Shown here in pieces: positions 1 through 64,000 of a stretch of DNA of 64,000 nt. This DNA comes from an uncultured Bacteroidota bacterium. Its GTDB lineage: Bacteria; Bacteroidota; Bacteroidia; Chitinophagales; Chitinophagaceae. The notes under the pieces are model-generated. The model saw only the letters and a list, made by a program, of their open reading frames with translations, ran no database searches and had not been told where the DNA came from. The DNA is taken from positions 223,453 through 287,452 of the forward strand of contig CAWDYB010000010.1 of NCBI GenBank assembly GCA_963806425.1, in the 5' to 3' direction. The number at the start of each line of letters is the position of its first letter. Position 1 is the first letter of the stretch. The position numbers were made by a program, and so were the translations under genes.

Positions 1-481
1 CCACTTTTAATGCAGGGTGAAACAGCGGTGCATGCATAAAACAAAAGCCTGCTTTTTCTATCTCATTTATCAATTTGCCGGTATCGGAAGAAAATTTATA
101 CCCGAGGTGTTCCATTACATTCGATGCACCACTTACAGAAGTTGCTCCATAATTACCATGCTTTGCAACTTTTTGACCTGCGCCAGCCACTACGAAGCAA
201 GCCAGCGTAGAAATATTAAAAGTATTTTTTCCATCACCACCGGTGCCAACAATATCTATCACCTTATTTTCCCCTAAATCAACCTTAACACATAATTGAA
301 GAAGCGCATCGCGAAAGCCCTGCAGTTCTTCTATGGTAATGCTGCGCATGAGAAACACGGTTACAAAAGCGGTGATCTCGGTTTCATTATACACACCATT
401 GGCAATGTTAACCAGCACCTCTTGTGCCTGGGAGCGACCCATGGTTTTATGTTCAAATAAATATTGCAGAATTTTCTTCAT
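1..481 (-). CDS. trpD: anthranilate phosphoribosyltransferase, N-terminal part (gene runs off the left edge)
   Basis: Not in the ORF track because it is truncated. Reverse-strand translation from the ATG at 479-481 reads MKKILQYLFEHKTMGRSQAQEVL...DIVGTGGDGKNTFNISTLACFVVAGAGQKVAKHGN, which contains the TrpD glycine-rich PRPP motif. It lies 13 nt downstream of trpG in trpE-trpG-trpD order. Confidence 0.85.
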   Translation of the reverse strand, partial: MKKILQYLFEHKTMGRSQAQEVLVNIANGVYNETEITAFVTVFLMRSITIEELQGFRDALLQLCVKVDLGENKVIDIVGTGGDGKNTFNISTLACFVVAGAGQKVAKHGNYGATSVSGASNVMEHLGYKFSSDTGKLINEIEKAGFCFMHAPLFHPALKV

Positions 482-494
482 TGCTATTATTTCT

Positions 495-1061
495 TTATTG
501 CTTTAACCAGTTGCGCATAATGGTTTCACCATCAGGAGTAAGAACACTTTCCGGATGAAATTGCACACCGGTTATATCGTATGTTTTATGTTGTAAAGCC
601 ATTACAAAACCATTTTCATCGGTGGCTGTGACTTCTAATTCTGACGGAAAATTTTCATTACTGATAATCCAGCTGTGATAACGCCCAACAGCGATTTCAG
701 AAGGCAGGCCATTAAATAAACTCTTACCCGTAACCAGTTTGCAGGAAGTCGCAACGCCATGATACACTGTTGAAAGATTTGTAAGTGTTCCGCCAAAGGC
801 CTCACCAATTGCCTGGTGTCCCAGACACACGCCCAGTATAGATTTGGTGCTGCCATATTCTTTAATTAACGGCAGCAGTAAACCTGCTTCTACAGGAATA
901 CCCGGACCGGGCGACAGTATGATCTTGTCATAATCTCTAACCTTTTCGAGTGGTATCTGATCGTTTCGAAAAACATTCACTTTATCCTGAATGATTTTTT
1001 CAATCAGGTGTACCAGGTTATAGGTAAACGAATCATAATTATCAAAAACCAGAATTTTCAT
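495..1061 (-). CDS. trpG: anthranilate synthase component II (glutamine amidotransferase)
   Basis: 188 aa class-I GATase with GVCLGHQ (catalytic Cys) and FHPES (His/Glu). It lies between trpE and trpD. Confidence 0.9.
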   Translation of the reverse strand: MKILVFDNYDSFTYNLVHLIEKIIQDKVNVFRNDQIPLEKVRDYDKIILSPGPGIPVEAGLLLPLIKEYGSTKSILGVCLGHQAIGEAFGGTLTNLSTVYHGVATSCKLVTGKSLFNGLPSEIAVGRYHSWIISNENFPSELEVTATDENGFVMALQHKTYDITGVQFHPESVLTPDGETIMRNWLKQ

Positions 1062-1080
1062 TTTGCTTTGTATTTGTTTT

Positions 1081-2508
1081 TCATGCTAATTCTGCAGCAA
1101 GAATTATTGCATTCTTTAAAGCGCCGAGTTTATTATTCACTTCCTGCAATTCAGTTTCAGGATCAGATGCGGCTACCACGCCGGCACCTGCCTGGTACAT
1201 AAGGGTGTTATTCTTGCTTAAAAAGGTGCGGATCATAATTGCCTGGTTGCAGTTTCCATTAAAACCAACAGAGCCAATGCAGCCGCCATAATAACCTCTT
1301 TGGTCGTTTTCATATTCATCTATTAATTGCATGGCTCTAAATTTAGGCGCACCGCTTAATGTGCCCGCAGGAAAGGTTGATGCAACAAGGTGAAATGGAT
1401 TGGTGCCGGGCTTAACCCTGCCAGTAACCTCACTTACCATGTGTATTACATGGGAGTAATATTGAACCTGCCTGTAACTGTTTACTTTAACATCATCACA
1501 TGTGCGGCTCAGATCATTACGGGCAAGATCTACCAGCATTGTATGTTCTGCATTTTCTTTTGCATCTTTCAAAAGTTTGGTTGCAAGCTCACTGTCTTTT
1601 TCATCATCACCTGTTCTTTTAAAAGTGCCTGCGATGGGGTGCACTATTGCTTTGCCGTTTGAAATAATAAGCTGCGACTCAGGGCTTGAACCCATTAATT
1701 TATAATCGCCATAATCAAAATAAAATAAATAGGGAGAAGGGTTTATACTTCGTAATGCGCGGTACACATTAAATTCATCGCCTGAAAAATGTTGGGTGAA
1801 TTTTCTGCTTAAAACAATTTGAAAAACATCGCCACGTAAACAGCTCTGTATGCCTTTGCGTACCATGGCAACATATTCTTCATCTACCATGTTAGATGTT
1901 TCATTATTCAGTGCATTAAAAGGGTATGCAGGTACATCTTTACTTTTAATAAGGGAAGTTATCAGGTCGAATTCACTATCTATGCCGGGAACAATATTTT
2001 CGCACACATACATTTCGTCTTTAAAATGATTGATGATAATTACATACTGGTACAACCTGTACCGCATCAATGGAATTTGCAAATCATCGTCCTGCTTTCT
2101 TTCATGCGATTTTAAACGAACCGTATCGAAGAACTGAACGGCATCGTAAGTAGTGTAACCAAACAAGCTTTGTGCTATTTGTATAGCCTTATCTGCGGGA
2201 GGTTCTGCAGTAAAGGCAGACATAAACTCCCATATAATTTCAGGGACTTCATTCAGATTATGTAAATCTTTTCTTTGAGGATTTTGCCCGGGATATTTAA
2301 GTTCAATTGAATCGTAGTTACTTATTTCAATACCCCCGATTGCATTAATGCAAATAAGCGAAATACTATTTTCGGCGGCCCGGTTATCGGCACTCTCCAA
2401 TAAGATAGTATCCCTGAAACGATCGCGCAGACGCAGGTAAATACCAACCGGTGTAAATACATCGGAAAGCATTTTATTAAAGCGGTTATTTATTGTAATT
2501 TTTTTCAT
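1081..2508 (-). CDS. trpE: anthranilate synthase component I
   Basis: 475 aa. It has chorismate-binding enzyme motifs (FPAGTLSGAPK, GYYGGCIG, GAGVVAASDPE) and the N-terminal LLESA Trp feedback region. Confidence 0.93.
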   Translation of the reverse strand: MKKITINNRFNKMLSDVFTPVGIYLRLRDRFRDTILLESADNRAAENSISLICINAIGGIEISNYDSIELKYPGQNPQRKDLHNLNEVPEIIWEFMSAFTAEPPADKAIQIAQSLFGYTTYDAVQFFDTVRLKSHERKQDDDLQIPLMRYRLYQYVIIINHFKDEMYVCENIVPGIDSEFDLITSLIKSKDVPAYPFNALNNETSNMVDEEYVAMVRKGIQSCLRGDVFQIVLSRKFTQHFSGDEFNVYRALRSINPSPYLFYFDYGDYKLMGSSPESQLIISNGKAIVHPIAGTFKRTGDDEKDSELATKLLKDAKENAEHTMLVDLARNDLSRTCDDVKVNSYRQVQYYSHVIHMVSEVTGRVKPGTNPFHLVASTFPAGTLSGAPKFRAMQLIDEYENDQRGYYGGCIGSVGFNGNCNQAIMIRTFLSKNNTLMYQAGAGVVAASDPETELQEVNNKLGALKNAIILAAELA

Positions 2509-2545
2509 TTATATGAAAAATGTTAACGGAAGATTTAATAATTTA

Positions 2546-2572
2546 AAAGCCCCGACATACTGCCGGGGCTTT
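2546..2572 (-). terminator. trp attenuator terminator hairpin
   Basis: The minus-strand RNA reads AAAGCCCCG-GCAGUAUGU-CGGGGCUUU followed by UAAAUUAUU. This is a 9-bp stem lying 38 nt upstream of the trpE ATG and downstream of the leader ORF. Confidence 0.7.
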
Positions 2573-2608
2573 ACTTATTTATGGAACCAACCAATCATTG
2601 ATATGCCA

Positions 2609-2668
2609 TTACAAGCCCCTGCAGGAGTTTGAATGCCACCAACGATTATTGATCATTTTAATTTTCAT
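2609..2668 (-). CDS. trpL: trp operon leader peptide (19 aa, tandem Trp codons)
   Basis: Minus-strand ORF ATG AAA ATT AAA ATG ATC AAT AAT CGT TGG TGG CAT TCA AAC TCC TGC AGG GGC TTG TAA = MKIKMINNRWWHSNSCRGL. The TGG TGG pair is at 2636-2641. The 3' end of the ORF is complementary to the 5' arm of the terminator. Confidence 0.7.
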   Translation of the reverse strand: MKIKMINNRWWHSNSCRGL

Positions 2669-2831
2669 TGCATTGCAAATATGGGGGATATTTTGAAAAG
2701 AAAAAATTTTAAAGTTTCAAAATAACTTATACTCATTGTGCACCTTACAACCAAAAACTTATACCGGGAAAACAAATAATTTTTATTTTTAATAAGCAAT
2801 TTACCATCATTTAACGTTAACCAATGTAGCA

Positions 2832-3944
2832 ATGGTTTCGGAACAAACCGGGAATTCTTTGCCTGAACGATTACTTTCTTTAGATGTGATGCGCGGCTTT
2901 ATTATGGTGTTATTGGCACTGGAAAGCACAGGATTATACGGGCACTTGTTTAAAGCATCAAAAGAATCTTTTTTACAAAATTTCTTTTTGCAGTTTTTTC
3001 ATCATCCATGGAATGGACTAAGATTTTGGGATCTTATACAACCCGGGTTTATGTACATGGCTGGTATATCTCTTGCCTATTCATTACACCGTCAAACAGA
3101 GAAGGGTTATACCTGGTTACAATCATTTAAAAAGGCTATAAAACGAAGTGGCTGGCTTTTCTTTTGGGGTGTACTTGACTATGCGGTTAGGCCCGGTGGC
3201 TTATCGTTTGAGTTGTGGGATGTACTTACACAGCTATCGTTCACAACACTTGTTGCTTTTTTAATTTTTCGCTGGAGTTTTACTGCACAGATATTTACAT
3301 GTATAGGAATTTTGTTGGTCACAGAGGGGTTATACCGTTTCTCGAACGTACCGAATTTTAATGAGCCCTTTACAGATCAGCACAATTTCGGCAACCTTAT
3401 GGATGTGCTGCTGATGAATAAAATTAATGGGGACGGATGGGTTGCAATAAATGCTTTACCTACTGCAGTACATACTATAGCCGGTGCACTTACAGGACGA
3501 TTGTTACTTTATAAAAAAAACAACACGCTTAATATTTTACTGGCCTGGGCTGTTATTGTTTTTGTTGCAGGTTTTGCCCTGGACCTGACAGGAATTACAC
3601 CAATAATAAAACGTATTGCAACCTCATCTTTTGTACTTGCATCATTAGGCTGGTGTTTGCTTGCGCTGGCTTTTTTTTACTGGTGGATCGATCTTCGCAA
3701 CCACAGAAATTATGTTCAATTTTTTATTGTTATCGGGATGAATTCATTATTCATTTACCTTTTCTTTGAGATCGTAGGAAGCAGGTGGTTTAACGGGTAT
3801 ATTGCGGCTTTAACCAATGGATTGCTATCAATCGTTGGTACCCCGCAAATATTGAGCGCAATTATTACCTCGTTATGCATTTTTGCACTGGAATGGGGGT
3901 TATGTTATTTTCTGTATAGAAAAAGAATTTTCTTCAGGTTGTAA
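2832..3944 (+). CDS. polytopic membrane protein, HGSNAT/DUF5009-like acyltransferase family
   Basis: 370 aa with many TM helices. The N-terminal RLLSLDVMRGFIMVLLALE motif is typical of heparan-alpha-glucosaminide N-acetyltransferase-like (DUF1624/DUF5009) proteins. Confidence 0.5.
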   Translation: MVSEQTGNSLPERLLSLDVMRGFIMVLLALESTGLYGHLFKASKESFLQNFFLQFFHHPWNGLRFWDLIQPGFMYMAGISLAYSLHRQTEKGYTWLQSFKKAIKRSGWLFFWGVLDYAVRPGGLSFELWDVLTQLSFTTLVAFLIFRWSFTAQIFTCIGILLVTEGLYRFSNVPNFNEPFTDQHNFGNLMDVLLMNKINGDGWVAINALPTAVHTIAGALTGRLLLYKKNNTLNILLAWAVIVFVAGFALDLTGITPIIKRIATSSFVLASLGWCLLALAFFYWWIDLRNHRNYVQFFIVIGMNSLFIYLFFEIVGSRWFNGYIAALTNGLLSIVGTPQILSAIITSLCIFALEWGLCYFLYRKRIFFRL

Positions 3945-3951
3945 TTTATAC

Positions 3952-4365
3952 CTATTTAACAGAAGGTCGAACGGCCTTAACTTCTGCTGAAGTAACACTG
4001 CTTGCTGTGTTGCCAAAGCTCTTTCTAATGTATGTAAGAACGTCGGCAATTTGCTGGTCGTTTAAGAAATTCTGAGGTGGCATATTATTGCTATAATATT
4101 CACCATCTATTTCGGTTTTATCTTTTGGAGTGCCTTGCAGCATCCATTTAATTAAATTCTTTTTATCGCCAATAACATTAGGAGCCTTTGCCAGGGGCGG
4201 GTTAAGACGAGGAACACCGCTTCCGTTTTTCTGGTGGCATGTTAAACAATACTGTGTGTAAATTACATGCCCTCTTTCAATGGATGTGGCAGCCGCATCT
4301 GGGGATTGTGCATTAAGTGCGGTTGAACCTAATATAGCTACGATTATAAATACAATACTTTTCAT
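3952..4365 (-). CDS. class I c-type cytochrome
   Basis: 137 aa with a signal peptide, one CLTCH heme-binding CXXCH motif and a distal NMPP Met ligand region. It lies 7 nt downstream of the dehydrogenase gene. Confidence 0.85.
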   Translation of the reverse strand: MKSIVFIIVAILGSTALNAQSPDAAATSIERGHVIYTQYCLTCHQKNGSGVPRLNPPLAKAPNVIGDKKNLIKWMLQGTPKDKTEIDGEYYSNNMPPQNFLNDQQIADVLTYIRKSFGNTASSVTSAEVKAVRPSVK

Positions 4366-4372
4366 AATCTTA

Positions 4373-5677
4373 TTATCCTTTGTAGGTTATTTTGTAGATA
4401 GCGCCTTTTACATCATCCGATATATATAAAGCCCCATCACTACCCTGTGTTATACCGCAGGGGCGGTGAACGGCATCACCAGGAGACTCTACTACTTCCA
4501 TGCCAGCAAATCCATCAGCAAAAATTTCCCATTCGCCTGCGGGCTTGCCGTTATTGAACGGTACGAATGCAACAAAATATCCTTTTTGCGGAAGGGGTGC
4601 CCGATTCCAGGAACCATGAAATGCTATGAATGCACCGTTACGATATTTTTCGGGAAATGCACTGCCGGTATAAAACACCATGCCATTGGGTGCCAGATGT
4701 CCGGGAAAGGCAACCGCAGGATCAATATATTTTGCATCGGCTTCTTTTTTTCCATCTCCCCCATATTCAGGAGCAACCATTTTTTTATTTTGAATCTGGT
4801 CGTAATACATATAGGGCCATCCTGCATTATCACCTTCTTTTAGTTCGTACATGCACTCTGCAGGTAATTCGGCACTTTCTTTTTCTGAATACAGGTCTGG
4901 ATAAAGATCATGCAACTGATCCCTGCCATGCTGCATAACAAAAAGTGAGTTGGTATTGCTATTCCAGTCTAGCCCTACTACATTTCGTAAACCTGTTGCA
5001 TACCGGGTACCTTCTGCATACGATTGGTTTTGTTTGTCAGCACTGAATTTCCAGATGCCACCTGCGTGTTCAAGAATAGGACAGGGTTGCATGCCAGGGG
5101 AGCCTTTGGTTCGGTTCGCCTCCTGGCAGGCATTACTGTAAGCGCCAATATTTACATAAATATTTCCCTCATTATCTAATGTTATTGATTTTGATGCATG
5201 CTCATTTTTATCAATTAGATCTTTTACAATTGTTTCAGGTGTTGCTGAAACATCTACGTGACCATCGTCTTTTATTTTATACCGGAAAATAGAAGTGTTG
5301 GATGATGCATATAAATACCCGTTTTTTATTGCCATACCTGTACCTGAATAATCTCCAAACCCATGGGCGATCTCCATTTTTCCATCTTTATTTGCATCCT
5401 GCAAAAGGTATATTCCTTTTTTATCTTTCAACCTTTCGAGCTTTACATAAATATGTCCATTTTCGGTTACGGCTAAATGCCTTGCATTTTTTAAATCTGT
5501 TGCAATTATTTCGGCAGAGAAGCCATCGGGAAGGGTAAGACCTTCATTTTTAATGGTACTATCGGTTACATTACCGTACGTATAAGATACCGAAACAAGG
5601 CAAATTGCTATTAGAACCAGGGGTAAGATTTTTTTCATAAATAAAAGTATTGCTGCTAAAATAAGCTTTATAAACAC
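4373..5677 (-). CDS. PQQ-dependent (sorbosone/glucose) dehydrogenase family beta-propeller protein
   Basis: 434 aa, though the start is more likely the internal MKKILPLVL. It has sorbosone dehydrogenase-like motifs (GLRNVVGLDW, HGRDQL, GWPYMYYD, HGSWNR) and is paired with a cytochrome c. Confidence 0.75.
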   Translation of the reverse strand: MFIKLILAAILLFMKKILPLVLIAICLVSVSYTYGNVTDSTIKNEGLTLPDGFSAEIIATDLKNARHLAVTENGHIYVKLERLKDKKGIYLLQDANKDGKMEIAHGFGDYSGTGMAIKNGYLYASSNTSIFRYKIKDDGHVDVSATPETIVKDLIDKNEHASKSITLDNEGNIYVNIGAYSNACQEANRTKGSPGMQPCPILEHAGGIWKFSADKQNQSYAEGTRYATGLRNVVGLDWNSNTNSLFVMQHGRDQLHDLYPDLYSEKESAELPAECMYELKEGDNAGWPYMYYDQIQNKKMVAPEYGGDGKKEADAKYIDPAVAFPGHLAPNGMVFYTGSAFPEKYRNGAFIAFHGSWNRAPLPQKGYFVAFVPFNNGKPAGEWEIFADGFAGMEVVESPGDAVHRPCGITQGSDGALYISDDVKGAIYKITYKG

Positions 5678-5730
5678 TGGTTAATCGATAAGCATTAAAC
5701 CTTAAGATTTTTAAAACATTTAAATAAAAA

Positions 5731-5750
5731 AAGGCTGCATTTGCAGCCTT
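5731..5750 (-). terminator. intrinsic terminator after the DUF4142 gene
   Basis: aaggctgc-attt-gcagcctt hairpin with an A-run on the plus-strand left flank, which is a U-run on the minus strand. It lies 20 nt downstream of the stop at 5771. Confidence 0.7.
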
Positions 5751-5770
5751 AAAATAAAAGTGTTTAATAA

Positions 5771-6370
5771 TTACTTTTTAATGGTATCGTCTAATTTCTG
5801 TGCCTGATCCAGGTGTTGTTTTAAAGCAGGCAGCATTTTATTTACCCATGCTTTAAGTTCAGCGTCACCATCTGTATTATCTGCAAGATCCTCGAAGTTG
5901 CCCACGGTTTTTTTATGGTCAGACACCATAAGGTTAATGTAGGCTTTGTCAAAATCTTTACCTGATTTTTCAGACAGGTCTTTAAGATCTTCCTGGTGAT
6001 CTTCTCCAACTGTTGCGGGTAGTGTAACATTTTTAGTGGCAGCAAGTTGTTTTAATTCGTCGTTTGCTTTAGTATGATCGTTTACCATCATATCAGCAAA
6101 TGCTTTAACCTGTGGATTCGTTGCTTTTTGCTGTGCAACTTTAGAGGATTCAACTTCCATCATTCCACCGTTAGCGGTTTCAACCATAAATTTGCTGTCG
6201 TTTTCACTTACAGCCATTGTTCGTTGCATATTATTATTACCAGAATCGTCGCCATCTTTGTTTTCGTTCATTTCCTGGGCAGTGTCTACAGCATCATCGT
6301 TAGCGTCTTCACACGATTGAAAGACAAAAACTGCAATTAAAATAGCAAATAGAAAACTGTACTTTTTCAT
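5771..6370 (-). CDS. DUF4142 domain lipoprotein
   Basis: 199 aa with lipobox VFQSC and two repeats of the DUF4142-type helical motif (FMVETANGGMMEVESSKVAQQKA..., MVNDHTKANDELK, MVSDHKKTV). Confidence 0.75.
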   Translation of the reverse strand: MKKYSFLFAILIAVFVFQSCEDANDDAVDTAQEMNENKDGDDSGNNNMQRTMAVSENDSKFMVETANGGMMEVESSKVAQQKATNPQVKAFADMMVNDHTKANDELKQLAATKNVTLPATVGEDHQEDLKDLSEKSGKDFDKAYINLMVSDHKKTVGNFEDLADNTDGDAELKAWVNKMLPALKQHLDQAQKLDDTIKK

Positions 6371-6468
6371 AACGTTTAAGTTTTATTTAATAGGGTAGGG
6401 CAAAATGCATGCCCCTGTAAAATGGCTATTGCTGACAAAGGACTGTAAAAGAAATTCCCCAACAATGG

Positions 6469-7074
6469 CTAAACACCGGCAAGAAATCTTTCGGAAACCT
6501 TTGGCCAGTTAATAACATTGAAGAACGCGCTTAAATAATCAGCTCTTTTATTTTGATATTTTAAATAATAAGCGTGCTCCCAAACATCTACACCTAATAA
6601 TGGCTGGCAGCGGCATTCTGCTACATCCATTAAAGGGTTATCCTGGTTAGGAGTTGAACAAATAACCAGCTTACCTTCTTTCTTACCCAGCCAGGCCCAT
6701 CCACTTCCAAATCGCGTCATACCTGCCTGAGAAAATTTTTCTTTAAAACTATCGAAGCCTCCGAAATCAGATTCTATTGCTTCGGCAAGTTTTCCATCAG
6801 GTTTACCCCCTGTGTTATATGCAAGCGATTCCCAAAAGAAAGAATGGTTCCAGTGACCACCACCATTATTTCTAACTGCCGGTGATAGTTTGCTGATATT
6901 TTGCATAATCTCTTCCAGACTTTTGTTTTCATATTCTGTTCCGGAAATTGCCTTGTTTAAATTGTCTACGTAGGCCTGGTGATGTTTATCATGATGTATT
7001 TGCATGGTTTGCACATCAATATGTGGCTCAAGAGCATCAAAGGCATAGGGTAAATCGGGTAAGGTAAAAGACAT
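6469..7074 (-). CDS. Fe/Mn superoxide dismutase
   Basis: 201 aa with [19 protein letters not shown] and [15 protein letters not shown] metal-ligand motifs. Confidence 0.95.
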
Positions 7075-7233
7075 AAAATTTAATAATTAAGTAGTTTATA
7101 AAAATTGTACGGTTGCTTCAAAGTTAACATTGATGAATTAAATGTGGGCACAGCACTGCCGCAGCATGTATAATTCTTATAATTCCCAACCTCTGCGATC
7201 ATACACAAACAAATAATTAAACACACCTTTTAT

Positions 7234-7701
7234 TCAGCGCCTGGCTTTAAAAAATGCTTTAATTAATTGGGCACAATCATTTTCCAGCACTCCACCAATC
7301 AATTCACTTTTAATATGAAATGGTGCAATACCCACCCCTTCTGCAAGGGCACCATGCACATATTTTCTAAACCCGTTTTTTACATCCTTCGCACCGTAAA
7401 CAATACGTTGCAGTTGCCCCCAGAATATAGCGCCGCTACACATAAGGCAGGGTTCTATGGTAACATATAAGGTGGCTGAGGGCAAATATTTTGCACCCAT
7501 TTTGTTGCATGCCGCTGTTATTGCCAGTATTTCGGCGTGGGCTGTGGGGTCGTTTAGTAATTCTACCTGGTTATGCGCTTTTGCAATTACTTTATTATTC
7601 ATTACAATAACGGCACCTATGGGCACTTCATCTTTTTCGAACGCCAGGTGCGCCTGTTTCAGGGCCATTTGCATATAATATTCATGCGTGTACCGCAACA
7701 T
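7234..7701 (-). CDS. tadA: tRNA adenosine(34) deaminase
   Basis: 155 aa with the CDA-fold zinc motifs HAE and PCLMC. Confidence 0.88.
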   Translation of the reverse strand: MLRYTHEYYMQMALKQAHLAFEKDEVPIGAVIVMNNKVIAKAHNQVELLNDPTAHAEILAITAACNKMGAKYLPSATLYVTIEPCLMCSGAIFWGQLQRIVYGAKDVKNGFRKYVHGALAEGVGIAPFHIKSELIGGVLENDCAQLIKAFFKARR

Positions 7702-7709
7702 ACTTCCGG

Positions 7710-8441
7710 TTAATTTTTTTCAAAAAACCACCACTTCTTTTTACGGGTTTTAATTTTATAGTTATCTGTAATATAAGACCTAATATGGGCCATAGCTTCA
7801 TCAACACTGTCAGTTAATAACACAAGCGAAAGATCTTCCCTGCTTATGGTGCCCTGTTGAGCCATAAATTCCAGATAACTCCACAAGTCTTTATAAAATT
7901 CTTTTCCGAACAATACTATCGGAAACTCGGTTATAGTTTTTGTTTGAATAAGGGTTAGCGTTTCAAAAAATTCATCCATAGTACCAAAACCACCAGGCAT
8001 TATTATAAAAGCGTAAGAATATTTTATAAGCAATGTTTTTCTTACAAAAAAATGTTCGAAGGTTATGGAGGTTTGAACATATTTATTCCCCTGCTGTTCA
8101 AAAGGCAATTTAATGTTACAGCCTACAGAAGCGCCTTTACTTTCAAAGGCACCCCGGTTTGCGGCTTCCATAATTCCTGGTCCTCCGCCCGTCATGGTAG
8201 TAAATCCAATACCGGCTATTCTTTTGCCGAACTCCCTTGCCGAAATATAATAAGCATTGTCTTCTTTAAATCGTGCTGAGCCAAAAACGGTAATACACGG
8301 CCCCACAAAATGCAATGTTCTAATGCCATTAAGAAATTGTTTAAACACCTTCCATACAAAAAGAAATTCATAAGACCGGCTTTTAGGCCCTTCTAGAAAA
8401 ACCTGTTCTTTAGCCGGAATAATTCGTTGAGATGTAGACAT
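7710..8441 (-). CDS. LOG family (TIGR00730-type) nucleotide phosphoribohydrolase
   Basis: 243 aa with GGGPGIMEA and PGGFGTMDE motifs. Confidence 0.85.
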   Translation of the reverse strand: MSTSQRIIPAKEQVFLEGPKSRSYEFLFVWKVFKQFLNGIRTLHFVGPCITVFGSARFKEDNAYYISAREFGKRIAGIGFTTMTGGGPGIMEAANRGAFESKGASVGCNIKLPFEQQGNKYVQTSITFEHFFVRKTLLIKYSYAFIIMPGGFGTMDEFFETLTLIQTKTITEFPIVLFGKEFYKDLWSYLEFMAQQGTISREDLSLVLLTDSVDEAMAHIRSYITDNYKIKTRKKKWWFFEKN

Positions 8442-8563
8442 AATGTTCAGCTAAATTAGTTAACAGGGGTTTATAAAAGTCTTTCAGAGTTTCTCTAAGA
8501 TTAGTTTATAAATGCTTGCACACTTATACCGCATTGTTTACTTTGCATACCCAAAATTTAGGT

Positions 8564-9331
8564 ATGCGCATCATCAGTTATAATGTAAATGGTATCCGGT
8601 CGGCGATAAATAAAGGCTTTATTGAATGGCTGAAAACCAAACCGGCAGATGTGGTATGCCTGCAGGAAACCAAGGCGCAGGAACAAAATGTTAACCCGCA
8701 ATTATTTAATGAAGCGGGATATAAAGGGTGGTGGTTTTCTGCACAAAAAAAGGGTACAGCGGGGTGGCTGTATTTAGTATGATAGAACCTGATAATATTG
8801 AATATGGCAATGGGGATGCGGTAAGTGATGATGAAGGGAGAATTATTCAACTTGATTTTGGAGATACACGGCTTATTAATGCTTACTTTCCCTCAGGTAC
8901 ATCCGGGGATTTAAGGCAGGCTGTAAAATACCAATGGCTCGATGATATGCAGGCATATTTAAAAAAACTTCGTAAAAAACATCCTAAGCTTATTCTTTGT
9001 GGGGATTATAATATTGCTCATAAAGAAATTGACGTGCATAACCCAAAGCGAAATAAAAACATTACCGGGTTTTTGCCCAGGGAAAGGGAGTGGCTGGATA
9101 AATTTTTTAAAGAGCGGCTGGATTGATGTTTTCCGCGAGTTTCACCCGGAACCAGAAAGATACACCTGGTGGAACACCTTTCGACCTTCTACAAGAGAAG
9201 AGAATAAGGGCTGGAGAATAGATTACATAAGTGTTACAGAACCCCTTAAAAAAGACCTTGTTGATGCAGATATATTTCCGGGTGTTAAACACAGTGATCA
9301 TTGCCCGGTTTATGCAGAAATTAAGCTATAA
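8564..9331 (+). pseudogene. xth: exodeoxyribonuclease III, interrupted by two frameshifts
   Basis: Three overlapping ORF pieces (8516-8782, 8728-9126, 8999-9331) join into one Xth: MRIISYNVNGIR...CLQETK...GDYNIAH...WRIDY...SDHCPV. Break 1 is at the A7 run 8745-8751 and break 2 is near 9105-9120. Confidence 0.85.
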
Positions 9332-9374
9332 TTTGTTTACCTAAACTATTTAATGATTTTTTTGTTTTAATGCT

Positions 9375-10253
9375 ATGAACGTGTTCTCTATTAAAGATCT
9401 TGAAAATTTAAGTGGTATAAAAGCCCATACCATACGCATGTGGGAGCAACGGTATTCATTTTTAAAACCTCACAGAAGTGCGACCAACATTCGCTATTAT
9501 ACCAATAACGAATTAAAAACACTGCTTAACATTTCGCTGCTTAACAAATATGGATTTAAGATTTCTTCCATTGCTAAAATGAAGGAAGAAGAAATGAACG
9601 AAAAAATACTTTCACTAACCGACACTGATGCACAACAGGAGCGTGTTATACATAAGCTCATAAAATGCATGATAGACCTCGATATGGAAAGTTTTGAAGA
9701 CGTGCTTGATAATTACATCTTGCCAAAAGGCATACAAAAAGCCATCCTTCATTTAATATTCCCTTTTCTTGAAAGGATAGGAATTTTATGGTCTACCAAC
9801 CATATAAATCCTGCACAGGAACACCTGACCAGTAATATAATTAAGAGAAAGCTAATGGTAGGTATCGAAAGTGCTGTGGTGCATAAAAATTCTGATAAAA
9901 CCATATTACTCTTTTTACCAGAAAATGAGCACCATGAAATGGGTTTACTATTTATATACTACCTGTTAAAGGTTCGGGGTGCGCAGGTGCTGTACCTTGG
10001 GACCAATACACCTTTACAGGATATTGTTTTCGTAGCCAACCTAAAAAAGCCAGATCACCTTTACATGCATCTTACGGCACCAACACATAATTTTAATTTA
10101 GATAAATATATCAACCGAATTAATGCATGTATTCCCGGTATTCCTCTTTTCATCTCCGGCAGGCCCGTCAAAGACCATAAAAGAAAAGATTCAAAGCAGG
10201 TGCAATTCAAACGATCGCTTTCAGAGGTAATTACGTATGTAGATGCACTGTAA
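9375..10253 (+). CDS. MerR-family regulator with B12-binding domain (CarH/LitR-type photoreceptor candidate)
   Basis: 292 aa with an N-terminal MerR HTH (IKDLENLSGIKAHTIRMWEQRY). WSTNHINPAQEH matches the W-x9-EH motif and ENEHHEMG matches the E-x-H-x-x-G lower-ligand motif of the CarH family. Confidence 0.75.
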   Translation: MNVFSIKDLENLSGIKAHTIRMWEQRYSFLKPHRSATNIRYYTNNELKTLLNISLLNKYGFKISSIAKMKEEEMNEKILSLTDTDAQQERVIHKLIKCMIDLDMESFEDVLDNYILPKGIQKAILHLIFPFLERIGILWSTNHINPAQEHLTSNIIKRKLMVGIESAVVHKNSDKTILLFLPENEHHEMGLLFIYYLLKVRGAQVLYLGTNTPLQDIVFVANLKKPDHLYMHLTAPTHNFNLDKYINRINACIPGIPLFISGRPVKDHKRKDSKQVQFKRSLSEVITYVDAL

Positions 10254-10351
10254 GAGCCCACTTTTCTTGTTATTTCATTTAATAAAACTCGTTTTCCATA
10301 TAACTTTTTAATATTTAGATAACAAGATTTAGCAGATTTAATTGAAAAAAT

Positions 10352-10885
10352 TTGTTTAAGTTTGTGTGCCTACAAATTAAACATAATATTATGTCTACCG
10401 GCGAATTTACCAACATACTGCTTTCAAACACAGAGCACCTGAAGCCCTTTGCCATAACCCTTACAAAAAACCCTGAAACAGCCGGCGACCTTATACAGGA
10501 GACCTTTTACCGCGCCTATATTAATAAAGATAAATACAATAACGGCACAAATATGAAAGCATGGTTATATACAATTATGCGAAATATTTTTATTAATGAT
10601 TATAGGCGAAATGTTAAACAACGGTACATCGTTGAAAAACAGTTTCAGCCTTTTAATAATTACGTGCTTAATGCCGCGGGCACCGAAATGCAGTTAAAGG
10701 AAATTAAAATGGCAATAGCCAAATTGCCTCTTATATTTAAACAACCTTTTGTACTCTTTTATAATGGATATAAGTACAGTGAAATTGCAGAATTATTAGA
10801 GGAACCTTTAGGAACTATTAAAAGCCGTATTCACTTCGCCCGCAAATTCCTTAAAACGCATATTACTAATCAGGAAAATAATTAA
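10352..10885 (+). CDS. ECF-type RNA polymerase sigma-70 family factor
   Basis: 177 aa, with the likely true start at ATG 10391 (MSTGEF). Region 2 reads DLIQETFYRAY...WLYTIMRNIFINDYRR and region 4 reads YSEIAELLEEPLGTIKSRIHFARK. Confidence 0.85.
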   Translation: MFKFVCLQIKHNIMSTGEFTNILLSNTEHLKPFAITLTKNPETAGDLIQETFYRAYINKDKYNNGTNMKAWLYTIMRNIFINDYRRNVKQRYIVEKQFQPFNNYVLNAAGTEMQLKEIKMAIAKLPLIFKQPFVLFYNGYKYSEIAELLEEPLGTIKSRIHFARKFLKTHITNQENN

Positions 10886-10886
10886 A

Positions 10887-12364
10887 CTGACAAACAAAAA
10901 TATCATAGTAATCGGTTGTGGATTTTCCGGACTTTCGGCAGCGTGCTACCTGGCTAAAGCTGGCGCCTCTGTTACAATTGTGGAAAAGCATGATTCACCG
11001 GGTGGGCGTGCAAGGCAACTAAAAGAAGCCGGGTTTACATTCGACATGGGCCCGAGCTGGTATTGGATGCCTGATGTTATTGAAAATTTCTTTCAGCATT
11101 TTGATAAAACTGTAAGTGATTATTACCAGTTAAAAAGACTTGATCCGAGTTACAAAATTTATTGGAAAAATGAAGCTGTTGCTGTTCCTGCAGATTACAA
11201 TGCATTAAAGAAAACTTTTAATGATATTGAAAAAGGAAGTGGAGAAAAATTAGATGAATTTATTGTACAGGCTGCTTATAAATACAAAACAGGCATGCAG
11301 AAGCTGGCTTACAAACCCGGTAATTCATTTACAGAATTTCTTGAGGCAGATGTAATTAAAGGCTTGTTTAAGCTTGATCTTTTTAGTTCTATAAAGTCGC
11401 ATGTATCAAAATATTTTAAAAGTGAAAAGCTACAGCAGCTTATGGAATTTCCCGTATTATTTCTTGGGGCTTTACCAAAAGATATTCCGGCCATGTATAG
11501 CCTGATGAATTATGCAGATATTATTGGCGGCACATGGTATCCAAAAGGTGGCATGTTCAGCATTATTAAAGCCATGGAAAAACTAGCCATAGAGCTGGGT
11601 GTGAAAATAAAATACAATAGCAATGTAACATCTTTTGGTTTTAGGCACGGGCACATTAATCATGTTCAGGTAAATGATGATGACCTTCTCGAATGCGATA
11701 CAGTGGTTGCTTCAGCTGACTATCATTTTGTGGAAACAAAACTTTTACCTCAGAAATACAGAAGTTATTCTGAAAAGTATTGGGAAACCCGCGTTATGGC
11801 GCCGGGGTGTTTACTGTACTATGTTGGTTTAAATAAGAAGCTTAAAAATCTTACGCATCATTCACTTTTTTTTGATGCTGATTTTGAAAAGCATGGCAAA
11901 GAGATCTATAGCAGCAGGGAATGGCCTGAAAACCCACTGTTTTATGTATGCGCTGCTTCTGTTACAGATGCCGGGGTTGCGCCGGAAAATGGAGAAAATC
12001 TTTTTTTTCTTATTCCTGTTGCTGCGGGGTTAAAGGGCGATAGCGAAGAATTACGTCAAAAATATTTCAACATTATTACTGAAAGATTTTACCGAAATAC
12101 GGGTGAGGATATAAGGAAGAACATAGTGTATAAAAAATCTTTTGGCTATTCAGATTTTGTAAATGATTACAATGCTTTTAAGGGTAATGCTTACGGTCTT
12201 GCCAATACATTACGGCAAACTGCCATGCTTAAGCCCGCTATTAAAAGCAAAAAAATAAATAACCTATATTATACTGGTCAGCTAACCGTACCTGGCCCGG
12301 TGTTCCACCGAGTATAATCAGCGGCGAAATTGTAGCAAAGCAAATAATATCAAAGTGGCAGTAA
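10887..12364 (+). CDS. crtI: phytoene desaturase, with no canonical start codon and a 3'-terminal frameshift
   Basis: The track ORF 10980-12317 lacks the FAD fold. The same frame stays open upstream, reading LTNKNIIVIGCGFSGLSAACYLAKAGASVTIVEKHDSPGG from CTG 10887. Near 12299 one G appears to be missing. The shifted frame then gives PGPGVPPSIISGEIVAKQIISKWQ, ending at 12364. Confidence 0.85.
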
Positions 12365-12399
12365 TTATTTATGCTTCATAATTATTAAAAAAGAAATGC

Positions 12400-13236
12400 A
12401 TGATGCACCTATTCACAACCGTAAGCAGAAACTGTAGCCGAATTACAACGGAAACATATAGTACATCTTTTTCATTGGCCATTAAGCTGCTGCACAAAGA
12501 CCTTCGGCAACACATTCATAATATTTATGGGTTTGTGCGCTTTGCCGATGAGATCGTTGATACATTTCATGCGTATGAAAAAAGCACACTGCTGCAGGAA
12601 TTTAGAAAAGAAACATTTACCGCAATCGAAAGAAAAATAAGTTTAAACCCCATTCTTAACAGCCTTCAGGAAACGGTTAACCGGTTTAATATTGATCTGC
12701 AACTGATCCATGAATTCTTTTTTAGCATGGAATGGGATCTTGACAAAAAAGCGTATTCTCAACTAGAATATAACAGGTATGTTTTTGGAAGTTCAGAAGC
12801 TGTAGGTTTAATGTGCCTCCACGTTTTTTGTGAAGGCGATAAAACATCTTTCCTCAAATTAATGCCTGCCGCCAAAAGCCTTGGGGCAGCATTTCAAAAA
12901 GTGAATTTTTTAAGAGATGCCCAGGCAGATTATACCCAATTGAACAGGGTTTATTTTCCCAAATGCGATTTATCCAACTTTACCTTAAAAGATAAACTTG
13001 CCATCGAGGCCGATATACAAACAGATTTTGCAATGGCTTATACAGGCATTAAGCAACTGCCGCCAAAAGCAAGGTTTGGCGTTTTTGTAGCATATAAATA
13101 TTATTTATCGCTTTTTAGAAAGATAAAAGCTGTTGAGCCCGCCCAAATAATGCAATCTCGCATTCGCGTGGCCGACAGCAGCAAAATATTGATTCTCGCT
13201 AAAGCCGGCCTGCAGCGCCAATTGAACTTATTGTAA
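12400..13236 (+). CDS. crtB: phytoene synthase
   Basis: 278 aa squalene/phytoene synthase family protein with FVRFADEIVD and NFLRDAQADY Asp-rich motifs. It follows crtI. Confidence 0.9.
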   Translation: MMHLFTTVSRNCSRITTETYSTSFSLAIKLLHKDLRQHIHNIYGFVRFADEIVDTFHAYEKSTLLQEFRKETFTAIERKISLNPILNSLQETVNRFNIDLQLIHEFFFSMEWDLDKKAYSQLEYNRYVFGSSEAVGLMCLHVFCEGDKTSFLKLMPAAKSLGAAFQKVNFLRDAQADYTQLNRVYFPKCDLSNFTLKDKLAIEADIQTDFAMAYTGIKQLPPKARFGVFVAYKYYLSLFRKIKAVEPAQIMQSRIRVADSSKILILAKAGLQRQLNLL

Positions 13237-13243
13237 GTTAATG

Positions 13244-14665
13244 CTACCTGATTAAAATATTTTTGGTTTCGTACGTTTCTCCCCCGATCAACTGAATGTT
13301 GAAAACGCCCTTAGACCCTGCCGGTGCAGATACCCGAATTACGTTTTTTCCTTCCACTGCATTCACCTTCTGCTGCACTACAGTTATGCCGTTATTGTTA
13401 TAAAGATTCAACATAATCACTCCTGCTTTTTCTGCATTAAATTCTACTGCAAAACTTCCGGTAGACGGGCTTGGATATACTTTTAGTGGTAATTCTTTTC
13501 CCTGTGGTATGGCATTATCAGCGAGGCGGTAAATTCTTCCGTTAGTATAATTCGTTATATACAGTTCATTGTTTTTATCTTCTCCAAAGGCGGTGTATGA
13601 AAACATATCGCCTTTATATACAACCTTCACTTTCTTTTCAAATCCATCCAGGTATGCAGCGCGAATAAAGCCGCTGCAATAATCAGTATAAAAATATTTT
13701 GCAACCATGCGCGGGTATTTTGTGCCCCTGTAAACAAAACCGCCGGTAATGCTGCAATCGCCATTATCATGTGTATACTCTATAACCGGGAAGGTATAGT
13801 TTGCGCGGCTGCTGCAACCGGTGGTATTGTATTCGTGTCTTCCTTCGTAACATCTCCACCCATAATTCTTACCTCCCTTGCTACCTTTCGGTTCAATATT
13901 TAATTCTTCGTAAAGTGCCTGTCCGACATCAGCAATATACAGGTCACCCCGTTTTGCATCAAAGCTCCATTTCCAGGGATTTCTTAAACCAAGGGCCCAA
14001 ATTTCAGGTAAATAGTTTGGGTTATTAATGAAAGGGTTGTCTGCCGGTATAGCATAAGGATTACCATTATGTACATCAATACGAAGCATTTTGCCCAGGA
14101 AGCTTAGGGGGTTTTGCGCATTATTATTGGGATCACCGGCACTACCGCCATCGCCCATACCTATGTACAGGTAACCATCATGACCAAACCTAAGGCATCC
14201 GCCATTGTGATTGGAAAAGGGCTGCGGTATTTCGAGTAAAAATTTTTCTGTAGTAGTGTCTGCTTCGTTAGCATTACCCGCTTTTACTGTAAACCTGGAT
14301 ATTTGGGTGTTTTTGCTTTTGTTGGTGTAATTAACATACAAATAGCCGTTCGATAAATAATCAGGATCAAAGGCCAACCCAAGCAATCCCTGCTCGCCAC
14401 CCCGGTCAAATATGCGGCTGCTAATATCAAGATAAGGTTTTGCAGATTTGTTTCCATTTACATCTGCATAAAACACGCGACCATTTTTTTGAACAATAAA
14501 AAGCCTGTCATCTCCGCAATTCTCTATGCCAAGAGGCGAATCATATCCGGATGAAAATGCAATGAGACCCATAGCAAGATCCTGGCCCTTACCGGGAAAC
14601 CATGCTATAAAACTGAGCATAAAAAGCGTAACAATTTTTTTCATAAATAATTTTTTTAAAGGCAT
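13244..14665 (-). CDS. PQQ-dependent sugar dehydrogenase (GSDH family) with T9SS C-terminal sorting domain
   Basis: 473 aa with HNGGCLRFGHDGYLYIGMGDGGSAGDP, GLRNPWKWSFD and NYGWRCYEG motifs. The C-terminal roughly 80 aa (VYPSPSTGSFAVEF...) are a type A T9SS CTD. Confidence 0.85.
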   Translation of the reverse strand: MPLKKLFMKKIVTLFMLSFIAWFPGKGQDLAMGLIAFSSGYDSPLGIENCGDDRLFIVQKNGRVFYADVNGNKSAKPYLDISSRIFDRGGEQGLLGLAFDPDYLSNGYLYVNYTNKSKNTQISRFTVKAGNANEADTTTEKFLLEIPQPFSNHNGGCLRFGHDGYLYIGMGDGGSAGDPNNNAQNPLSFLGKMLRIDVHNGNPYAIPADNPFINNPNYLPEIWALGLRNPWKWSFDAKRGDLYIADVGQALYEELNIEPKGSKGGKNYGWRCYEGRHEYNTTGCSSRANYTFPVIEYTHDNGDCSITGGFVYRGTKYPRMVAKYFYTDYCSGFIRAAYLDGFEKKVKVVYKGDMFSYTAFGEDKNNELYITNYTNGRIYRLADNAIPQGKELPLKVYPSPSTGSFAVEFNAEKAGVIMLNLYNNNGITVVQQKVNAVEGKNVIRVSAPAGSKGVFNIQLIGGETYETKNILIR

Positions 14666-14702
14666 TAGTAAAAATTAAAGCATGAAGTGAAATGTCACTT
14701 CA

Positions 14703-14948
14703 TTACCTTCTGAATCTTTGATCAATGCCCGGAATCCAAGATTCGGTTCTCAGAAATTTTTGTTTTTTCAGGTAGGATGGATCCACCAGAATGGTTTCGT
14801 TATCAGAAAGTGTATGTACTGTATGTAAAACAATAGCACCACCTGTTTTGCCGGACTGGAAATCACGCATAAAATATCCCATCCTGCTATTATTCATTAT
14901 TGATTCAGGCATTGGGTAAATTAAATTGATCGTATATTTTCTCAGCAT
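14703..14948 (-). CDS. hypothetical protein (81 aa or shorter)
   Basis: Supported only by an open frame upstream of the dehydrogenase gene. I recognise no motif. Confidence 0.25.
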   Translation of the reverse strand: MLRKYTINLIYPMPESIMNNSRMGYFMRDFQSGKTGGAIVLHTVHTLSDNETILVDPSYLKKQKFLRTESWIPGIDQRFRR

Positions 14949-15182
14949 TCAATAAAGGTGTGTAACAGTTATTGCAAACCAATTTATAGCGTTATCAGGC
15001 AGCATACAATTTAAATTTTCCGGGAATTAAATTTAATGAATATTCTACTTGAATAAATATGATTTTTTTTTGCAGGAAGTGTTATACAGTGAGGTTAATA
15101 AGTATTTATTATTAAATGAAATAAATTAAAAAACTGTTTATACCTTACCACATATTTTACTAACCATTAAATTAATTTCCCC

Positions 15183-15851
15183 ATGGCAAAAGCGAATAAA
15201 AAAAGCGCCACAAAAAAAAGTTCACCCAAAAAATCTGCTACCGGTAAGGCTCCTGTAAAAAAGCAGGCATCAAAAAAAGCTGCTCCTAAAAAGGCATCCG
15301 TGAAGAAGGCTCCGGCTAAAAAAGCAGCTTCAAAAAAAACAGCCCCTAAAAAAGGCGCGGCACCAAAAAAATCAACCGCGAAAAAAAGCACGGTTAGAAA
15401 ACCAGCCGCAAAAAAAGCAGCAGCAAAAAGTTCTTCCAAAAAATCATCTAATAAAAGTGCGGGAAGGTCTGTTATAAAAAAAGCAGCAGCAAAAAAAGCT
15501 ACTCCTAAAAAGGCTTCGGCAAAAAAATCTGCTCCTAAAAAAGCAACGGTTAAGAAAGCAGCAGGCAATAAATCTTCTTCCAGCAAATCTGGTACAAAAA
15601 GGGCAGCAACAAAAAAAGCGGCACCGAAAAGGTCTGCACCTAAAAAGGCTGCTTCAAAAAAATCTGCTTCGAAACGCAATTCATCTTCCGGTAAGAGCGG
15701 ATCTTCTTCAAATGAAATGAATTCAACAACCGCTGCAAGCACATCTACAACTACAGATGCTGAGTTAAACCAGGCAAGTGAAATGCCTTCGTCTACAACA
15801 AATGAACTGAGTGGCAGCAATGGAATTGGTACTGAAGAAAACGCATCATAA
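15183..15851 (+). CDS. histone H1-like Lys/Ala/Pro-rich repeat protein with Ser/Thr/acidic tail
   Basis: 222 aa. The first roughly 165 aa are KKxAPKK/AAKK-type repeats, and the last roughly 55 aa are S/T/E/N-rich with no Lys. A clean ATG follows an AT-rich upstream region. Confidence 0.75.
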   Translation: MAKANKKSATKKSSPKKSATGKAPVKKQASKKAAPKKASVKKAPAKKAASKKTAPKKGAAPKKSTAKKSTVRKPAAKKAAAKSSSKKSSNKSAGRSVIKKAAAKKATPKKASAKKSAPKKATVKKAAGNKSSSSKSGTKRAATKKAAPKRSAPKKAASKKSASKRNSSSGKSGSSSNEMNSTTAASTSTTTDAELNQASEMPSSTTNELSGSNGIGTEENAS

Positions 15852-15864
15852 ATTATAATAAAAA

Positions 15865-15886
15865 ATGCCCTGCTTAAACAGGGCAT
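15865..15886. terminator. hairpin between convergent genes
   Basis: atgccctg-cttaaa-cagggcat hairpin with an A-run on the left. It is best oriented as a terminator for the minus-strand E2 gene. Confidence 0.55.
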
Positions 15887-15900
15887 AATAGTTTTTATAC

Positions 15901-15919
15901 AGCCATAAATTTTATGGCT
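15901..15919 (+). terminator. hairpin plus T-run after the H1-like gene
   Basis: agccataa-att-ttatggct hairpin followed by ttttttat. Confidence 0.5.
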
Positions 15920-15922
15920 TTT

Positions 15923-17607
15923 TTATATCAGCATTCTTAATGGTTCTTCGAGAAGGCTTTTTAAAGTTTGTAAAAATGCGGCACCTGTTGCACCGTCTAC
16001 CACGCGGTGGTCGCAACTTAGCGTAACTTTCATTACATTGCCCGGTACCACCTGCCCGTTTTTTACAACCGGCACCTGGCTAATTCCGCCAACTGCGAGT
16101 ATGCATGCATCGGGCGGGTTTATTATTGCAGTAAATTCTTCAATGCCAAACATGCCCAGGTTAGAAATGGTAAAGGTGCTTCCCTCCCAATCAGAAGGTT
16201 GCAATTTTTTGTCTTTTGCTTTTTGGGCATAATCTTTAACCTCTGCTGCTATCTGGCTTAAAGGTTTTGTATCTGCAAATCGTATTACGGGCACCAGTAA
16301 ACCTTCGTCTACCGCGACTGCAACACCAATGTTTACATGATGATTAGTGCGAATTTTATCGCCCAGCCAGCTGCTGTTAACTTTAGGGTGCTGTTTTAAT
16401 GCAAGGGCAACAGCTTTTAAAACAATATCATTAAAACTAATTTTAACCTTGCCGTTCTCATTCATTTTTCCGCGGCCGCAACACTGGCATCCATATCTAT
16501 ACTCATGGTAAGATAAAAATGCGGGGCAGAGAATTTACTTTCTGCCAAACGTTTGGCGATGGTTTTACGCATTTGAGAAACCGGCACTTCATCAAAGCTT
16601 TCTTCGCCGGCAGGTGCCTGCTTTTGCATAGCAGGGGCAGGAGTTTGCTGGTTGGTGGCTGCCTGCGTTGGAGCTGTTTCTTTAAAATTGTCAATGTCAC
16701 TTTTGGTTATTCTGCCATTGTCTCCGGAACCTTTTACATATTTCAGGTCTATGCCTTTTTCGCCTGCCATTTTTTTCGCCAGGGGAGAAGCAAATATTCT
16801 TCCTTCATTTACCACTTTTTGCGGGGCGGTGTCTTTCGCATGTACCGCAGGTTTTTCCTGTTCTTTTGATGCCTCTTCTTTTGGTGCTTCTGCATCGTCA
16901 TCACCACCACCGGCATTACTGTTTTTTACGCCTTCTACAATACTGTTAATATCTAAATCTTCTTTTCCAATAATACATAAGAGGTCGTTAACCAATATTT
17001 TTTCTCCGGTATTTGCTCCCTGGTATAAAAGTTTACCATTTTTGTAGCTTTCCAGCTCCATGGTCGCTTTATCCGTTTCAATTTCGGCCAGTATGTCTCC
17101 TTTTTTAACGTCGTCGCCAACATTTTTAAGCCATGCAGCAATAACACCTTCAGTCATAGTATCGCTCAGGCGTGGCATTAAAACCACTTCGTCCATTTTG
17201 CTGTAATCTCTTCCTTCTTCTTTTTTTGCCTGGGGAGCTGCGGCAGCAGGTTCTTTTTCGGGGGTACTTTCCTGCTGTTTTTTTTCTGCAGGTTTTTCTT
17301 CCACTTCCTGTTTTTTTTCACCTTCTGGCTTGCCTTCATGTTCAGCGATGAGGGTAGAAACATCTTCCCCATCTTTACCAATAATCGCAAGCAAATCGTT
17401 TACCTGCAGTTTGCCGCCCTTATCGCCGCCCAGGTGCAATACGGTTCCATCTTTGTAACTCTCCAGTTCCATAGTGGCCTTATCGGTTTCAATTTCTGCA
17501 AGCAGATCTCCTTTTTTTACCTGGTCGCCCACCTGTTTATGCCATTCAGCAATAACACCTTCGGTCATGGTATCACTTAAACGGGGCATTAATATCACTT
17601 CAGCCAT
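15923..17607 (-). pseudogene. pyruvate dehydrogenase complex dihydrolipoyllysine acetyltransferase (E2), one frameshift
   Basis: ORFs 16462-17607 and 15923-16465 join into one E2. It has two lipoyl domains (ETDKATMELESYK twice), a PSBD (ASPLAKKMAGEKGIDL) and a catalytic DHRVVDGA. The break is at the A5 run 16465-16469, and one extra A would restore the frame. Confidence 0.9.
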
Positions 17608-17806
17608 ATATCTAGCTATTAAATTTATAATACGTTTATTATGCCGGTGACAGGCTTGGCCGCACAGATGTGGCTTTTGTTGCGTCGCACTACGTTCATC
17701 TTCCTGTTAACTATCAGCATGTAATAATGCAGTGAAATTACTGTAAAAAGAAATAGGTGCCTATGCGTACAACATTTTTAATGCGTAAGATATGCGGGAA
17801 GTGTAT

Positions 17807-18217
17807 TTAATCTAATTCATTTCCGTAGTTGCCGGTAACGGTAAGCAGGAAAAATGATTTTTTATTTGCCGTAATTGTATGCTCGGTTTGCGGGTGAAGT
17901 GTAATTAATTGCTCCTCATCTACATCTATAGATTCTCCTGAAAGGTCTACAGTTAGTTCACCTTTAAGTAGATGTAAGCAGGTTACACCATCAATGGAAT
18001 GTGGGTTTATGGTGGCGTTTTTATGCAGGGCAACCAAAACAATGGTTATACCTGTAGATTTAAACAGTGTAATGGCATTACGATCATTCTTTTTCCATGC
18101 CTTTTCTTCTTTCAGCTGGTCAATATAGTTTTCTATATCGGCTAATACAAACCGTGCATCAATAGGGCGATCGCCCTCGGGACGGTTATTGGTTGCTTCG
18201 TTATATTTTTCTGTCAT
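17807..18217 (-). CDS. cupin-fold protein
   Basis: 136 aa with a beta-barrel-like pattern (LHLLKGELTVDLSGESIDVDEEQLITLHPQTEHTITA). Confidence 0.5.
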   Translation of the reverse strand: MTEKYNEATNNRPEGDRPIDARFVLADIENYIDQLKEEKAWKKNDRNAITLFKSTGITIVLVALHKNATINPHSIDGVTCLHLLKGELTVDLSGESIDVDEEQLITLHPQTEHTITANKKSFFLLTVTGNYGNELD

Positions 18218-18269
18218 AATATAATATTGGAAAGTTATGCCTAAAAATTATGCCTGTTTTTACGGTTTG

Positions 18270-20126
18270 TTAATAATCAATCTCCAGGTTAAGGCGGTTT
18301 TTTAAATCCTGTAATAAAGGGTATTGCTGCGCCATGTGGTCGAACCTTTCTTTGTTATTAAGTTTTAGATGCAGGGGCAATTCTTCTTTCATGCCTTCGT
18401 CTACATGAATATTAAAGTTTATACTGCGGTTGCAAAACTGGTCTTGTATTTCATTTAAAATAACCGATTTTTCCTGCTCAATAAATTTCTGCTGGGTAAA
18501 AGCATGCACGGTTACTGAAAATAAATTTTCGTCTAAAATGCGCAAAACAGCAGAGGTAAAAGTATTGGCAGAGGAATGTTTTTTCTGCTTTCTAAGCACT
18601 TCTGCATAAGCCAGCCATTGCTCTTTAAGTTTCTCCATGTTTAATGGGATGGCTTCTTTTACTTCGGTAATATTATACTCGGCCCCATACTTATCTTTTA
18701 GTTTTTCAAGCAGGTCTTTTTTATTTCCTGCTTTTATGCAGGGTGATTTGGAAACAGCTTCTGAACTACTGTTCGGTTTTAAATGTATTTCCGCTGCCGG
18801 ATCATTAATAACATTTTCTTCAAACGGTGCGGGGGATGCATCAGGTGTTTTTTTATCGGGTGGGTTAAGGTTCCGCTGAACCGTTGGTGCAATAAAAAGT
18901 TTTGTTTCTCCGGTGGGTTTTGGCACAGCGGGAAGAAATTGTACCGATGTAACCGGCCGTGGCTTTAACGCAATGCCACCCTCAACCCGTTTTTTTTTCG
19001 CAATAACCCCATTGTTATTGGTAAGCTGAATGGCCTGCTGTAAAAAGTTTAATTTAATTAAGGTTATTTCGGTATGTAAGCGCTTATTGCGCGCCATCTT
19101 ATAATTTATTTCAGCCTCATTCAAAATATTAAGAGCACCTACAAGGTAAGCAGCGTGCATATTTTCTGCCGTTTCCATGTATTTGTGCTGCATGCCTTCG
19201 ACCACTTCCAGCAAAGCTGCCGCCTTTGGTTCTTTACAAATAAGCAGGTTGCGAATAAATTCAGACAGGCCGTTCATTACTACATCGCCCTCAAATCCTT
19301 TACTGTTTATTTCGTCATACAACAACATGGCATCTGCCAGTTGCTGATGCTGCAAAAAATCCATTAACCTGAAAAAATAATCATGATCAAGAATGTTCAG
19401 GTGTTCAAGTGTATTTTTATAAGTAACAGTTCCGTTTGTAAAGCTTACGATTTTATCGAGTATGCTAAGGGCATCGCGCATACAGCCCTCGCTTTTTTGC
19501 GCTATAATTTGCAGGGCAGGTTTTTCTGCAGATATGCCTTCTTTACCCGCTATCTGTTGCAGGTGATCAATTGTGTCTGACGTGGTTATTCTCTTAAAAT
19601 CGAATATCTGGCAGCGCGATAAAATTGTGGGCAGAATTTTGTACTTCTCAGTTGTAGCCAAAATAAAAATTACGAAAGGGGGCGGTTCTTCCAGCGTTTT
19701 TAAAAACGCATTGAATGCAGAGGTAGACAGCATATGAACCTCATCTATTATGTACACCTTGTATTTACCTGACTGCGGTGCGAACCGCACTTTTTCAACA
19801 AGGTCGCGAATATCATCTACCGAATTATTGCTGGCGGCATCCAGTTCATAAATATTCAGTGAACCGCCTTCATTAAACGACTTGCACGATGGGCAAACAT
19901 TACATGCCTCGGTATCTGGCTGAAGGTTTTCGCAATTAATGGTTTTTGCCAGTATACGGGCACAGGTGGTTTTACCCACGCCTCTCGGTCCGCAAAACAA
20001 AAATGCATGCGCCAGCTGGTTATGCTGAATGGCATTTTTTAATGTGGTTGTTATATGAGACTGACCCACAACCGTATCAAAAGTTTGCGGGCGGTACTTA
20101 CGGGCAGAAACTATAAATTTATCCAT
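18270..20126 (-). CDS. dnaX: DNA polymerase III subunit gamma/tau
   Basis: 618 aa with Walker A GPRGVGKTT, Walker B IIDEVHML, zinc module CNVCPSC and sensor SRCQ. Confidence 0.95.
   Translation of the reverse strand: MDKFIVSARKYRPQTFDTVVGQSHITTTLKNAIQHNQLAHAFLFCGPRGVGKTTCARILAKTINCENLQPDTEACNVCPSCKSFNEGGSLNIYELDAASNNSVDDIRDLVEKVRFAPQSGKYKVYIIDEVHMLSTSAFNAFLKTLEEPPPFVIFILATTEKYKILPTILSRCQIFDFKRITTSDTIDHLQQIAGKEGISAEKPALQIIAQKSEGCMRDALSILDKIVSFTNGTVTYKNTLEHLNILDHDYFFRLMDFLQHQQLADAMLLYDEINSKGFEGDVVMNGLSEFIRNLLICKEPKAAALLEVVEGMQHKYMETAENMHAAYLVGALNILNEAEINYKMARNKRLHTEITLIKLNFLQQAIQLTNNNGVIAKKKRVEGGIALKPRPVTSVQFLPAVPKPTGETKLFIAPTVQRNLNPPDKKTPDASPAPFEENVINDPAAEIHLKPNSSSEAVSKSPCIKAGNKKDLLEKLKDKYGAEYNITEVKEAIPLNMEKLKEQWLAYAEVLRKQKKHSSANTFTSAVLRILDENLFSVTVHAFTQQKFIEQEKSVILNEIQDQFCNRSINFNIHVDEGMKEELPLHLKLNNKERFDHMAQQYPLLQDLKNRLNLEIDY
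18990..18998 (-). other. A9 slippery run in dnaX (candidate gamma-forming frameshift or transcriptional slippage site)
   Basis: The minus strand reads GCG AAA AAA AAA CGG GTT GAG in frame (codons 377-379). The -1 frame gives ACG GGT TGA (stop after 2 codons). The +1 frame stops after 7 codons. Confidence 0.45.
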
Positions 20127-20169
20127 AACAGGGTATGCAAGTTAAGAAACAGCACAGGTTATTTATAAT

Positions 20170-21057
20170 TTGTGGATATTTTCGCCCATGCCCCAACAGC
20201 ACCATGTAGCTTATAAAAATTCGGTTGTAAATTATCACCTATATGGTACCGGACCTAAGGTAATACTGGCTTTTCATGGGTATGGTGACAGCGGCAACCA
20301 ATTCAATATTCTTCAGCACGAAATGGGCAATGCTTATACCATAATTGCCCCCGACATGCCATTACATGGAAAAACCAAATGGAATGAGGATGACTTTGTA
20401 TTGGATGATTTGGTGTTTATTCTGAATAAAATACTTGAAGAATTACCTGGCGTACAAACAGGTGTAAAAAGAAACTGCCTTCAAATATTACCTAAGGGAA
20501 CAGAAACCGAAGATTGCGACAAATTTTCCATGCTTTCTTTTAGTATGGGTGGCAGAATTGTATTAAACCTGCTTGAAAAAATTCCCCGGCAAATTGAAAG
20601 GGTGGTTTTAGTGGCACCGGATGGATTGCATGAGAATTTCTGGTACCGGATAGGCACCCGGACCTTTGCCGGCAACAGGTTCTTCAGGTATACCATGAAG
20701 CAGCCTAATTGGTTGTTTCTGATTATGCGTATGGGTGAAAAAACAAACCTGTTGCACACCAGCTTAACAAGAATTGTTCATTATTATATGGACGATGAGC
20801 AGGAGAGAAATTTGCTCTATAAAAGATGGATGCTGTTAAGAAATTTTAGGCCACACCTCGCAACGATCAAAAAGGTTTCAGCAAAATTCCAGATTCCGGT
20901 TCGCATTTTATTTGGCAAGTATGATAAAATAATACGAAGTAAACGCGGCGACGTTTTTAGTAAATCGCCAAACGTAAAAATCAAAATCATAGATGCAGGG
21001 CATCGATTAATGCAACCGAAATACACGGGTGATATAATCAAATTTTTCTCTGAATAA
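20170..21057 (+). CDS. alpha/beta hydrolase
   Basis: 295 aa with an HG oxyanion motif (AFHGYGDS) and a nucleophile elbow (FSMGG). The start may be ATG 20188. Confidence 0.75.
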   Translation: MWIFSPMPQQHHVAYKNSVVNYHLYGTGPKVILAFHGYGDSGNQFNILQHEMGNAYTIIAPDMPLHGKTKWNEDDFVLDDLVFILNKILEELPGVQTGVKRNCLQILPKGTETEDCDKFSMLSFSMGGRIVLNLLEKIPRQIERVVLVAPDGLHENFWYRIGTRTFAGNRFFRYTMKQPNWLFLIMRMGEKTNLLHTSLTRIVHYYMDDEQERNLLYKRWMLLRNFRPHLATIKKVSAKFQIPVRILFGKYDKIIRSKRGDVFSKSPNVKIKIIDAGHRLMQPKYTGDIIKFFSE

Positions 21058-21069
21058 TATTTTCTTTCT

Positions 21070-22224
21070 TTGTTTAATATGGTAATAGCATTAACAATTA
21101 TTACAGGATTATTTCTGCTTGCCTACTGCATTCTCATTGTAAGCTATTTTAATTTTTTTAAACGCCTTTCCCCATTTAAACCACAATCTTTGTTATCACC
21201 CACCACAGGGTTTAGTATAATTATTCCTGCCCGTAACGAGGAAGATAATATTGAGGCGTGTATTCAATCAATTCTCGCAAATAATTACCCGCCCTTATTA
21301 TTTGAAATAATTGTTGCTGATGATTTTTCTACAGACAACACTGCCGGGGTCGTTAAAAATTTACAACAGTTGTATCCAAATATTGTGTTGATACAGTTAA
21401 GCGAACTGGTTACAGACAAATTGAATTCATATAAGAAAAAAGCAATTGAACTTGCGATAGCCCGGTCTTCAAAAGAATGGATCTTAACAACAGATGCAGA
21501 TTGCATTGTTCCTGCAAACTGGCTTAAATTGTTTGATGGGTATATTCAAACATACAAGCCTGTATTCATTGCTGCACCCGTTTTTTTTAAGCGAAAGAAT
21601 TCGTTCATTTCGATCTTTCAGTCACTCGATTTTATGAGCCTGCAGGGCATAACTGCCGCTTCTGTTTCAGCAGGTTTTCACAGCATGTGCAATGGTGCAA
21701 ACCTGGGCTACAAAAAAAGTGTATTTTATGAAGCAGGGGGGTTTAAAGGTGTTGACCAGTTAGCCAGTGGCGATGATATGTTGCTAATGCACAAAATACA
21801 ATTATTGCATCCCAAAAAGATAGGTTATCTTTTTAATCCCGATTCAATTGTGATTACCGACCCGATGCCCGATATTAAAAGTTTTATTAACCAGCGCATT
21901 CGTTGGGCCAGCAAAAGCACCAGTTATACTGATAAAAGAATTTTCTCTGTTTTGTTATTGGTTTACATTACCAACTTGTTGCTTCTCATATTTTTTATAG
22001 CAGGCATATTTTATTATCAATTATTATTCATTTCCTTTTTATTTATTGGAATAAAAACAATATCCGAACTTGTATTTCTATACCCTGTGTCAAAATTTTA
22101 TAATCAGGAAAAAATGCTTTGGTGGTTTCCTGTTATGCAACCCTTTCATATTTTTTATACAGTTGTCTCCGGATTCTTAGGGAAATTTGGAAAGTACCAG
22201 TGGAAAGGAAGAACGGTTAAATAA
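21070..22224 (+). CDS. family 2 glycosyltransferase with membrane-spanning C-terminus
   Basis: 384 aa with IIIPARNEE, ADDFSTDNT, TDADC (DxD) and a QRIRWA motif. Confidence 0.85.
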   Translation: MFNMVIALTIITGLFLLAYCILIVSYFNFFKRLSPFKPQSLLSPTTGFSIIIPARNEEDNIEACIQSILANNYPPLLFEIIVADDFSTDNTAGVVKNLQQLYPNIVLIQLSELVTDKLNSYKKKAIELAIARSSKEWILTTDADCIVPANWLKLFDGYIQTYKPVFIAAPVFFKRKNSFISIFQSLDFMSLQGITAASVSAGFHSMCNGANLGYKKSVFYEAGGFKGVDQLASGDDMLLMHKIQLLHPKKIGYLFNPDSIVITDPMPDIKSFINQRIRWASKSTSYTDKRIFSVLLLVYITNLLLLIFFIAGIFYYQLLFISFLFIGIKTISELVFLYPVSKFYNQEKMLWWFPVMQPFHIFYTVVSGFLGKFGKYQWKGRTVK

Positions 22225-22332
22225 TTTTGTTTTCCATTTTTTTTCAGGGATAGATTTTAAATGATTTAATGAAGCAAAATTGAATAATGCAATCCAGAAT
22301 TTCTTTCGTTTTTTACTTGTCCAAAAAAATAC

Positions 22333-22535
22333 CCCGGAAACGATGTACAGCCCGTTTCCGGGTGGTTCTCTATTGGGCTGTAGTGCATAGTGGTGAAGGG
22401 CTAAAATAAAGATGCTGAAACAATTACAGCATAACGAAAGTTTTTTACTCATCAATAGAAATTTTCCTGCTGAGACTAAAGTATTACAAAAGCCCAATCA
22501 GGGCGAAGGAAGAAACGGGCTGTACATCGTTTCTT
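22333..22535. repeat. palindromic intergenic element with perfect 22-bp terminal inverted repeats
   Basis: gaaacgatgtacagcccgtttc (22337-22358) is the exact reverse complement of gaaacgggctgtacatcgtttc (22512-22533). A second inner pair is attgggct (22372-22379) and agcccaat (22491-22498). Each arm is also a local hairpin with an outward-facing T-run. Confidence 0.8.
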
Positions 22536-22802
22536 TGTTGATTTTTCTTTGGTTCGTTTCTTTTGTACCTAGACAAATGAAATGAACAAGCTCCAAGTTT
22601 TAACGCTGTTTTCAATGCAAAAATTTAGAATTCTATGTTCTTTTTTATTTCGGGGATAAAATTTTTGAAAGGTCTCAATGAATCGTAGTTCGCCATTCAA
22701 AAATTCATAATCTTCATCGGCAATGCTGCGAATTTATATCAGAACAAAAGAAATGAAACATTCCCTCAATTAATCTTATAAACCTATTTAGTAATCTAAA
22801 TA

Positions 22803-23915
22803 TTACTCATACACAACACGCATGCATTTGCGCAGGTAATTTTCTGAAACCTGTGCGCCAATACCGGGGGTTTCGGGAAGTTTCAGGGTAAAATGATCTT
22901 TAACTATAACCCCATTTTCTACAGCGTTAACCAGGTGGTTTAAATTATAGTCCATATCGTGAAAAATTATATTGTCATGCGCACATGCAAAATGTGCATT
23001 GGCAGTAAGTGCCAGTGCAGATTCATCCATACCGCCCAGCATGCATTGCATATTATTTTCAGCGCATAACCTGGCTATGGCTGTTGCCTCCAATATGCCA
23101 CCGCTTTTAGCGAGTTTTATATTGATATAATCACAGGCCTTTTGAGCTATAAGATATGCTGCATCATGGGCTGTAAAACAAGCTTCATCAGCCATAATTT
23201 TTATGTTGCTATGTTGTTTAATACTTTTGAGTCCTGCTATATTTGATTTGTGATTTGGCTGTTCACAGAATTGTATGTTTAATGCTTCAAGTGACTTTAG
23301 TACAGTGATTGCATTTTCCACGCTCCATCCCTGGTTGGCATCAAGCCTGAGTGGAATGTCGCAACCGATAGCGTCTCTTATTCCCCTGATTATTTCAATG
23401 TCATGCGAAGCATTGTTGTTTTTGCCCACTTTTACTTTTATAGCAATGGGATTTTTTGCAGCAAGCAGTTTAGCACCTTCTGCCATGCGTTCGGGCGATT
23501 GTATATAAATGGTTTCATCAGAAATGATTTCTTTTTTGCTTCCGCCTAAATATGCATACAGCGGCAAACCGGCAAATTGCGAAGCCACATCATACAAGGC
23601 CATATCAAAAGCACTTTTGCATGTATAATTAAATGGTGCAAATGCCTGTAAGGTTTTCATTCTTTCTTCAATTTCCAGTGCATCCTTACCCAATAAAAAT
23701 TCAGAAAAATATTTTGCGATTGCCATGCATGTACTTTGGGTTTCGCCAACGATCATGGGGAAAGGAGCGCCTTCACCCCAGCCCGTTAATCCTTCTTTTG
23801 TATGAATGCGCACTAAAAAATTTTCAGCAGCCTCAATGGTGCCCAGAGAAATGCTTGTGGGTTTTGCAGGAATGGTGTAAGCAAACACTTCTATTCTTTT
23901 TATAATTGCCGGCAT
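22803..23915 (-). CDS. dipeptide epimerase (enolase superfamily, L-Ala-D/L-Glu epimerase-like)
   Basis: 370 aa with AIKVKVG, LRLDANQGW, FCEQP and IMADE metal/catalytic motifs. Confidence 0.85.
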   Translation of the reverse strand: MPAIIKRIEVFAYTIPAKPTSISLGTIEAAENFLVRIHTKEGLTGWGEGAPFPMIVGETQSTCMAIAKYFSEFLLGKDALEIEERMKTLQAFAPFNYTCKSAFDMALYDVASQFAGLPLYAYLGGSKKEIISDETIYIQSPERMAEGAKLLAAKNPIAIKVKVGKNNNASHDIEIIRGIRDAIGCDIPLRLDANQGWSVENAITVLKSLEALNIQFCEQPNHKSNIAGLKSIKQHSNIKIMADEACFTAHDAAYLIAQKACDYINIKLAKSGGILEATAIARLCAENNMQCMLGGMDESALALTANAHFACAHDNIIFHDMDYNLNHLVNAVENGVIVKDHFTLKLPETPGIGAQVSENYLRKCMRVVYE

Positions 23916-24154
23916 TAAGCGCTTTTAGGTTTTCTAAATAATGCAATAAGAGATACAATCGTCCAAACAGCTTCTAATATAATAAACGGGTAATATTTTA
24001 TAAGCCATGAAGCATAGCAGGCAAGGGAAGCACCGGCCACATTAAGGGCAAAATATAATTTACCGTTATTGTTAATAAGTTTAAATGTTGCAGCGAAATA
24101 AGCAACCAGAATTAACCCCACACCAATGGTCCCTATTAAATCGTTTGTATGCAT
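23915..24154 (-). CDS. small 3-TM membrane protein
   Basis: 79 aa with three hydrophobic helices. Its stop overlaps the epimerase ATG (TAATG), which suggests translational coupling. Confidence 0.5.
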   Translation of the reverse strand: MHTNDLIGTIGVGLILVAYFAATFKLINNNGKLYFALNVAGASLACYASWLIKYYPFIILEAVWTIVSLIALFRKPKSA

Positions 24155-24360
24155 ATATAGTTTTAAAATTAGTTTATTGATTTAAAATGCAATCAACAAT
24201 TCATGCACAAGGGTGCACATAGTTTAAATACTTTTACACAAACAAATGGTATGGCAGATCTTTCTTCTTCACTCGCGCTATTGAGGAATTATTTTAATTC
24301 CGGAACACCTGGCCTTATGCTTTTCGTAAGAAGCAATTAGAAAATTTAAAGAATGCTGTT

Positions 24361-25629
24361 TTGCAGCACGAAGATCAATTATATGACGCCTTATTTACCG
24401 ACCTTAAAAAAAGCAAAGAAGAAAGCTGGGTTACTGAGATCGGTTTTTTAATTGCAGAATTAAATGATTCGCTAAAACATTTAAAAGAATGGATGAAGCA
24501 TGATAAAATGCCAACCAACCTGCTGAATTTGCCATCAAAAAGTTATGTGTATAAAGAGCCATTAGGTGTAGTGTTGATCATTGCACCGTGGAACTATCCT
24601 TTTCAATTATTGTTTACGCCGCTGGTGGGTGCAATAGCCGCAGGCAATTGCGTGGTTTTAAAACCCAGTGAGTTTGCACCGGCTACCTCTGCGGTTATGA
24701 AAATGATCATCGAAAAAACTTTTCCGCCGGAATACATTTTATTTATTGAGGGTGATGGGGCAGAAGTTGTGCCCGGTATGATGGAACATTTTACATTCGA
24801 TCATGTTTTTTATACAGGCAGCACGAGTATTGGCAAGGTGATTTATAAAATGGCAGCAGAGCGGTTGGTTCCTGTAACATTAGAATTAGGTGGAAAAAGT
24901 CCATGCGTAATTGAAGCTGATGCTAATATAAACGTAGCAGCCAGAAGAATTACTGTTGCCAAGTTTTCGAACGCCGGGCAAATGTGCGTAGCACCCGATT
25001 ATGTATTGGTGCATAACAGCATAAAGGAGAAGTTTATTCTGCAGTTAAAAAAAAGTATTGCTGCGTTTTTTTCTGAGGATGCAAGTAACAGCTATAATTA
25101 CGGTAAGATCATTAACGCAAAACAATTCGACCGCTTAATAAAATATTTATCGGAGGCCACCAATACAGTGCATGGGGGAAAGCATAACCGCGAGAGCCTT
25201 TATATTGAACCCACCATAATCGAGAATCCACTAATGGAAGATGCAATAATGAAGGAAGAGATATTCGGACCCCTATTACCTGTTATTGGGTTTGATGACC
25301 AGGCAGACGCCGTCAATACTATTCAGGGTAATATAAATCCGCTTGCATTTTATGTCTTTACTGCATCGTCTCACAAAGAAAAATTCTGGATCGGGTCCAT
25401 TCCGTTTGGTGGCGGTTGCATTAACAATGCAAGCTGGCATTTAACGAACTATAACCTGCCATTCGGGGGGCGCGGTTTCAGCGGTATAGGCGCTTATCAT
25501 GGTAAATTCTCATTCGATACATTTTCGCACAAAAAGTCTATAATGAAGACACCAACGTGGTTCGATCCCAAAATAAAATATCCTCCATTTAAGGGAAAAT
25601 TGAAACTTTTCAAAGCCATAATCAAATAA
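24361..25629 (+). CDS. aldehyde dehydrogenase (ALDH3-like), probable 5' frameshift
   Basis: ELGGKSP and the catalytic GQMCVAPDY are present. The true N-terminus (MADLSSSLALLRNYFNSG, ATG 24251) is in another frame. The main frame resumes with NTWPYAFRKKQLENLKNAV, so one base appears to be missing near 24300-24303. Confidence 0.88.
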   Translation: MQHEDQLYDALFTDLKKSKEESWVTEIGFLIAELNDSLKHLKEWMKHDKMPTNLLNLPSKSYVYKEPLGVVLIIAPWNYPFQLLFTPLVGAIAAGNCVVLKPSEFAPATSAVMKMIIEKTFPPEYILFIEGDGAEVVPGMMEHFTFDHVFYTGSTSIGKVIYKMAAERLVPVTLELGGKSPCVIEADANINVAARRITVAKFSNAGQMCVAPDYVLVHNSIKEKFILQLKKSIAAFFSEDASNSYNYGKIINAKQFDRLIKYLSEATNTVHGGKHNRESLYIEPTIIENPLMEDAIMKEEIFGPLLPVIGFDDQADAVNTIQGNINPLAFYVFTASSHKEKFWIGSIPFGGGCINNASWHLTNYNLPFGGRGFSGIGAYHGKFSFDTFSHKKSIMKTPTWFDPKIKYPPFKGKLKLFKAIIK

Positions 25630-25651
25630 ATATTTAAGAGATTTCGTTATT

Positions 25652-26249
25652 ATGGCCATGACAATTAAACAAAAGGTCTTTAGGTTAAGTTATCCCCTTA
25701 TTATGCGCCTGACAAAAACAAAGAAAACAGGCACATCCCACCAGTTCAATAAATGCGGAAAAAAGCCTTCCACCTCTTTTCATAACCTTTCTTTTAAACA
25801 AAATTGCGGAGAAGAATTACCCTTTGAAGTGTTTAGGGGAAGAAAGGTGCTTATAGTTAACACTGCAACAGATTGCGCATTCACCACGCAGTTTAAAGAG
25901 CTGGTTCAATTGCATGAAAGTTATAATTATATGCTCGATATAATTGCGTTTCCTGCAAATGATTTTAAACAACAGGAGCGCGGCAGTGATGATGAGATCG
26001 CAAATTTTTGCAAAGTAAATTTTGGTGTTTCTTTTCCCATCATGAAGAAAAGCGTGGTAAAGAAAAATGAAAATCAAAACCCCGTATACAACTGGCTTTC
26101 ACACTCCGCCAAGAATGGCTGGAACAACCAGTCACCATCATGGAATTTTTCTAAATACCTTATAAATGAGGATGGTATTTTAACAGACTATTTCGGTGCC
26201 AACTGTTAGCCCCCTAAGCCCGGAAGTTGCGGCCGCACTAAAAAAATAA
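25652..26249 (+). CDS. glutathione peroxidase family protein (Cys type), probable 3' frameshift
   Basis: Contains LIVNTATDCAFT (peroxidatic Cys), FPANDFKQQE and WNFSKYLI. The track ORF stops at 26209, but the +1 frame continues with VSPLSPEVAAALKK to 26249. Confidence 0.85.
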
Positions 26250-26297
26250 ATTCCCCCTTGTGTATTGTTTTTACTGGTAATTTGCCTGTAAAAATCA

Positions 26298-27068
26298 ATG
26301 TCTACTACCGCACTTATTACAGGTGCATCCCGCGGAATTGGTAAAGAAATAGCTATTGAATTTGCACAGCATGGTCATAATGTAATTCTCGTAGCCCGCG
26401 ATGAAATTTCTCTTCAAAAACTTGCTGCGGAAATAAATAAAAAGTATAAGGTTACCGCCACCGTGCTTGCTCGGGATCTGAGCAATATAAATGATGCAGA
26501 AAATGTTTATACGCATTTAAAAGTGCAGGGTATAAAAGTGGATTACCTGGTAAACAATGCCGGCTTTGGCGACTATGGTTTTTTTCAAAAAGAAGAGTGG
26601 AATAAGATTGAAGGAATGATCTGTTTAAACTTAACAGCATTAACCCGGTTATGTCATTTATTCGTTCAGGATATGGTTTTGGAGAAGAAGGGTAAGATAA
26701 TGAATATAGCATCAACCGCAGCTTTTTTACCCGGGCCCCTAATGGCTGTATATTTTGCTACAAAGGCTTATGTATTAAGCTTAAGCGAAGCACTTAGCAA
26801 TGAACTTGAAGGCACCGGCGTATTTGTTACCTGTCTATGCCCCGGTGCTACTGAAAGTAATTTTAAAAAAGTGGCAAAGGTTAAAAGTAGCTTTTATAAG
26901 GGCAATATTCCGTCTTCCAAAGAAGTAGCTGCTTATGGATACAAAAACATGATGAAAAATAAACGTGTTGCCATTCACGGTTTAACCAACAGGGTATTAA
27001 TCTGGGGATCCAATTTTATTCCCCGGTCTGTTATATTAAAGGTTGTTCGGTACCTGCAAACAAAATAA
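26298..27068 (+). CDS. SDR family oxidoreductase
   Basis: 256 aa with TGASRGIG, NNAG and YFATKAY (YxxxK). Confidence 0.9.
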   Translation: MSTTALITGASRGIGKEIAIEFAQHGHNVILVARDEISLQKLAAEINKKYKVTATVLARDLSNINDAENVYTHLKVQGIKVDYLVNNAGFGDYGFFQKEEWNKIEGMICLNLTALTRLCHLFVQDMVLEKKGKIMNIASTAAFLPGPLMAVYFATKAYVLSLSEALSNELEGTGVFVTCLCPGATESNFKKVAKVKSSFYKGNIPSSKEVAAYGYKNMMKNKRVAIHGLTNRVLIWGSNFIPRSVILKVVRYLQTK

Positions 27069-27074
27069 TTTCTA

Positions 27075-27383
27075 CTAGCGCACAAACCTGAATTTTGGAG
27101 TAGGTTTAGCCACCAAACTTTTGTTTTTACTTTTGCTGAATGACTGGATAAAATACATGATGGTAAACGTTGGAATAAAATCAAGTCCTGGTAATATTTC
27201 TTCAATAAAATTAAATATACCTCCAAAAATGCCTTTTTTTCCGCCAAAAGTTTTAAAGAAAATCATAGCAGAAACGGGTGCCCATATTATATCTGCCAGC
27301 TCCCCGATAAATGGTATGGAATACGTGGCATAACCAATAACATCCATTGCAATACAGAAAAGAAGAGAAGGTTGTTTTTTCAT
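27075..27383 (-). CDS. small membrane protein of unknown function
   Basis: Probable start is MKKQPSLLF at 27383, downstream of the ssb terminator. It has two to three hydrophobic helices. Confidence 0.45.
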   Translation of the reverse strand: MKKQPSLLFCIAMDVIGYATYSIPFIGELADIIWAPVSAMIFFKTFGGKKGIFGGIFNFIEEILPGLDFIPTFTIMYFIQSFSKSKNKSLVAKPTPKFRFVR

Positions 27384-27449
27384 GTTTATTTTATTGGATG
27401 TTTTTTGGTCAAACTTGAATCCAATATTTATTAATAAAATGTTTAAATA

Positions 27450-27483
27450 AAAAAACCTCCTGCACATCAAAAAAAGCAGGAGG
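27450..27483 (-). terminator. intrinsic terminator after ssb
   Basis: cctcctgc ... gcaggagg 8-bp stem followed on the minus strand by TTTTTATTT. Confidence 0.7.
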
Positions 27484-27522
27484 TAAACAAAACAAAATGA
27501 AGAACCAAAATATAAAATGCGG

Positions 27523-27876
27523 TTATATATTTTTTGCAAAGCTTTTATCGCCCAGCATCAGCACTTCATTAACCTGTACTTCTGTTACATATTTCTTTTG
27601 CCCATCTTTACCGGTATAGTTTCGGTTAACCAACTTGCCTTCAATGGCTATTTCACTGCCTTTGTTTAAGAACTTTTCCGCAATGTCGGCTACCTTGCCC
27701 CATGCAACCAGGTTATGCCATTGTGTCTCGGTTATTTTCTCTCCATTGGCATTGCGGTAAACTTCGTTAGTGGCCATGCTAAAACGGGCCATTTTTTTGC
27801 CATTCTCCGTGTTGCGTATTTCAGGTTGGTTACCTATGTTGCCGATAAGCTGAACTTTGTTTTTAAGTGCGTACAT
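27523..27876 (-). CDS. ssb: single-stranded DNA-binding protein (short form)
   Basis: 117 aa OB fold (NKVQLIGNIGNQPEIR...TQWHNLVAWGK). It has no Gly/Pro-rich linker and no acidic DDIPF-type tip. Confidence 0.85.
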   Translation of the reverse strand: MYALKNKVQLIGNIGNQPEIRNTENGKKMARFSMATNEVYRNANGEKITETQWHNLVAWGKVADIAEKFLNKGSEIAIEGKLVNRNYTGKDGQKKYVTEVQVNEVLMLGDKSFAKNI

Positions 27877-28073
27877 GATCTTTAATTTTTAAGTTTTTAA
27901 AATTTGTTATTTCAACAGGTGGCGGCGCCATGCGACCTGCAACACAAAGATGGCATAGCCATTAGCCCCTACCCGGTTTTTATTCGCTTATAGCCGTATA
28001 TAGGCGTTTGTAAACGTTTTACGCGTAATTTTTCATAGCTTTAAGTTCATCTTTTAGCTAATAATTCCAACCC

Positions 28074-28445
28074 ATGCAACAACCCGAAACAAAACCCTGT
28101 TTGTCTTGTGGTAAACCGCTTCGCGGCAGGGCAGATAAAAAATTTTGTGACGACTATTGTCGAAACACTTTTAATAATAACCTTAAATCGGGGAGCAATA
28201 ATTTAGTTAAAAACATAAATAATGCTTTAAGTAAAAACAGGCGCATTTTAGAAAATGTACTGGGCGATCAGGATGAGATCTGTAAAATATCCAGGGAAAA
28301 ATTGCTTGAGCTGGGATTTAAATTCAGGTACCTGACGCACACTTATAAAAATAAAAAAGGCAATATTTATTTTTTCTGTTACGACCATGGCTACCTGCCA
28401 ATAGATAACAACCTTTTTTTGGTTGTAAAATCAAGAGAGGAGTAG
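28074..28445 (+). CDS. hypothetical zinc-ribbon protein
   Basis: 123 aa with an N-terminal CLSCGKPL...KFCDDYC four-Cys motif. Confidence 0.5.
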   Translation: MQQPETKPCLSCGKPLRGRADKKFCDDYCRNTFNNNLKSGSNNLVKNINNALSKNRRILENVLGDQDEICKISREKLLELGFKFRYLTHTYKNKKGNIYFFCYDHGYLPIDNNLFLVVKSREE

Positions 28446-28448
28446 CGG

Positions 28449-28925
28449 TTACATCTTACCTAAATACTCATAAACGAGCTTTGTTTCAAAGCCCTTTTGA
28501 AGCAGGTAATTTCTAAGCTTGGTTTTTCTTACAAAAATATTCTTCTCGCTTTTCAGCAATTGCAATTTCTTTTCTGCAAGTTTTTCTATGGTGTTCCGAT
28601 AGTTGTTACCATCAATTTCTTTAAGGGCTTTATTAATGCAATATTCGCTCACCCCTTTTTGCTTAAGCGTGTAAACGATCTTTGTTTTACCCCAGTTCTT
28701 CAGGGCAAATTTTCCGCGAACAAAATGTTGGGCAAACCTTTCTTCATTCAAAAAATTTTCTTCGATCAGGTTGCTGAGCAATTCTTCCACATCTGCTTTT
28801 CGCAACTTAAAACTGTATAATTTTTCTTTCACCTCCCTGTGGCACCTTTCCTGGTAGGCACAATAATGCCTGATCTTTTGCTTTGCTTCTTCTTTGGAAT
28901 ATTGTTTTTCAAAAGGCATTGTCAA
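28449..28925 (-). CDS. recX: RecA regulator RecX
   Basis: 158 aa with a three-repeat helical RecX-like pattern (IRHYCAYQERCHREV..., EERFAQHFVRGK, GKTKIVYTLKQKGVS). Confidence 0.75.
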   Translation of the reverse strand: MTMPFEKQYSKEEAKQKIRHYCAYQERCHREVKEKLYSFKLRKADVEELLSNLIEENFLNEERFAQHFVRGKFALKNWGKTKIVYTLKQKGVSEYCINKALKEIDGNNYRNTIEKLAEKKLQLLKSEKNIFVRKTKLRNYLLQKGFETKLVYEYLGKM

Positions 28926-28987
28926 TCATTGTTTAATGCATTAGAAAATGTGGTGGTAATTTTTATCTTTACCCAAACTCATTAGTA

Positions 28988-30970
28988 ATGAAAGGATTTT
29001 TGCTGTTTGCCGGTTCATTCATGTTGTTGCAACTTACCGTTGCCCAACAAATTTCTGAATTTAATGCTTACCCTGCATACAATGGTACGGACCTCGGCCT
29101 TACTTATTCTAAAAATGCTTCTGTTTTTAAAATTTGGAGCCCCCCTGCTGAACAGGCAGACCTGCTTCTATATAAAGAAGCGTTGGGCGGAAAACCTTTG
29201 CAGGAAGTTGCCATGAAAAAAGGGGAAGATGGCACCTGGGGTGCAACCCTTAACGGAGACCAGAAAGGCATTTTTTATGCTTTCAGAATTATGAAGAACG
29301 GATCGTGGTTACAGGAAGTGCCCGACCCGTATGCCAGGGCTGTTGGTGTAAGCGGTAAACGGGCGATGGTAGTCGATCTCGATGATACTGATCCTGATGG
29401 ATGGCAGCACGATAACATGCCGGCTTTCAGCCAGCCGACCGATGCGGTTATTTACGAGTTGCATGTTCGCGATGCAAGTATTTCAAACAACTCCGGCATT
29501 CAGCATAAAGGAAAATTTCTTGGTTTAACTGAAACAGGTACTGTAAATGGGGCGGGACAATCAACCGGTATTGATCACATTCAGCAACTGGGTGTTACCC
29601 ACGTACACCTGCTTCCCTCATATGACTTTTACAGTGTAGATGAAACCAGGCTTGATGTGCCGCAATACAACTGGGGTTATGACCCACTAAATTATAACGT
29701 GCCCGAGGGTTCTTATTCCACGCAACCCAATGTGGGCACTAACCGTATTAAGGAATTTAAGCAACTGGTAAAAGCCATGCATGATAAGGGTCTGCGTGTA
29801 GTGATGGATGTGGTGTACAACCATACCATGCTCACTGAAGATTCTTATTTTAACCAATTGGTTCCCGGCTATTATTATCGCCAGAATGCATCAGGAGGCT
29901 TTTCTAATGCCACTGCCTGTGGTAATGAAACCGCCAGTGAAAGACCTATGATGCGGAAGTTTATGTTAGAAAGTGTGATGTATTGGGTTAAGGAATACCA
30001 TATTGATGGTTTCCGGTTCGACCTGATGGCCGTTCATGACATTGAAACCATGAATTTGATCTCAGATTCGCTGCACGCCATTAAACCCGGCATTTTATTA
30101 TATGGTGAAGGATGGACGGCTGGTGATTGCCCGTTACCGGATTCGCTGAAAGCTCTTAAAAAGAATGCTTACAAACTTCATAACATTGCTGTTTTTAGTG
30201 ATGATATAAGGGATGGAATTAAAGGCAGTGTTTTCGAAATACACGACCGTGGCTTTGCCAGTGGCAAACCGGGCATGGAAGAATCGGTGAAATTTGGCAT
30301 TGTGGCATCAGGCAATCATCCGCAGGTAAATTATGAAAAAGTAAATTATAGCAAAGTGCCTTACACAGCCTCACCCGCAGGTGTTATTACGTATGCTGAG
30401 GCGCATGATAATAATGTGCTTTGGGATAAACTGGCACTATCCTTCCCCGAATCCGGCGAAGCCGAAAGAAAAGAAATGCATAAGCTGGCGCTTACAATAG
30501 TTCTTACCTCGCAGGGCATTCCGTTTTTACATGCGGGTACCGAATTTCTTCGAACAAAATATGGAGATGAAAATTCTTTTAAATCCGGCGATAGCATTAA
30601 CGCCATTAACTGGAGTTTAAAAACTAACAATAAAGATGTGTTTGAATATATTCAATCGCTGATACGTTTACGTAAGTCACACCCCGCTTTTAGAATGAAC
30701 GATGCCGATGCAGTTGCAAAAAATATAGTATTTAAAGAAGGTCTGCCGGCCAACGTAATAGCCTACGAAATCAATGGAATGGCTACCGGAGATAAATGGG
30801 AAAAAATTTGGGTGGCTTTTAATGGCTCATCAAAACCCGTAACAATGGATATAGGAAATAAAAAATGGTGGGAGGCGGCAGCTAACGGCAGGTTTAATAA
30901 CAAGCCGGTTAAAAGAAAAAATAATGTGCAGATAAGCGCATATGGTGCCACCATTTTATTTAAAAAATAA
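28988..30970 (+). CDS. pulA: type I pullulanase (GH13)
   Basis: 660 aa with a signal peptide and GH13 regions VVMDVVYNH, GFRFDLM, YGEGW and YAEAHDN. Confidence 0.9.
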   Translation: MKGFLLFAGSFMLLQLTVAQQISEFNAYPAYNGTDLGLTYSKNASVFKIWSPPAEQADLLLYKEALGGKPLQEVAMKKGEDGTWGATLNGDQKGIFYAFRIMKNGSWLQEVPDPYARAVGVSGKRAMVVDLDDTDPDGWQHDNMPAFSQPTDAVIYELHVRDASISNNSGIQHKGKFLGLTETGTVNGAGQSTGIDHIQQLGVTHVHLLPSYDFYSVDETRLDVPQYNWGYDPLNYNVPEGSYSTQPNVGTNRIKEFKQLVKAMHDKGLRVVMDVVYNHTMLTEDSYFNQLVPGYYYRQNASGGFSNATACGNETASERPMMRKFMLESVMYWVKEYHIDGFRFDLMAVHDIETMNLISDSLHAIKPGILLYGEGWTAGDCPLPDSLKALKKNAYKLHNIAVFSDDIRDGIKGSVFEIHDRGFASGKPGMEESVKFGIVASGNHPQVNYEKVNYSKVPYTASPAGVITYAEAHDNNVLWDKLALSFPESGEAERKEMHKLALTIVLTSQGIPFLHAGTEFLRTKYGDENSFKSGDSINAINWSLKTNNKDVFEYIQSLIRLRKSHPAFRMNDADAVAKNIVFKEGLPANVIAYEINGMATGDKWEKIWVAFNGSSKPVTMDIGNKKWWEAAANGRFNNKPVKRKNNVQISAYGATILFKK

Positions 30971-30992
30971 TCTTACCTGCACATTACTAAAA

Positions 30993-31280
30993 CTATACGG
31001 TTACATCCGTATTATAAGAAGGTCCTGTGGTTGTAGTTGGGGTATCGCTGTTATAAATGCGATCACTTTCATCTAAAATTGAATTAGCTGTTGTTTTAAC
31101 CTTGTCAATAGTATTAGAAACCGTACCACTAACATTATCATAAGTATCCACCACAGTTCTTTTAAGGTTGTTTGCTTTTGATGTAATTCTTCTGCGGGTT
31201 TCAGCACCACTTGTTGGGGCAAACAGCATTCCGATTACAATGCCGGTTAACATACCGTTGATGTAAGATTGTATTCTCAT
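30993..31280 (-). CDS. YtxH domain protein
   Basis: 95 aa with an N-terminal GMLTGIVIGMLFAPTSGAETRR motif. Confidence 0.75.
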   Translation of the reverse strand: MRIQSYINGMLTGIVIGMLFAPTSGAETRRRITSKANNLKRTVVDTYDNVSGTVSNTIDKVKTTANSILDESDRIYNSDTPTTTTGPSYNTDVTV

Positions 31281-31450
31281 AATTTTATAATTTTTGTGTT
31301 TAGTAAAAAATGATATACTGAAAAAATGCTGCCAAACTTGCCGGGGAAGAAAATTTTCACCTTTTTAAGTACAAGTCTTTAACTGTACCATAAATTCCCC
31401 ATCCCGGAATGGCGCATAACTGAAATGGTTTCCACTAATTTTGGAGAAGA

Positions 31451-32377
31451 ATGAAGGGCATTGTATACAAATCGACCGGTAGCTGGTACCATATAAAAAC
31501 TGAAGAGGGAAAATTTATCCAGTCGAGAATAAAAGGCATATTTAAGATTGATGAAATAACCAGCACCAACCCAATAGCCGTAGGCGATGAGGTAAAAATC
31601 GAAAATGGAACGGGTGAAACCGGCTCAGCTATGATTACGGAAATCTTTCCCCGTAAAAATTATATTTCGCGCACATCTCCCCACAACAGAAATCAGCAAC
31701 ACATTGTTGCCAGTAACCTTTCCCAGTGTATAATGTTTGCCACCCTGCGCGAGCCAAGAACTTCTTTAGGGTTTATAGACCGCTTTTTAGTGGTTGCTGA
31801 GGCTTATTATATTCCCGCAATTATTGTTTTTAATAAGGCCGATATCTACAAAAAAAGAGAACAGGAAAATTTTGTGCGATTTGAAGAAATTTACCAGCGT
31901 GCAGGCTATAAAGTATTATTAACAAGCATGCAAACCGGGCAGGGTTTCGAGGAGTTGAAAACTTTATTGAAAGAAAAAACAACTTTAATCAGCGGGCATA
32001 GCGGTGTAGGAAAATCAACCTTCATTAAAAAAGTATTTCCTGAATTAGAACTTGCCACACAACAGGTAAGCAGCTGGAGTGGTAAAGGCATGCATACCAC
32101 CACCTTTGCAGAAATGTTTGATTTGCCCTTTGGAGGAAGTATTATAGATACCCCGGGCTTAAAAGAATTTGGAATTGCGACCCTTACCCGCCAGGAATTG
32201 TCTCATTATTTTCCTGAAATGCGCCCACTTGTTACTGGTTGCCGCTTCAATAATTGCCTGCATTTAAATGAACCCGGTTGTGCCGTAATAGAGGCTGTGA
32301 AAGAGGGCAGGGTTTCTGAAGAGCGGTACCTTAGTTACTGCAACATAATAGAAAGTATAGACGATAAAAACTATTAG
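31451..32377 (+). CDS. rsgA: ribosome small subunit-dependent GTPase A
   Basis: 308 aa circularly permuted GTPase with NKAD, GHSGVGKST, DTPG and zinc knuckle CRFNNCLHLNEPGC. Confidence 0.92.
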   Translation: MKGIVYKSTGSWYHIKTEEGKFIQSRIKGIFKIDEITSTNPIAVGDEVKIENGTGETGSAMITEIFPRKNYISRTSPHNRNQQHIVASNLSQCIMFATLREPRTSLGFIDRFLVVAEAYYIPAIIVFNKADIYKKREQENFVRFEEIYQRAGYKVLLTSMQTGQGFEELKTLLKEKTTLISGHSGVGKSTFIKKVFPELELATQQVSSWSGKGMHTTTFAEMFDLPFGGSIIDTPGLKEFGIATLTRQELSHYFPEMRPLVTGCRFNNCLHLNEPGCAVIEAVKEGRVSEERYLSYCNIIESIDDKNY

Positions 32378-32658
32378 GCACTCCTGACTTTCATTTTCAC
32401 AATAAGTTTATCCGCTATTCTTTGCAATTTACCAGGTTGTGATAGTAAGGTTACTCCATTAAAAATATTGTATTGCAGGGCAAGTGGGTTGCCCCGGTAC
32501 TTAAAATGCCATTCAATATTGTCGGCGTCGTCAAACTTTTCTGTAAAGCGGATGCGCCTGTTTTTGCTTAATACATCGGCAATGCGGTAAAATTCCTGCA
32601 ATCCGCCATTTTCATTAATGACCACCGGGGTTGTTTGGTTGTATTCGTAAGGTTTCAT
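32374..32658 (-). CDS. hypothetical protein
   Basis: The open frame has a likely start at MKPYEYNQ (32658). It converges on and overlaps the rsgA stop by 4 nt. I recognise no motif. Confidence 0.4.
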   Translation of the reverse strand: MKPYEYNQTTPVVINENGGLQEFYRIADVLSKNRRIRFTEKFDDADNIEWHFKYRGNPLALQYNIFNGVTLLSQPGKLQRIADKLIVKMKVRSA

Positions 32659-32867
32659 ATGCTTAGCGTTACAGTATTTAGCAATTTTGAATCGGTTGAT
32701 CCAAAACAAATTACCTGTCGGAAATAGTAAAAACCGGAATTAAGTGTACGGATTATAAATAAATCTAAAAAGACAGTTTCTGTGGGTGTGTAACATAGAT
32801 AATCTCATAAGCAGTGAGTTTTGGATGCACACAGAAACTATCCATTACTTACAAGACAAAACAAAAA

Positions 32868-33398
32868 TTATTTCGCTGCATTATATTCAGAAAACCAGGA
32901 AGAATATTTCGTGTAGTTATTTGCGATCCGTTCAATCTCGCCATGTATAATATTCTTGGTTAGGTCTTTTACCTTTTTGGCAGGTACGCCTGCATAAATT
33001 ACGCCCTCTTCTATTACGGTTCCCTCCAAAACCACAGACCCCGCTGCAATAATAGAGTTGCTATGCACCACCACCCTGTCCATTACAATCGCACCCATCC
33101 CAACCAGAACATTATCGTGTATGGTGCAACCATGCACAATAGCATTGTGCCCAATGGAAACATTGTTGCCAATATTTACCGGGTTTTTTTGATAGGTGCA
33201 GTGTATAACCGTTCCATCCTGCACATTAACCTTATTACCCATTTTTATGTAGTGCACATCGCCCCTTATAATAGTATTAAACCAAACGCTGCAATCATCC
33301 CCCATAATTACATCACCGACTACCGTTGCATTGGGGGCAACGAAACAATTATTGCCGAATTGCGGAGACTTGCCAAGTACAGGTAGAATAGTAGCCAT
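32868..33398 (-). CDS. gamma-class carbonic anhydrase-like / hexapeptide-repeat protein
   Basis: 176 aa with left-handed beta-helix hexapeptide repeats and a YrdA/PaaY-like layout. Confidence 0.8.
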   Translation of the reverse strand: MATILPVLGKSPQFGNNCFVAPNATVVGDVIMGDDCSVWFNTIIRGDVHYIKMGNKVNVQDGTVIHCTYQKNPVNIGNNVSIGHNAIVHGCTIHDNVLVGMGAIVMDRVVVHSNSIIAAGSVVLEGTVIEEGVIYAGVPAKKVKDLTKNIIHGEIERIANNYTKYSSWFSEYNAAK

Positions 33399-33424
33399 GC
33401 AGATAAGGTTTAAAATGAATTAAA

Positions 33425-34132
33425 TCACATTAATATACCAAATAAAAATGCACCGAGCAAACCGCCGGCAATTGGGCCCACCACAGGAACCCAGCTATAA
33501 GCCCAGTCAGAGTTTCCTTTGTTTTTTATGGGAAGAAGAAAGTGTATAATACGGGGTCCGAGATCCCTGGCGGGATTAATAGCATAACCTGTGGGTCCGC
33601 CAAGACTTAGCCCGATTGCCAGTACAACCAGCGCCACAGGCAGGGCGTCTAAAGAACCGAGGCTTGATGCAGATTTGGTTATAGCCAATACTGCAAAAAT
33701 AAAAACCATTGTACCAATAAATTCGGTTACGAAATTATGCAAACGGTTTCTTTTGGCAGGTGCAGTGGAGAAAACACCTAAGATCACGTTAGGATCTTCT
33801 GTATCATCAAAATGTTGTTTATAAGCGATCCACACCAAAAAGGCGCCCAACATCGCACCTGCCACTTGTGCAAGCAGGTACATGCCTACCAGCGCCCAGC
33901 TAAATTTTCCCGCATAGGCAAGTGCAATGGTTACAGCAGGGTTTAAATGCGCGCCACTTGCCCCGGCCGATACATACACCCCAACAAATACGGCCATCGC
34001 CCAACCAATCGTAACAGCCAGATACCCCGAGCCAAAGCCCTTAGTTTTATTTAATGCAATATTGGCAACCACCCCATCTCCTAAAACAATCAGAATGGCG
34101 GTACCTGCAAATTCAGCCATAAAAGGACTCAT
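33425..34132 (-). CDS. glpF: aquaglyceroporin (MIP family)
   Basis: 235 aa with two NPA boxes (HLNPAVT, AINPARD). It lies next to glpD and glpK. Confidence 0.9.
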   Translation of the reverse strand: MSPFMAEFAGTAILIVLGDGVVANIALNKTKGFGSGYLAVTIGWAMAVFVGVYVSAGASGAHLNPAVTIALAYAGKFSWALVGMYLLAQVAGAMLGAFLVWIAYKQHFDDTEDPNVILGVFSTAPAKRNRLHNFVTEFIGTMVFIFAVLAITKSASSLGSLDALPVALVVLAIGLSLGGPTGYAINPARDLGPRIIHFLLPIKNKGNSDWAYSWVPVVGPIAGGLLGAFLFGILM

Positions 34133-34171
34133 TTAGCTTTCATTAATGTTATGAAATAAAGGTTTTGTACA

Positions 34172-35664
34172 TTAATCCGGTTGCAGCAAATATTGCTTTG
34201 CTAATATAATAAAATCGGCCAGCTGAACATTCACCCAATTTGCATCTTTATTAAATATTTCTGCCAGGTTTTTAGCAACATGCGGTGCAACATTAATGGC
34301 CGCTTTAGCATCTAAAAATAAAAGCCTGGTTCGCCTGGCTAAAATATCTTCAATTGTCACGGCCATTTCTTTTTCAATGTAATGACGAATATTTTCGGAT
34401 GAATACAAATCCATTAATCCGTGCTCGTCATCACTGTACTCAATTTGCTTTTTTAATGATGATTGAATGGGAAGCTGCGCGGTCAGGCAGTCATTGTTGG
34501 GCAGTTTTGCTACAAATGCTGCATTGTTTACTGCATCTTCAGCCATTTTACGGTATGTAGTCCATTTGCCTCCTGTTACCGTTACTAAATTCGATGGAGA
34601 AACTATTATGCTATGATCCCTGCTTAAAAGCGCTGTACTTTTTATTCCTTTCATTTTTACCAAAGGACGTAAGCCAGCAAAAATGCTTTTGATATCCGTT
34701 TTTTTATAGGCACTTCCGGATAACGGTTTACATGATGCAGCATGAAATCAATTTCTTCTTTTAAAGGCTTGGGTTCCACATCCATTTCATCTACAAAAGT
34801 ATCTGTAGTGCCAATTATAACCCTGTTATGCCAGGGCACTGCAAACAGCACGCGTTTATCATCAGTTTTAGGAATCATTAATGCATGCCTGCCTGGAAAA
34901 AATTTTTTATCAAGCACAATATGTATTCCTTGTGAGGGTGAAATTAGCTCCTGCTGCGGTTCATCCATTTCCATTATTTCGTCAGCAAAAACTCCTGTAG
35001 CATTAATTACAGCTTTCGCCTTTAGCTCGTAGTTTACACCGGTTATAAGGTCTTCGGCAACCACCCCTGTTACCTTTTTTGCAGTTTTAATTAATTCTTT
35101 AACCTCGAAATAATTAATAACTGTTGCCCCGTAATGCGAAGCGCTGAAGGCAAGGTCAACAGCCAGGCGCGCATCATCAAACTGCCCATCATAATATACC
35201 ACCCCCCCGGATAATTTTTTTTCACTTAAACCGGGCAGTGAGGTAAGGGTTTCCTCCTTGTTCAATAGGGTTGTTTTACCAATAGATTGTTTGCGGGAAA
35301 GAATATCGTACATCTTTAGCCCGGCGCCATAATATAATTTTTGAACGATGCTAAAGGTGGGAATTACAAAAGCTATGCGATGTGTAATATGGGCGGCATT
35401 TTTTAACAGCCAGCCCCTTTCCCGAAGGGCTTCTTTTACAAGTTTTATATTGCCCTGTTCTAAATATCTTACACCGCCATGAACCAACTTGGTTGAACGG
35501 CCCGAGGTGCCTTTACCAAAATCTACTGCCTCTAACAATAAGGTTGAATACCCGCGGGATGCTGCATCTAATGCTGCCCCTAAACCGGTTGCACCACCGC
35601 CAATGATTATAATATCCCAATCTTTTTGCTCATTGATCTTAGCCAGGCTTTCGGTTCTGTTCAT
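34172..35664 (-). pseudogene. glpD: FAD-dependent glycerol-3-phosphate dehydrogenase, one frameshift
   Basis: ORFs 34657-35664 (IIIGGGATGLGAALDAASRG...) and 34172-34663 (C-terminal GlpD domain) are contiguous. The frame change is near 34660-34690. Confidence 0.88.
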
Positions 35665-35773
35665 TCTCTTCTTCCGGTTTATTTAAGCGCGAATAAAAAA
35701 CTGGTACAAAGTAAAGCTAACCTCTTGCAATTATTTACAGGTAAATGGTTGATTTAAAGGAAGGGATAGGAAA

Positions 35774-36373
35774 TCAGGCGATCTTTTTTCGCTGAACCAC
35801 GGCAATTACCTCATCAGAAAGAATTTTTACATCGTGATGTTTATACAGGGGAATTTCAATAATTCCTCCGGGACCAAGTTCTATTTCTTTTTCCTCGATA
35901 TAACATTTGCACCTGCCCTTTAAAATGATGAAACTTTCTTTTTCATCAGTATGCACTTCGTCCGGATAATTAACTTTTGTCCAGATTAATATTTGGGAAA
36001 CCCTGCCATCGTTTTTCAACTCTTTTACAAACATATTGTCTTCCAGCTTTTCCGGTAAATGCGGAGATACCCATGTAAGCCAGTTATTGTAGTCGGAGTT
36101 CGGGGTTATTTCCGGGAAGGAATGAATAGTGTTACGGTTTTCATTCAATTCATTCTCTATTACCTTAAAGATGTTTTCCTTCACCTTCAAATCAACAGTC
36201 ACGGCATTTTTTCTGGCAAAATTTTCCAGTTCAAGGGAGGCCTGTAAAATATATTGTTGTACTAAAGGGTGTTGCCGGGATAATTTTTCAACTTCCGCTC
36301 TTTCATCATCATTTAATAAACCAAAACAATACTCTTCTAAAATGCCTGATTTTATGTAAGTATTGATATCCAT
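35774..36373 (-). CDS. cupin-domain protein with ChrR-like anti-sigma-type N-terminus
   Basis: 199 aa with an N-terminal helical segment resembling anti-sigma N-domains but lacking the HxxxCxxC zinc motif. The C-terminal part is a cupin (FIILKGRCKCYIEEKEIELGPGGIIEIP). Confidence 0.5.
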   Translation of the reverse strand: MDINTYIKSGILEEYCFGLLNDDERAEVEKLSRQHPLVQQYILQASLELENFARKNAVTVDLKVKENIFKVIENELNENRNTIHSFPEITPNSDYNNWLTWVSPHLPEKLEDNMFVKELKNDGRVSQILIWTKVNYPDEVHTDEKESFIILKGRCKCYIEEKEIELGPGGIIEIPLYKHHDVKILSDEVIAVVQRKKIA

Positions 36374-36485
36374 TTTTTTATTACGGTGTAACCGGAAAAA
36401 TATTGTTTATGGTTTGAGGGCCGGTTTTTTAGAATAACAAAATTAATAATATGAGATTTATTTTATTTAGTTTTTTAGTTTTACC

Positions 36486-37979
36486 CTATGCCTGCGCCCA
36501 AAACCGGGCTGATTTAACGGCACGCGACCACTGGTCGTATAATAATTGCCTTATTGAATTTTCCATAACTGGTTTAAAAGTTTTATCCATTAACCATTGT
36601 TCAGAAATTACTTCTGTATTCTTCCAAAAGCCAACTGCCAGACCGGCGAGGTAGGCTGCGCCAAGTGCAGTAGTTTCGGTAATTACGGGTCTGATTACTT
36701 TTGTATTTAATATATCTGCCTGAAACTGCATTAGTAAATCATTAGCCGTTGCACCGCCATCAACCCGCAGTTCTTTTATTTTAACACCGGAATCGGCCTC
36801 CATAGATTTTATTAAATCAGTTGACTGGTAGGCTATACTTTCCAGCGCTGCGCGGGCAAGGTGTCCTCCGGTTGTACCCCGCGACAGACCAACAATAGTT
36901 CCTCTTGCATGCTGGTCCCAGTAAGGGGCTCCAAGCCCTGCAAAAGCAGGCACCAGGTAAACCCCGCCATTATCTGTAACCTCGTTAGAGAGTAATTCAA
37001 TTTCAGAAGCATTGCGTATAATCTTTAACCCATCTCTTAACCATTGCACCACTGCGCCTGCTATAAACACACTTCCTTCCAGGGCATAAGTTGTTTCTCC
37101 ATTTATTTGCCAGGCAATGGTTGTGAGCAGGTTGTTATTAGAAGTAACAGGTTTATCACCGGTATTCATCAGCATAAAACAACCGGTACCATAAGTGTTT
37201 TTGACCATCCCTTTCTTAGTACACATTTGCCCAAATAATGCAGCCTGCTGATCGCCTGCAATACCGGCAACGGGAATATTTTCTGCAGAAAAAACATTTT
37301 GGGTATATCCATACACCTCACTGCTGCTTTTAACTGCAGGCAAAACAGAAGCAGGGATGTCCATTTCTTTTAATAATTCTTCATCCCACTGTAATGTGTG
37401 AATATTGAATAACATTGTGCGAGAAGCATTGCTAACATCCGTTGCGTGTATTTTGCCATTGGTAAGTTTCCATAAAAGCCAGGTGTCTATGGTTCCGAAA
37501 CAAATTTCGTTTCGAACTGCCGCTTCACGGGCGCCAACAACATGGTCAAGTATCCATTTAAGTTTGGTAGCTGAGAAATAGGCGTCGATTATAAGCCCGG
37601 TCTTTTGTTGAATTTTTTCTTTTAGGCCACGGGCCTTTAATTCATCGCAATAATCCGCCGTTCGCCTGTCTTGCCATACAATTGCATTGTGCAAAGGCTT
37701 CCCGGTTTTTTTATTCCAGACAACTGTGGTTTCCCGTTGGTTGGTAATGCCAATAGCTGCCATATCTTTTACCGTTAAACCTGCACTGGTTATGCATTCT
37801 GCAGCCACACCAATTTGTGTACTCCAGATTTCATTGGCATCATGTTCAACCCAGCCCGATTGCGGAAAATATTGGGTAAACTCTTTTTGTGCTACTGAAA
37901 CAATTTTTCCAAGCCGGTCAAAAATAATGGCACGGCTACTGGTTGTACCCTGGTCAAAGGCGAGAATATATTCAGGCAT
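36486..37979 (-). CDS. glpK: glycerol kinase
   Basis: Contains [23 protein letters not shown] and VDGGAT. The probable start MPEYIL at 37979 lies inside the longer track ORF. Confidence 0.93.
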
Positions 37980-38060
37980 AGATTTTAATTTTTGGTTTCC
38001 TTTCAACTTTTAATGTATAAAGCAGCGATTAAATGGTATAACAATGTATACATTTATCTC

Positions 38061-39488
38061 ATGTTAAAGACTATAATAGTGGGTTGTATATGTTTATTTT
38101 TCCACTTTATTTCTATTTCGCAAACTAGATTAAATGCAGTACCAACGAAAGAGCAATTACAATGGCACGAACTGGAGTTTTATCTTTTTGTACACTTTGG
38201 TCCAAATACGTTTACTGATAAGGAATGGGGTGAAGGAACAGAACACGAGGAGGTATTTAACCCAACCGGTTTAGATTGCAGGCAATGGTGCCGGATAGCG
38301 AAAGATGCAGGCGCAAAGGGCATTATCATTACAGCAAAACATCATGATGGGTTTTGTCTTTGGCCAAGTAAGTATTCTGCACATACCGTACGGGAAAGTA
38401 ACTGGCAAAACGGGCAGGGAGATGTTTTAATGCAATTAAAAAAGGCATGTAATGAATACGGGTTAAAGATGGGCATTTATCTCTCTCCATGGGACCGCAA
38501 TCACCCGGATTATGGAACAGACAACTATAACACCGTGTTTGTAAATATGATGAAGGAGGTAATCACCAATTATGGACCCTTCTTTGAATTTTGGTGGGAT
38601 GGTGCAAATGGTGAAGGGCCCAACGGGAAAAAGCAACAGTATAACTGGGAATTGTTTAAGCAAACGATGAACGTTAAAGCACCGCAAACGCTGGTTTTCA
38701 GCGATGTTGGGCCGCATATTCGCTGGGTGGGGAATGAAAGGGGCATCGCGGGTTTTACCAACTGGAATTTATTGGATACTGCAGGGTTTACGCCTGGGTT
38801 AGGTGCACCTTCTACCGATACGCTCAATACCGGTAATATGTTTGGAAGAAACTGGATACCTGCCGAATGTGACGTAAGTATTCGGCCGGGTTGGTTTTAC
38901 CACGCAGAAGAAGATTCCCTTGTAAAGAATGGAAAACAGCTTTTTAATTTGTACCTGCGTTCAGTGGGGCGTGGGTCTAACCTGTTATTAAATGTACCCC
39001 CCGACCGGCGGGGATTATTTCATTCAAATGATTCAATAGCGCTGATGCAGTTTAAACAATTGCGGACTGAAGCCTTTTCTAAAAATGTGATTGGCGCAGA
39101 AACAATTGAGAAAAAAGACAGAAAAAAATATAGAAATATTTTAGACGGAAATACACAAACATATTTTGCAAATAATACTACCCCTATAACCCTTCATTTT
39201 AAAAAACCGATAGAGATCAATTGCTTTGTTTTAAGTGAAGCGATAAAATACGGGCAACAAATTAGTGCTGCAACAGTTTTAATTACTACTGAAGATGCAA
39301 AGGAGGTCAGGTATGAAATTACTACCATAGGAAGAAAAAGAATTCTGACGTTTGAGAGCATTAAAGCAACGAAAATTACAATCAATATAAAAGGGTATAA
39401 AGAAAAACCACTGATTTCTGAGTTAAGCGGATACGAAATTCCATCAGACCTTGTTGACATGCAAAGTGTGATGACGGTAAATAATTAG
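38061..39488 (+). CDS. alpha-L-fucosidase (GH29)
   Basis: Signal peptide from ATG 38061, plus HHDGFCLWPSKYS and FEFWWDGANGEG motifs. Confidence 0.85.
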   Translation: MLKTIIVGCICLFFHFISISQTRLNAVPTKEQLQWHELEFYLFVHFGPNTFTDKEWGEGTEHEEVFNPTGLDCRQWCRIAKDAGAKGIIITAKHHDGFCLWPSKYSAHTVRESNWQNGQGDVLMQLKKACNEYGLKMGIYLSPWDRNHPDYGTDNYNTVFVNMMKEVITNYGPFFEFWWDGANGEGPNGKKQQYNWELFKQTMNVKAPQTLVFSDVGPHIRWVGNERGIAGFTNWNLLDTAGFTPGLGAPSTDTLNTGNMFGRNWIPAECDVSIRPGWFYHAEEDSLVKNGKQLFNLYLRSVGRGSNLLLNVPPDRRGLFHSNDSIALMQFKQLRTEAFSKNVIGAETIEKKDRKKYRNILDGNTQTYFANNTTPITLHFKKPIEINCFVLSEAIKYGQQISAATVLITTEDAKEVRYEITTIGRKRILTFESIKATKITINIKGYKEKPLISELSGYEIPSDLVDMQSVMTVNN

Positions 39489-39958
39489 TTGCAAACCTTA
39501 TCGGCACAGCAACTGCTGGCAAATGCTTCAGGCTTGGCTTTAAATGCGAAACCCATTCCGAGAATATATCCCATTGCTTCGCGCAAAGCATCATTGCTTT
39601 TGAAGTGCGGGTTGGTATTTATGTCTGCATGCACTTCCATATCTACGTCATACTGAATAAAAAGGTTGCACAATTCGTACGCTACTTCAATGCTCTTGGC
39701 AACCTCTACCAACATCCTTTCTTTAATGTTGTATTTCTGGCGTGTTTTCTCATTATGTATGTACATAAAGCCACCATTGTGTTCCCGCAGAAAAACAATA
39801 ACCGTTGCAAACTCAGTTTCATTGCTTTTTACCTGGCTGTCGGTGCCTATGCACACTTTAAGGTGAACACCTTTTTCAAATTCATTTTTTATGGCTTCTT
39901 CAACTGCGTTTTTTATGGGCAGGTGAATGGTTTCTCCATTAAATTTTCTCCACCGCAT
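39485..39958 (-). CDS. YkuK-like (DUF458) RNase H-fold protein
   Basis: Contains CIGTDSQ...FATVIVF...VHADIN, a pattern typical of the YkuK family. The start is taken as MRWRKF at 39958, but 39988 is also possible. Confidence 0.55.
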   Translation of the reverse strand: MRWRKFNGETIHLPIKNAVEEAIKNEFEKGVHLKVCIGTDSQVKSNETEFATVIVFLREHNGGFMYIHNEKTRQKYNIKERMLVEVAKSIEVAYELCNLFIQYDVDMEVHADINTNPHFKSNDALREAMGYILGMGFAFKAKPEAFASSCCADKVCN

Positions 39959-40131
39959 AAATAAAATTGTTTCACTCAAATTACGCATATAACCACATAA
40001 AAGATTACTTTTTATGTATTTTGATTTATACCAAATGTGAATAAGGGTTTCATAAGGCAGCCAACATAAGCATCGTTCTATTAAAAACAGTTTCCTGCAA
40101 TAACTTATTTTTGATAAATTATTAAGACACA

Positions 40132-40578
40132 ATGAGTATAATATTAACCAGGCCCATACGTGTACTTGTTGCTAAAGTTGGGTTAGACGGGCATGACAGG
40201 GGTGCAAAAATTATTGCTACCGCACTGCGCGATGCAGGTATGGAGGTGATTTATACAGGTTTGCGGCAAACCCCTGAAATGGTTGTTAATGCAGCGTTAC
40301 AGGAAGATGCTGATGCAATTGGCGTAAGCATTTTAAGTGGTGCGCATATGACGGTTTTTACAAGACTGCTGCAACTGATGAAGGAAAAAGAAATGGATGA
40401 TGTGCTGCTAACCGGTGGCGGAATAATTCCCGCAGAGGATATGGAACAGCTACAAAAAATGGGTGCCGGCAAATTGTTTGCGCCCGGAACACCCACTACT
40501 GAAATTGCTGATTATATTAAAAACGAGGTAAAGAAAAAGAAGAGCTTTCTGATTATCCTACCCGTTCATACTTGCTAA
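40132..40578 (+). CDS. stand-alone cobalamin-binding domain protein (methylmalonyl-CoA mutase small-subunit type)
   Basis: 148 aa with [17 protein letters not shown] (DxHxxG) and a GVSILSG Rossmann-like B12-binding fold. There is no catalytic mutase subunit in the window. Confidence 0.8.
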
Positions 40579-42244
40579 AAATTCTTCGTTGCTCTTGGTA
40601 CCTCTCATTCTTTTCAGAAGTTCACTCATTGCTTCTTCTGTTTTCATATCATTAATGTAAACACGAAGTATATTCATTCTGCCTAATACTTCTTTATCAA
40701 GTAACAGGTCATCACGACGGGTAGATGAAGCCACAAGATCAATTGCAGGGTAAACACGTTTGTTTGCCAGCCTTCTGTCGAGCAACAAGCTCCATGTTAC
40801 CGGTACCTTTAAATTCTTCAAAGATTACCTCATCCATTTTACTGCCTGTATCAATTAAGGGCTGTTGCAAGAATGGTTAGTGAACCACCGTTTTCAATTT
40901 TACGGGCAGCACCAAAAAATTGTTTTGGTTTTTGCATGGCATTTGCTTCAACACCACCCTGATAATACTTTACCGACTTGCAGGTGCAACAGTATTATGC
41001 GCACGTGCCAAACGGGTAATAGAATCTAAGAAGGATTACCACATCATGGCCACATTCTACCAGGCGTTTTGCTTTTTGTAAAGCAATGGTTGACAATTTT
41101 TACGTGTTTTTCTGCAGGTTCATCAAAAGTTGATGCAATAACTTCTGCTCTTACACTGCGTTCCATATCTGTAACCTCTTCCGGACGTTCATCAATCAAT
41201 ACAATCATCAGGTAACATTCCGGATGATTTGCAGCAATTGCATTGGCAACTTCTTTCAGCAACATTGTTTTACCTGTTTTTGGCTGCGCAACAATTAAAC
41301 CACGCTGTCCTTTACCAATTGGTGTAAAAAGATCCATGATACGTGTGCTGTAATTAGTTGGAGCGGTAAATAAATTCAATTTTTCGTAAGGGAAAAGTGG
41401 TGTAAGATAATCGAAATGGAACACGGTCGCGTAACTTCTTCGGGACTTTTGCCATTGATGGTTTCAACCTTTAATAAGGCAAAATATTTTTCGCCTTCTT
41501 TTGGTGGGCGAACGGTACCATTAACGGTATCACCGGTTTTTAAACCAAATAATTTTATTTGTGATGGAGAAACGTAAATATCATCCGGAGAAGAAAGGTA
41601 GTTGTAATCTGATGATCGTAAAAAACCATAACCATCAGGCATCATTTCTAAAACGCCTTCCGCCAGTAATAACTCCATCAAATTCTATGTTGAAATTTTG
41701 GTCGCGGCGATTGGGGTATTTTTGTGCAGGTTCTTTGGGGCCGTGAACGCACTTCCGTTTCTTCTTCCACTTCATCTTCATCATCCTCCTCCTCGTCATC
41801 GTCAAATGCAGTTGCATTTTCATCCGGAAAGATTACGGGCTCATCGTTGGCTAACAGGCTTAATAATGCTGCGCCTGGTTCGGCAACGGTATTATCTTTT
41901 TCTGTTTCGGTTTTTTCTTCTTTTGTTTTGCTTTTACGTACAGGCCTCTTAGACTTTATTTCATCTTTTACGCCTTTATCGTCTTCATCCTCTTCAACAG
42001 TTTCGGTAGCAACCTCCGCGGTTGTTTCTTTATTGGCTGATGAAGCAGATTTTACGGTTCTTTTTCTTCTTGGTTTTTCAATGCCATTGGCATTTCCTTC
42101 TTTGTTTTCCACAGTTTGTTTATCGAGAATTTTGTAAATAAGTTCTTGTTTGTCTGATTTTTTTGCCCCGGTTATGTGAAGTTGTTCAGCTATATCGAGC
42201 AATTCAGGAACCAGCATGTCGTTCAATTGCAGTATGTCGTACAT
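40558..42244 (-). pseudogene. rho: transcription termination factor Rho, broken by roughly ten or more single-base indels
   Basis: Fragments in all three frames reassemble into Rho. They cover the N-terminal helix MYDILQLNDMLVPELLDIAEQL, a long charged insertion, [15 protein letters not shown], Walker [60 protein letters not shown] and [14 protein letters not shown]. Confidence 0.9.
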
Positions 42245-42588
42245 AAAAATTGCGCTAGAATGATTGAGTTTTGGAAGAATTCACCACTGAATTCCCAGGT
42301 ATGTATTTTTATTATTTGAAATTTGTGAGAAAACAGGCGAGTTGTAATAGTGCTATTGGGCTAGATGCTTGTTTCCGTGGCAATATTACACCAAATAACA
42401 TTTAAAACAAATATTTTATCAACCCTTACCACAATTTTAGTAATGGAATGTTAATGCCTGCTTTAGCGGTTAATGTGATAGTACAAATGGTGTTCCATTC
42501 TTTAAGGCATGTAAGTATATAAGTATTCACCACTCCTGTCTGTGCAGCATAATCGTTTATATTTGCCACCCTTTCAATAAAATTCACC

Positions 42589-44034
42589 ATGTACAATAAC
42601 CGGGTTAAAATTAAGGAACTTATAAACGGTGTTGAAAACCGCGAAAATATTGTGGTGATGGGTTGGGTGCGTACATTTCGTAACAACCAGTTTATTAGCC
42701 CTGAATGATGGAAGTACCAATAATAACCTGCAGGTAGTGGCGACGCTGGGCTTACTTGATGAAGCAACAGTTAAAACGCATTACTACCGGTGCATCATTA
42801 AAAGTAACCGGCGAACTAATTGCCTCTCTAGGAAAGGGTCAAAAAGTAGAATTAAAAGCAACAACTATAGAAGTACTGGGCGACAGCGATGCTGAAAAAT
42901 ATCCGCTACAACCCAAAAAGCACAGCCTTGAATTTTTGCGTGAAATAGCCCATCTGCGTTTTCGTACAAATACCTTTGGTTCGGTATTTCGTGTACGGCA
43001 TTCACTTGCTTTTGCGGTTCACAAGTTTTTTAACGATAAGGGATTTATTTACCTGCATACACCAATCATTACTGCCAGCTGATGCGGAAGGTGCAGGTGA
43101 AATGTTTCGGGTTACTACCTTGCCGTTTGATAACACTCCACGAAATGAAGATGGCTCAATAAATTTCAAAGAAGATTTTTTTGGCAAAGCCACCAACCTT
43201 ACCGTTAGCGGCCAGCTAGAAGGTGAACTGGGTGCTATGGCTTTTGGTGAGATATATACGTTTGGTCCAACATTCCGCGCAGAAAATTCACAACACAACC
43301 ACGGCACCTTGCAGAGTTCTGGATGATAGAACCGGAAATGGCTTTTCATGACATGGAAGACAATATGAACCTGGCAGAAGAATTTATCAATTATCTTATT
43401 CAATATGCGATGGATCAATAACGCGGAGGACCTTGAATTTTTGGCACAGCGGCTTGCAGGAAGAAGAAAAACAACTACCGCAGGATAAACGCAGCGAACT
43501 GGGACTGATAGAAAAACTGCAATTTGTTATCACACAATAATTTTGAAAGAATTACTTATACAGAAGCCATCAAATATTTTACTGGAAAGTCCCGCCTACA
43601 AGAAAGAAGAAATTTCAATATGAAGTAAAATGGGGCATAGATCTGCAAAGTGAACATGAGCGCTACCTGGTAGAAAAACATTTTAAAAAACCTGTAATTG
43701 TAACCGGTTACCCGGCAGCCATAAAAGCATTTTACATGCGCATGAACGAAGATGGTAAAACTGTGGCAGCTATGGATATTCTGGCTCCCGGTATTGGAGA
43801 AATAGTAGGAGGTTCTCAGCGTGAAGAACGATGGAAAACTTATTAGAGCGTATGGAAGAAATGCATATTCCGGCTGAAGAAATGAACTGGTACCTAGATA
43901 CCCGGCGTTTTGGTACAGTACCACATGCCGGCTTTGGATTAGGTTTTGAAAGAATGGTGCAGTTTGTAACCGGTATGACGAATATTAGAGATGTAATACC
44001 ATTTGCGCGCACTCCAAAAAATTGCGAGTTTTAA
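42589..44034 (+). pseudogene. asnS: asparagine--tRNA ligase, broken by many single-base indels
   Basis: Fragments reassemble from MYNNRVKIKELING...GWVRTFRNNQFI through [50 protein letters not shown] and [10 protein letters not shown] to [29 protein letters not shown]. Confidence 0.9.
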
Positions 44035-44131
44035 TTACAAAATATGTATAAGAGTTGTGTCATTTAAACGAAGAGTTTATCTTTGCCCGGATTCGGCTGA
44101 AGATCTGCTTCAGATTAAATCAACAAAAGGA

Positions 44132-44204
44132 GGTGCGGTAGCTCAGTCGGTAGAGCAAAGGACTGAAAATCCTTGTGTCGCCGGTTCGATCCCGGCCCAC
44201 ACCA
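44132..44204 (+). tRNA. tRNA-Phe (GAA)
   Basis: A cloverleaf folds by hand: acceptor GGTGCGG/CCACACC with one C5-A68 mismatch, D arm GCTC-AGTCGGTA-GAGC, anticodon arm AAGGA-CTGAAAA-TCCTT, T arm GCCGG-TTCGATC-CCGGC and discriminator A. CCA is not encoded. Confidence 0.9.
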
Positions 44205-44218
44205 CGGTAACTTCAAAT

Positions 44219-44244
44219 AAAGCCTCTCTATTTTGAGAGGCTTT
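44219..44244. terminator. bidirectional terminator between tRNA-Phe and the MFS gene
   Basis: aaagcctctc-tatttt-gagaggcttt hairpin with a 10-bp stem and A/T-rich flanks. Confidence 0.75.
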
Positions 44245-44245
44245 A

Positions 44246-45466
44246 TTATTGCGTTAATATCTTTCCTTTCTTACTTAAATTGAATATTAGAAATCCTAAT
44301 GCGATCATCAGCAAAAACACAGCCGCCAGCAAAAACGTAGTTGATATCTCTACCACTTTCAATAACGGAAAAATTATTACCGGGGATAAAAACTGCCCCA
44401 TAAACCAGAAGGTGGTCAATTTTCCAATTTCCTTCCCGCGGATTTGCGGAGGCGCAATCTTCATAACCCACATGTTAGTATTTGGTATCATCATACCCAT
44501 TCCAAAACCTGCGAGCATCATAGATATCAAAACCAGTATATAAGTACTTGCAAAAGCAATACAAACAAATGCGCCAGACATTAATAAATATCCTGCAAAG
44601 AAAATGGTAAGAAAGTTAAACCTGTTTTTGATTTTAGAATACGAAATGGAAGATATGGCTGAAAAGGCAGTGCTTGTTGCTATGGCTGCACCTATCATGG
44701 CATTTTTTTCTACACCCATTCCTTTTAAAAGAAACGGAACCTGAACAGGAATAAGAAAGAAAATGATCCACATGATCATCGTATTAATAAACAACATCCA
44801 GATGATGGAAGGCGATGCAATTTTTCTTCCCATTTCTCCTTTTGTATGAGCCATTTTTGCCGGCTCTTTTAAAAAAATAATACTTAAGGGCAAAACCAGT
44901 AAAGAAGATAAATAAATTAAAAAGGGATACCGCCATCCAATATCAGCAAGAATTCCTCCCAGCGTAATAAAAATAATTCCTCCCAAAGACATAAAGGCGA
45001 TTTGTAAACCAACAAATTTTTGCCGTTCAATTCCTTCAAAATAATCGGCGATAAGTGTTATTACAATGGTCATGGACATGCCTACAGCCAAGCCTAAAAC
45101 AGCCCTTGAAATCATTATGTAATACAGGTTGTCTAAATAAAATCCGGCCGAACCTGCAATAGCGTATAGCAGCAATGCTATCCATAAAATTTTAAGCCTG
45201 CCATACGTGTCTATCAGCCTTCCTGCTATGGGTGAAAACAGCGCTATCATCAAGGCAGGCAAAGTCAGCACCAGCTTCACTAAAAATTCTGCGTTTTCAA
45301 TTGCTGCATATGTCTTTGCCATTTGTGGTAAGGCAGGTGAAATAGTTATCACAGACATTATGGTAAGACTGCTTACTAATAAAAGGGTAAGTTTAACTTT
45401 CCAGTTATGATCTTGTACATGAACAACATTGCCATGCCCTGTTTCTAAGGTTGAAGGGGATTGCAT
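44246..45466 (-). CDS. MFS transporter
   Basis: 406 aa with 12 predicted TM helices and an MFS loop motif (GRLIDTYGR). Confidence 0.85.
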   Translation of the reverse strand: MQSPSTLETGHGNVVHVQDHNWKVKLTLLLVSSLTIMSVITISPALPQMAKTYAAIENAEFLVKLVLTLPALMIALFSPIAGRLIDTYGRLKILWIALLLYAIAGSAGFYLDNLYYIMISRAVLGLAVGMSMTIVITLIADYFEGIERQKFVGLQIAFMSLGGIIFITLGGILADIGWRYPFLIYLSSLLVLPLSIIFLKEPAKMAHTKGEMGRKIASPSIIWMLFINTMIMWIIFFLIPVQVPFLLKGMGVEKNAMIGAAIATSTAFSAISSISYSKIKNRFNFLTIFFAGYLLMSGAFVCIAFASTYILVLISMMLAGFGMGMMIPNTNMWVMKIAPPQIRGKEIGKLTTFWFMGQFLSPVIIFPLLKVVEISTTFLLAAVFLLMIALGFLIFNLSKKGKILTQ

Positions 45467-45571
45467 TACACAAGGTTTACTGTAAGATATACAATAAATA
45501 TTTTTTCTAATTCTTTAAGTGTAATATATGGTGCAGCATAATTGCGATAACTTTAAAACCATTGCACGTGT

Positions 45572-47216
45572 ATGAAAAAATTACTCATTGAACGATTTGC
45601 ATTGCATCTGGTTTTTATCTGCATGTTCCCATGCTGTAACCTTACAGCCCAATTAAATAACACTCCCTACAATATTGTAGTCATCATGGCTGATGATCTT
45701 GGATATTCAGACCTTGAATGTTATGGCAGCGAAATAGCCACACCAAATATTAATGCATTGGCCGCTAATGGTTTTTTATTTACCGGTTTTTATACAGCTG
45801 CTACTTGTTCACCATCACGCGCCATGTTGTTATCGGGTACCGATCATCATCTTGCCGGGTTTGGTAATATGGCAGAACAAATTCCATATTTTCCACAACA
45901 GGTCGGTAAACCCGGTTATGAAGGCTATTTAAATAACAGGGTTACCTGCATTGCGCAATTGTTACGCAATGCCGGCTATCATACCTATATGGCCGGTAAG
46001 TGGCACCTCGGTGAAACTGCGGATCAAAGCCCGTATGCCAAAGGTTTTGAAAAGTCTTTTGCATTAATGGGGGCGTATTCAAATCATTTTAATCCTGCTT
46101 TATATGGCGATAAATTTATGGAGGATGATCGTGTAACAACCTATCCCGCAGGGCAATATTCCAGTGAAGTGTATACCAATAAGCTAATTGGTTTTCTTGA
46201 AAAAAATAAGAACGATGGTAAGCCCTTTTTTATGTATGCGGCATACACGGCGCCACATTGGCCTCTGCAGGCGCCGGCAAAACATATTGAAAAATACAAA
46301 GGGCAATTTGCTATTGGTTATGATAGTTTACGGCAAAAACGTTTTCAGGCATTAAAGCATTTGCGTTTTGTAAATGATACGGTACAACTACCCCCGCTGC
46401 CCGCGGTAAAAGGTGATTTGTATGCCGTTTCAGGAAGGCCGTTATTGCCATGGACATCCCTGCCTCCAAATGAAAGAATAATAGAAGAAAGAAAGATGGA
46501 AATATATGCGGGCATGATTGATAATCTTGATGAAAATATCGGCCGACTCATATCTTATTTTAAAGAAATTGATGTGTATGATAATACATTAATTGTGGTG
46601 CTTTCTGATAATGGTGCCGCAGTACTTGAAATGAATGAAACGCCTGAAAATGAGTACCCTTTAAAATATATGGGAACGGAAAATTCTTTTGTTGCTTATG
46701 GTCCGCAATGGGCGCATGCATCTTCAGCCGTAAACAGTTTTTATAAAGGATACAGTGCAGAAGGAGGTATTCATAGCCCGATGATTATAAAACTTCCCGC
46801 ACAGCAGCACCCTGCAATTGTTACATCTTTTTGTACCATAATGGATCTTGCCCCTACCTTTCTTGATGTAGCCGGAATTAAACAGCCTGAAGCAGGTGGT
46901 GGCAATCAATTACTGCCATTCAAAGGCAATTCATTACTTCCTTACCTACAACATAAAACAACTGCAGGTGCATACTGATGACTATGTAGTTGGCTGGGAG
47001 TTATTTGGTAGGTGTGCATTACGTAAAGGAAAATGGAAGATCACTAAAATGGAGAAGCCTTTTGGTACAGGCGCCTTTCGCTTATATAATATAGAAGCCG
47101 ACCCCACAGAATCTCACGATTTAGCATTATTGCACCCATCAAAATATCAGGAGCTGCTAAATGCATGGGATGACTATGTTAAAGAAAATGGCGTGATACT
47201 GATTGAACGTTATTAG
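45572..47216 (+). pseudogene. arylsulfatase (formylglycine-dependent), one frameshift
   Basis: Contains VVIMADDLGYSD and the CSPSR FGly motif (AATCSPSRAMLLSG). ORFs 45572-46978 and 46896-47216 join near 46945-46955 (...LLPYLQ / KQLQVHTDDYVVGWELFG). Confidence 0.88.
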
Positions 47217-48776
47217 CTATTTTTTTGGTGGTGGTGGTGGTAATACAAAAGGTGCGGGTTGTGGGTCTACTGCCTCCAGTTTTTTATTTGCAAGACCGGG
47301 ATGATCTGCCGGTATAAATACACTTCTGAAAGTAATATAGGTCATGGGCATGGGAGGAATAATATCACCATTCGGTTTTCTCACGTCGCCACGGTAGGGG
47401 TTTAAATATTCCCATACAATTTCACCATCTTTTGTCACTTCCATAAACCTTCCGCGTGCACCTTCGTTTATAAAAGTGTTTCCGTTCGGCATTCTGTGCG
47501 CACCGGAAATAAAACTACTCCAGAAAGAAAGCGTGTCTTTTGCTACGTATTTCCAAACAGGTTCTTCAGGCCCGTAAGTTTTGTTTTTTCCTAGAATGTA
47601 ATTTCCCTTATCGTCTATTGGTAAAGCCAATTCATAGATAGATGAATAGGTGGTGCTATCGTTATAATGTACATTATTGTTGAATACTAAAATATGGTTT
47701 TCACCGGGGTATCCTTTATCTATCCACCTTACATCATGCTGACCAAATAATTTTTCGTTGGTTGAATCTCCCCGGTGATAGTTTTCTGGGTTGCCCCAGC
47801 GATATAGAAAATCTCCTCCTTTACCGCGTTTTCCACCCGTATGCCCTGCTGCTTCAGCAGTGGTGGTGCTGTGGTCTATTATAAATATTTCATTAAGATT
47901 TGGTGAGCTAAAAATGATCTGGTCTAAGCCAGGGTTATATTTAATGGAATTAAGGTGATACACCTCCGAACCTATATTTTCAGGATGCTCGTTGCGCCAG
48001 GCTCTTCCCATTTTTTTCAACACCATCATACTGTCTTCAGAAATCATGCGGAGGCACTGTATCACCTACATTAAAATCAAGCAGTTCAGGGTGTTCTGCA
48101 GGGTTGCCATAGTTAGGCTTTTTGATATCGTAGTTCTGAATTAAATGATCCCAAATATGCCACTCCCAAACCACTTTTCCCCAACGTTTGCCAACAGGTT
48201 CAATCTCTACAATTTTATCGGGCAAAAGGCCAGCTTTCGGAATCATATTTGGTTTTCTTCCCGCCGCAGCGACTTCCTCTGCTGTTCTGCCTTCCCATGC
48301 AATGGTTAAAATATTTCCATTTGGCAACACGGTAAAATCATGGTGATTTAGTTCTTTTTCATTGGCATATTCAAAGTCCCACAATATTTTACTATCCCAT
48401 GATATTTTTTGTAAACGGCCACTCTCCCCACCGCCCGCATATTCAGGAAAATCGGGGTCAACCGCATTTACTAAAATAGACCCATCATTTTGCAGGTATG
48501 CATTTAAAATGGGATAATTGCCTTTCCATTCGTGCACCAATTCTCCTTTACGGTTAATTAAGTAAACGGATGCGGAGTTGGTTTTCGCGAATAAGAATAT
48601 ATCCACCAAGCAGCCCATCGGAAGTTGTATAAGTCCCCGCTGAATGCCATGCCCGAACATATTTCTATCAGCTAGATTTTGCCTGTTGCAGCAAGGGTGT
48701 CTTTATTTATGACCTGGCAACGTGCTGTTAAGGATGTAAAAATGATGGAAGCAACAAAAAAAGTTTTTAAGTTCAT
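47217..48776 (-). pseudogene. aryl-sulfate sulfotransferase (ASST-type beta-propeller), at least two frameshifts
   Basis: The signal peptide MNLKTFFVASIIFTSLTA (ATG 48776), ORF 48037-48660 and ORF 47217-48065 join into one ASST-like protein that ends PPPPPKK. Confidence 0.7.
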
Positions 48777-48906
48777 GGCAGGAAAAAGTTAAAGGGTAAT
48801 TGCTTTGTAAGGTACCATTAATTGATAAAGTAACCAATGGGTTTAGCCAATAAATTCACGGTGTTTATTGTATATTTAATTATTCCATTCACCCAAAACT
48901 ATCACC

Positions 48907-49587
48907 ATGTCTATTAAAATTATTGGGGCCGGTTTACCACGTACAGGTACCAATACCTTAAAAGCATCTTTAGAAAAATTAGGTTTCTCCAAAACCTATC
49001 ATATGAAAGAATTGTTGGTTAAACCCGAAAATCTGCATTACTGGACAACGTTGAAAAATACAGGATCAACCAACTGGGACGAACTGTATAATGGTTACCA
49101 GGCTACCGTAGATTTTCCCTGCTACCCGTGGTATAAACAGCACATGGAAAAATACCCTGAAGCAAAAGTAATTTTAACCACACGACCTTTTGAAAAATGG
49201 TATTCAAGTATACATAGCACCATCTGGCAGGCAGGACCGCAAAATTTGCCACAAAAACTGAAAATGATGTCAAAGTTGCTTTTCAACCCAAGATTGCGAA
49301 AAGTTATCGGCTGTGTAAAACTGGCTAAAGAAATGATCTTTAAAAAACACTTCCAGGGAAATTTTGCCGATAAAGATTTTGCCGAAAAGGTTTTTCACGA
49401 ACACCATGAAAATGTAAAAAAGTATGTACCGGCAGATAAATTATTGGTGTACGATGTTAGCGAGGGGTGGGGCCCGTTATGCGCATTTTTAAATGTGCCC
49501 GAACCATCTGAACCATTACCACATTTAAATAAGAAGGAAAATTTTAAAGAAATGCTTGGGCATTTAATGAAAGGTGAAATGGTATAA
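48907..49587 (+). CDS. PAPS-type sulfotransferase family protein
   Basis: 226 aa with a 5'-PSB loop (GAGLPRTGTNTL) and a TTRPFEKWYSS 3'-PB-like region. Confidence 0.75.
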   Translation: MSIKIIGAGLPRTGTNTLKASLEKLGFSKTYHMKELLVKPENLHYWTTLKNTGSTNWDELYNGYQATVDFPCYPWYKQHMEKYPEAKVILTTRPFEKWYSSIHSTIWQAGPQNLPQKLKMMSKLLFNPRLRKVIGCVKLAKEMIFKKHFQGNFADKDFAEKVFHEHHENVKKYVPADKLLVYDVSEGWGPLCAFLNVPEPSEPLPHLNKKENFKEMLGHLMKGEMV

Positions 49588-49653
49588 CAATAATTTTATT
49601 TCTGGGTTGATAAACAAATGTTTCTTTAAAATGTTTATACCTTAAAAAAGGGT

Positions 49654-50070
49654 ATGACTACACTTACGGTTAAAGATGTTTGCGCCAAAATGCGTAAACT
49701 GGATATTTGCATGATGACCTCCACGCAGGCAAATGGTAAACTTGTTTGCAGACCCATGTCTAATAACGGTGAGGTGGAATATGATGGTAACTCTTATTTC
49801 TATTCTTATGAAAGCTCATCAATCACTAAGCATTTAAAAGAAAATAATAATGTAAACCTTGCTTTTCAGGGTAAAGACATGCTGTATATTTCAGTTGAAG
49901 GCAAAGGAAAACTTATTAAAAGCAAGGAAAAAATAAAAGCGCATTGGGATAAGTCGCTGGAAAGGTGGTTCGAGAATGGTCCGGATACAGAAGGCATTAT
50001 ATTGATTCATGTTGCTGCCAAACAAATAAAATACTGGCACAAAGAAGAGCAGGGTGAATTGAATTTATAA
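49654..50070 (+). CDS. pyridoxamine 5'-phosphate oxidase-like / general stress protein 26 family
   Basis: 138 aa with a split-barrel FMN-binding-like pattern (ICMMTS...RPMS...LAFQG...IHVAAKQIKYW). Confidence 0.65.
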   Translation: MTTLTVKDVCAKMRKLDICMMTSTQANGKLVCRPMSNNGEVEYDGNSYFYSYESSSITKHLKENNNVNLAFQGKDMLYISVEGKGKLIKSKEKIKAHWDKSLERWFENGPDTEGIILIHVAAKQIKYWHKEEQGELNL

Positions 50071-51253
50071 TTCCAATACCTCTTTAATACTAAGGCTAAT
50101 TAAGCCGCATGCTTCTTTCAATTCATCATCACTAATACATAATGGTGGTGCAATGCGCAGGCATTCCGGGGCAAACAAAAACCAATCAGTTATTAAGCCA
50201 TTTTTAATACAAGTATTAACGACTTTTTTATTGGTATTAAAATCTGTAAACTGTAACGATGCCCATAGTCCTGCCGTATTTGTTTTTATAATATGGGGGG
50301 ATGGAATTTCTCTTGCTAAAATTTTTTCTTTACTTTTTACCTGTTGTATCCAGTCGCTGTTAATTAAAACCTTCAATGCAGCCAAACCTGCGGCACACGA
50401 TACGGGATGTCCGCCGAAAGTGCTAATGTGCCCTAACACAGGTTCTGTAGTTAAAGCCTTCATTAAATTTTTATCAGCTATAAAAGCGCCCAGTGGCATG
50501 CCTCCGCCTAAAGCTTTACCAAGCAATAATATATCAGGAACAATGTTGTACTGCTCAAATGCCCACAGCGTCCCTGTTCTGCCAAATCCGCACTGCACTT
50601 CATCAAGTATCAACAATGTTTCGTTGTGTTTGCAGCGTTCTGATAATGATTTCAGCCATTCCCTATCAGGGTTTATTACCCCACTTTCTGCCTGCACTGT
50701 TTCCAGAATAACGCAGGCTGTTTGTTCATCAATTGCATCAATGGCATTATAGCAGTTGTAATCATAATGTTGAATGCCCGGCAATAATGGTCGGTAAGCA
50801 TTTCTCCAGTATTCATCTCCCATTACACTTAACGATCCCTGTGTGCTGCCATGATAACTTTTATTGAATGCAATAATGTTTGGCGCCGGTAACTCTTTTA
50901 GAAAGCTTCATTGCACCTTCTGTAGCTTCGGTTCCGCTGTTGGTAAAATACACACTGTTTAACGTAGAAGGCAGGTGGTCTGTAAGTAATTTTGCATAAG
51001 CGGTTTGGGGCGCTTCGATAAATTCTCCGTAAACAATTAAATGCATATAATTGGCGGCCTGTTGTTGAACTGCCGCCACTACGTCGGGATGTGAATGCCC
51101 TATGTTTGCAACACTAAAACCGGCAATAAGATCTACATACTTTTTACCTGTAACATCGTACTGAAAAATGCCTGAAGCCTTTACAATTTCGAGGGCAATG
51201 GGTTCGCCGCTGGTTTGTGCAATGTGTTTAAAGAATAACTGTCGATAATTCAT
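50065..51253 (-). pseudogene. class III (acetylornithine/ornithine-type) aminotransferase, one frameshift
   Basis: ORFs 50861-51262 and 50065-50823 are contiguous. Removing one base near 50879 gives ...KRVTGAKIIAFNKSYHGSTQGSLSVMGDEYW. LILDEVQCGFGRTG and the PLP Lys region LLGKALGGG are present. Confidence 0.85.
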
Positions 51254-51304
51254 TCCATGCAAAGATGGTGAATACCTTTAAAATTGGCAGGATATAGTAT
51301 TGCG

Positions 51305-52876
51305 TTACAGGATTGAAGTATGAATAAAATCCTGCTTTTTACCTTTTTTTTTGTAGTCGTTCATGAGTTTGATAAGAACACCATTTGTCCAGCCAAAACC
51401 ATCCTGTGCAGGGTATTCGCCCCCGCCTGCCTCCAGTGAAAGATCTACCACGTTATATTTTTCCATCAGTTTTCCGGTTCGTTCATACACGCTGCGGTTA
51501 AGCTTTATCCAGCGTGTGGCAATTTCGCGGGCCAGGTTAGGCATATTGTAATTTTCCAGGCCCCGAATTATCATGTATTGCAATGGTGCCCAGCCATTGG
51601 GTGCATCCCACTGCTGGCCGGTATTGTGTAAAGTGGTTTGAATGCCGCCACGCTTCAGCAGTTTTGCATGAAAGGTTTGTGCCACATCTTCGGCCTGTTG
51701 CTGGGTGGCAATTTTAAAAAATAAAGGAAAGGATGCGGCTGCTGTTATATTATCTACCTGAGTATTTTCTTTATGGTCAAAATCAAAATAAAATTTCTTA
51801 CTGCTGCTCCAGAAATATTTCTGAATGGCATTTTTTCTTCTTTCTGCATGCTGCAGCATTTTTTTTGCTGCAGTATTTTTCTTTGCCATCACATATGCTT
51901 CAGCAAGTGTGCTTTCTAAATAATATAAAAGGCAGTTGAGATCTACTGGAATAATTTCTGTCGTATGAATGGTATCGAAAGACTGCGGTTGTTTAAACCA
52001 GCGGCTGCTAAAGTCCCAGCCTGATTCTGCTGCAGCACGTATATACCGGTACATGGTTTCCTTATCCCGGGCCTCTTCCGCTAATTCTACATCTTCTTTA
52101 TAAGACTCTGGTCGTGGCGAATTATTTTCATCCCAATACCTGTTTAACAATGAACCGTCAGGCATTCTTACCACGCGGTGGCTGGCATTTACTTTGTCGT
52201 TTACAGATTTTTCTCCCATCATCCAGAACTGGTATTCTTTTTCCAGTTGCGGCATGTATTTTACAAGTGTCTCTTCTCCTTTTTCTTCGCTTAGTAATTT
52301 AACCATAAGGGCAAAGAAGGGCGGCTGAGACCTTCCGATATAATAGCTTCGATTGCCATTGGGAATATAACCAACAAGGTCTATCAGGTAAGCAAAATTA
52401 TCTACCATGTACTGCATCAGGTCTGTACGCTTTGAAGTTTGCAGACCGAGCATAGTAAAATAACTATCCCAGTAATAAATTTCCCTGAACCTTCCACCAG
52501 GTACAATGTAGGGGTAGGGCAGTGGAATTATAGAGCTGTTTTCCTTATCGGGGCGGCGGGTTAAAACAGTCCATAGATAATCTATGTGAACCTCAACTGG
52601 TTTATTTTGCGGATCATCAATATTTGTTTTATTCTCTTTCGGCAGCTCGAAATGGGTAAAAATAAATGTCTTGAGGTCAAAGTCAGCATCATCTTTTTGC
52701 TGGTTATACCTTTTTTCAATTTCCTTTAGACTAAATTTCGGGAGGCAATCCGGAAACGTTTTACCGTCTTCAAGAATAGCCTTCATCTGCACTTCGTGAA
52801 ACAGTCCCTTTAACTTGTGAAGTTCCTTTGGTTGATTCATAATTCGGGATTGAGGATGATCCTTTTTTTTAATCAA
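51305..52876 (-). CDS. treA: alpha,alpha-trehalase (GH37)
   Basis: Both trehalase signatures are present: PGGRFREIYYWDSYF and QWDAPNGWAPLQ. The start may be the internal MNQPKEL. Confidence 0.92.
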   Translation of the reverse strand: MIKKKDHPQSRIMNQPKELHKLKGLFHEVQMKAILEDGKTFPDCLPKFSLKEIEKRYNQQKDDADFDLKTFIFTHFELPKENKTNIDDPQNKPVEVHIDYLWTVLTRRPDKENSSIIPLPYPYIVPGGRFREIYYWDSYFTMLGLQTSKRTDLMQYMVDNFAYLIDLVGYIPNGNRSYYIGRSQPPFFALMVKLLSEEKGEETLVKYMPQLEKEYQFWMMGEKSVNDKVNASHRVVRMPDGSLLNRYWDENNSPRPESYKEDVELAEEARDKETMYRYIRAAAESGWDFSSRWFKQPQSFDTIHTTEIIPVDLNCLLYYLESTLAEAYVMAKKNTAAKKMLQHAERRKNAIQKYFWSSSKKFYFDFDHKENTQVDNITAAASFPLFFKIATQQQAEDVAQTFHAKLLKRGGIQTTLHNTGQQWDAPNGWAPLQYMIIRGLENYNMPNLAREIATRWIKLNRSVYERTGKLMEKYNVVDLSLEAGGGEYPAQDGFGWTNGVLIKLMNDYKKKGKKQDFIHTSIL

Positions 52877-53013
52877 TAAACATTATAAGTTTAGGATAAC
52901 GGGGCTGGTGAATATTAAATATTCAATACTACCCACGATACGGCAGGCAGTGAAAAGATTATTGGTTTAATCCTGTCCTATAACGACTTTATTTTCAAAA
53001 CAATAAAAAAACG

Positions 53014-54265
53014 CTATACATGTTTGGGTATTTCCTCCCCGGAGTTTTTTTGCAGTTTATTTAGCCCAATAAGCAAAACAATAAGAATCACGATAGGAAT
53101 TATGGAAAGATAAAACGCTTTTTGCCCGCCATAGGCTTCAAAAATATGACCGGTTACTATTGAGCCGGTAGTACCGCCAAGGGCAGAAAAAACAACAATA
53201 AGTCCAGACATCGCGCCATGCTGGTGTTTTGGCAGGTTGCTTAAAATAACAGAATTAATAGCCGGATACACCGGTGCAATAAACAAACCTATCAGCGGAA
53301 AAATAAAGGCAACCAAAGGAGCATCTGACCAGGAGGTAATATTTGTGTTTGTAATATTTTCTGCCAGCGGCACGGTTAATAAAACCAACGCACCTGCACC
53401 TAACAGGCAAATCAGCAATACTAAAAACCAATGCACATTACGCAATAGCAGCCCGGCTATAAATCTGCCTAATGCTGTAGATGCAGCAAGTATGCTTGCC
53501 ATTTGAATGCTTAAAGTTGCCGGCAATTTTAGAACCTGGCTGTTAAAGGTGGGCAGCCAGCTCATTATGCTTTGTTCTATTAAAACATAAATAAAGGCAC
53601 TGGCAATAAATACGAGTACCAATGCTTTACCCAGCAGCTTCAGCATGTCACCAAATTCTTCAGCGAAAGATTTTTTATCTTCTTCCTTTACTTCAGATTC
53701 ATCCAGCTTGCTGGTTAACAGCAAAACAAATGCGGCAGCGGCAAATGGCCAGCAAATAATAGACGTTTAGCCACGATTCTGACCGTGGATTTTGATCGTC
53801 TACAAATGCACTGAAAATAAAGTAGCCTGAAAGAATGCCCACCATAAAAAAGCTCTCAATAAAATTCATGAAAGCTCGCAGTGGTCTTTTTTGTTGGTGG
53901 TTATAATACCCAATGGTAGCGTAAACAGAAACTTTAATAAGTGCAAAACTTACACCCACCACTGCAAACAAAAGTTTGGTCATGGCAAAGCCACCGAGCG
54001 CAGGCATAATTAAACAGGCAATAGTAACAAAAGCCAGGGCAGGCAACATAGATTTTTTGTAACCGATCCGCACAACGTACGACCCAATTAAAAAAGATGT
54101 AACGGCTATGCTCAGGTCTTTAAAAGCTTCAAGAACACTTGCTGTGCCCTGGCTAACATCATAATTATTTTGTACCTGTAATATTACCGTGCCTACGCTA
54201 TTAAGTAAAATGGCGAATATGAAATAATTAATGAAGAGCGAGATCTTAATGCGTAAATTTTGCAT
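53014..54265 (-). pseudogene. sugar-type MFS transporter (FucP/GlcP-like), frameshifted
   Basis: ORFs 53699-54265 and 53014-53724 are the N and C halves of one 12-TM MFS protein. The frame change is near 53700-53760. Confidence 0.8.
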
Positions 54266-54421
54266 GGCAGGCAGGTTTATAAAATGAAAATACCAATTTT
54301 TTCAATCCATTATTTTTTGTTACCGGCCATTGTAAATTATGGTAACACCTGTTGCGTCGCAATACTTTCATCGTTCAGAACTTTATGCAACAGCTCAAAA
54401 TCAAAACCACTCTTTCATTAT

Positions 54422-55497
54422 TTAAAATCTAAAAGTCACCCCTGCATTTACAGTATAATCGGCAAATGCCGCATCACCTGTATATGCCTGCTTTGTTATG
54501 GCAGTGCGGTGCAAATCGGGTACGCTTTGAACCCTGTTTCTTTCAACGGCTACAGGCACATAAGCATAAACAGTTATTTTCTCTTTATTATAAGAAACAC
54601 CGGGTTCTGCAGATACTATGTACCCGGGTCTTCTAAAGCCTTCGCTGCCACCAAAAACATCTTTTGCCGGAAGCCCTTCAAGGCGCATGCCCGCAGATAA
54701 ACTTATGTTGTGCTGCCTTACATTAATACCCGCACGAACCAGGTATTGATCCGGTACACTCATAACATTGCTTCCGTATTGAATACTTGCAGGTGATGAA
54801 ACACCGCCCCTGGCTGTAGATACGCCATTTTGTTCCCGAGGGTTAAACAGGTAAAAAGTATTTGCATAAGCACTAATGTTTTTGCCAAAATTATAGAAGG
54901 CATTTACTTCTGCCGTCAAACCGGTGCCGCCATCTCCCAACTGGATAGACTGATCAACAGGCCCTAAAGATTTTGATGAATCATTAAAAAAATAATCCTG
55001 GTATTTGTAATCGCCTGTTGGCAATTTAATGCCTGCGCCGAACTGTACATTAGCTTTCATATATTTTGCGGGGTTCAATAACCAAACATACCCTGCTATC
55101 CGTATGTCGCCTAGACGAAAGATTTAGTACTGTGCCTTGCTACATTAGCATGTTCATACAAAGAAGTTCTAGTATTTGAAAGCAATGGAACATTCATGTT
55201 TACCGACCACCTGTTGGTAATGTATCGCGTTAAGGTTACATCCATCGTATATGAATAATTGATAACCTGGGTTCCTGAATCTACGCGTTGTTTCTGTTCA
55301 ACCTTTCCGGAAAAATGGCGGAATGATTTGAAATAACGGTTGTTTACATTTAATGCCCAAGTACCAGGCACCTGCAACTGGTGCAGGGTGCACATGCCAC
55401 CTGTGCCTCTTAAAGCTATGCAACCCTGCGCCGTAGTGTTGTTGGTAATGAAACATAATATTGCCATAACACTTAATAGTGAAAAAAAATATCTCAT
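54422..55497 (-). pseudogene. outer-membrane beta-barrel (MetA/phenol-pathway-like transporter family), frameshifted
   Basis: ORF 55111-55497 (signal peptide, alternating beta-strand pattern) and ORF 54422-55078 (ending in an aromatic ...GVTFRF) are parts of one barrel. The break is near 55080-55110. Confidence 0.6.
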
Positions 55498-55559
55498 GAC
55501 AGTTAATTGAATGGTTTAAGGAATATTTTTAAAATGCCCTTTAATAGAGCCTTATAATC

Positions 55560-56918
55560 TTAATGTTGGATTGAATTGGCAACTATTTCATCCTGTTTTT
55601 TCATTTTAAGACGATGCACTACAAATTCGCCAACCTTTCTGCCCTGCAGATTGCCGATATCACACGAATATTTATAATGAATTCCTCCGTATACGCGGGA
55701 TATTGCAGCTTCTTTAGCAGCTTCCCTTACGGATGGAAAGGAACGAACCGTTAATCCGAATTCAGCTTCGGAAGAATCGGTGAAGGCGACATTATCGCCA
55801 TAAATATCCGTCATTACTTCTGCGGCTGCAGCCGATATAACGGCATGGCCGCTGGTGTATTCTGGAAAAGGAGGTGTTTGTATATATGGCTGCCAGTCTG
55901 CATCGAAATATTTATTGATCATGGTTTCGGGGCGCACATAATTGCTACGGTATTTCTCATCCCATGTGCTTATAAAGGCTTCGAAAAGTGCCACCGATGT
56001 TTTAGCATAGGCATATACAGTGGTAGAGAAGTCCGCTTTTTTTTCTTTGCTAATTATACCAACAATATTCATCCAGTGGCCTGCAGGAGAAAACTTTTTA
56101 GTGGCATACATTACATGCCCGATAACATTCATTTTAAAAGCATTATCGTCCCAGAAATCGGCAATTCTTTTCTGCTCATCATTTAATGTGTCAACAATTT
56201 GTTTTACTTCCATAAGGGCTTTATAATACTGGCAATTGGTATCATCTACATTACACATGGGAGGAGGTATGGGACGAAATTGCGAACATGTATCCATCAA
56301 CATGGGTCGAACCTTCATCCAGTGCGGCTCTAGGCCCTGCGCATACATGGGTGGGGTAGGAACCCAGCGGCCCATTGTATCTGTAACAGTAAACTTTGGT
56401 GCGCTGCGCAGTTCGGCATAATTATCTTTTTTACTCCAGTTTAAAATGGCATCAGCTATGGCATTTGAAAAAGCCTCACTGTTTTTTAAAACAGAAGAAG
56501 GTATGCCGGCATTGTCGGCTTTGTTTTTAAGTTCTTTTACATAAACATCCATACTACCCTCGGGAAAAGTTACCGCATTGCCCACCTTGCAAAATGCAAG
56601 CATTGAGGCCAGGTGATAATCTATTTCCTGATGCGCGGGGGCTTTAGGCAGGGGTGGCAACGATTTTAACTGCCCTGCTAAGGAAACGTAATTGGAGTCT
56701 GATGCTGCGATCACTTCATAGGCGGCAATATTTGCATAAGCATAATTGCGTGCAGCAATCATCGGGGGAAAATTATTTTCCAGCACTATATCATTTAATT
56801 TCTTAACGGTTTTAGAATATAGTAACGGGTCGTGAATGGTAGTTTTATAGTCTTCATTATTACTGCAGGAGGCAAACAAAACCAGTAAAGGCAGTAAGCA
56901 TATATATATCTTTTTCAT
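55560..56918 (-). CDS. PAP2-superfamily / vanadium-dependent haloperoxidase-like lipoprotein
   Basis: 452 aa with lipobox LFASC and the complete motif set: KYRSNYVRP (K-x6-RP), YTSGHA (PSGH-like) and SRVYGGIHY (SR-x5-H). Confidence 0.8.
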   Translation of the reverse strand: MKKIYICLLPLLVLFASCSNNEDYKTTIHDPLLYSKTVKKLNDIVLENNFPPMIAARNYAYANIAAYEVIAASDSNYVSLAGQLKSLPPLPKAPAHQEIDYHLASMLAFCKVGNAVTFPEGSMDVYVKELKNKADNAGIPSSVLKNSEAFSNAIADAILNWSKKDNYAELRSAPKFTVTDTMGRWVPTPPMYAQGLEPHWMKVRPMLMDTCSQFRPIPPPMCNVDDTNCQYYKALMEVKQIVDTLNDEQKRIADFWDDNAFKMNVIGHVMYATKKFSPAGHWMNIVGIISKEKKADFSTTVYAYAKTSVALFEAFISTWDEKYRSNYVRPETMINKYFDADWQPYIQTPPFPEYTSGHAVISAAAAEVMTDIYGDNVAFTDSSEAEFGLTVRSFPSVREAAKEAAISRVYGGIHYKYSCDIGNLQGRKVGEFVVHRLKMKKQDEIVANSIQH

Positions 56919-56980
56919 TGTAGAATTATAGCATGAACAGAAAGATCCGTTTGCAACGGTAATTTAATTGCGATAAAAAT

Positions 56981-57529
56981 TTATGCTATAACTCGCGGGG
57001 GTTTTTTACATACATCTTCCGGCTGATAAGCATAGGAAGAATGATAATAAAGGCTAAAGGATTGGGTGGATGAAAAGGTTAATAGATTATGCAGGGTTTC
57101 ATGTATTTCTTTATCAAAAGAGAATTGTTTATAGTTATCAGCTTTTTTGTTTTCGTTGTTAAGAGGCAGGCCATTTACTTTTCCATAATAATCATTTGCC
57201 TTATTGGCAATCTCGGTTTTTTCTGTATTGGCAATGCACATAAGAATCAATGTGTCATTATACAGTTTGCGTTTTACATACGTGTAAGTTGTGCCTTTTA
57301 TGGTTATTTCTCCTTTTGTTCTTTCAAAGCTTTCCCAGTTGGTTTGGTAGGGAAGATTAACTGGCACTTTTAGGGTAATAAGATCTGCATCCTGGTAATC
57401 TCCCTGGTCAAGCCGGGCTTCCATGGTGGCATCGGCAGAATCTCTGGCATAATCAACTAACACTTTAAATCCTATGATATTAAAGAAAAATAAAACAAGT
57501 AATAATATGGCAGCGATCTTTTTTCCCAT
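56981..57529 (-). CDS. hypothetical single-pass membrane protein
   Basis: 182 aa with an N-terminal TM helix. I recognise no motif. It is co-directional within the cluster. Confidence 0.5.
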   Translation of the reverse strand: MGKKIAAILLLVLFFFNIIGFKVLVDYARDSADATMEARLDQGDYQDADLITLKVPVNLPYQTNWESFERTKGEITIKGTTYTYVKRKLYNDTLILMCIANTEKTEIANKANDYYGKVNGLPLNNENKKADNYKQFSFDKEIHETLHNLLTFSSTQSFSLYYHSSYAYQPEDVCKKPPRVIA

Positions 57530-57653
57530 TTGTAAAAAGGAGACATCCAGTACTGCAAATTAAGTGAAATTTTTACGACCTGTTCTATTTAAGCCCAACG
57601 CATCCTTACCAACCTGTTAAAATTTTATACAATAGAACATTAACTGAGCCGCT

Positions 57654-58329
57654 TTACATGGCAATAATTCTTTCTATAGTCCAGTATGCAGCCACCAGGG
57701 CAATAAAAATTGAAATAGGAGTAACAATATACCTGCGGTAATGCTGTATGCGTCCGAAAGGAAGAATGATCAGGCACAAAAACAAGCAGTATTACTATTA
57801 CCTGCCCAAGCTCTACACCAACATTAAAGGACAGAATGGAGGTAACAAATTGTCCGGGCGGAATGCCAACCTCGTTTAATGCGCTTGCAAACCCCAACCC
57901 ATGAATAAGACCAAAGAAAAATACGATAGCAATACGCCAGAATTTGAGTTCATTCAACAAAATATTTTCAATAGCTACAAAAACAATTGACAAAGCTATT
58001 ATGGGTTCAACCACCTCACCAGGTGCTACGATAACACTTTTAATGCTGAGCGCAAGGGTTATGGAATGGGCAACAGTGAATGCCGTTGCCTGCCAAAGTA
58101 TGGTTTTTAATTTTTTGCTTAACAGGCAAAGGCTTACTACAAATAATATATGATCTACACCAAGTGGAATAATATGTAAAATGCCCATTTTGATATAGAA
58201 CCAGGCCACTTCATGGGTGGGCAGGTCTTTCATGGCATAATTAATTACCGGATGCGCCTGCACCTGTTCTGCTAACAGCATGAAAAGAAATGCCAGTAAT
58301 ATTGGCAGTAAGCGATAATACCCTTTCAT
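57654..58329 (-). CDS. HupE/UreJ family membrane protein, probable 3' frameshift
   Basis: Signal peptide ending QAHP, plus HILFVVSL, AFTVAHSITLA, GLIHGLGFA and VGVELGQ motifs. Near 57770 the frame shifts. The alternative frame gives a final TM helix (...IVTPISIFIALVAAYWTIERIIAM) ending at 57654, while the track ORF ends at 57640. Confidence 0.8.
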
Positions 58330-58333
58330 GTTA

Positions 58334-59680
58334 CTACAGGGTTTTTAATACGGTTGAAGCCTCCGTTCTCAGTTCTGAAGGCAGGTTAGCCTTACCATTT
58401 ACAGCCTGGCTTAAAAAGTTTTTGGCCTCAGCAGGTTTATTGTTTTTGGCAAAAATTAAGCCCGCGCGTGTTAGTAAAACAGGATTTTTAGAATTGGTTT
58501 TTAAGGCTGTTTGTACATAGGGCAATGCCTTTGCGTACTCGCCTTTTTTATATAGTACCCAGGCCATACAATTATTTACATCAATATTTTCGGGGCGACG
58601 GTTATATTCCTGTGTAGCGTGATCGAATGCCTTATTCATTTCATTTGCCTGCACATAGGCATATGCAAGTTCCATATCCACATAATGCCCAATGCTTTCA
58701 TCCTCTACGCCGCTTTGAGCTTCTTCGGTCATTTCTTTAATTATGCTATTCAGTATTTCATTGGCTTTTTGCGTATCGCCTGCCTGCCTGTAAACAGCCG
58801 CCAGGTTTTCTCTTATTCCAAAATCATTGATTAAAGCAGATGCCTGGGTAGCTAAATCTATAGCACTTTTAAGATCATTTCGGTAAGTAGCAATTCTTGA
58901 TAACCCTGCCAGTGCAAAGGGGTAGTTGGGGCGCTCCATCAATGCAATTTTATATTGCATTTCAGCCTTATCAATTTCTCCGGTATTTTCAAGTAAGTGA
59001 CCCAATTGAATTCTAGCCCATTCGGTTGCTTCATCGCCGGGTATGCCGGACTCAATAGCAGATTCCATAATATCAATGGCGCCAGGGTAATCGCCATGAA
59101 TTTCCCGCAGGTAAGAAACCCGGGAATAGGACCGAAGATCGGGTCTTATATCAATCATTTTTTGGGCATCTGACACGGCCTCCTGATAGTTGCCCATTTC
59201 AACATTACCATCCACCAATATTCCGTATACAAAAGCATTGTAAGGATTTATTTTTTGCGCCTGCTGGGCAGCGGCAAGGCCTTCTGCAAAATGGTGTTGA
59301 GATATATATAATAGGCTTTTTAGGGTAAGCGATTCAAAATTATTTGGTTGCACGGCTAGGGCATCATCCACATATTTCATGGCTGCCTTATCATAATAAG
59401 CATAATTGCCTGTTATTCTCGCTTCTTGTATGTACAGTGTTGCAAGTTTATTAAGTGCTGCTACATCAGCCGGATCTTCATTAATGGAAGCAAGGTAATC
59501 AGCTGCATTTTTTTGGGTTAGTGCCCATTGTGGGTCCTGTTCCGATGTGTGGGCCCTTTTAAGCAGCGTGTAGGTTACCTTTTCTTCAGTAGTTTTTTTA
59601 TTACTGTAAGAAAAAATAATAATACCGATGGCTGCTGCGAAAACAACCACAAGTAAAGTGTAAATAGATTTCTTTTTCAT
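58334..59680 (-). CDS. tetratricopeptide repeat protein with N-terminal membrane anchor
   Basis: 448 aa with one N-terminal TM helix followed by repeated TPR-like A/Y/G-patterned helices. Confidence 0.8.
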   Translation of the reverse strand: MKKKSIYTLLVVVFAAAIGIIIFSYSNKKTTEEKVTYTLLKRAHTSEQDPQWALTQKNAADYLASINEDPADVAALNKLATLYIQEARITGNYAYYDKAAMKYVDDALAVQPNNFESLTLKSLLYISQHHFAEGLAAAQQAQKINPYNAFVYGILVDGNVEMGNYQEAVSDAQKMIDIRPDLRSYSRVSYLREIHGDYPGAIDIMESAIESGIPGDEATEWARIQLGHLLENTGEIDKAEMQYKIALMERPNYPFALAGLSRIATYRNDLKSAIDLATQASALINDFGIRENLAAVYRQAGDTQKANEILNSIIKEMTEEAQSGVEDESIGHYVDMELAYAYVQANEMNKAFDHATQEYNRRPENIDVNNCMAWVLYKKGEYAKALPYVQTALKTNSKNPVLLTRAGLIFAKNNKPAEAKNFLSQAVNGKANLPSELRTEASTVLKTL

Positions 59681-59781
59681 GATGCGAAATTTTTAAGATG
59701 ATGAGTCTTTTACCATTTAATTCTGTGTTTGTAAAACCTGTTTAAAACACGCCATATTTACGAATATTGGGGCAGCAAAGA

Positions 59782-59818
59782 TTTATTTAATGCATATATA
59801 CAGTATATATTAAATAAA
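59782..59818. promoter_or_regulatory. AT-rich near-palindrome upstream of the TPR/HupE unit, sharing a 15-mer with 63805-63819
   Basis: The sequence tttatttaatgcatatatacagtatatattaaataaa contains the palindrome atatatac-a-gtatatat. tttaatgcatatata (59786-59800) differs from tttattgcatatata (63805-63819) at one position. Confidence 0.45.
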
Positions 59819-59855
59819 AAAAGCCTGCAACAATTAAGCTGCAGGCCTTTTTTTT
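59816..59855. terminator. bidirectional terminator after DUF4331 paralog B
   Basis: gcctgca-10 nt-tgcaggc stem flanked by A7 on the left and T8 on the right. Confidence 0.7.
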
Positions 59856-59867
59856 AAGTTTTAGTAA

Positions 59868-61944
59868 TTATTGTTTGATCAAACTTATGGTTTGAGTTGG
59901 GATACCATTAATTACGGTATTTACGAAGTAAACACCTTTTGGCATTCCACCTGCATTCCACTCTACATTGTAATTGCCTGCCTGCTGTTTCTGGTTAACC
60001 AGAGCTTTGGCAAGTTTTCCATTCTGGTAGTATATACCTATTACAACATTAGATGCTGATTCCAGGTGATACTTAATCATGGTTGAATTTACCAGAGGAT
60101 TTGGAGAAGCAGAGGCAATTGCTGCCGGAGCTGCAATGCTTAAGTTACTCATTGGCTGCCTGTCAGAGCCTGGTACTATTTGAGGAGCACCGCTTTCTGT
60201 CGGAGCAGGGATACCGCAACAAGTTGCCGTTCCCATCCACGGGGTTTGAACATAAGGGAACCTGCTTAGGAAAGTGGTATCATTCTTTTCAATACCAGTT
60301 GTATATCCAAGCACTCTTAATAACTGTGGAGTAACCAATGATCCTCCTGTAATATAATCATCGTATGGTAAGCCTATAGCTGCTAAAACAACGCCGCTAA
60401 CTGCCTGTAATTCAATACGGGTTACATCATCTTCCAGCCTTCTTCCGTTAGGAAAACCATCCATATTAGGAATGAACTCCAGGTTGGCATTACCATTATA
60501 AGCAGGGTCCGTTAATCCAAGAACTGCTGCCTGAATAAGACCAAGAGAACTGAATTTAGGATCGGTTCTGGAAGTAACAGGTACAGCCATATTTAACCGT
60601 AGCATATCTCCACCATTAGGTAAAAAGTTATTTACGAATGGTTTACCTGCTGCGAAGCGGATCACCATTTTTGCCTGTTGCCAATTGGTACGGGCTAAGA
60701 TTGGGAACACCGGTATGGAAGATTGGCCAAATATCTACAGAGCGTGGCTGTCCAGGTCCGGGTAATAGTAAACTTCCGAAAGCATCTTCGTCAAGTGCTG
60801 TACCCTCTACAGCCGGAGTACCTTTTAAAGGGTATAAACCATCCTGACCATTATTAAATCCATATGCGCCCAGAGAGTTTCTTTGAATGCGCAGGTCCCT
60901 GAAAGCCGGAACAGCAATAGCAAATGCTGTATTGTCCATATAAAGTGCCAACTCAGGGTTATAGAAATAATTGCCAAAACTGTGCAGGTAGCTAAGGTCC
61001 TGGTAAGGAGTAAGTGAATTCCAAAGGTCTTTACTGTCCGATAGGAATAACTGCCTCATTGGTCAATGGCATTCCCAGATCTTGAAACCTGAACATACCT
61101 GCCACTTTCAGTTTGTGTACCATCACCATTCAATACACGGGATGATTCTTCTGCTTGCAGAAGCCCATACACCGATAATGTAGTCAGGATCTAAAATGTT
61201 GGCAGCCATGCTGACAGGCTGGTGATCTTTTTGAAGTTCACTTATATCTACCTGAATAGCGATAGCGGAAACGTTTTTACAGGCGAGTCCATCATACTTA
61301 ACACCTTCTGTACGTGGAACATTACCAAGGTCAAAAATACCGCCAAGGTCTACAAAGAAAGGATCATCTGCAGGTCCGCAATAGATCTTTTCGCCAGTTT
61401 GAGCCGTAGTGGTACCTTTTCTTATCAGTTGCCTGTAATTTGAAACACCTAAACCAACCACCGGATCGCTGATAGAACGTGGTCCGATATAAGGAGGAGG
61501 AACCATTCCACCGCCCCTGATAACCTGGAAGGTGGCGCCTCCATCGGTGCTTCTTTCTACTTTGTATGTGGTTTTCAGGTTTTCTTTACCAAGACGAATG
61601 TTGAAGAAGGTTGTAGGATCTTCATTCGTTCTTTTAAATGTAAACCGGTATATAATATCATCCCCGGGGGTAGCAAGATTATTATCAATATGAATTTCAT
61701 AACGAACATTTTCTCCAAAGTGATAATAATTCGGACCGCCTTGTGGTAATTGCATGGGTATGTAACATGCAATAATGGTAACCTTATTCGGATTGTCAGG
61801 GCTGCGGAAAGCATACAAATCTGTATTGTCCGCTAACGGATCATTAGAAATGAGCGGCGCCTCCCTGTGGCTCGATGCCGCAGCGGGTAAGGTAAACCCA
61901 ACTGCAAGAGCCAGTATTAGCGCCAAATGAATAATTCTTTTCAT
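59868..61944 (-). pseudogene. DUF4331 family protein with T9SS C-terminal sorting domain (paralog B), multiple frameshifts
   Basis: ORFs 61123-61944, 60643-61059 and 59868-60710 align along the intact paralog A. At least four frame changes fall within 61020-61140 and one near 60650-60700. The C-terminus SPNPLVNSTMIKYHL...VYFVNTVINGIPTQTISLIKQ is a T9SS CTD. Confidence 0.8.
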
Positions 61945-61958
61945 AATAAAAATATTTT

Positions 61959-63689
61959 TTAGTTAGTAACTAATGTGCCCCTCCACGGTAATTGTACGAA
62001 AGGAAAGTTTGCCTGGAATGTGGTGTCGTTTCTATTTACTCCGGTGCTGTATCCAAGTACATCAAGCAGATCCTGAGTTACAAGAGTAGAACCATCATAA
62101 TCATCGTAAGGAAGACCAATTGCTGCCAGTACAACGCCACCTACAGCCTGTAATTCAATACGGGTTACATCATCTTCAAGCCTTCTTCCGTTAGGAAATC
62201 CATCCATATTTGGAATGAACTGAAGATTAGCATTTCCGTTATAAGCAGGGTCTGTTAAACCAAGAACTGCTGCCTGAACAAGTCCAAGAGAACTAAATTT
62301 AGGGTCATTTCTTGGGGTTACAGGTACAGCCATATTAAGGCGTAACATATCGCCGCCATTAGGTAAAAAGTTATTTACAAATGGTTTGCCTACAGCAAGT
62401 GGGTCACCGTTTTTGCCGGTAGCCAGCTGGTATGGGGGCAGGTTTGGAACTCCTGTATGAAAAACTGGCCAAATATCCACTGACCTTGGTTGTCCTGGTC
62501 CGGGAAGTAATAAACTGCCAAATGCATCTTCATCAAGGGCAGTGCCTTCTACAGCAGGGGTGCCTTTAAGCGGGTAAAGACCATCCTGTCCGTTACCGAA
62601 TCCGAAAGTACCCAGAGAATTTTTCTGAATTCTTAATGGTTCAAATGCGGGAACCGCAGCGGCAAAATAAGCGCTGTCCATATAAAGGGCAAGCTCAGGG
62701 TTGTAATAGAAATTTCCGAAAGTGGAAAGGTTTGCCAGGTCCTGGTAAGGAGTCAATGAATTCCAAAGGTCTTTGTAACCGATTGGAACAACTGCTTCAT
62801 TATTTAAAGGCATTCCTAAACGAGAAACCTGAACCCAGGGTCCTTTATGAGTAACTGAATCTGTACCTGGTTGTAATACCCTGGTAGATTTACGGCTGGC
62901 AGATGCCCAAACACCAATAATATAATTGGGGTCAAGAATATCTGAAGCCATAGTTACGGGCTTGTGGTCTTTCTGAATATCCTGGATGTTTACCTGAATA
63001 CAAATGGCATGGGTATTATAATGGCCCAAACCATCGCGTGGCTGACCATTCTGGCGGGGTGCATCACCCACATCGAAAATACCTCCAAGGTCAACAAAAA
63101 ACGGATCATCCATAGGTCCGCAGAAAATGGTTTCTCCACTTTTTGCAGTAGTAATGGCGTTAAATGACAAAGCAGCGTAGCTCGAATTTAATCCATAAGT
63201 GCCACCGATAGATCTAGCGCCAATATCGTTTGGCGGAACAACACCGTTAGTAACAATGGTCTTAAATGTTGCACCACCATCCAGACTTTTCTGGCATTTG
63301 TAGGTAGTTTTTAAGTTTTGTTTTCCAAGGCGGATGTTGAAAAAGGTTGTCGTGTCTTCGTTTACGCTGGAAAAAGTAAACCTGTAAATAATATCATCAC
63401 CCGGTGTAGCAAGGTTGTTGTCGATGTGTACTTCGTAACGCACATCACTACCAAAGGTGTAATAATTTGGACCGCCATAAGGCAGTTCAGCCGGTATGTA
63501 ATTGGCAATAATCACGATCTTATTGTCATTTACCGGGCTTTTAAAAACATAGAGGTCCGTGTTATCGGCCAATGGATCATCGGCGATCAGCGGAGCCTCC
63601 CTGTGACTGGAACTCATAAGAACGCCCGATATACCTAATGCAAATAGCACAGGAATAAGCATTCTCTTTGCTCTTTTTCTGAAGTTCAT
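61959..63689 (-). CDS. DUF4331 family secreted protein (paralog A, no T9SS CTD)
   Basis: 576 aa with a signal peptide followed by SSHREAPLIADDPLADNTDLYVF, the conserved N-terminal DUF4331 signature. It lies 14 nt upstream of paralog B. Confidence 0.8.
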   Translation of the reverse strand: MNFRKRAKRMLIPVLFALGISGVLMSSSHREAPLIADDPLADNTDLYVFKSPVNDNKIVIIANYIPAELPYGGPNYYTFGSDVRYEVHIDNNLATPGDDIIYRFTFSSVNEDTTTFFNIRLGKQNLKTTYKCQKSLDGGATFKTIVTNGVVPPNDIGARSIGGTYGLNSSYAALSFNAITTAKSGETIFCGPMDDPFFVDLGGIFDVGDAPRQNGQPRDGLGHYNTHAICIQVNIQDIQKDHKPVTMASDILDPNYIIGVWASASRKSTRVLQPGTDSVTHKGPWVQVSRLGMPLNNEAVVPIGYKDLWNSLTPYQDLANLSTFGNFYYNPELALYMDSAYFAAAVPAFEPLRIQKNSLGTFGFGNGQDGLYPLKGTPAVEGTALDEDAFGSLLLPGPGQPRSVDIWPVFHTGVPNLPPYQLATGKNGDPLAVGKPFVNNFLPNGGDMLRLNMAVPVTPRNDPKFSSLGLVQAAVLGLTDPAYNGNANLQFIPNMDGFPNGRRLEDDVTRIELQAVGGVVLAAIGLPYDDYDGSTLVTQDLLDVLGYSTGVNRNDTTFQANFPFVQLPWRGTLVTN

Positions 63690-63717
63690 AAATGTTTGAT
63701 TTAATAATGAAGAATAA

Positions 63718-63745
63718 AAAGCAGCATTGTAGTTAAAGCTGCTTT
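63718..63745 (-). promoter_or_regulatory. terminator-like hairpin in the 5' leader of DUF4331 paralog A
   Basis: The minus-strand RNA reads AAAGCAGC-UUUAACUACAAU-GCUGCUUU followed by UUAUUCUUC. The hairpin ends 28 nt before the ATG at 63689. Confidence 0.4.
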
Positions 63746-63804
63746 AGCGAATTATATATACGAAATGTTAACAGCCGGCAGATTTTCAAAACCCCAATGA
63801 TTTT

Positions 63805-63834
63805 TTTATTGCATATATAAATTATTATATAAAA
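63805..63834. promoter_or_regulatory. AT-rich motif upstream of the DUF4331 unit, partner of 59786-59818
   Basis: tttattgcatatataaattattatataaaa lies between the upstream terminator (63839-63861) and the DUF4331 start. This is the same relative position as the partner motif. Confidence 0.45.
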
Positions 63835-63838
63835 CCAA

Positions 63839-63861
63839 AAACCCCCGTAAAACGGGGGTTT
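63839..63861 (-). terminator. intrinsic terminator of the upstream minus-strand gene
   Basis: aacccccg-taaaa-cgggggtt hairpin followed on the minus strand by a T-rich tract. Confidence 0.7.
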
Positions 63862-63878
63862 CAATAAAAAATACCAAT

Positions 63879-64000
63879 TTAATTGCCTGAGTCTGGCTGC
63901 AACTGCACCCCCTGCTCGGGGTTTGGAATTGCTTTTCCGTTATACAGGTTATCCATATTTTCCAGGTCGTTTAATAAACTTTGCGCTATTCTTTTTTCCT
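63879..64000 (-). CDS. C-terminal end of an unidentified protein (gene runs off the right edge)
   Basis: The minus-strand frame is open to the window edge and reads ...EKRIAQSLLNDLENMDNLYNGKAIPNPEQGVQLQPDSGN, with a stop at 63879-63881 followed by a terminator. Confidence 0.4.
   Translation of the reverse strand, partial: EKRIAQSLLNDLENMDNLYNGKAIPNPEQGVQLQPDSGN

Follow-up and report, generated by a model that had tools for sequence, protein, structure and literature searches.

A widely conserved DUF4331, TPR, and HupE/UreJ-2 gene set, most likely involved in transition metal capture, lies beside a separate haloperoxidase trio in an uncultured Bacteroidota genome

Gene content and organization of the locus

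The window analyzed here, i.e., the whole stretch of 64,000 nucleotides, includes seven co-directional minus-strand genes between positions 54422 and 63689. An open reading frame (ORF) check of the window bore out the borders of these genes given in a preliminary description, along with the gaps of 14 nt between the two DUF4331 genes and 4 nt between the TPR and HupE genes. The seven genes are two unrelated modules side by side rather than one system, with the following features:

63838..63862, minus strand: terminator hairpin of the preceding gene (11-bp stem with 6 GC pairs, then a T-run), upstream border of module 1
57654-63785, minus strand: module 1 (P1, DUF4331-A, DUF4331-B, terminator, P2, TPR, HupE/UreJ-2)
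63759..63785, minus strand: promoter P1, ECF-sigma type, AAATCT-N17-CGTA, ~70 nt before the paralog A start codon
61959..63689, minus strand: DUF4331 paralog A, 576 aa, signal peptide, without sorting domain, predicted periplasmic or soluble
59868..61944, minus strand: DUF4331 paralog B, with a T9SS type A sorting domain at the C-terminus, cell-surface location predicted
59816..59853, minus strand: strong intrinsic terminator, 16-bp stem then T-run, directly 3' of paralog B
59759..59784, minus strand: promoter P2, ECF type, AAATCT-N16-CGTA, 3' of the terminator and 5' of the TPR start codon
58334..59680, minus strand: TPR protein, 448 aa, N-terminal membrane anchor, several TPR Pfam families matched
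57654..58329, minus strand: HupE/UreJ-2 inner-membrane permease, 224 aa when frame-corrected, signal peptide followed by His1 (VQA/HPV, slash at the predicted cleavage site)
54422-57562, minus strand: module 2 (182-aa membrane protein, vanadium haloperoxidase, putative barrel)
57556..57562, minus strand: -7 box TAATTTG, likely promoter P3 of module 2, ~27 nt 5' of the 182-aa gene
56981..57529, minus strand: single-pass membrane protein, 182 aa, family unknown, conserved partner 5' of the haloperoxidase
55560..56918, minus strand: vanadium-dependent haloperoxidase lipoprotein, 452 aa, lipobox FAS/C
54422..55497, minus strand: putative outer-membrane barrel, ~358 aa, conserved downstream partner of the haloperoxidase

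Most of the earlier family assignments held up. Paralog A matched DUF4331 (PF14224) with 409 bits over profile positions 1-421 of 421, paralog B combines DUF4331 with a T9SS sorting domain (TIGR04183, 24.6 bits vs a cutoff of 23) that is absent from A, and both carry the common SSHREAPLI..DPLADNTDLY segment reported after their signal peptides. The TPR protein has the N-terminal membrane helix ascribed to it, and the permease is of the HupE/UreJ type (HupE_UreJ_2, PF13795, 152 bits). An AlphaFold2 model of paralog A was confident (mean pLDDT 88.2, pTM 0.90), and fold, sequence, and profile searches found no PDB relative for this protein. In module 2, the 182-aa single-pass protein, already presented as an unknown, had no Pfam, NCBIfam, or PDB match, and the complete K-x6-RP / SGH / SR-x5-H PAP2/vanadate motif set was recovered on the 452-aa lipoprotein. 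Rather than the uncharacterized PAP2-like protein proposed initially, however, this lipoprotein is a full-length homologue of the solved and characterized vanadium iodoperoxidase of Zobellia galactanivorans (4CIT; E 2.4e-126, residues 1-445), with K322, R329, S356, G357, H358, R408, and H414 identical in both. The outer-membrane barrel call is supported by sequence features (signal peptide, C-terminal RF, conserved family) but not by any Pfam or PDB match.

The preliminary description did not mention that three of the seven genes (DUF4331 paralog B, HupE/UreJ-2, and the barrel) are not intact ORFs in this assembly. Four 1-nt frame changes, close to 61146, 61079, 61036, and 60654, divide paralog B into three ORFs (61123-61944, 60643-61059, and 59868-60710), HupE/UreJ-2 includes one 1-nt frame change near 57775, and the barrel is split into two ORFs (55111-55497 and 54422-55078), with one base missing near 55115. 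These six frame changes in 9.3 kb, most of which lie outside long homopolymers, could be real, in which case module 1 and the barrel would be decaying and the cluster would no longer work in this organism, irrespective of its role in ancestors. An MFS transporter and an aminotransferase gene outside the cluster are split likewise, which may be read as more of the same decay or, as unrelated genes are hit at a similar density, as the signature of an under-polished long-read assembly. We consider decay unlikely because all six changes are 1-nt indels and neither in-frame stops nor larger deletions were seen, and because similarity to orthologues is no lower for the broken paralog B (69-73%) than would be expected from the intact paralog A (72-76%). 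In addition, both B and HupE are intact in the nearest relative, locus L137 (83% nucleotide identity): orthologues of paralog B are unbroken at 686-692 aa in L001, L002, and L137 (690 aa in the latter), and the frame-corrected permease aligned over its full length to the intact 224-aa L137 orthologue with 87% identity.

Conservation of module 1 across phyla

The DUF4331 loci that we compared, i.e., the 80 top matches and ten plasmid records, are a non-random sample. Of 56 Bacteroidota-type loci, 51 had a TPR gene 3' of DUF4331, and 26, i.e., only about half, contained HupE_UreJ_2. Where both flanks had room (50 loci), a TPR gene was present in 45, HupE2 in 23, and a TonB-dependent receptor in 20; HupE2 or the receptor was detected in 32, both in 11, and neither nearby in 18. 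The modest share of loci with HupE2 and the 18 loci with neither gene count against an import reading. The TonB-dependent receptor was the commonest extra neighbor overall (24 loci, directly downstream in 17).

Linkage of DUF4331, TPR, and permease reaches far beyond what had been guessed initially, since the gene order DUF4331, TPR, and a permease of either the HupE/UreJ-2 or the NicO-like type is shared by Bacteroidota, Actinomycetota, Cyanobacteriota, and Alpha-, Beta-, and Gammaproteobacteria, with several plasmids among the carriers. In annotated records, the permease is NicO-like and named "nickel transporter" in the Streptomyces triad, NicO/DsbD_2-like in Nostoc, and a PF13795 member in Marinobacter, Pseudoalteromonas, a Comamonadaceae strain, and Lichenicola. 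The permease is the constant partner across phyla, and the receptor is confined to Bacteroidota and their relatives. Signal peptides, the T9SS domain, sortase anchoring of DUF4331 at the surface in actinobacteria, and cleavable signal peptides on the homologous TPR partners of Nostoc, Comamonadaceae, and Marinobacter together place the three core proteins outside the cytoplasm or in the membrane, and the TPR domain is predicted to be oriented towards the periplasm.

Transcriptional signals distinguish the two modules

Hairpins similar to both terminators of module 1 were identified in L137, one at the position matching 63838..63862 and one 3' of paralog B. The ECF-type motif AAATCY-N16/17-CGTA was found in two copies in the window and two in L137, at P1 and P2, and also at the P2-equivalent place in L003 and L031. 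Of 73 loci, 27 have a strict version of this motif 5' of their first DUF4331 gene, vs 0.21 expected from shuffles, and 31 of its 54 matches across 1.29 Mb of related loci were just 5' of DUF4331. ECF-type motifs also precede TonB receptor genes (4 loci) and TPR genes (2). No cognate sigma factor is encoded in the window; SigK-like ECF sigma genes adjoin ~10 Bacteroidota loci as well as the Pseudoalteromonas locus, some of them with RskA-type anti-sigma genes.

Unlike both transcription units of module 1, the 182-aa gene of module 2 is not preceded by an ECF-type motif. The sequence at P3, GTCGTAAAAATTTCAC(T)TAATTTGCAGTA, is kept between the window and L137. TAnnTTTG is the consensus of the Bacteroidota housekeeping-type -7 box, and TAATTTG is likely module 2's own promoter.

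Module 2 is an ordinary haloperoxidase trio

The 182-aa protein, haloperoxidase, and barrel recurred as a trio in 39 metagenome haloperoxidase loci (L084-L122), with the 182-aa gene directly 5' of the haloperoxidase in 25 of the 29 loci with room and the barrel gene 3' of it in 12 of 17. No DUF4331, TPR, or HupE was found in these 39 loci. Conversely, none of the three module 2 genes was present in 83 DUF4331 loci (0/83), no haloperoxidase was near the DUF4331 triad in any of ten cross-phylum records, and, among the loci examined, module 2 adjoins DUF4331 only in the window and L137. Module 2 is a separate, ordinary conserved haloperoxidase trio.

These neighborhood counts largely refute the initial proposal that all seven genes form a single metal or oxyanion (vanadate) system, in which HupE or DUF4331 would supply or handle the haloperoxidase cofactor. 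Such a system would be consistent with the co-directional genes and short gaps, with the order A, B, TPR, HupE, unknown, and haloperoxidase retained in L137, and with possible read-through from module 1, since the interval from HupE to the 182-aa gene yielded no strong terminator. Yet given these counts and the housekeeping-type box in place of an ECF-type motif, we consider it highly improbable. What survives of the proposal is the linkage between DUF4331, TPR, and HupE-type permease, and with module 2 genes outside of this system, the oxyanion part of the suggested role falls away.

Conserved histidines at predicted mature N-termini

To describe the DUF4331 N-terminus, we used 112 representatives of 50%-identity clusters. 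H29 is invariant and the sole invariant His of the family, and is preceded by Ser-Ser in 97-99% of representatives. Ala occupies position H-3 in 86%, and the residue at H-5 is a small or aliphatic one, i.e., the AxA pattern of a signal-peptidase site, and a hydrophobic signal core was detected in 100 of the 112, so that the predicted mature N-terminus is Ser-Ser-His family-wide, including in paralog A. Six DUF4331 proteins instead start with M-S-S-H, a start verified by the presence of a Shine-Dalgarno site and the absence of a signal peptide upstream. If H29 is exposed and not buried by contacts with the invariant Asp and Tyr residues, Ser-Ser-His would constitute an X-X-His, ATCUN-type Cu/Ni motif and thus a putative metal site. 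Classical ATCUN sites need no conserved residues at positions 1, 2, and 4-7, and the conservation of S27, S28, and R30-P33 (at least 90%) suggests a feature of greater specificity than a simple ATCUN tripeptide. Alternative cleavage one or two residues further (ASS/H) fits the -3/-1 rule too, and would yield an N-terminal His.

Based on predicted mature ends, all permease partners of DUF4331 also begin with His1, and A/H was found at the predicted cleavage site in 28 of 28 Bacteroidota HupE/UreJ-2 orthologues. In experiments published in 2025, His1-bearing periplasmic domains of HupE/UreJ-2 bound Cu2+ (Kd 62-74 nM) and Ni2+ (220 nM), and a role in feeding the permease was proposed for them (PMC12537917). 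HupE/UreJ proteins are Ni/Co transporters (PMC2667541).

Proposed function of module 1 and alternative explanations

We favor, with a probability of about 0.6, a reading in which the locus holds two independent modules, module 1 being an ECF-sigma-controlled system for capture and import of a Cu(II)/Ni(II)-type ion and module 2 an unconnected, ordinary haloperoxidase trio under a promoter of its own. The metal part of the role suggested initially fits the 2025 HupE/UreJ-2 experiments (PMC12537917). In this model, the DUF4331 pair, one periplasmic and soluble and the other T9SS-displayed, would bind the ion via the invariant Ser-Ser-His, an ATCUN-type (X-X-His) site on a fold without solved relative. 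The membrane-anchored periplasmic TPR protein would serve as an adaptor and may dock the SSHREAP peptide, after which the ion would be handed to the N-terminal His1 of HupE/UreJ-2 and moved across the inner membrane. In other lineages, a TonB-dependent receptor would provide the outer-membrane step, and a NicO-like permease would stand in place of HupE/UreJ-2.

The Streptomyces and Nostoc permease partners, both matching NicO, have long His-rich loops, which resemble those of the efflux protein RcnA, and some NicO-family proteins with loops of this kind are efflux pumps. This could indicate a metal-stress system, in which DUF4331 would sequester excess metal on the cell surface and within the periplasm and the permease would export it under control of an envelope-stress ECF sigma factor. 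The plasmid carriers would be consistent with such a role, as would the SigK/RskA-type pairs adjoining several loci, an RskA-associated ECF group having been linked to heavy-metal resistance genes (PMC7826278). Because of these efflux pumps and this resistance link, import is a direction that we infer. We nonetheless regard a stress system as rather improbable, since the commonest extra neighbor of DUF4331 is a TonB-dependent receptor, a type of protein that only imports, and in four loci this receptor is under the same promoter motif. The HupE/UreJ members studied so far are importers as well (PMC12537917).

A doubtful alternative is that DUF4331 is a secreted or surface metalloenzyme acting on a surface substrate, with the N-terminal His and invariant Asp and Tyr residues holding a catalytic metal, the TPR protein as a maturation chaperone, and the permease supplying or recycling the cofactor. 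The large size of the protein (~550 aa), its many invariant residues besides H29 (including D42, D45, Y85, D206, R290, and R502), the conservation of S27-P33 beyond what an ATCUN site requires, and a T9SS or sortase surface display like that of secreted enzymes would all suit an enzyme. However, no similarity to any enzyme fold was found, uptake systems typically show this kind of linkage to a TonB receptor and permease, and the His1 domains on HupE/UreJ-2 had no substantial catalytic activity (PMC12537917). Invariant H29 and Y85 could also suggest a non-ionic ligand, either haem bound in a hemophore-like manner via His/Tyr or another nutrient, delivered to the TonB receptor with only a secondary link to HupE. 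While the best NCBIfam matches of the linked receptors are haem/haemoglobin receptor subfamilies, these matches are generic and far sub-threshold (75-87 bits vs cutoffs >310), and the cross-phylum constant is a PF13795 or NicO-like ion transporter, which makes this possibility very remote. Overall, DUF4331, TPR, and HupE/UreJ-2 represent an undescribed and widely conserved set, whose most likely role is the capture and import of a transition metal, e.g., copper or nickel.

Gene content and state of the reading frames

An ORF listing recovered the seven co-directional minus-strand genes of the preliminary description, with the same outer borders and gaps. We treat them here as module 1 (57654–63785; DUF4331 paralogs A and B, an anchored TPR protein and a HupE/UreJ-2 permease) and module 2 (54422–57562; a 182-aa membrane protein, a vanadium haloperoxidase and a putative barrel). 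Paralog A matches DUF4331 (PF14224 in Pfam) over the entire profile (409 bits, positions 1–421 of 421), and paralog B matches it through three ORFs covering profile positions 1–237, 271–331 and 332–421. The third gene encodes a TPR protein (Pfam/NCBIfam), and the permease belongs to HupE_UreJ_2 (PF13795; 152 bits, cutoff 24.5), with a weak secondary match to PF04955 (33 bits) and the motifs GxDH and GLIHG seen in its sequence. As described earlier, both paralogs carry the SSHREAP segment after the signal peptide and one of the two has a T9SS sorting domain: the C-terminus of paralog B matches TIGR04183 (T9SS type A sorting domain; 24.6 bits, cutoff 23) and reaches 24.2 bits against PF18962, under its cutoff of 27, while paralog A has neither T9SS C-terminal domain.

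The gene set and its family calls stand, but paralog B, HupE and the barrel are not continuous reading frames in this assembly. Six 1-nt indels were identified in total, with four frame changes in paralog B, one in HupE and one in the putative barrel. Once repaired, HupE is a 224-aa protein that aligns end to end with its intact orthologue in L137, the nearest relative among our comparison loci from other genomes (L-numbers), in which paralog B is also intact (690 aa). Two genes outside the cluster are likewise split, namely a class-III aminotransferase (50065–51262; two ORFs, with profile positions 110–184 missing between them) and an MFS transporter (53014–54265; two overlapping ORFs separated by a frame change), so that the indels are not cluster-specific. 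This suggests an under-polished, indel-rich assembly rather than the alternative that these genes are genuinely decaying in this organism. For paralog A, and likewise for a database entry 100% identical to it, exact look-up yielded no contig.

The cluster consists of two separate modules

Gene neighbourhoods were compared across 80 loci from species-representative genomes fetched by DUF4331 alignment, which represent the best matches, and three further loci obtained by exact look-up, the six-frame ORFs of all 83 being searched with the window proteins. For distant representatives, the contigs recovered by exact look-up were mostly too short to show a neighbourhood, and the cross-phylum view comes from ten plasmid and chromid records. 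Among the 56 loci having at least 3.5 kb downstream, 51 include a TPR orthologue, usually directly after the last DUF4331 gene, and 26 include HupE_UreJ_2. This six-frame search detected no haloperoxidase, barrel or 182-aa protein in any of the 83 loci.

The reverse direction gave the same partition. In 39 metagenome loci fetched using the haloperoxidase, the 182-aa protein lies directly 5′ of the enzyme in 25 of the 29 loci with room, and the putative barrel 3′ of it in 12 of 17, while DUF4331, TPR and HupE are absent from all 39. Besides the window, the two modules stand side by side only in L137 (83% nucleotide identity to the window), where genes for an unrelated 306-aa protein and for a second protein of haloperoxidase type stand in place of the barrel. 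The trio around the haloperoxidase forms a unit of its own, apart from module 1. The earlier proposal that all seven genes act as one system therefore survives for its DUF4331–TPR–HupE part, for which the neighbourhood check found recurrent co-occurrence, but not for the haloperoxidase, barrel and 182-aa protein, and with the trio separate there is no basis for inferring a vanadate or oxyanion link.

A vanadium haloperoxidase with two conserved neighbours

The 452-aa lipoprotein aligns essentially over its full length (residues 1–445, E 2.4e-126) to Zg-VIPO1, the vanadium-dependent iodoperoxidase of Zobellia galactanivorans (PDB 4CIT). The vanadate site is shared, K322, R329, S356, G357, H358, R408 and H414 all being identical to 4CIT, which bears out the vanadate-binding motif set previously read in this protein. 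Judged by this alignment, the lipoprotein is a member of the known vanadium haloperoxidase family, with predicted halide-oxidising activity. The barrel call for 54422–55497 draws on its signal peptide, the RF at its C-terminus and its conservation across a family; neither this putative barrel nor the 182-aa protein has a family in Pfam/NCBIfam or a relative in the PDB. To our knowledge, these two conserved flanking proteins have not been described as haloperoxidase partners, and they constitute a small unexplained addition to a known enzyme.

Mature members of the putative barrel family are predicted to start with Gln-Gly-Cys. Gly, Asp and Arg are invariant at many positions, as is a GDAAFA stretch near the C-terminus (consensus GDAAFADY), and most members end in RF. 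A second, distant haloperoxidase-like gene (~516 aa, PAP2 61 bits) occurs ~1 kb past the barrel position in L095, L100, L102, L103, L117 and L137 (e.g. L137 19102–20652); the window is without it.

DUF4331 combines an invariant N-terminal segment with a fold lacking solved relatives

DUF4331 includes 3,755 representative clusters at E ≤ 1e-3. We found no paper text mentioning DUF4331, PF14224 or SSHREAP in the searchable literature, and sequence and profile searches against the PDB returned no match to DUF4331. It is a large family without assigned function, as the preliminary description noted of its function, and also without solved structure.

Conservation is concentrated at the start of the exported protein. 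H29, the histidine of the SSHREAP segment (S27–P33), is the sole invariant His in an 86-sequence alignment, in which conservation reaches at least 90% at S27, S28, R30, E31, A32 and P33, and the segment occurs in 231 of 231 homologues with an N-terminal region. Across 112 representatives of 50%-identity clusters, Ser-Ser-His comes after an AxA-type cleavage site, with a hydrophobic core in 100 of the 112, Ala at position H-3 in 86% and a small or aliphatic residue at H-5. Six of these representatives start with M-S-S-H; for one of them, a Shine-Dalgarno site and the absence of a signal peptide in the upstream frame support this start. A mature chain beginning X-X-His, as predicted from these sequences, is the one constant of the family. 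X-X-His at a free N-terminus defines an ATCUN Cu(II)/Ni(II) site. In secreted forms, alternative cleavage between ASS and H, directly before the His, is also possible given the same residues.

An AlphaFold2 model built from the 86-sequence alignment (mean pLDDT 88.2, pTM 0.90) is rich in beta structure in its N-terminal half and helical in its C-terminal half. Model confidence is moderate at residues 27–30 and at least 88 from residue 31 on, as would be expected of an ordered body with a short, flexible tip. The best Foldseek match of this model in the PDB has E 0.019 and TM <0.15, and the modelled DUF4331 fold is one without a solved relative.

The DUF4331 module recurs across phyla with variable partners

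A tblastn search of plasmid and chromid records detected DUF4331 in 34 records, and in six of the ten annotated regions viewed the order was DUF4331, TPR protein, polytopic membrane protein. The third gene encodes a PF13795 protein in Marinobacter, Pseudoalteromonas, a Comamonadaceae strain and Lichenicola, and a NicO/DsbD_2-like permease with long His-rich loops in Streptomyces anulatus (annotated as ‘nickel transporter’) and Nostoc punctiforme. TPRs are present in the proteobacterial middle genes annotated as ‘hypothetical’, and the TPR partners of Nostoc, Comamonadaceae and Marinobacter have cleavable signal peptides, which places the TPR domain in the periplasm. Actinobacterial DUF4331 proteins have a C-terminal anchor and an adjoining sortase gene (L129, a Streptomyces anulatus plasmid, 13342–16923; L123 2780–3517), indicating that surface display is retained through different machinery. 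L129 also has a fasciclin-domain gene beside DUF4331. The fasciclin proteins Mpt70 and Mpt83 form the classical SigK/RskA regulon in mycobacteria, and the gene in L129 echoes the SigK-like sigma factors beside Bacteroidota DUF4331.

Additional partners in the Bacteroidota loci were identified by clustering all flanking ORFs and scanning them with Pfam and NCBIfam. The commonest is a TonB-dependent receptor with a CarboxypepD_reg N-domain (24 loci, 17 of them with the receptor directly downstream on the same strand), followed by an ECF sigma factor resembling SigK in 10 loci, some of which also have an anti-sigma factor of the RskA type; in Pseudoalteromonas, such a pair lies immediately 5′ of DUF4331. 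Among 50 loci with room on both sides, TPR is found in 45, HupE2 (PF13795) in 23, the receptor in 20, HupE2 or the receptor in 32, and both in 11. The 64-kb window contains no orthologue of this receptor.

Several neighbours are restricted to few loci. A PorV-like gene (T9SS cargo shuttle, PF19572, 174 bits) lies directly 5′ of DUF4331 genes in three loci (e.g. L051 7048–8178). In Proteobacteria, the gene immediately 3′ of DUF4331 encodes a small lipoprotein (~70–100 aa) whose lipobox is followed by residues rich in Gly and acidic side chains, and which may be an extra lineage-specific component (L130 9473–9718, L133 1933–2148, L135 8559–8864). In a Lewinellaceae MAG (L023 15679–20298), the TPR gene of the module is immediately followed, on the other strand, by the hydrogenase maturation genes hypE (by Pfam), hypD and hypF (from N-terminal sequences), a single-locus hint of nickel. 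A weak hint of copper, again from one locus, comes from an Adhaeribacter swui plasmid (L128): 4 kb past the DUF4331–TPR pair there is a gene (14493–14966) for DUF305, the kind of domain that makes up the copper-binding protein CopM, and a TonB-dependent receptor gene is divergent and upstream of that pair.

The permeases share a histidine at their predicted mature N-terminus. His is the first residue after predicted cleavage in the window HupE2 (between VQA and HPV), in 28 of 28 Bacteroidota orthologues and in 6 of 6 cross-phylum partners. PF13795 proteins have been shown to carry this His1, and their domains were suggested to capture metal for delivery to the permease (Franco Cairo et al. 2025, PMC12537917); the text of that study includes no DUF4331, TPR or ATCUN, and DUF4331 appears once in its source-data neighbour table, with a count of 2. 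The PF13795 domain of the window permease starts at residue 45, leaving no room for an N-terminal Ang domain. The proteobacterial partner permeases (367–406 aa) have an extra N-terminal domain of ~175 aa, which in one case scored 23.7 bits against DUF6702, just below the Pfam cutoff of 24. The window HupE/UreJ-2 is a predicted transporter of Ni, Co or Cu.

A shared ECF-type promoter motif precedes the DUF4331 and TPR genes

The motif AAATC[CT]-N16/17-CGTA was found 5′ of the first DUF4331 gene in 27 of 73 upstream regions, compared to 0.21 expected from shuffles. Of 54 occurrences of the strict motif in 1.29 Mb of loci, 31 are before DUF4331, 4 before the receptor gene and 2 before TPR. A CGTA -10 element with a fixed spacer of 16–17 nt is a hallmark of ECF-sigma promoters. 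With its CGT-containing -10, fixed spacer and conservation before orthologues, this bipartite motif has the sequence attributes of an ECF-sigma promoter. The window contains the following elements:

63759–63785, minus strand: ECF-type motif P1, before paralog A
59816–59853, minus strand: strong terminator, directly after paralog B
59759–59784, minus strand: ECF-type motif P2, between the terminator after paralog B and the TPR start

Both motif copies and the terminator are kept in L137. In place of the ECF-type motif, TAATTTG precedes the 182-aa gene (P3), a conserved box matching the housekeeping promoters of Bacteroidota. P1, the terminator, P2 and this box together point to three transcription units, two of them with a common regulator. 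Rfam gave only sub-threshold matches on terminator hairpins and no riboswitch. When the proteobacterial, actinobacterial and cyanobacterial genes were scanned with a rough pattern, the Bacteroidota motif was not recovered 5′ of them.

A third motif match in the window (45140–45166, plus strand), antisense inside an MFS gene and 406 nt before a sulfatase gene, was attributed to chance, the expectation being 1.1 matches per window. The window has a single ECF gene (10352–10885), which was rejected as the cognate factor because it sits in a light/carotenoid-type cluster (9375–13236, plus strand) whose other genes encode a CarH-like MerR regulator bearing B12-binding domains, a desaturase of the amine-oxidase type and a phytoene synthase; it is unrelated to the SigK-like ECF linked to DUF4331.

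Relation to known systems

Serum albumin, histatin-5 and hepcidin are known examples of ATCUN (H2N-X-X-His) proteins. Every DUF4331 examined, including the M-S-S-H forms, resembles them in having a predicted His at position 3 and a residue other than Pro at position 2, but DUF4331 also conserves positions 1, 2 and 4–7, which ATCUN sites do not need, and its motif is a predicted one. Among published work we know of no large bacterial protein family characterised by an ATCUN site.

Exported binders paired with TonB-dependent receptors include the HasA-HasR-HasI/S haem uptake system, which is under ECF control, and Bacteroidota BtuG-BtuB, while MopE/CorA are copper-binding surface proteins of methanotrophs. 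DUF4331 loci follow the same logic, with an exported binder, an importer in the inner membrane, an ECF sigma factor paired with its anti-sigma factor and, in 20 of 50 loci, a TonB receptor. However, DUF4331 has no sequence or fold relation to these binders, the linked receptor lacks a signalling extension, the sigma factors are SigK/RskA-like rather than FecI/FecR-like, and, unlike TonB uptake systems, the window cluster itself has no receptor. By this analogy, module 1 represents a known system logic, i.e. an exported binder and an importer under ECF control, here around a family without known function or fold.

A further likeness is to ‘Anglerase’-HupE/UreJ-2 (Franco Cairo et al. 2025, Nat Commun 16:9244, PMC12537917, PDB 9GCE), with which module 1 shares PF13795 and the permease His1, and in which the proposed periplasmic Cu/Ni fishing element feeding a permease resembles the role we propose for module 1. 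In contrast to the Anglerase fusions (Ang-1/Ang-2, a periplasmic beta-sandwich), the 224-aa window permease has no fused Ang domain; the candidate binders are separate DUF4331 proteins of ~550 aa, with an unrelated fold and the His at position 3 instead of 1, and module 1 includes an obligatory TPR partner, surface display and ECF control. The window permease is likewise polytopic and His-containing when compared to the HupE/UreJ (PF04955) and NiCoT/NicO Ni/Co transporters (Zhang et al. 2009, PMC2667541), but falls in the sister family PF13795, and, unlike classical HupE/UreJ, has no linked urease, hydrogenase or B12 genes across the module loci, with the sole exception of the adjoining hypEDF in L023.

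A candidate class of exported metal-binding proteins

Starting from the observed linkage, shared promoter, extracytoplasmic location and invariant N-termini, we propose that DUF4331 is an unrecognised multi-phylum class of exported ‘protein metallophores’, in which an invariant N-terminal Ser-Ser-His (ATCUN-type) would be the working part of a fold without solved relative. Displayed by T9SS or sortase and controlled by SigK/RskA-type ECF factors, these proteins would deliver Cu/Ni via a dedicated periplasmic TPR adaptor to His1 permeases of the HupE/UreJ-2 or NicO type. In the window, DUF4331 would bind Cu/Ni at Ser-Ser-His, one paralog acting at the surface, where the T9SS would place it, and the other in the periplasm. 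Docking of DUF4331 would fall to the anchored TPR protein, possibly through the conserved SSHREAP peptide, and the ion would be handed to His1 of HupE/UreJ-2 and then enter the cell. In other lineages, the TonB-dependent receptor may supply the outer-membrane step. We assign the multi-phylum metallophore reading a probability of 0.35.

The same linkage and N-termini have to be weighed against three other roles. Module 1 could serve sequestration and efflux, a reading that shares the exported binder and the inner-membrane permease with ours; the combination of an import-only receptor with this permease argues for uptake instead, and that receptor is found in 20 of the 50 loci and not in the window. 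DUF4331 could also be a surface metalloenzyme needing a dedicated metal supply, or could bind a non-metal ligand.

If the metallophore reading is true, the search for metalloproteins by N-terminal His, an idea of 2025, would extend from position 1 to position 3, a family with >3,700 clusters at 50% identity would acquire a function, and the HupE/UreJ-2 metal-capture machinery would gain a trans-acting, surface-displayed component and a TPR adaptor. The ECF-type motif offers a regulon marker for finding more members in Bacteroidota, and DUF4331 gains a concrete, testable role and a partner set. Its conservation across phyla, together with the N-terminal rule, makes this long-unannotated family, with its predicted metal role, directly testable.
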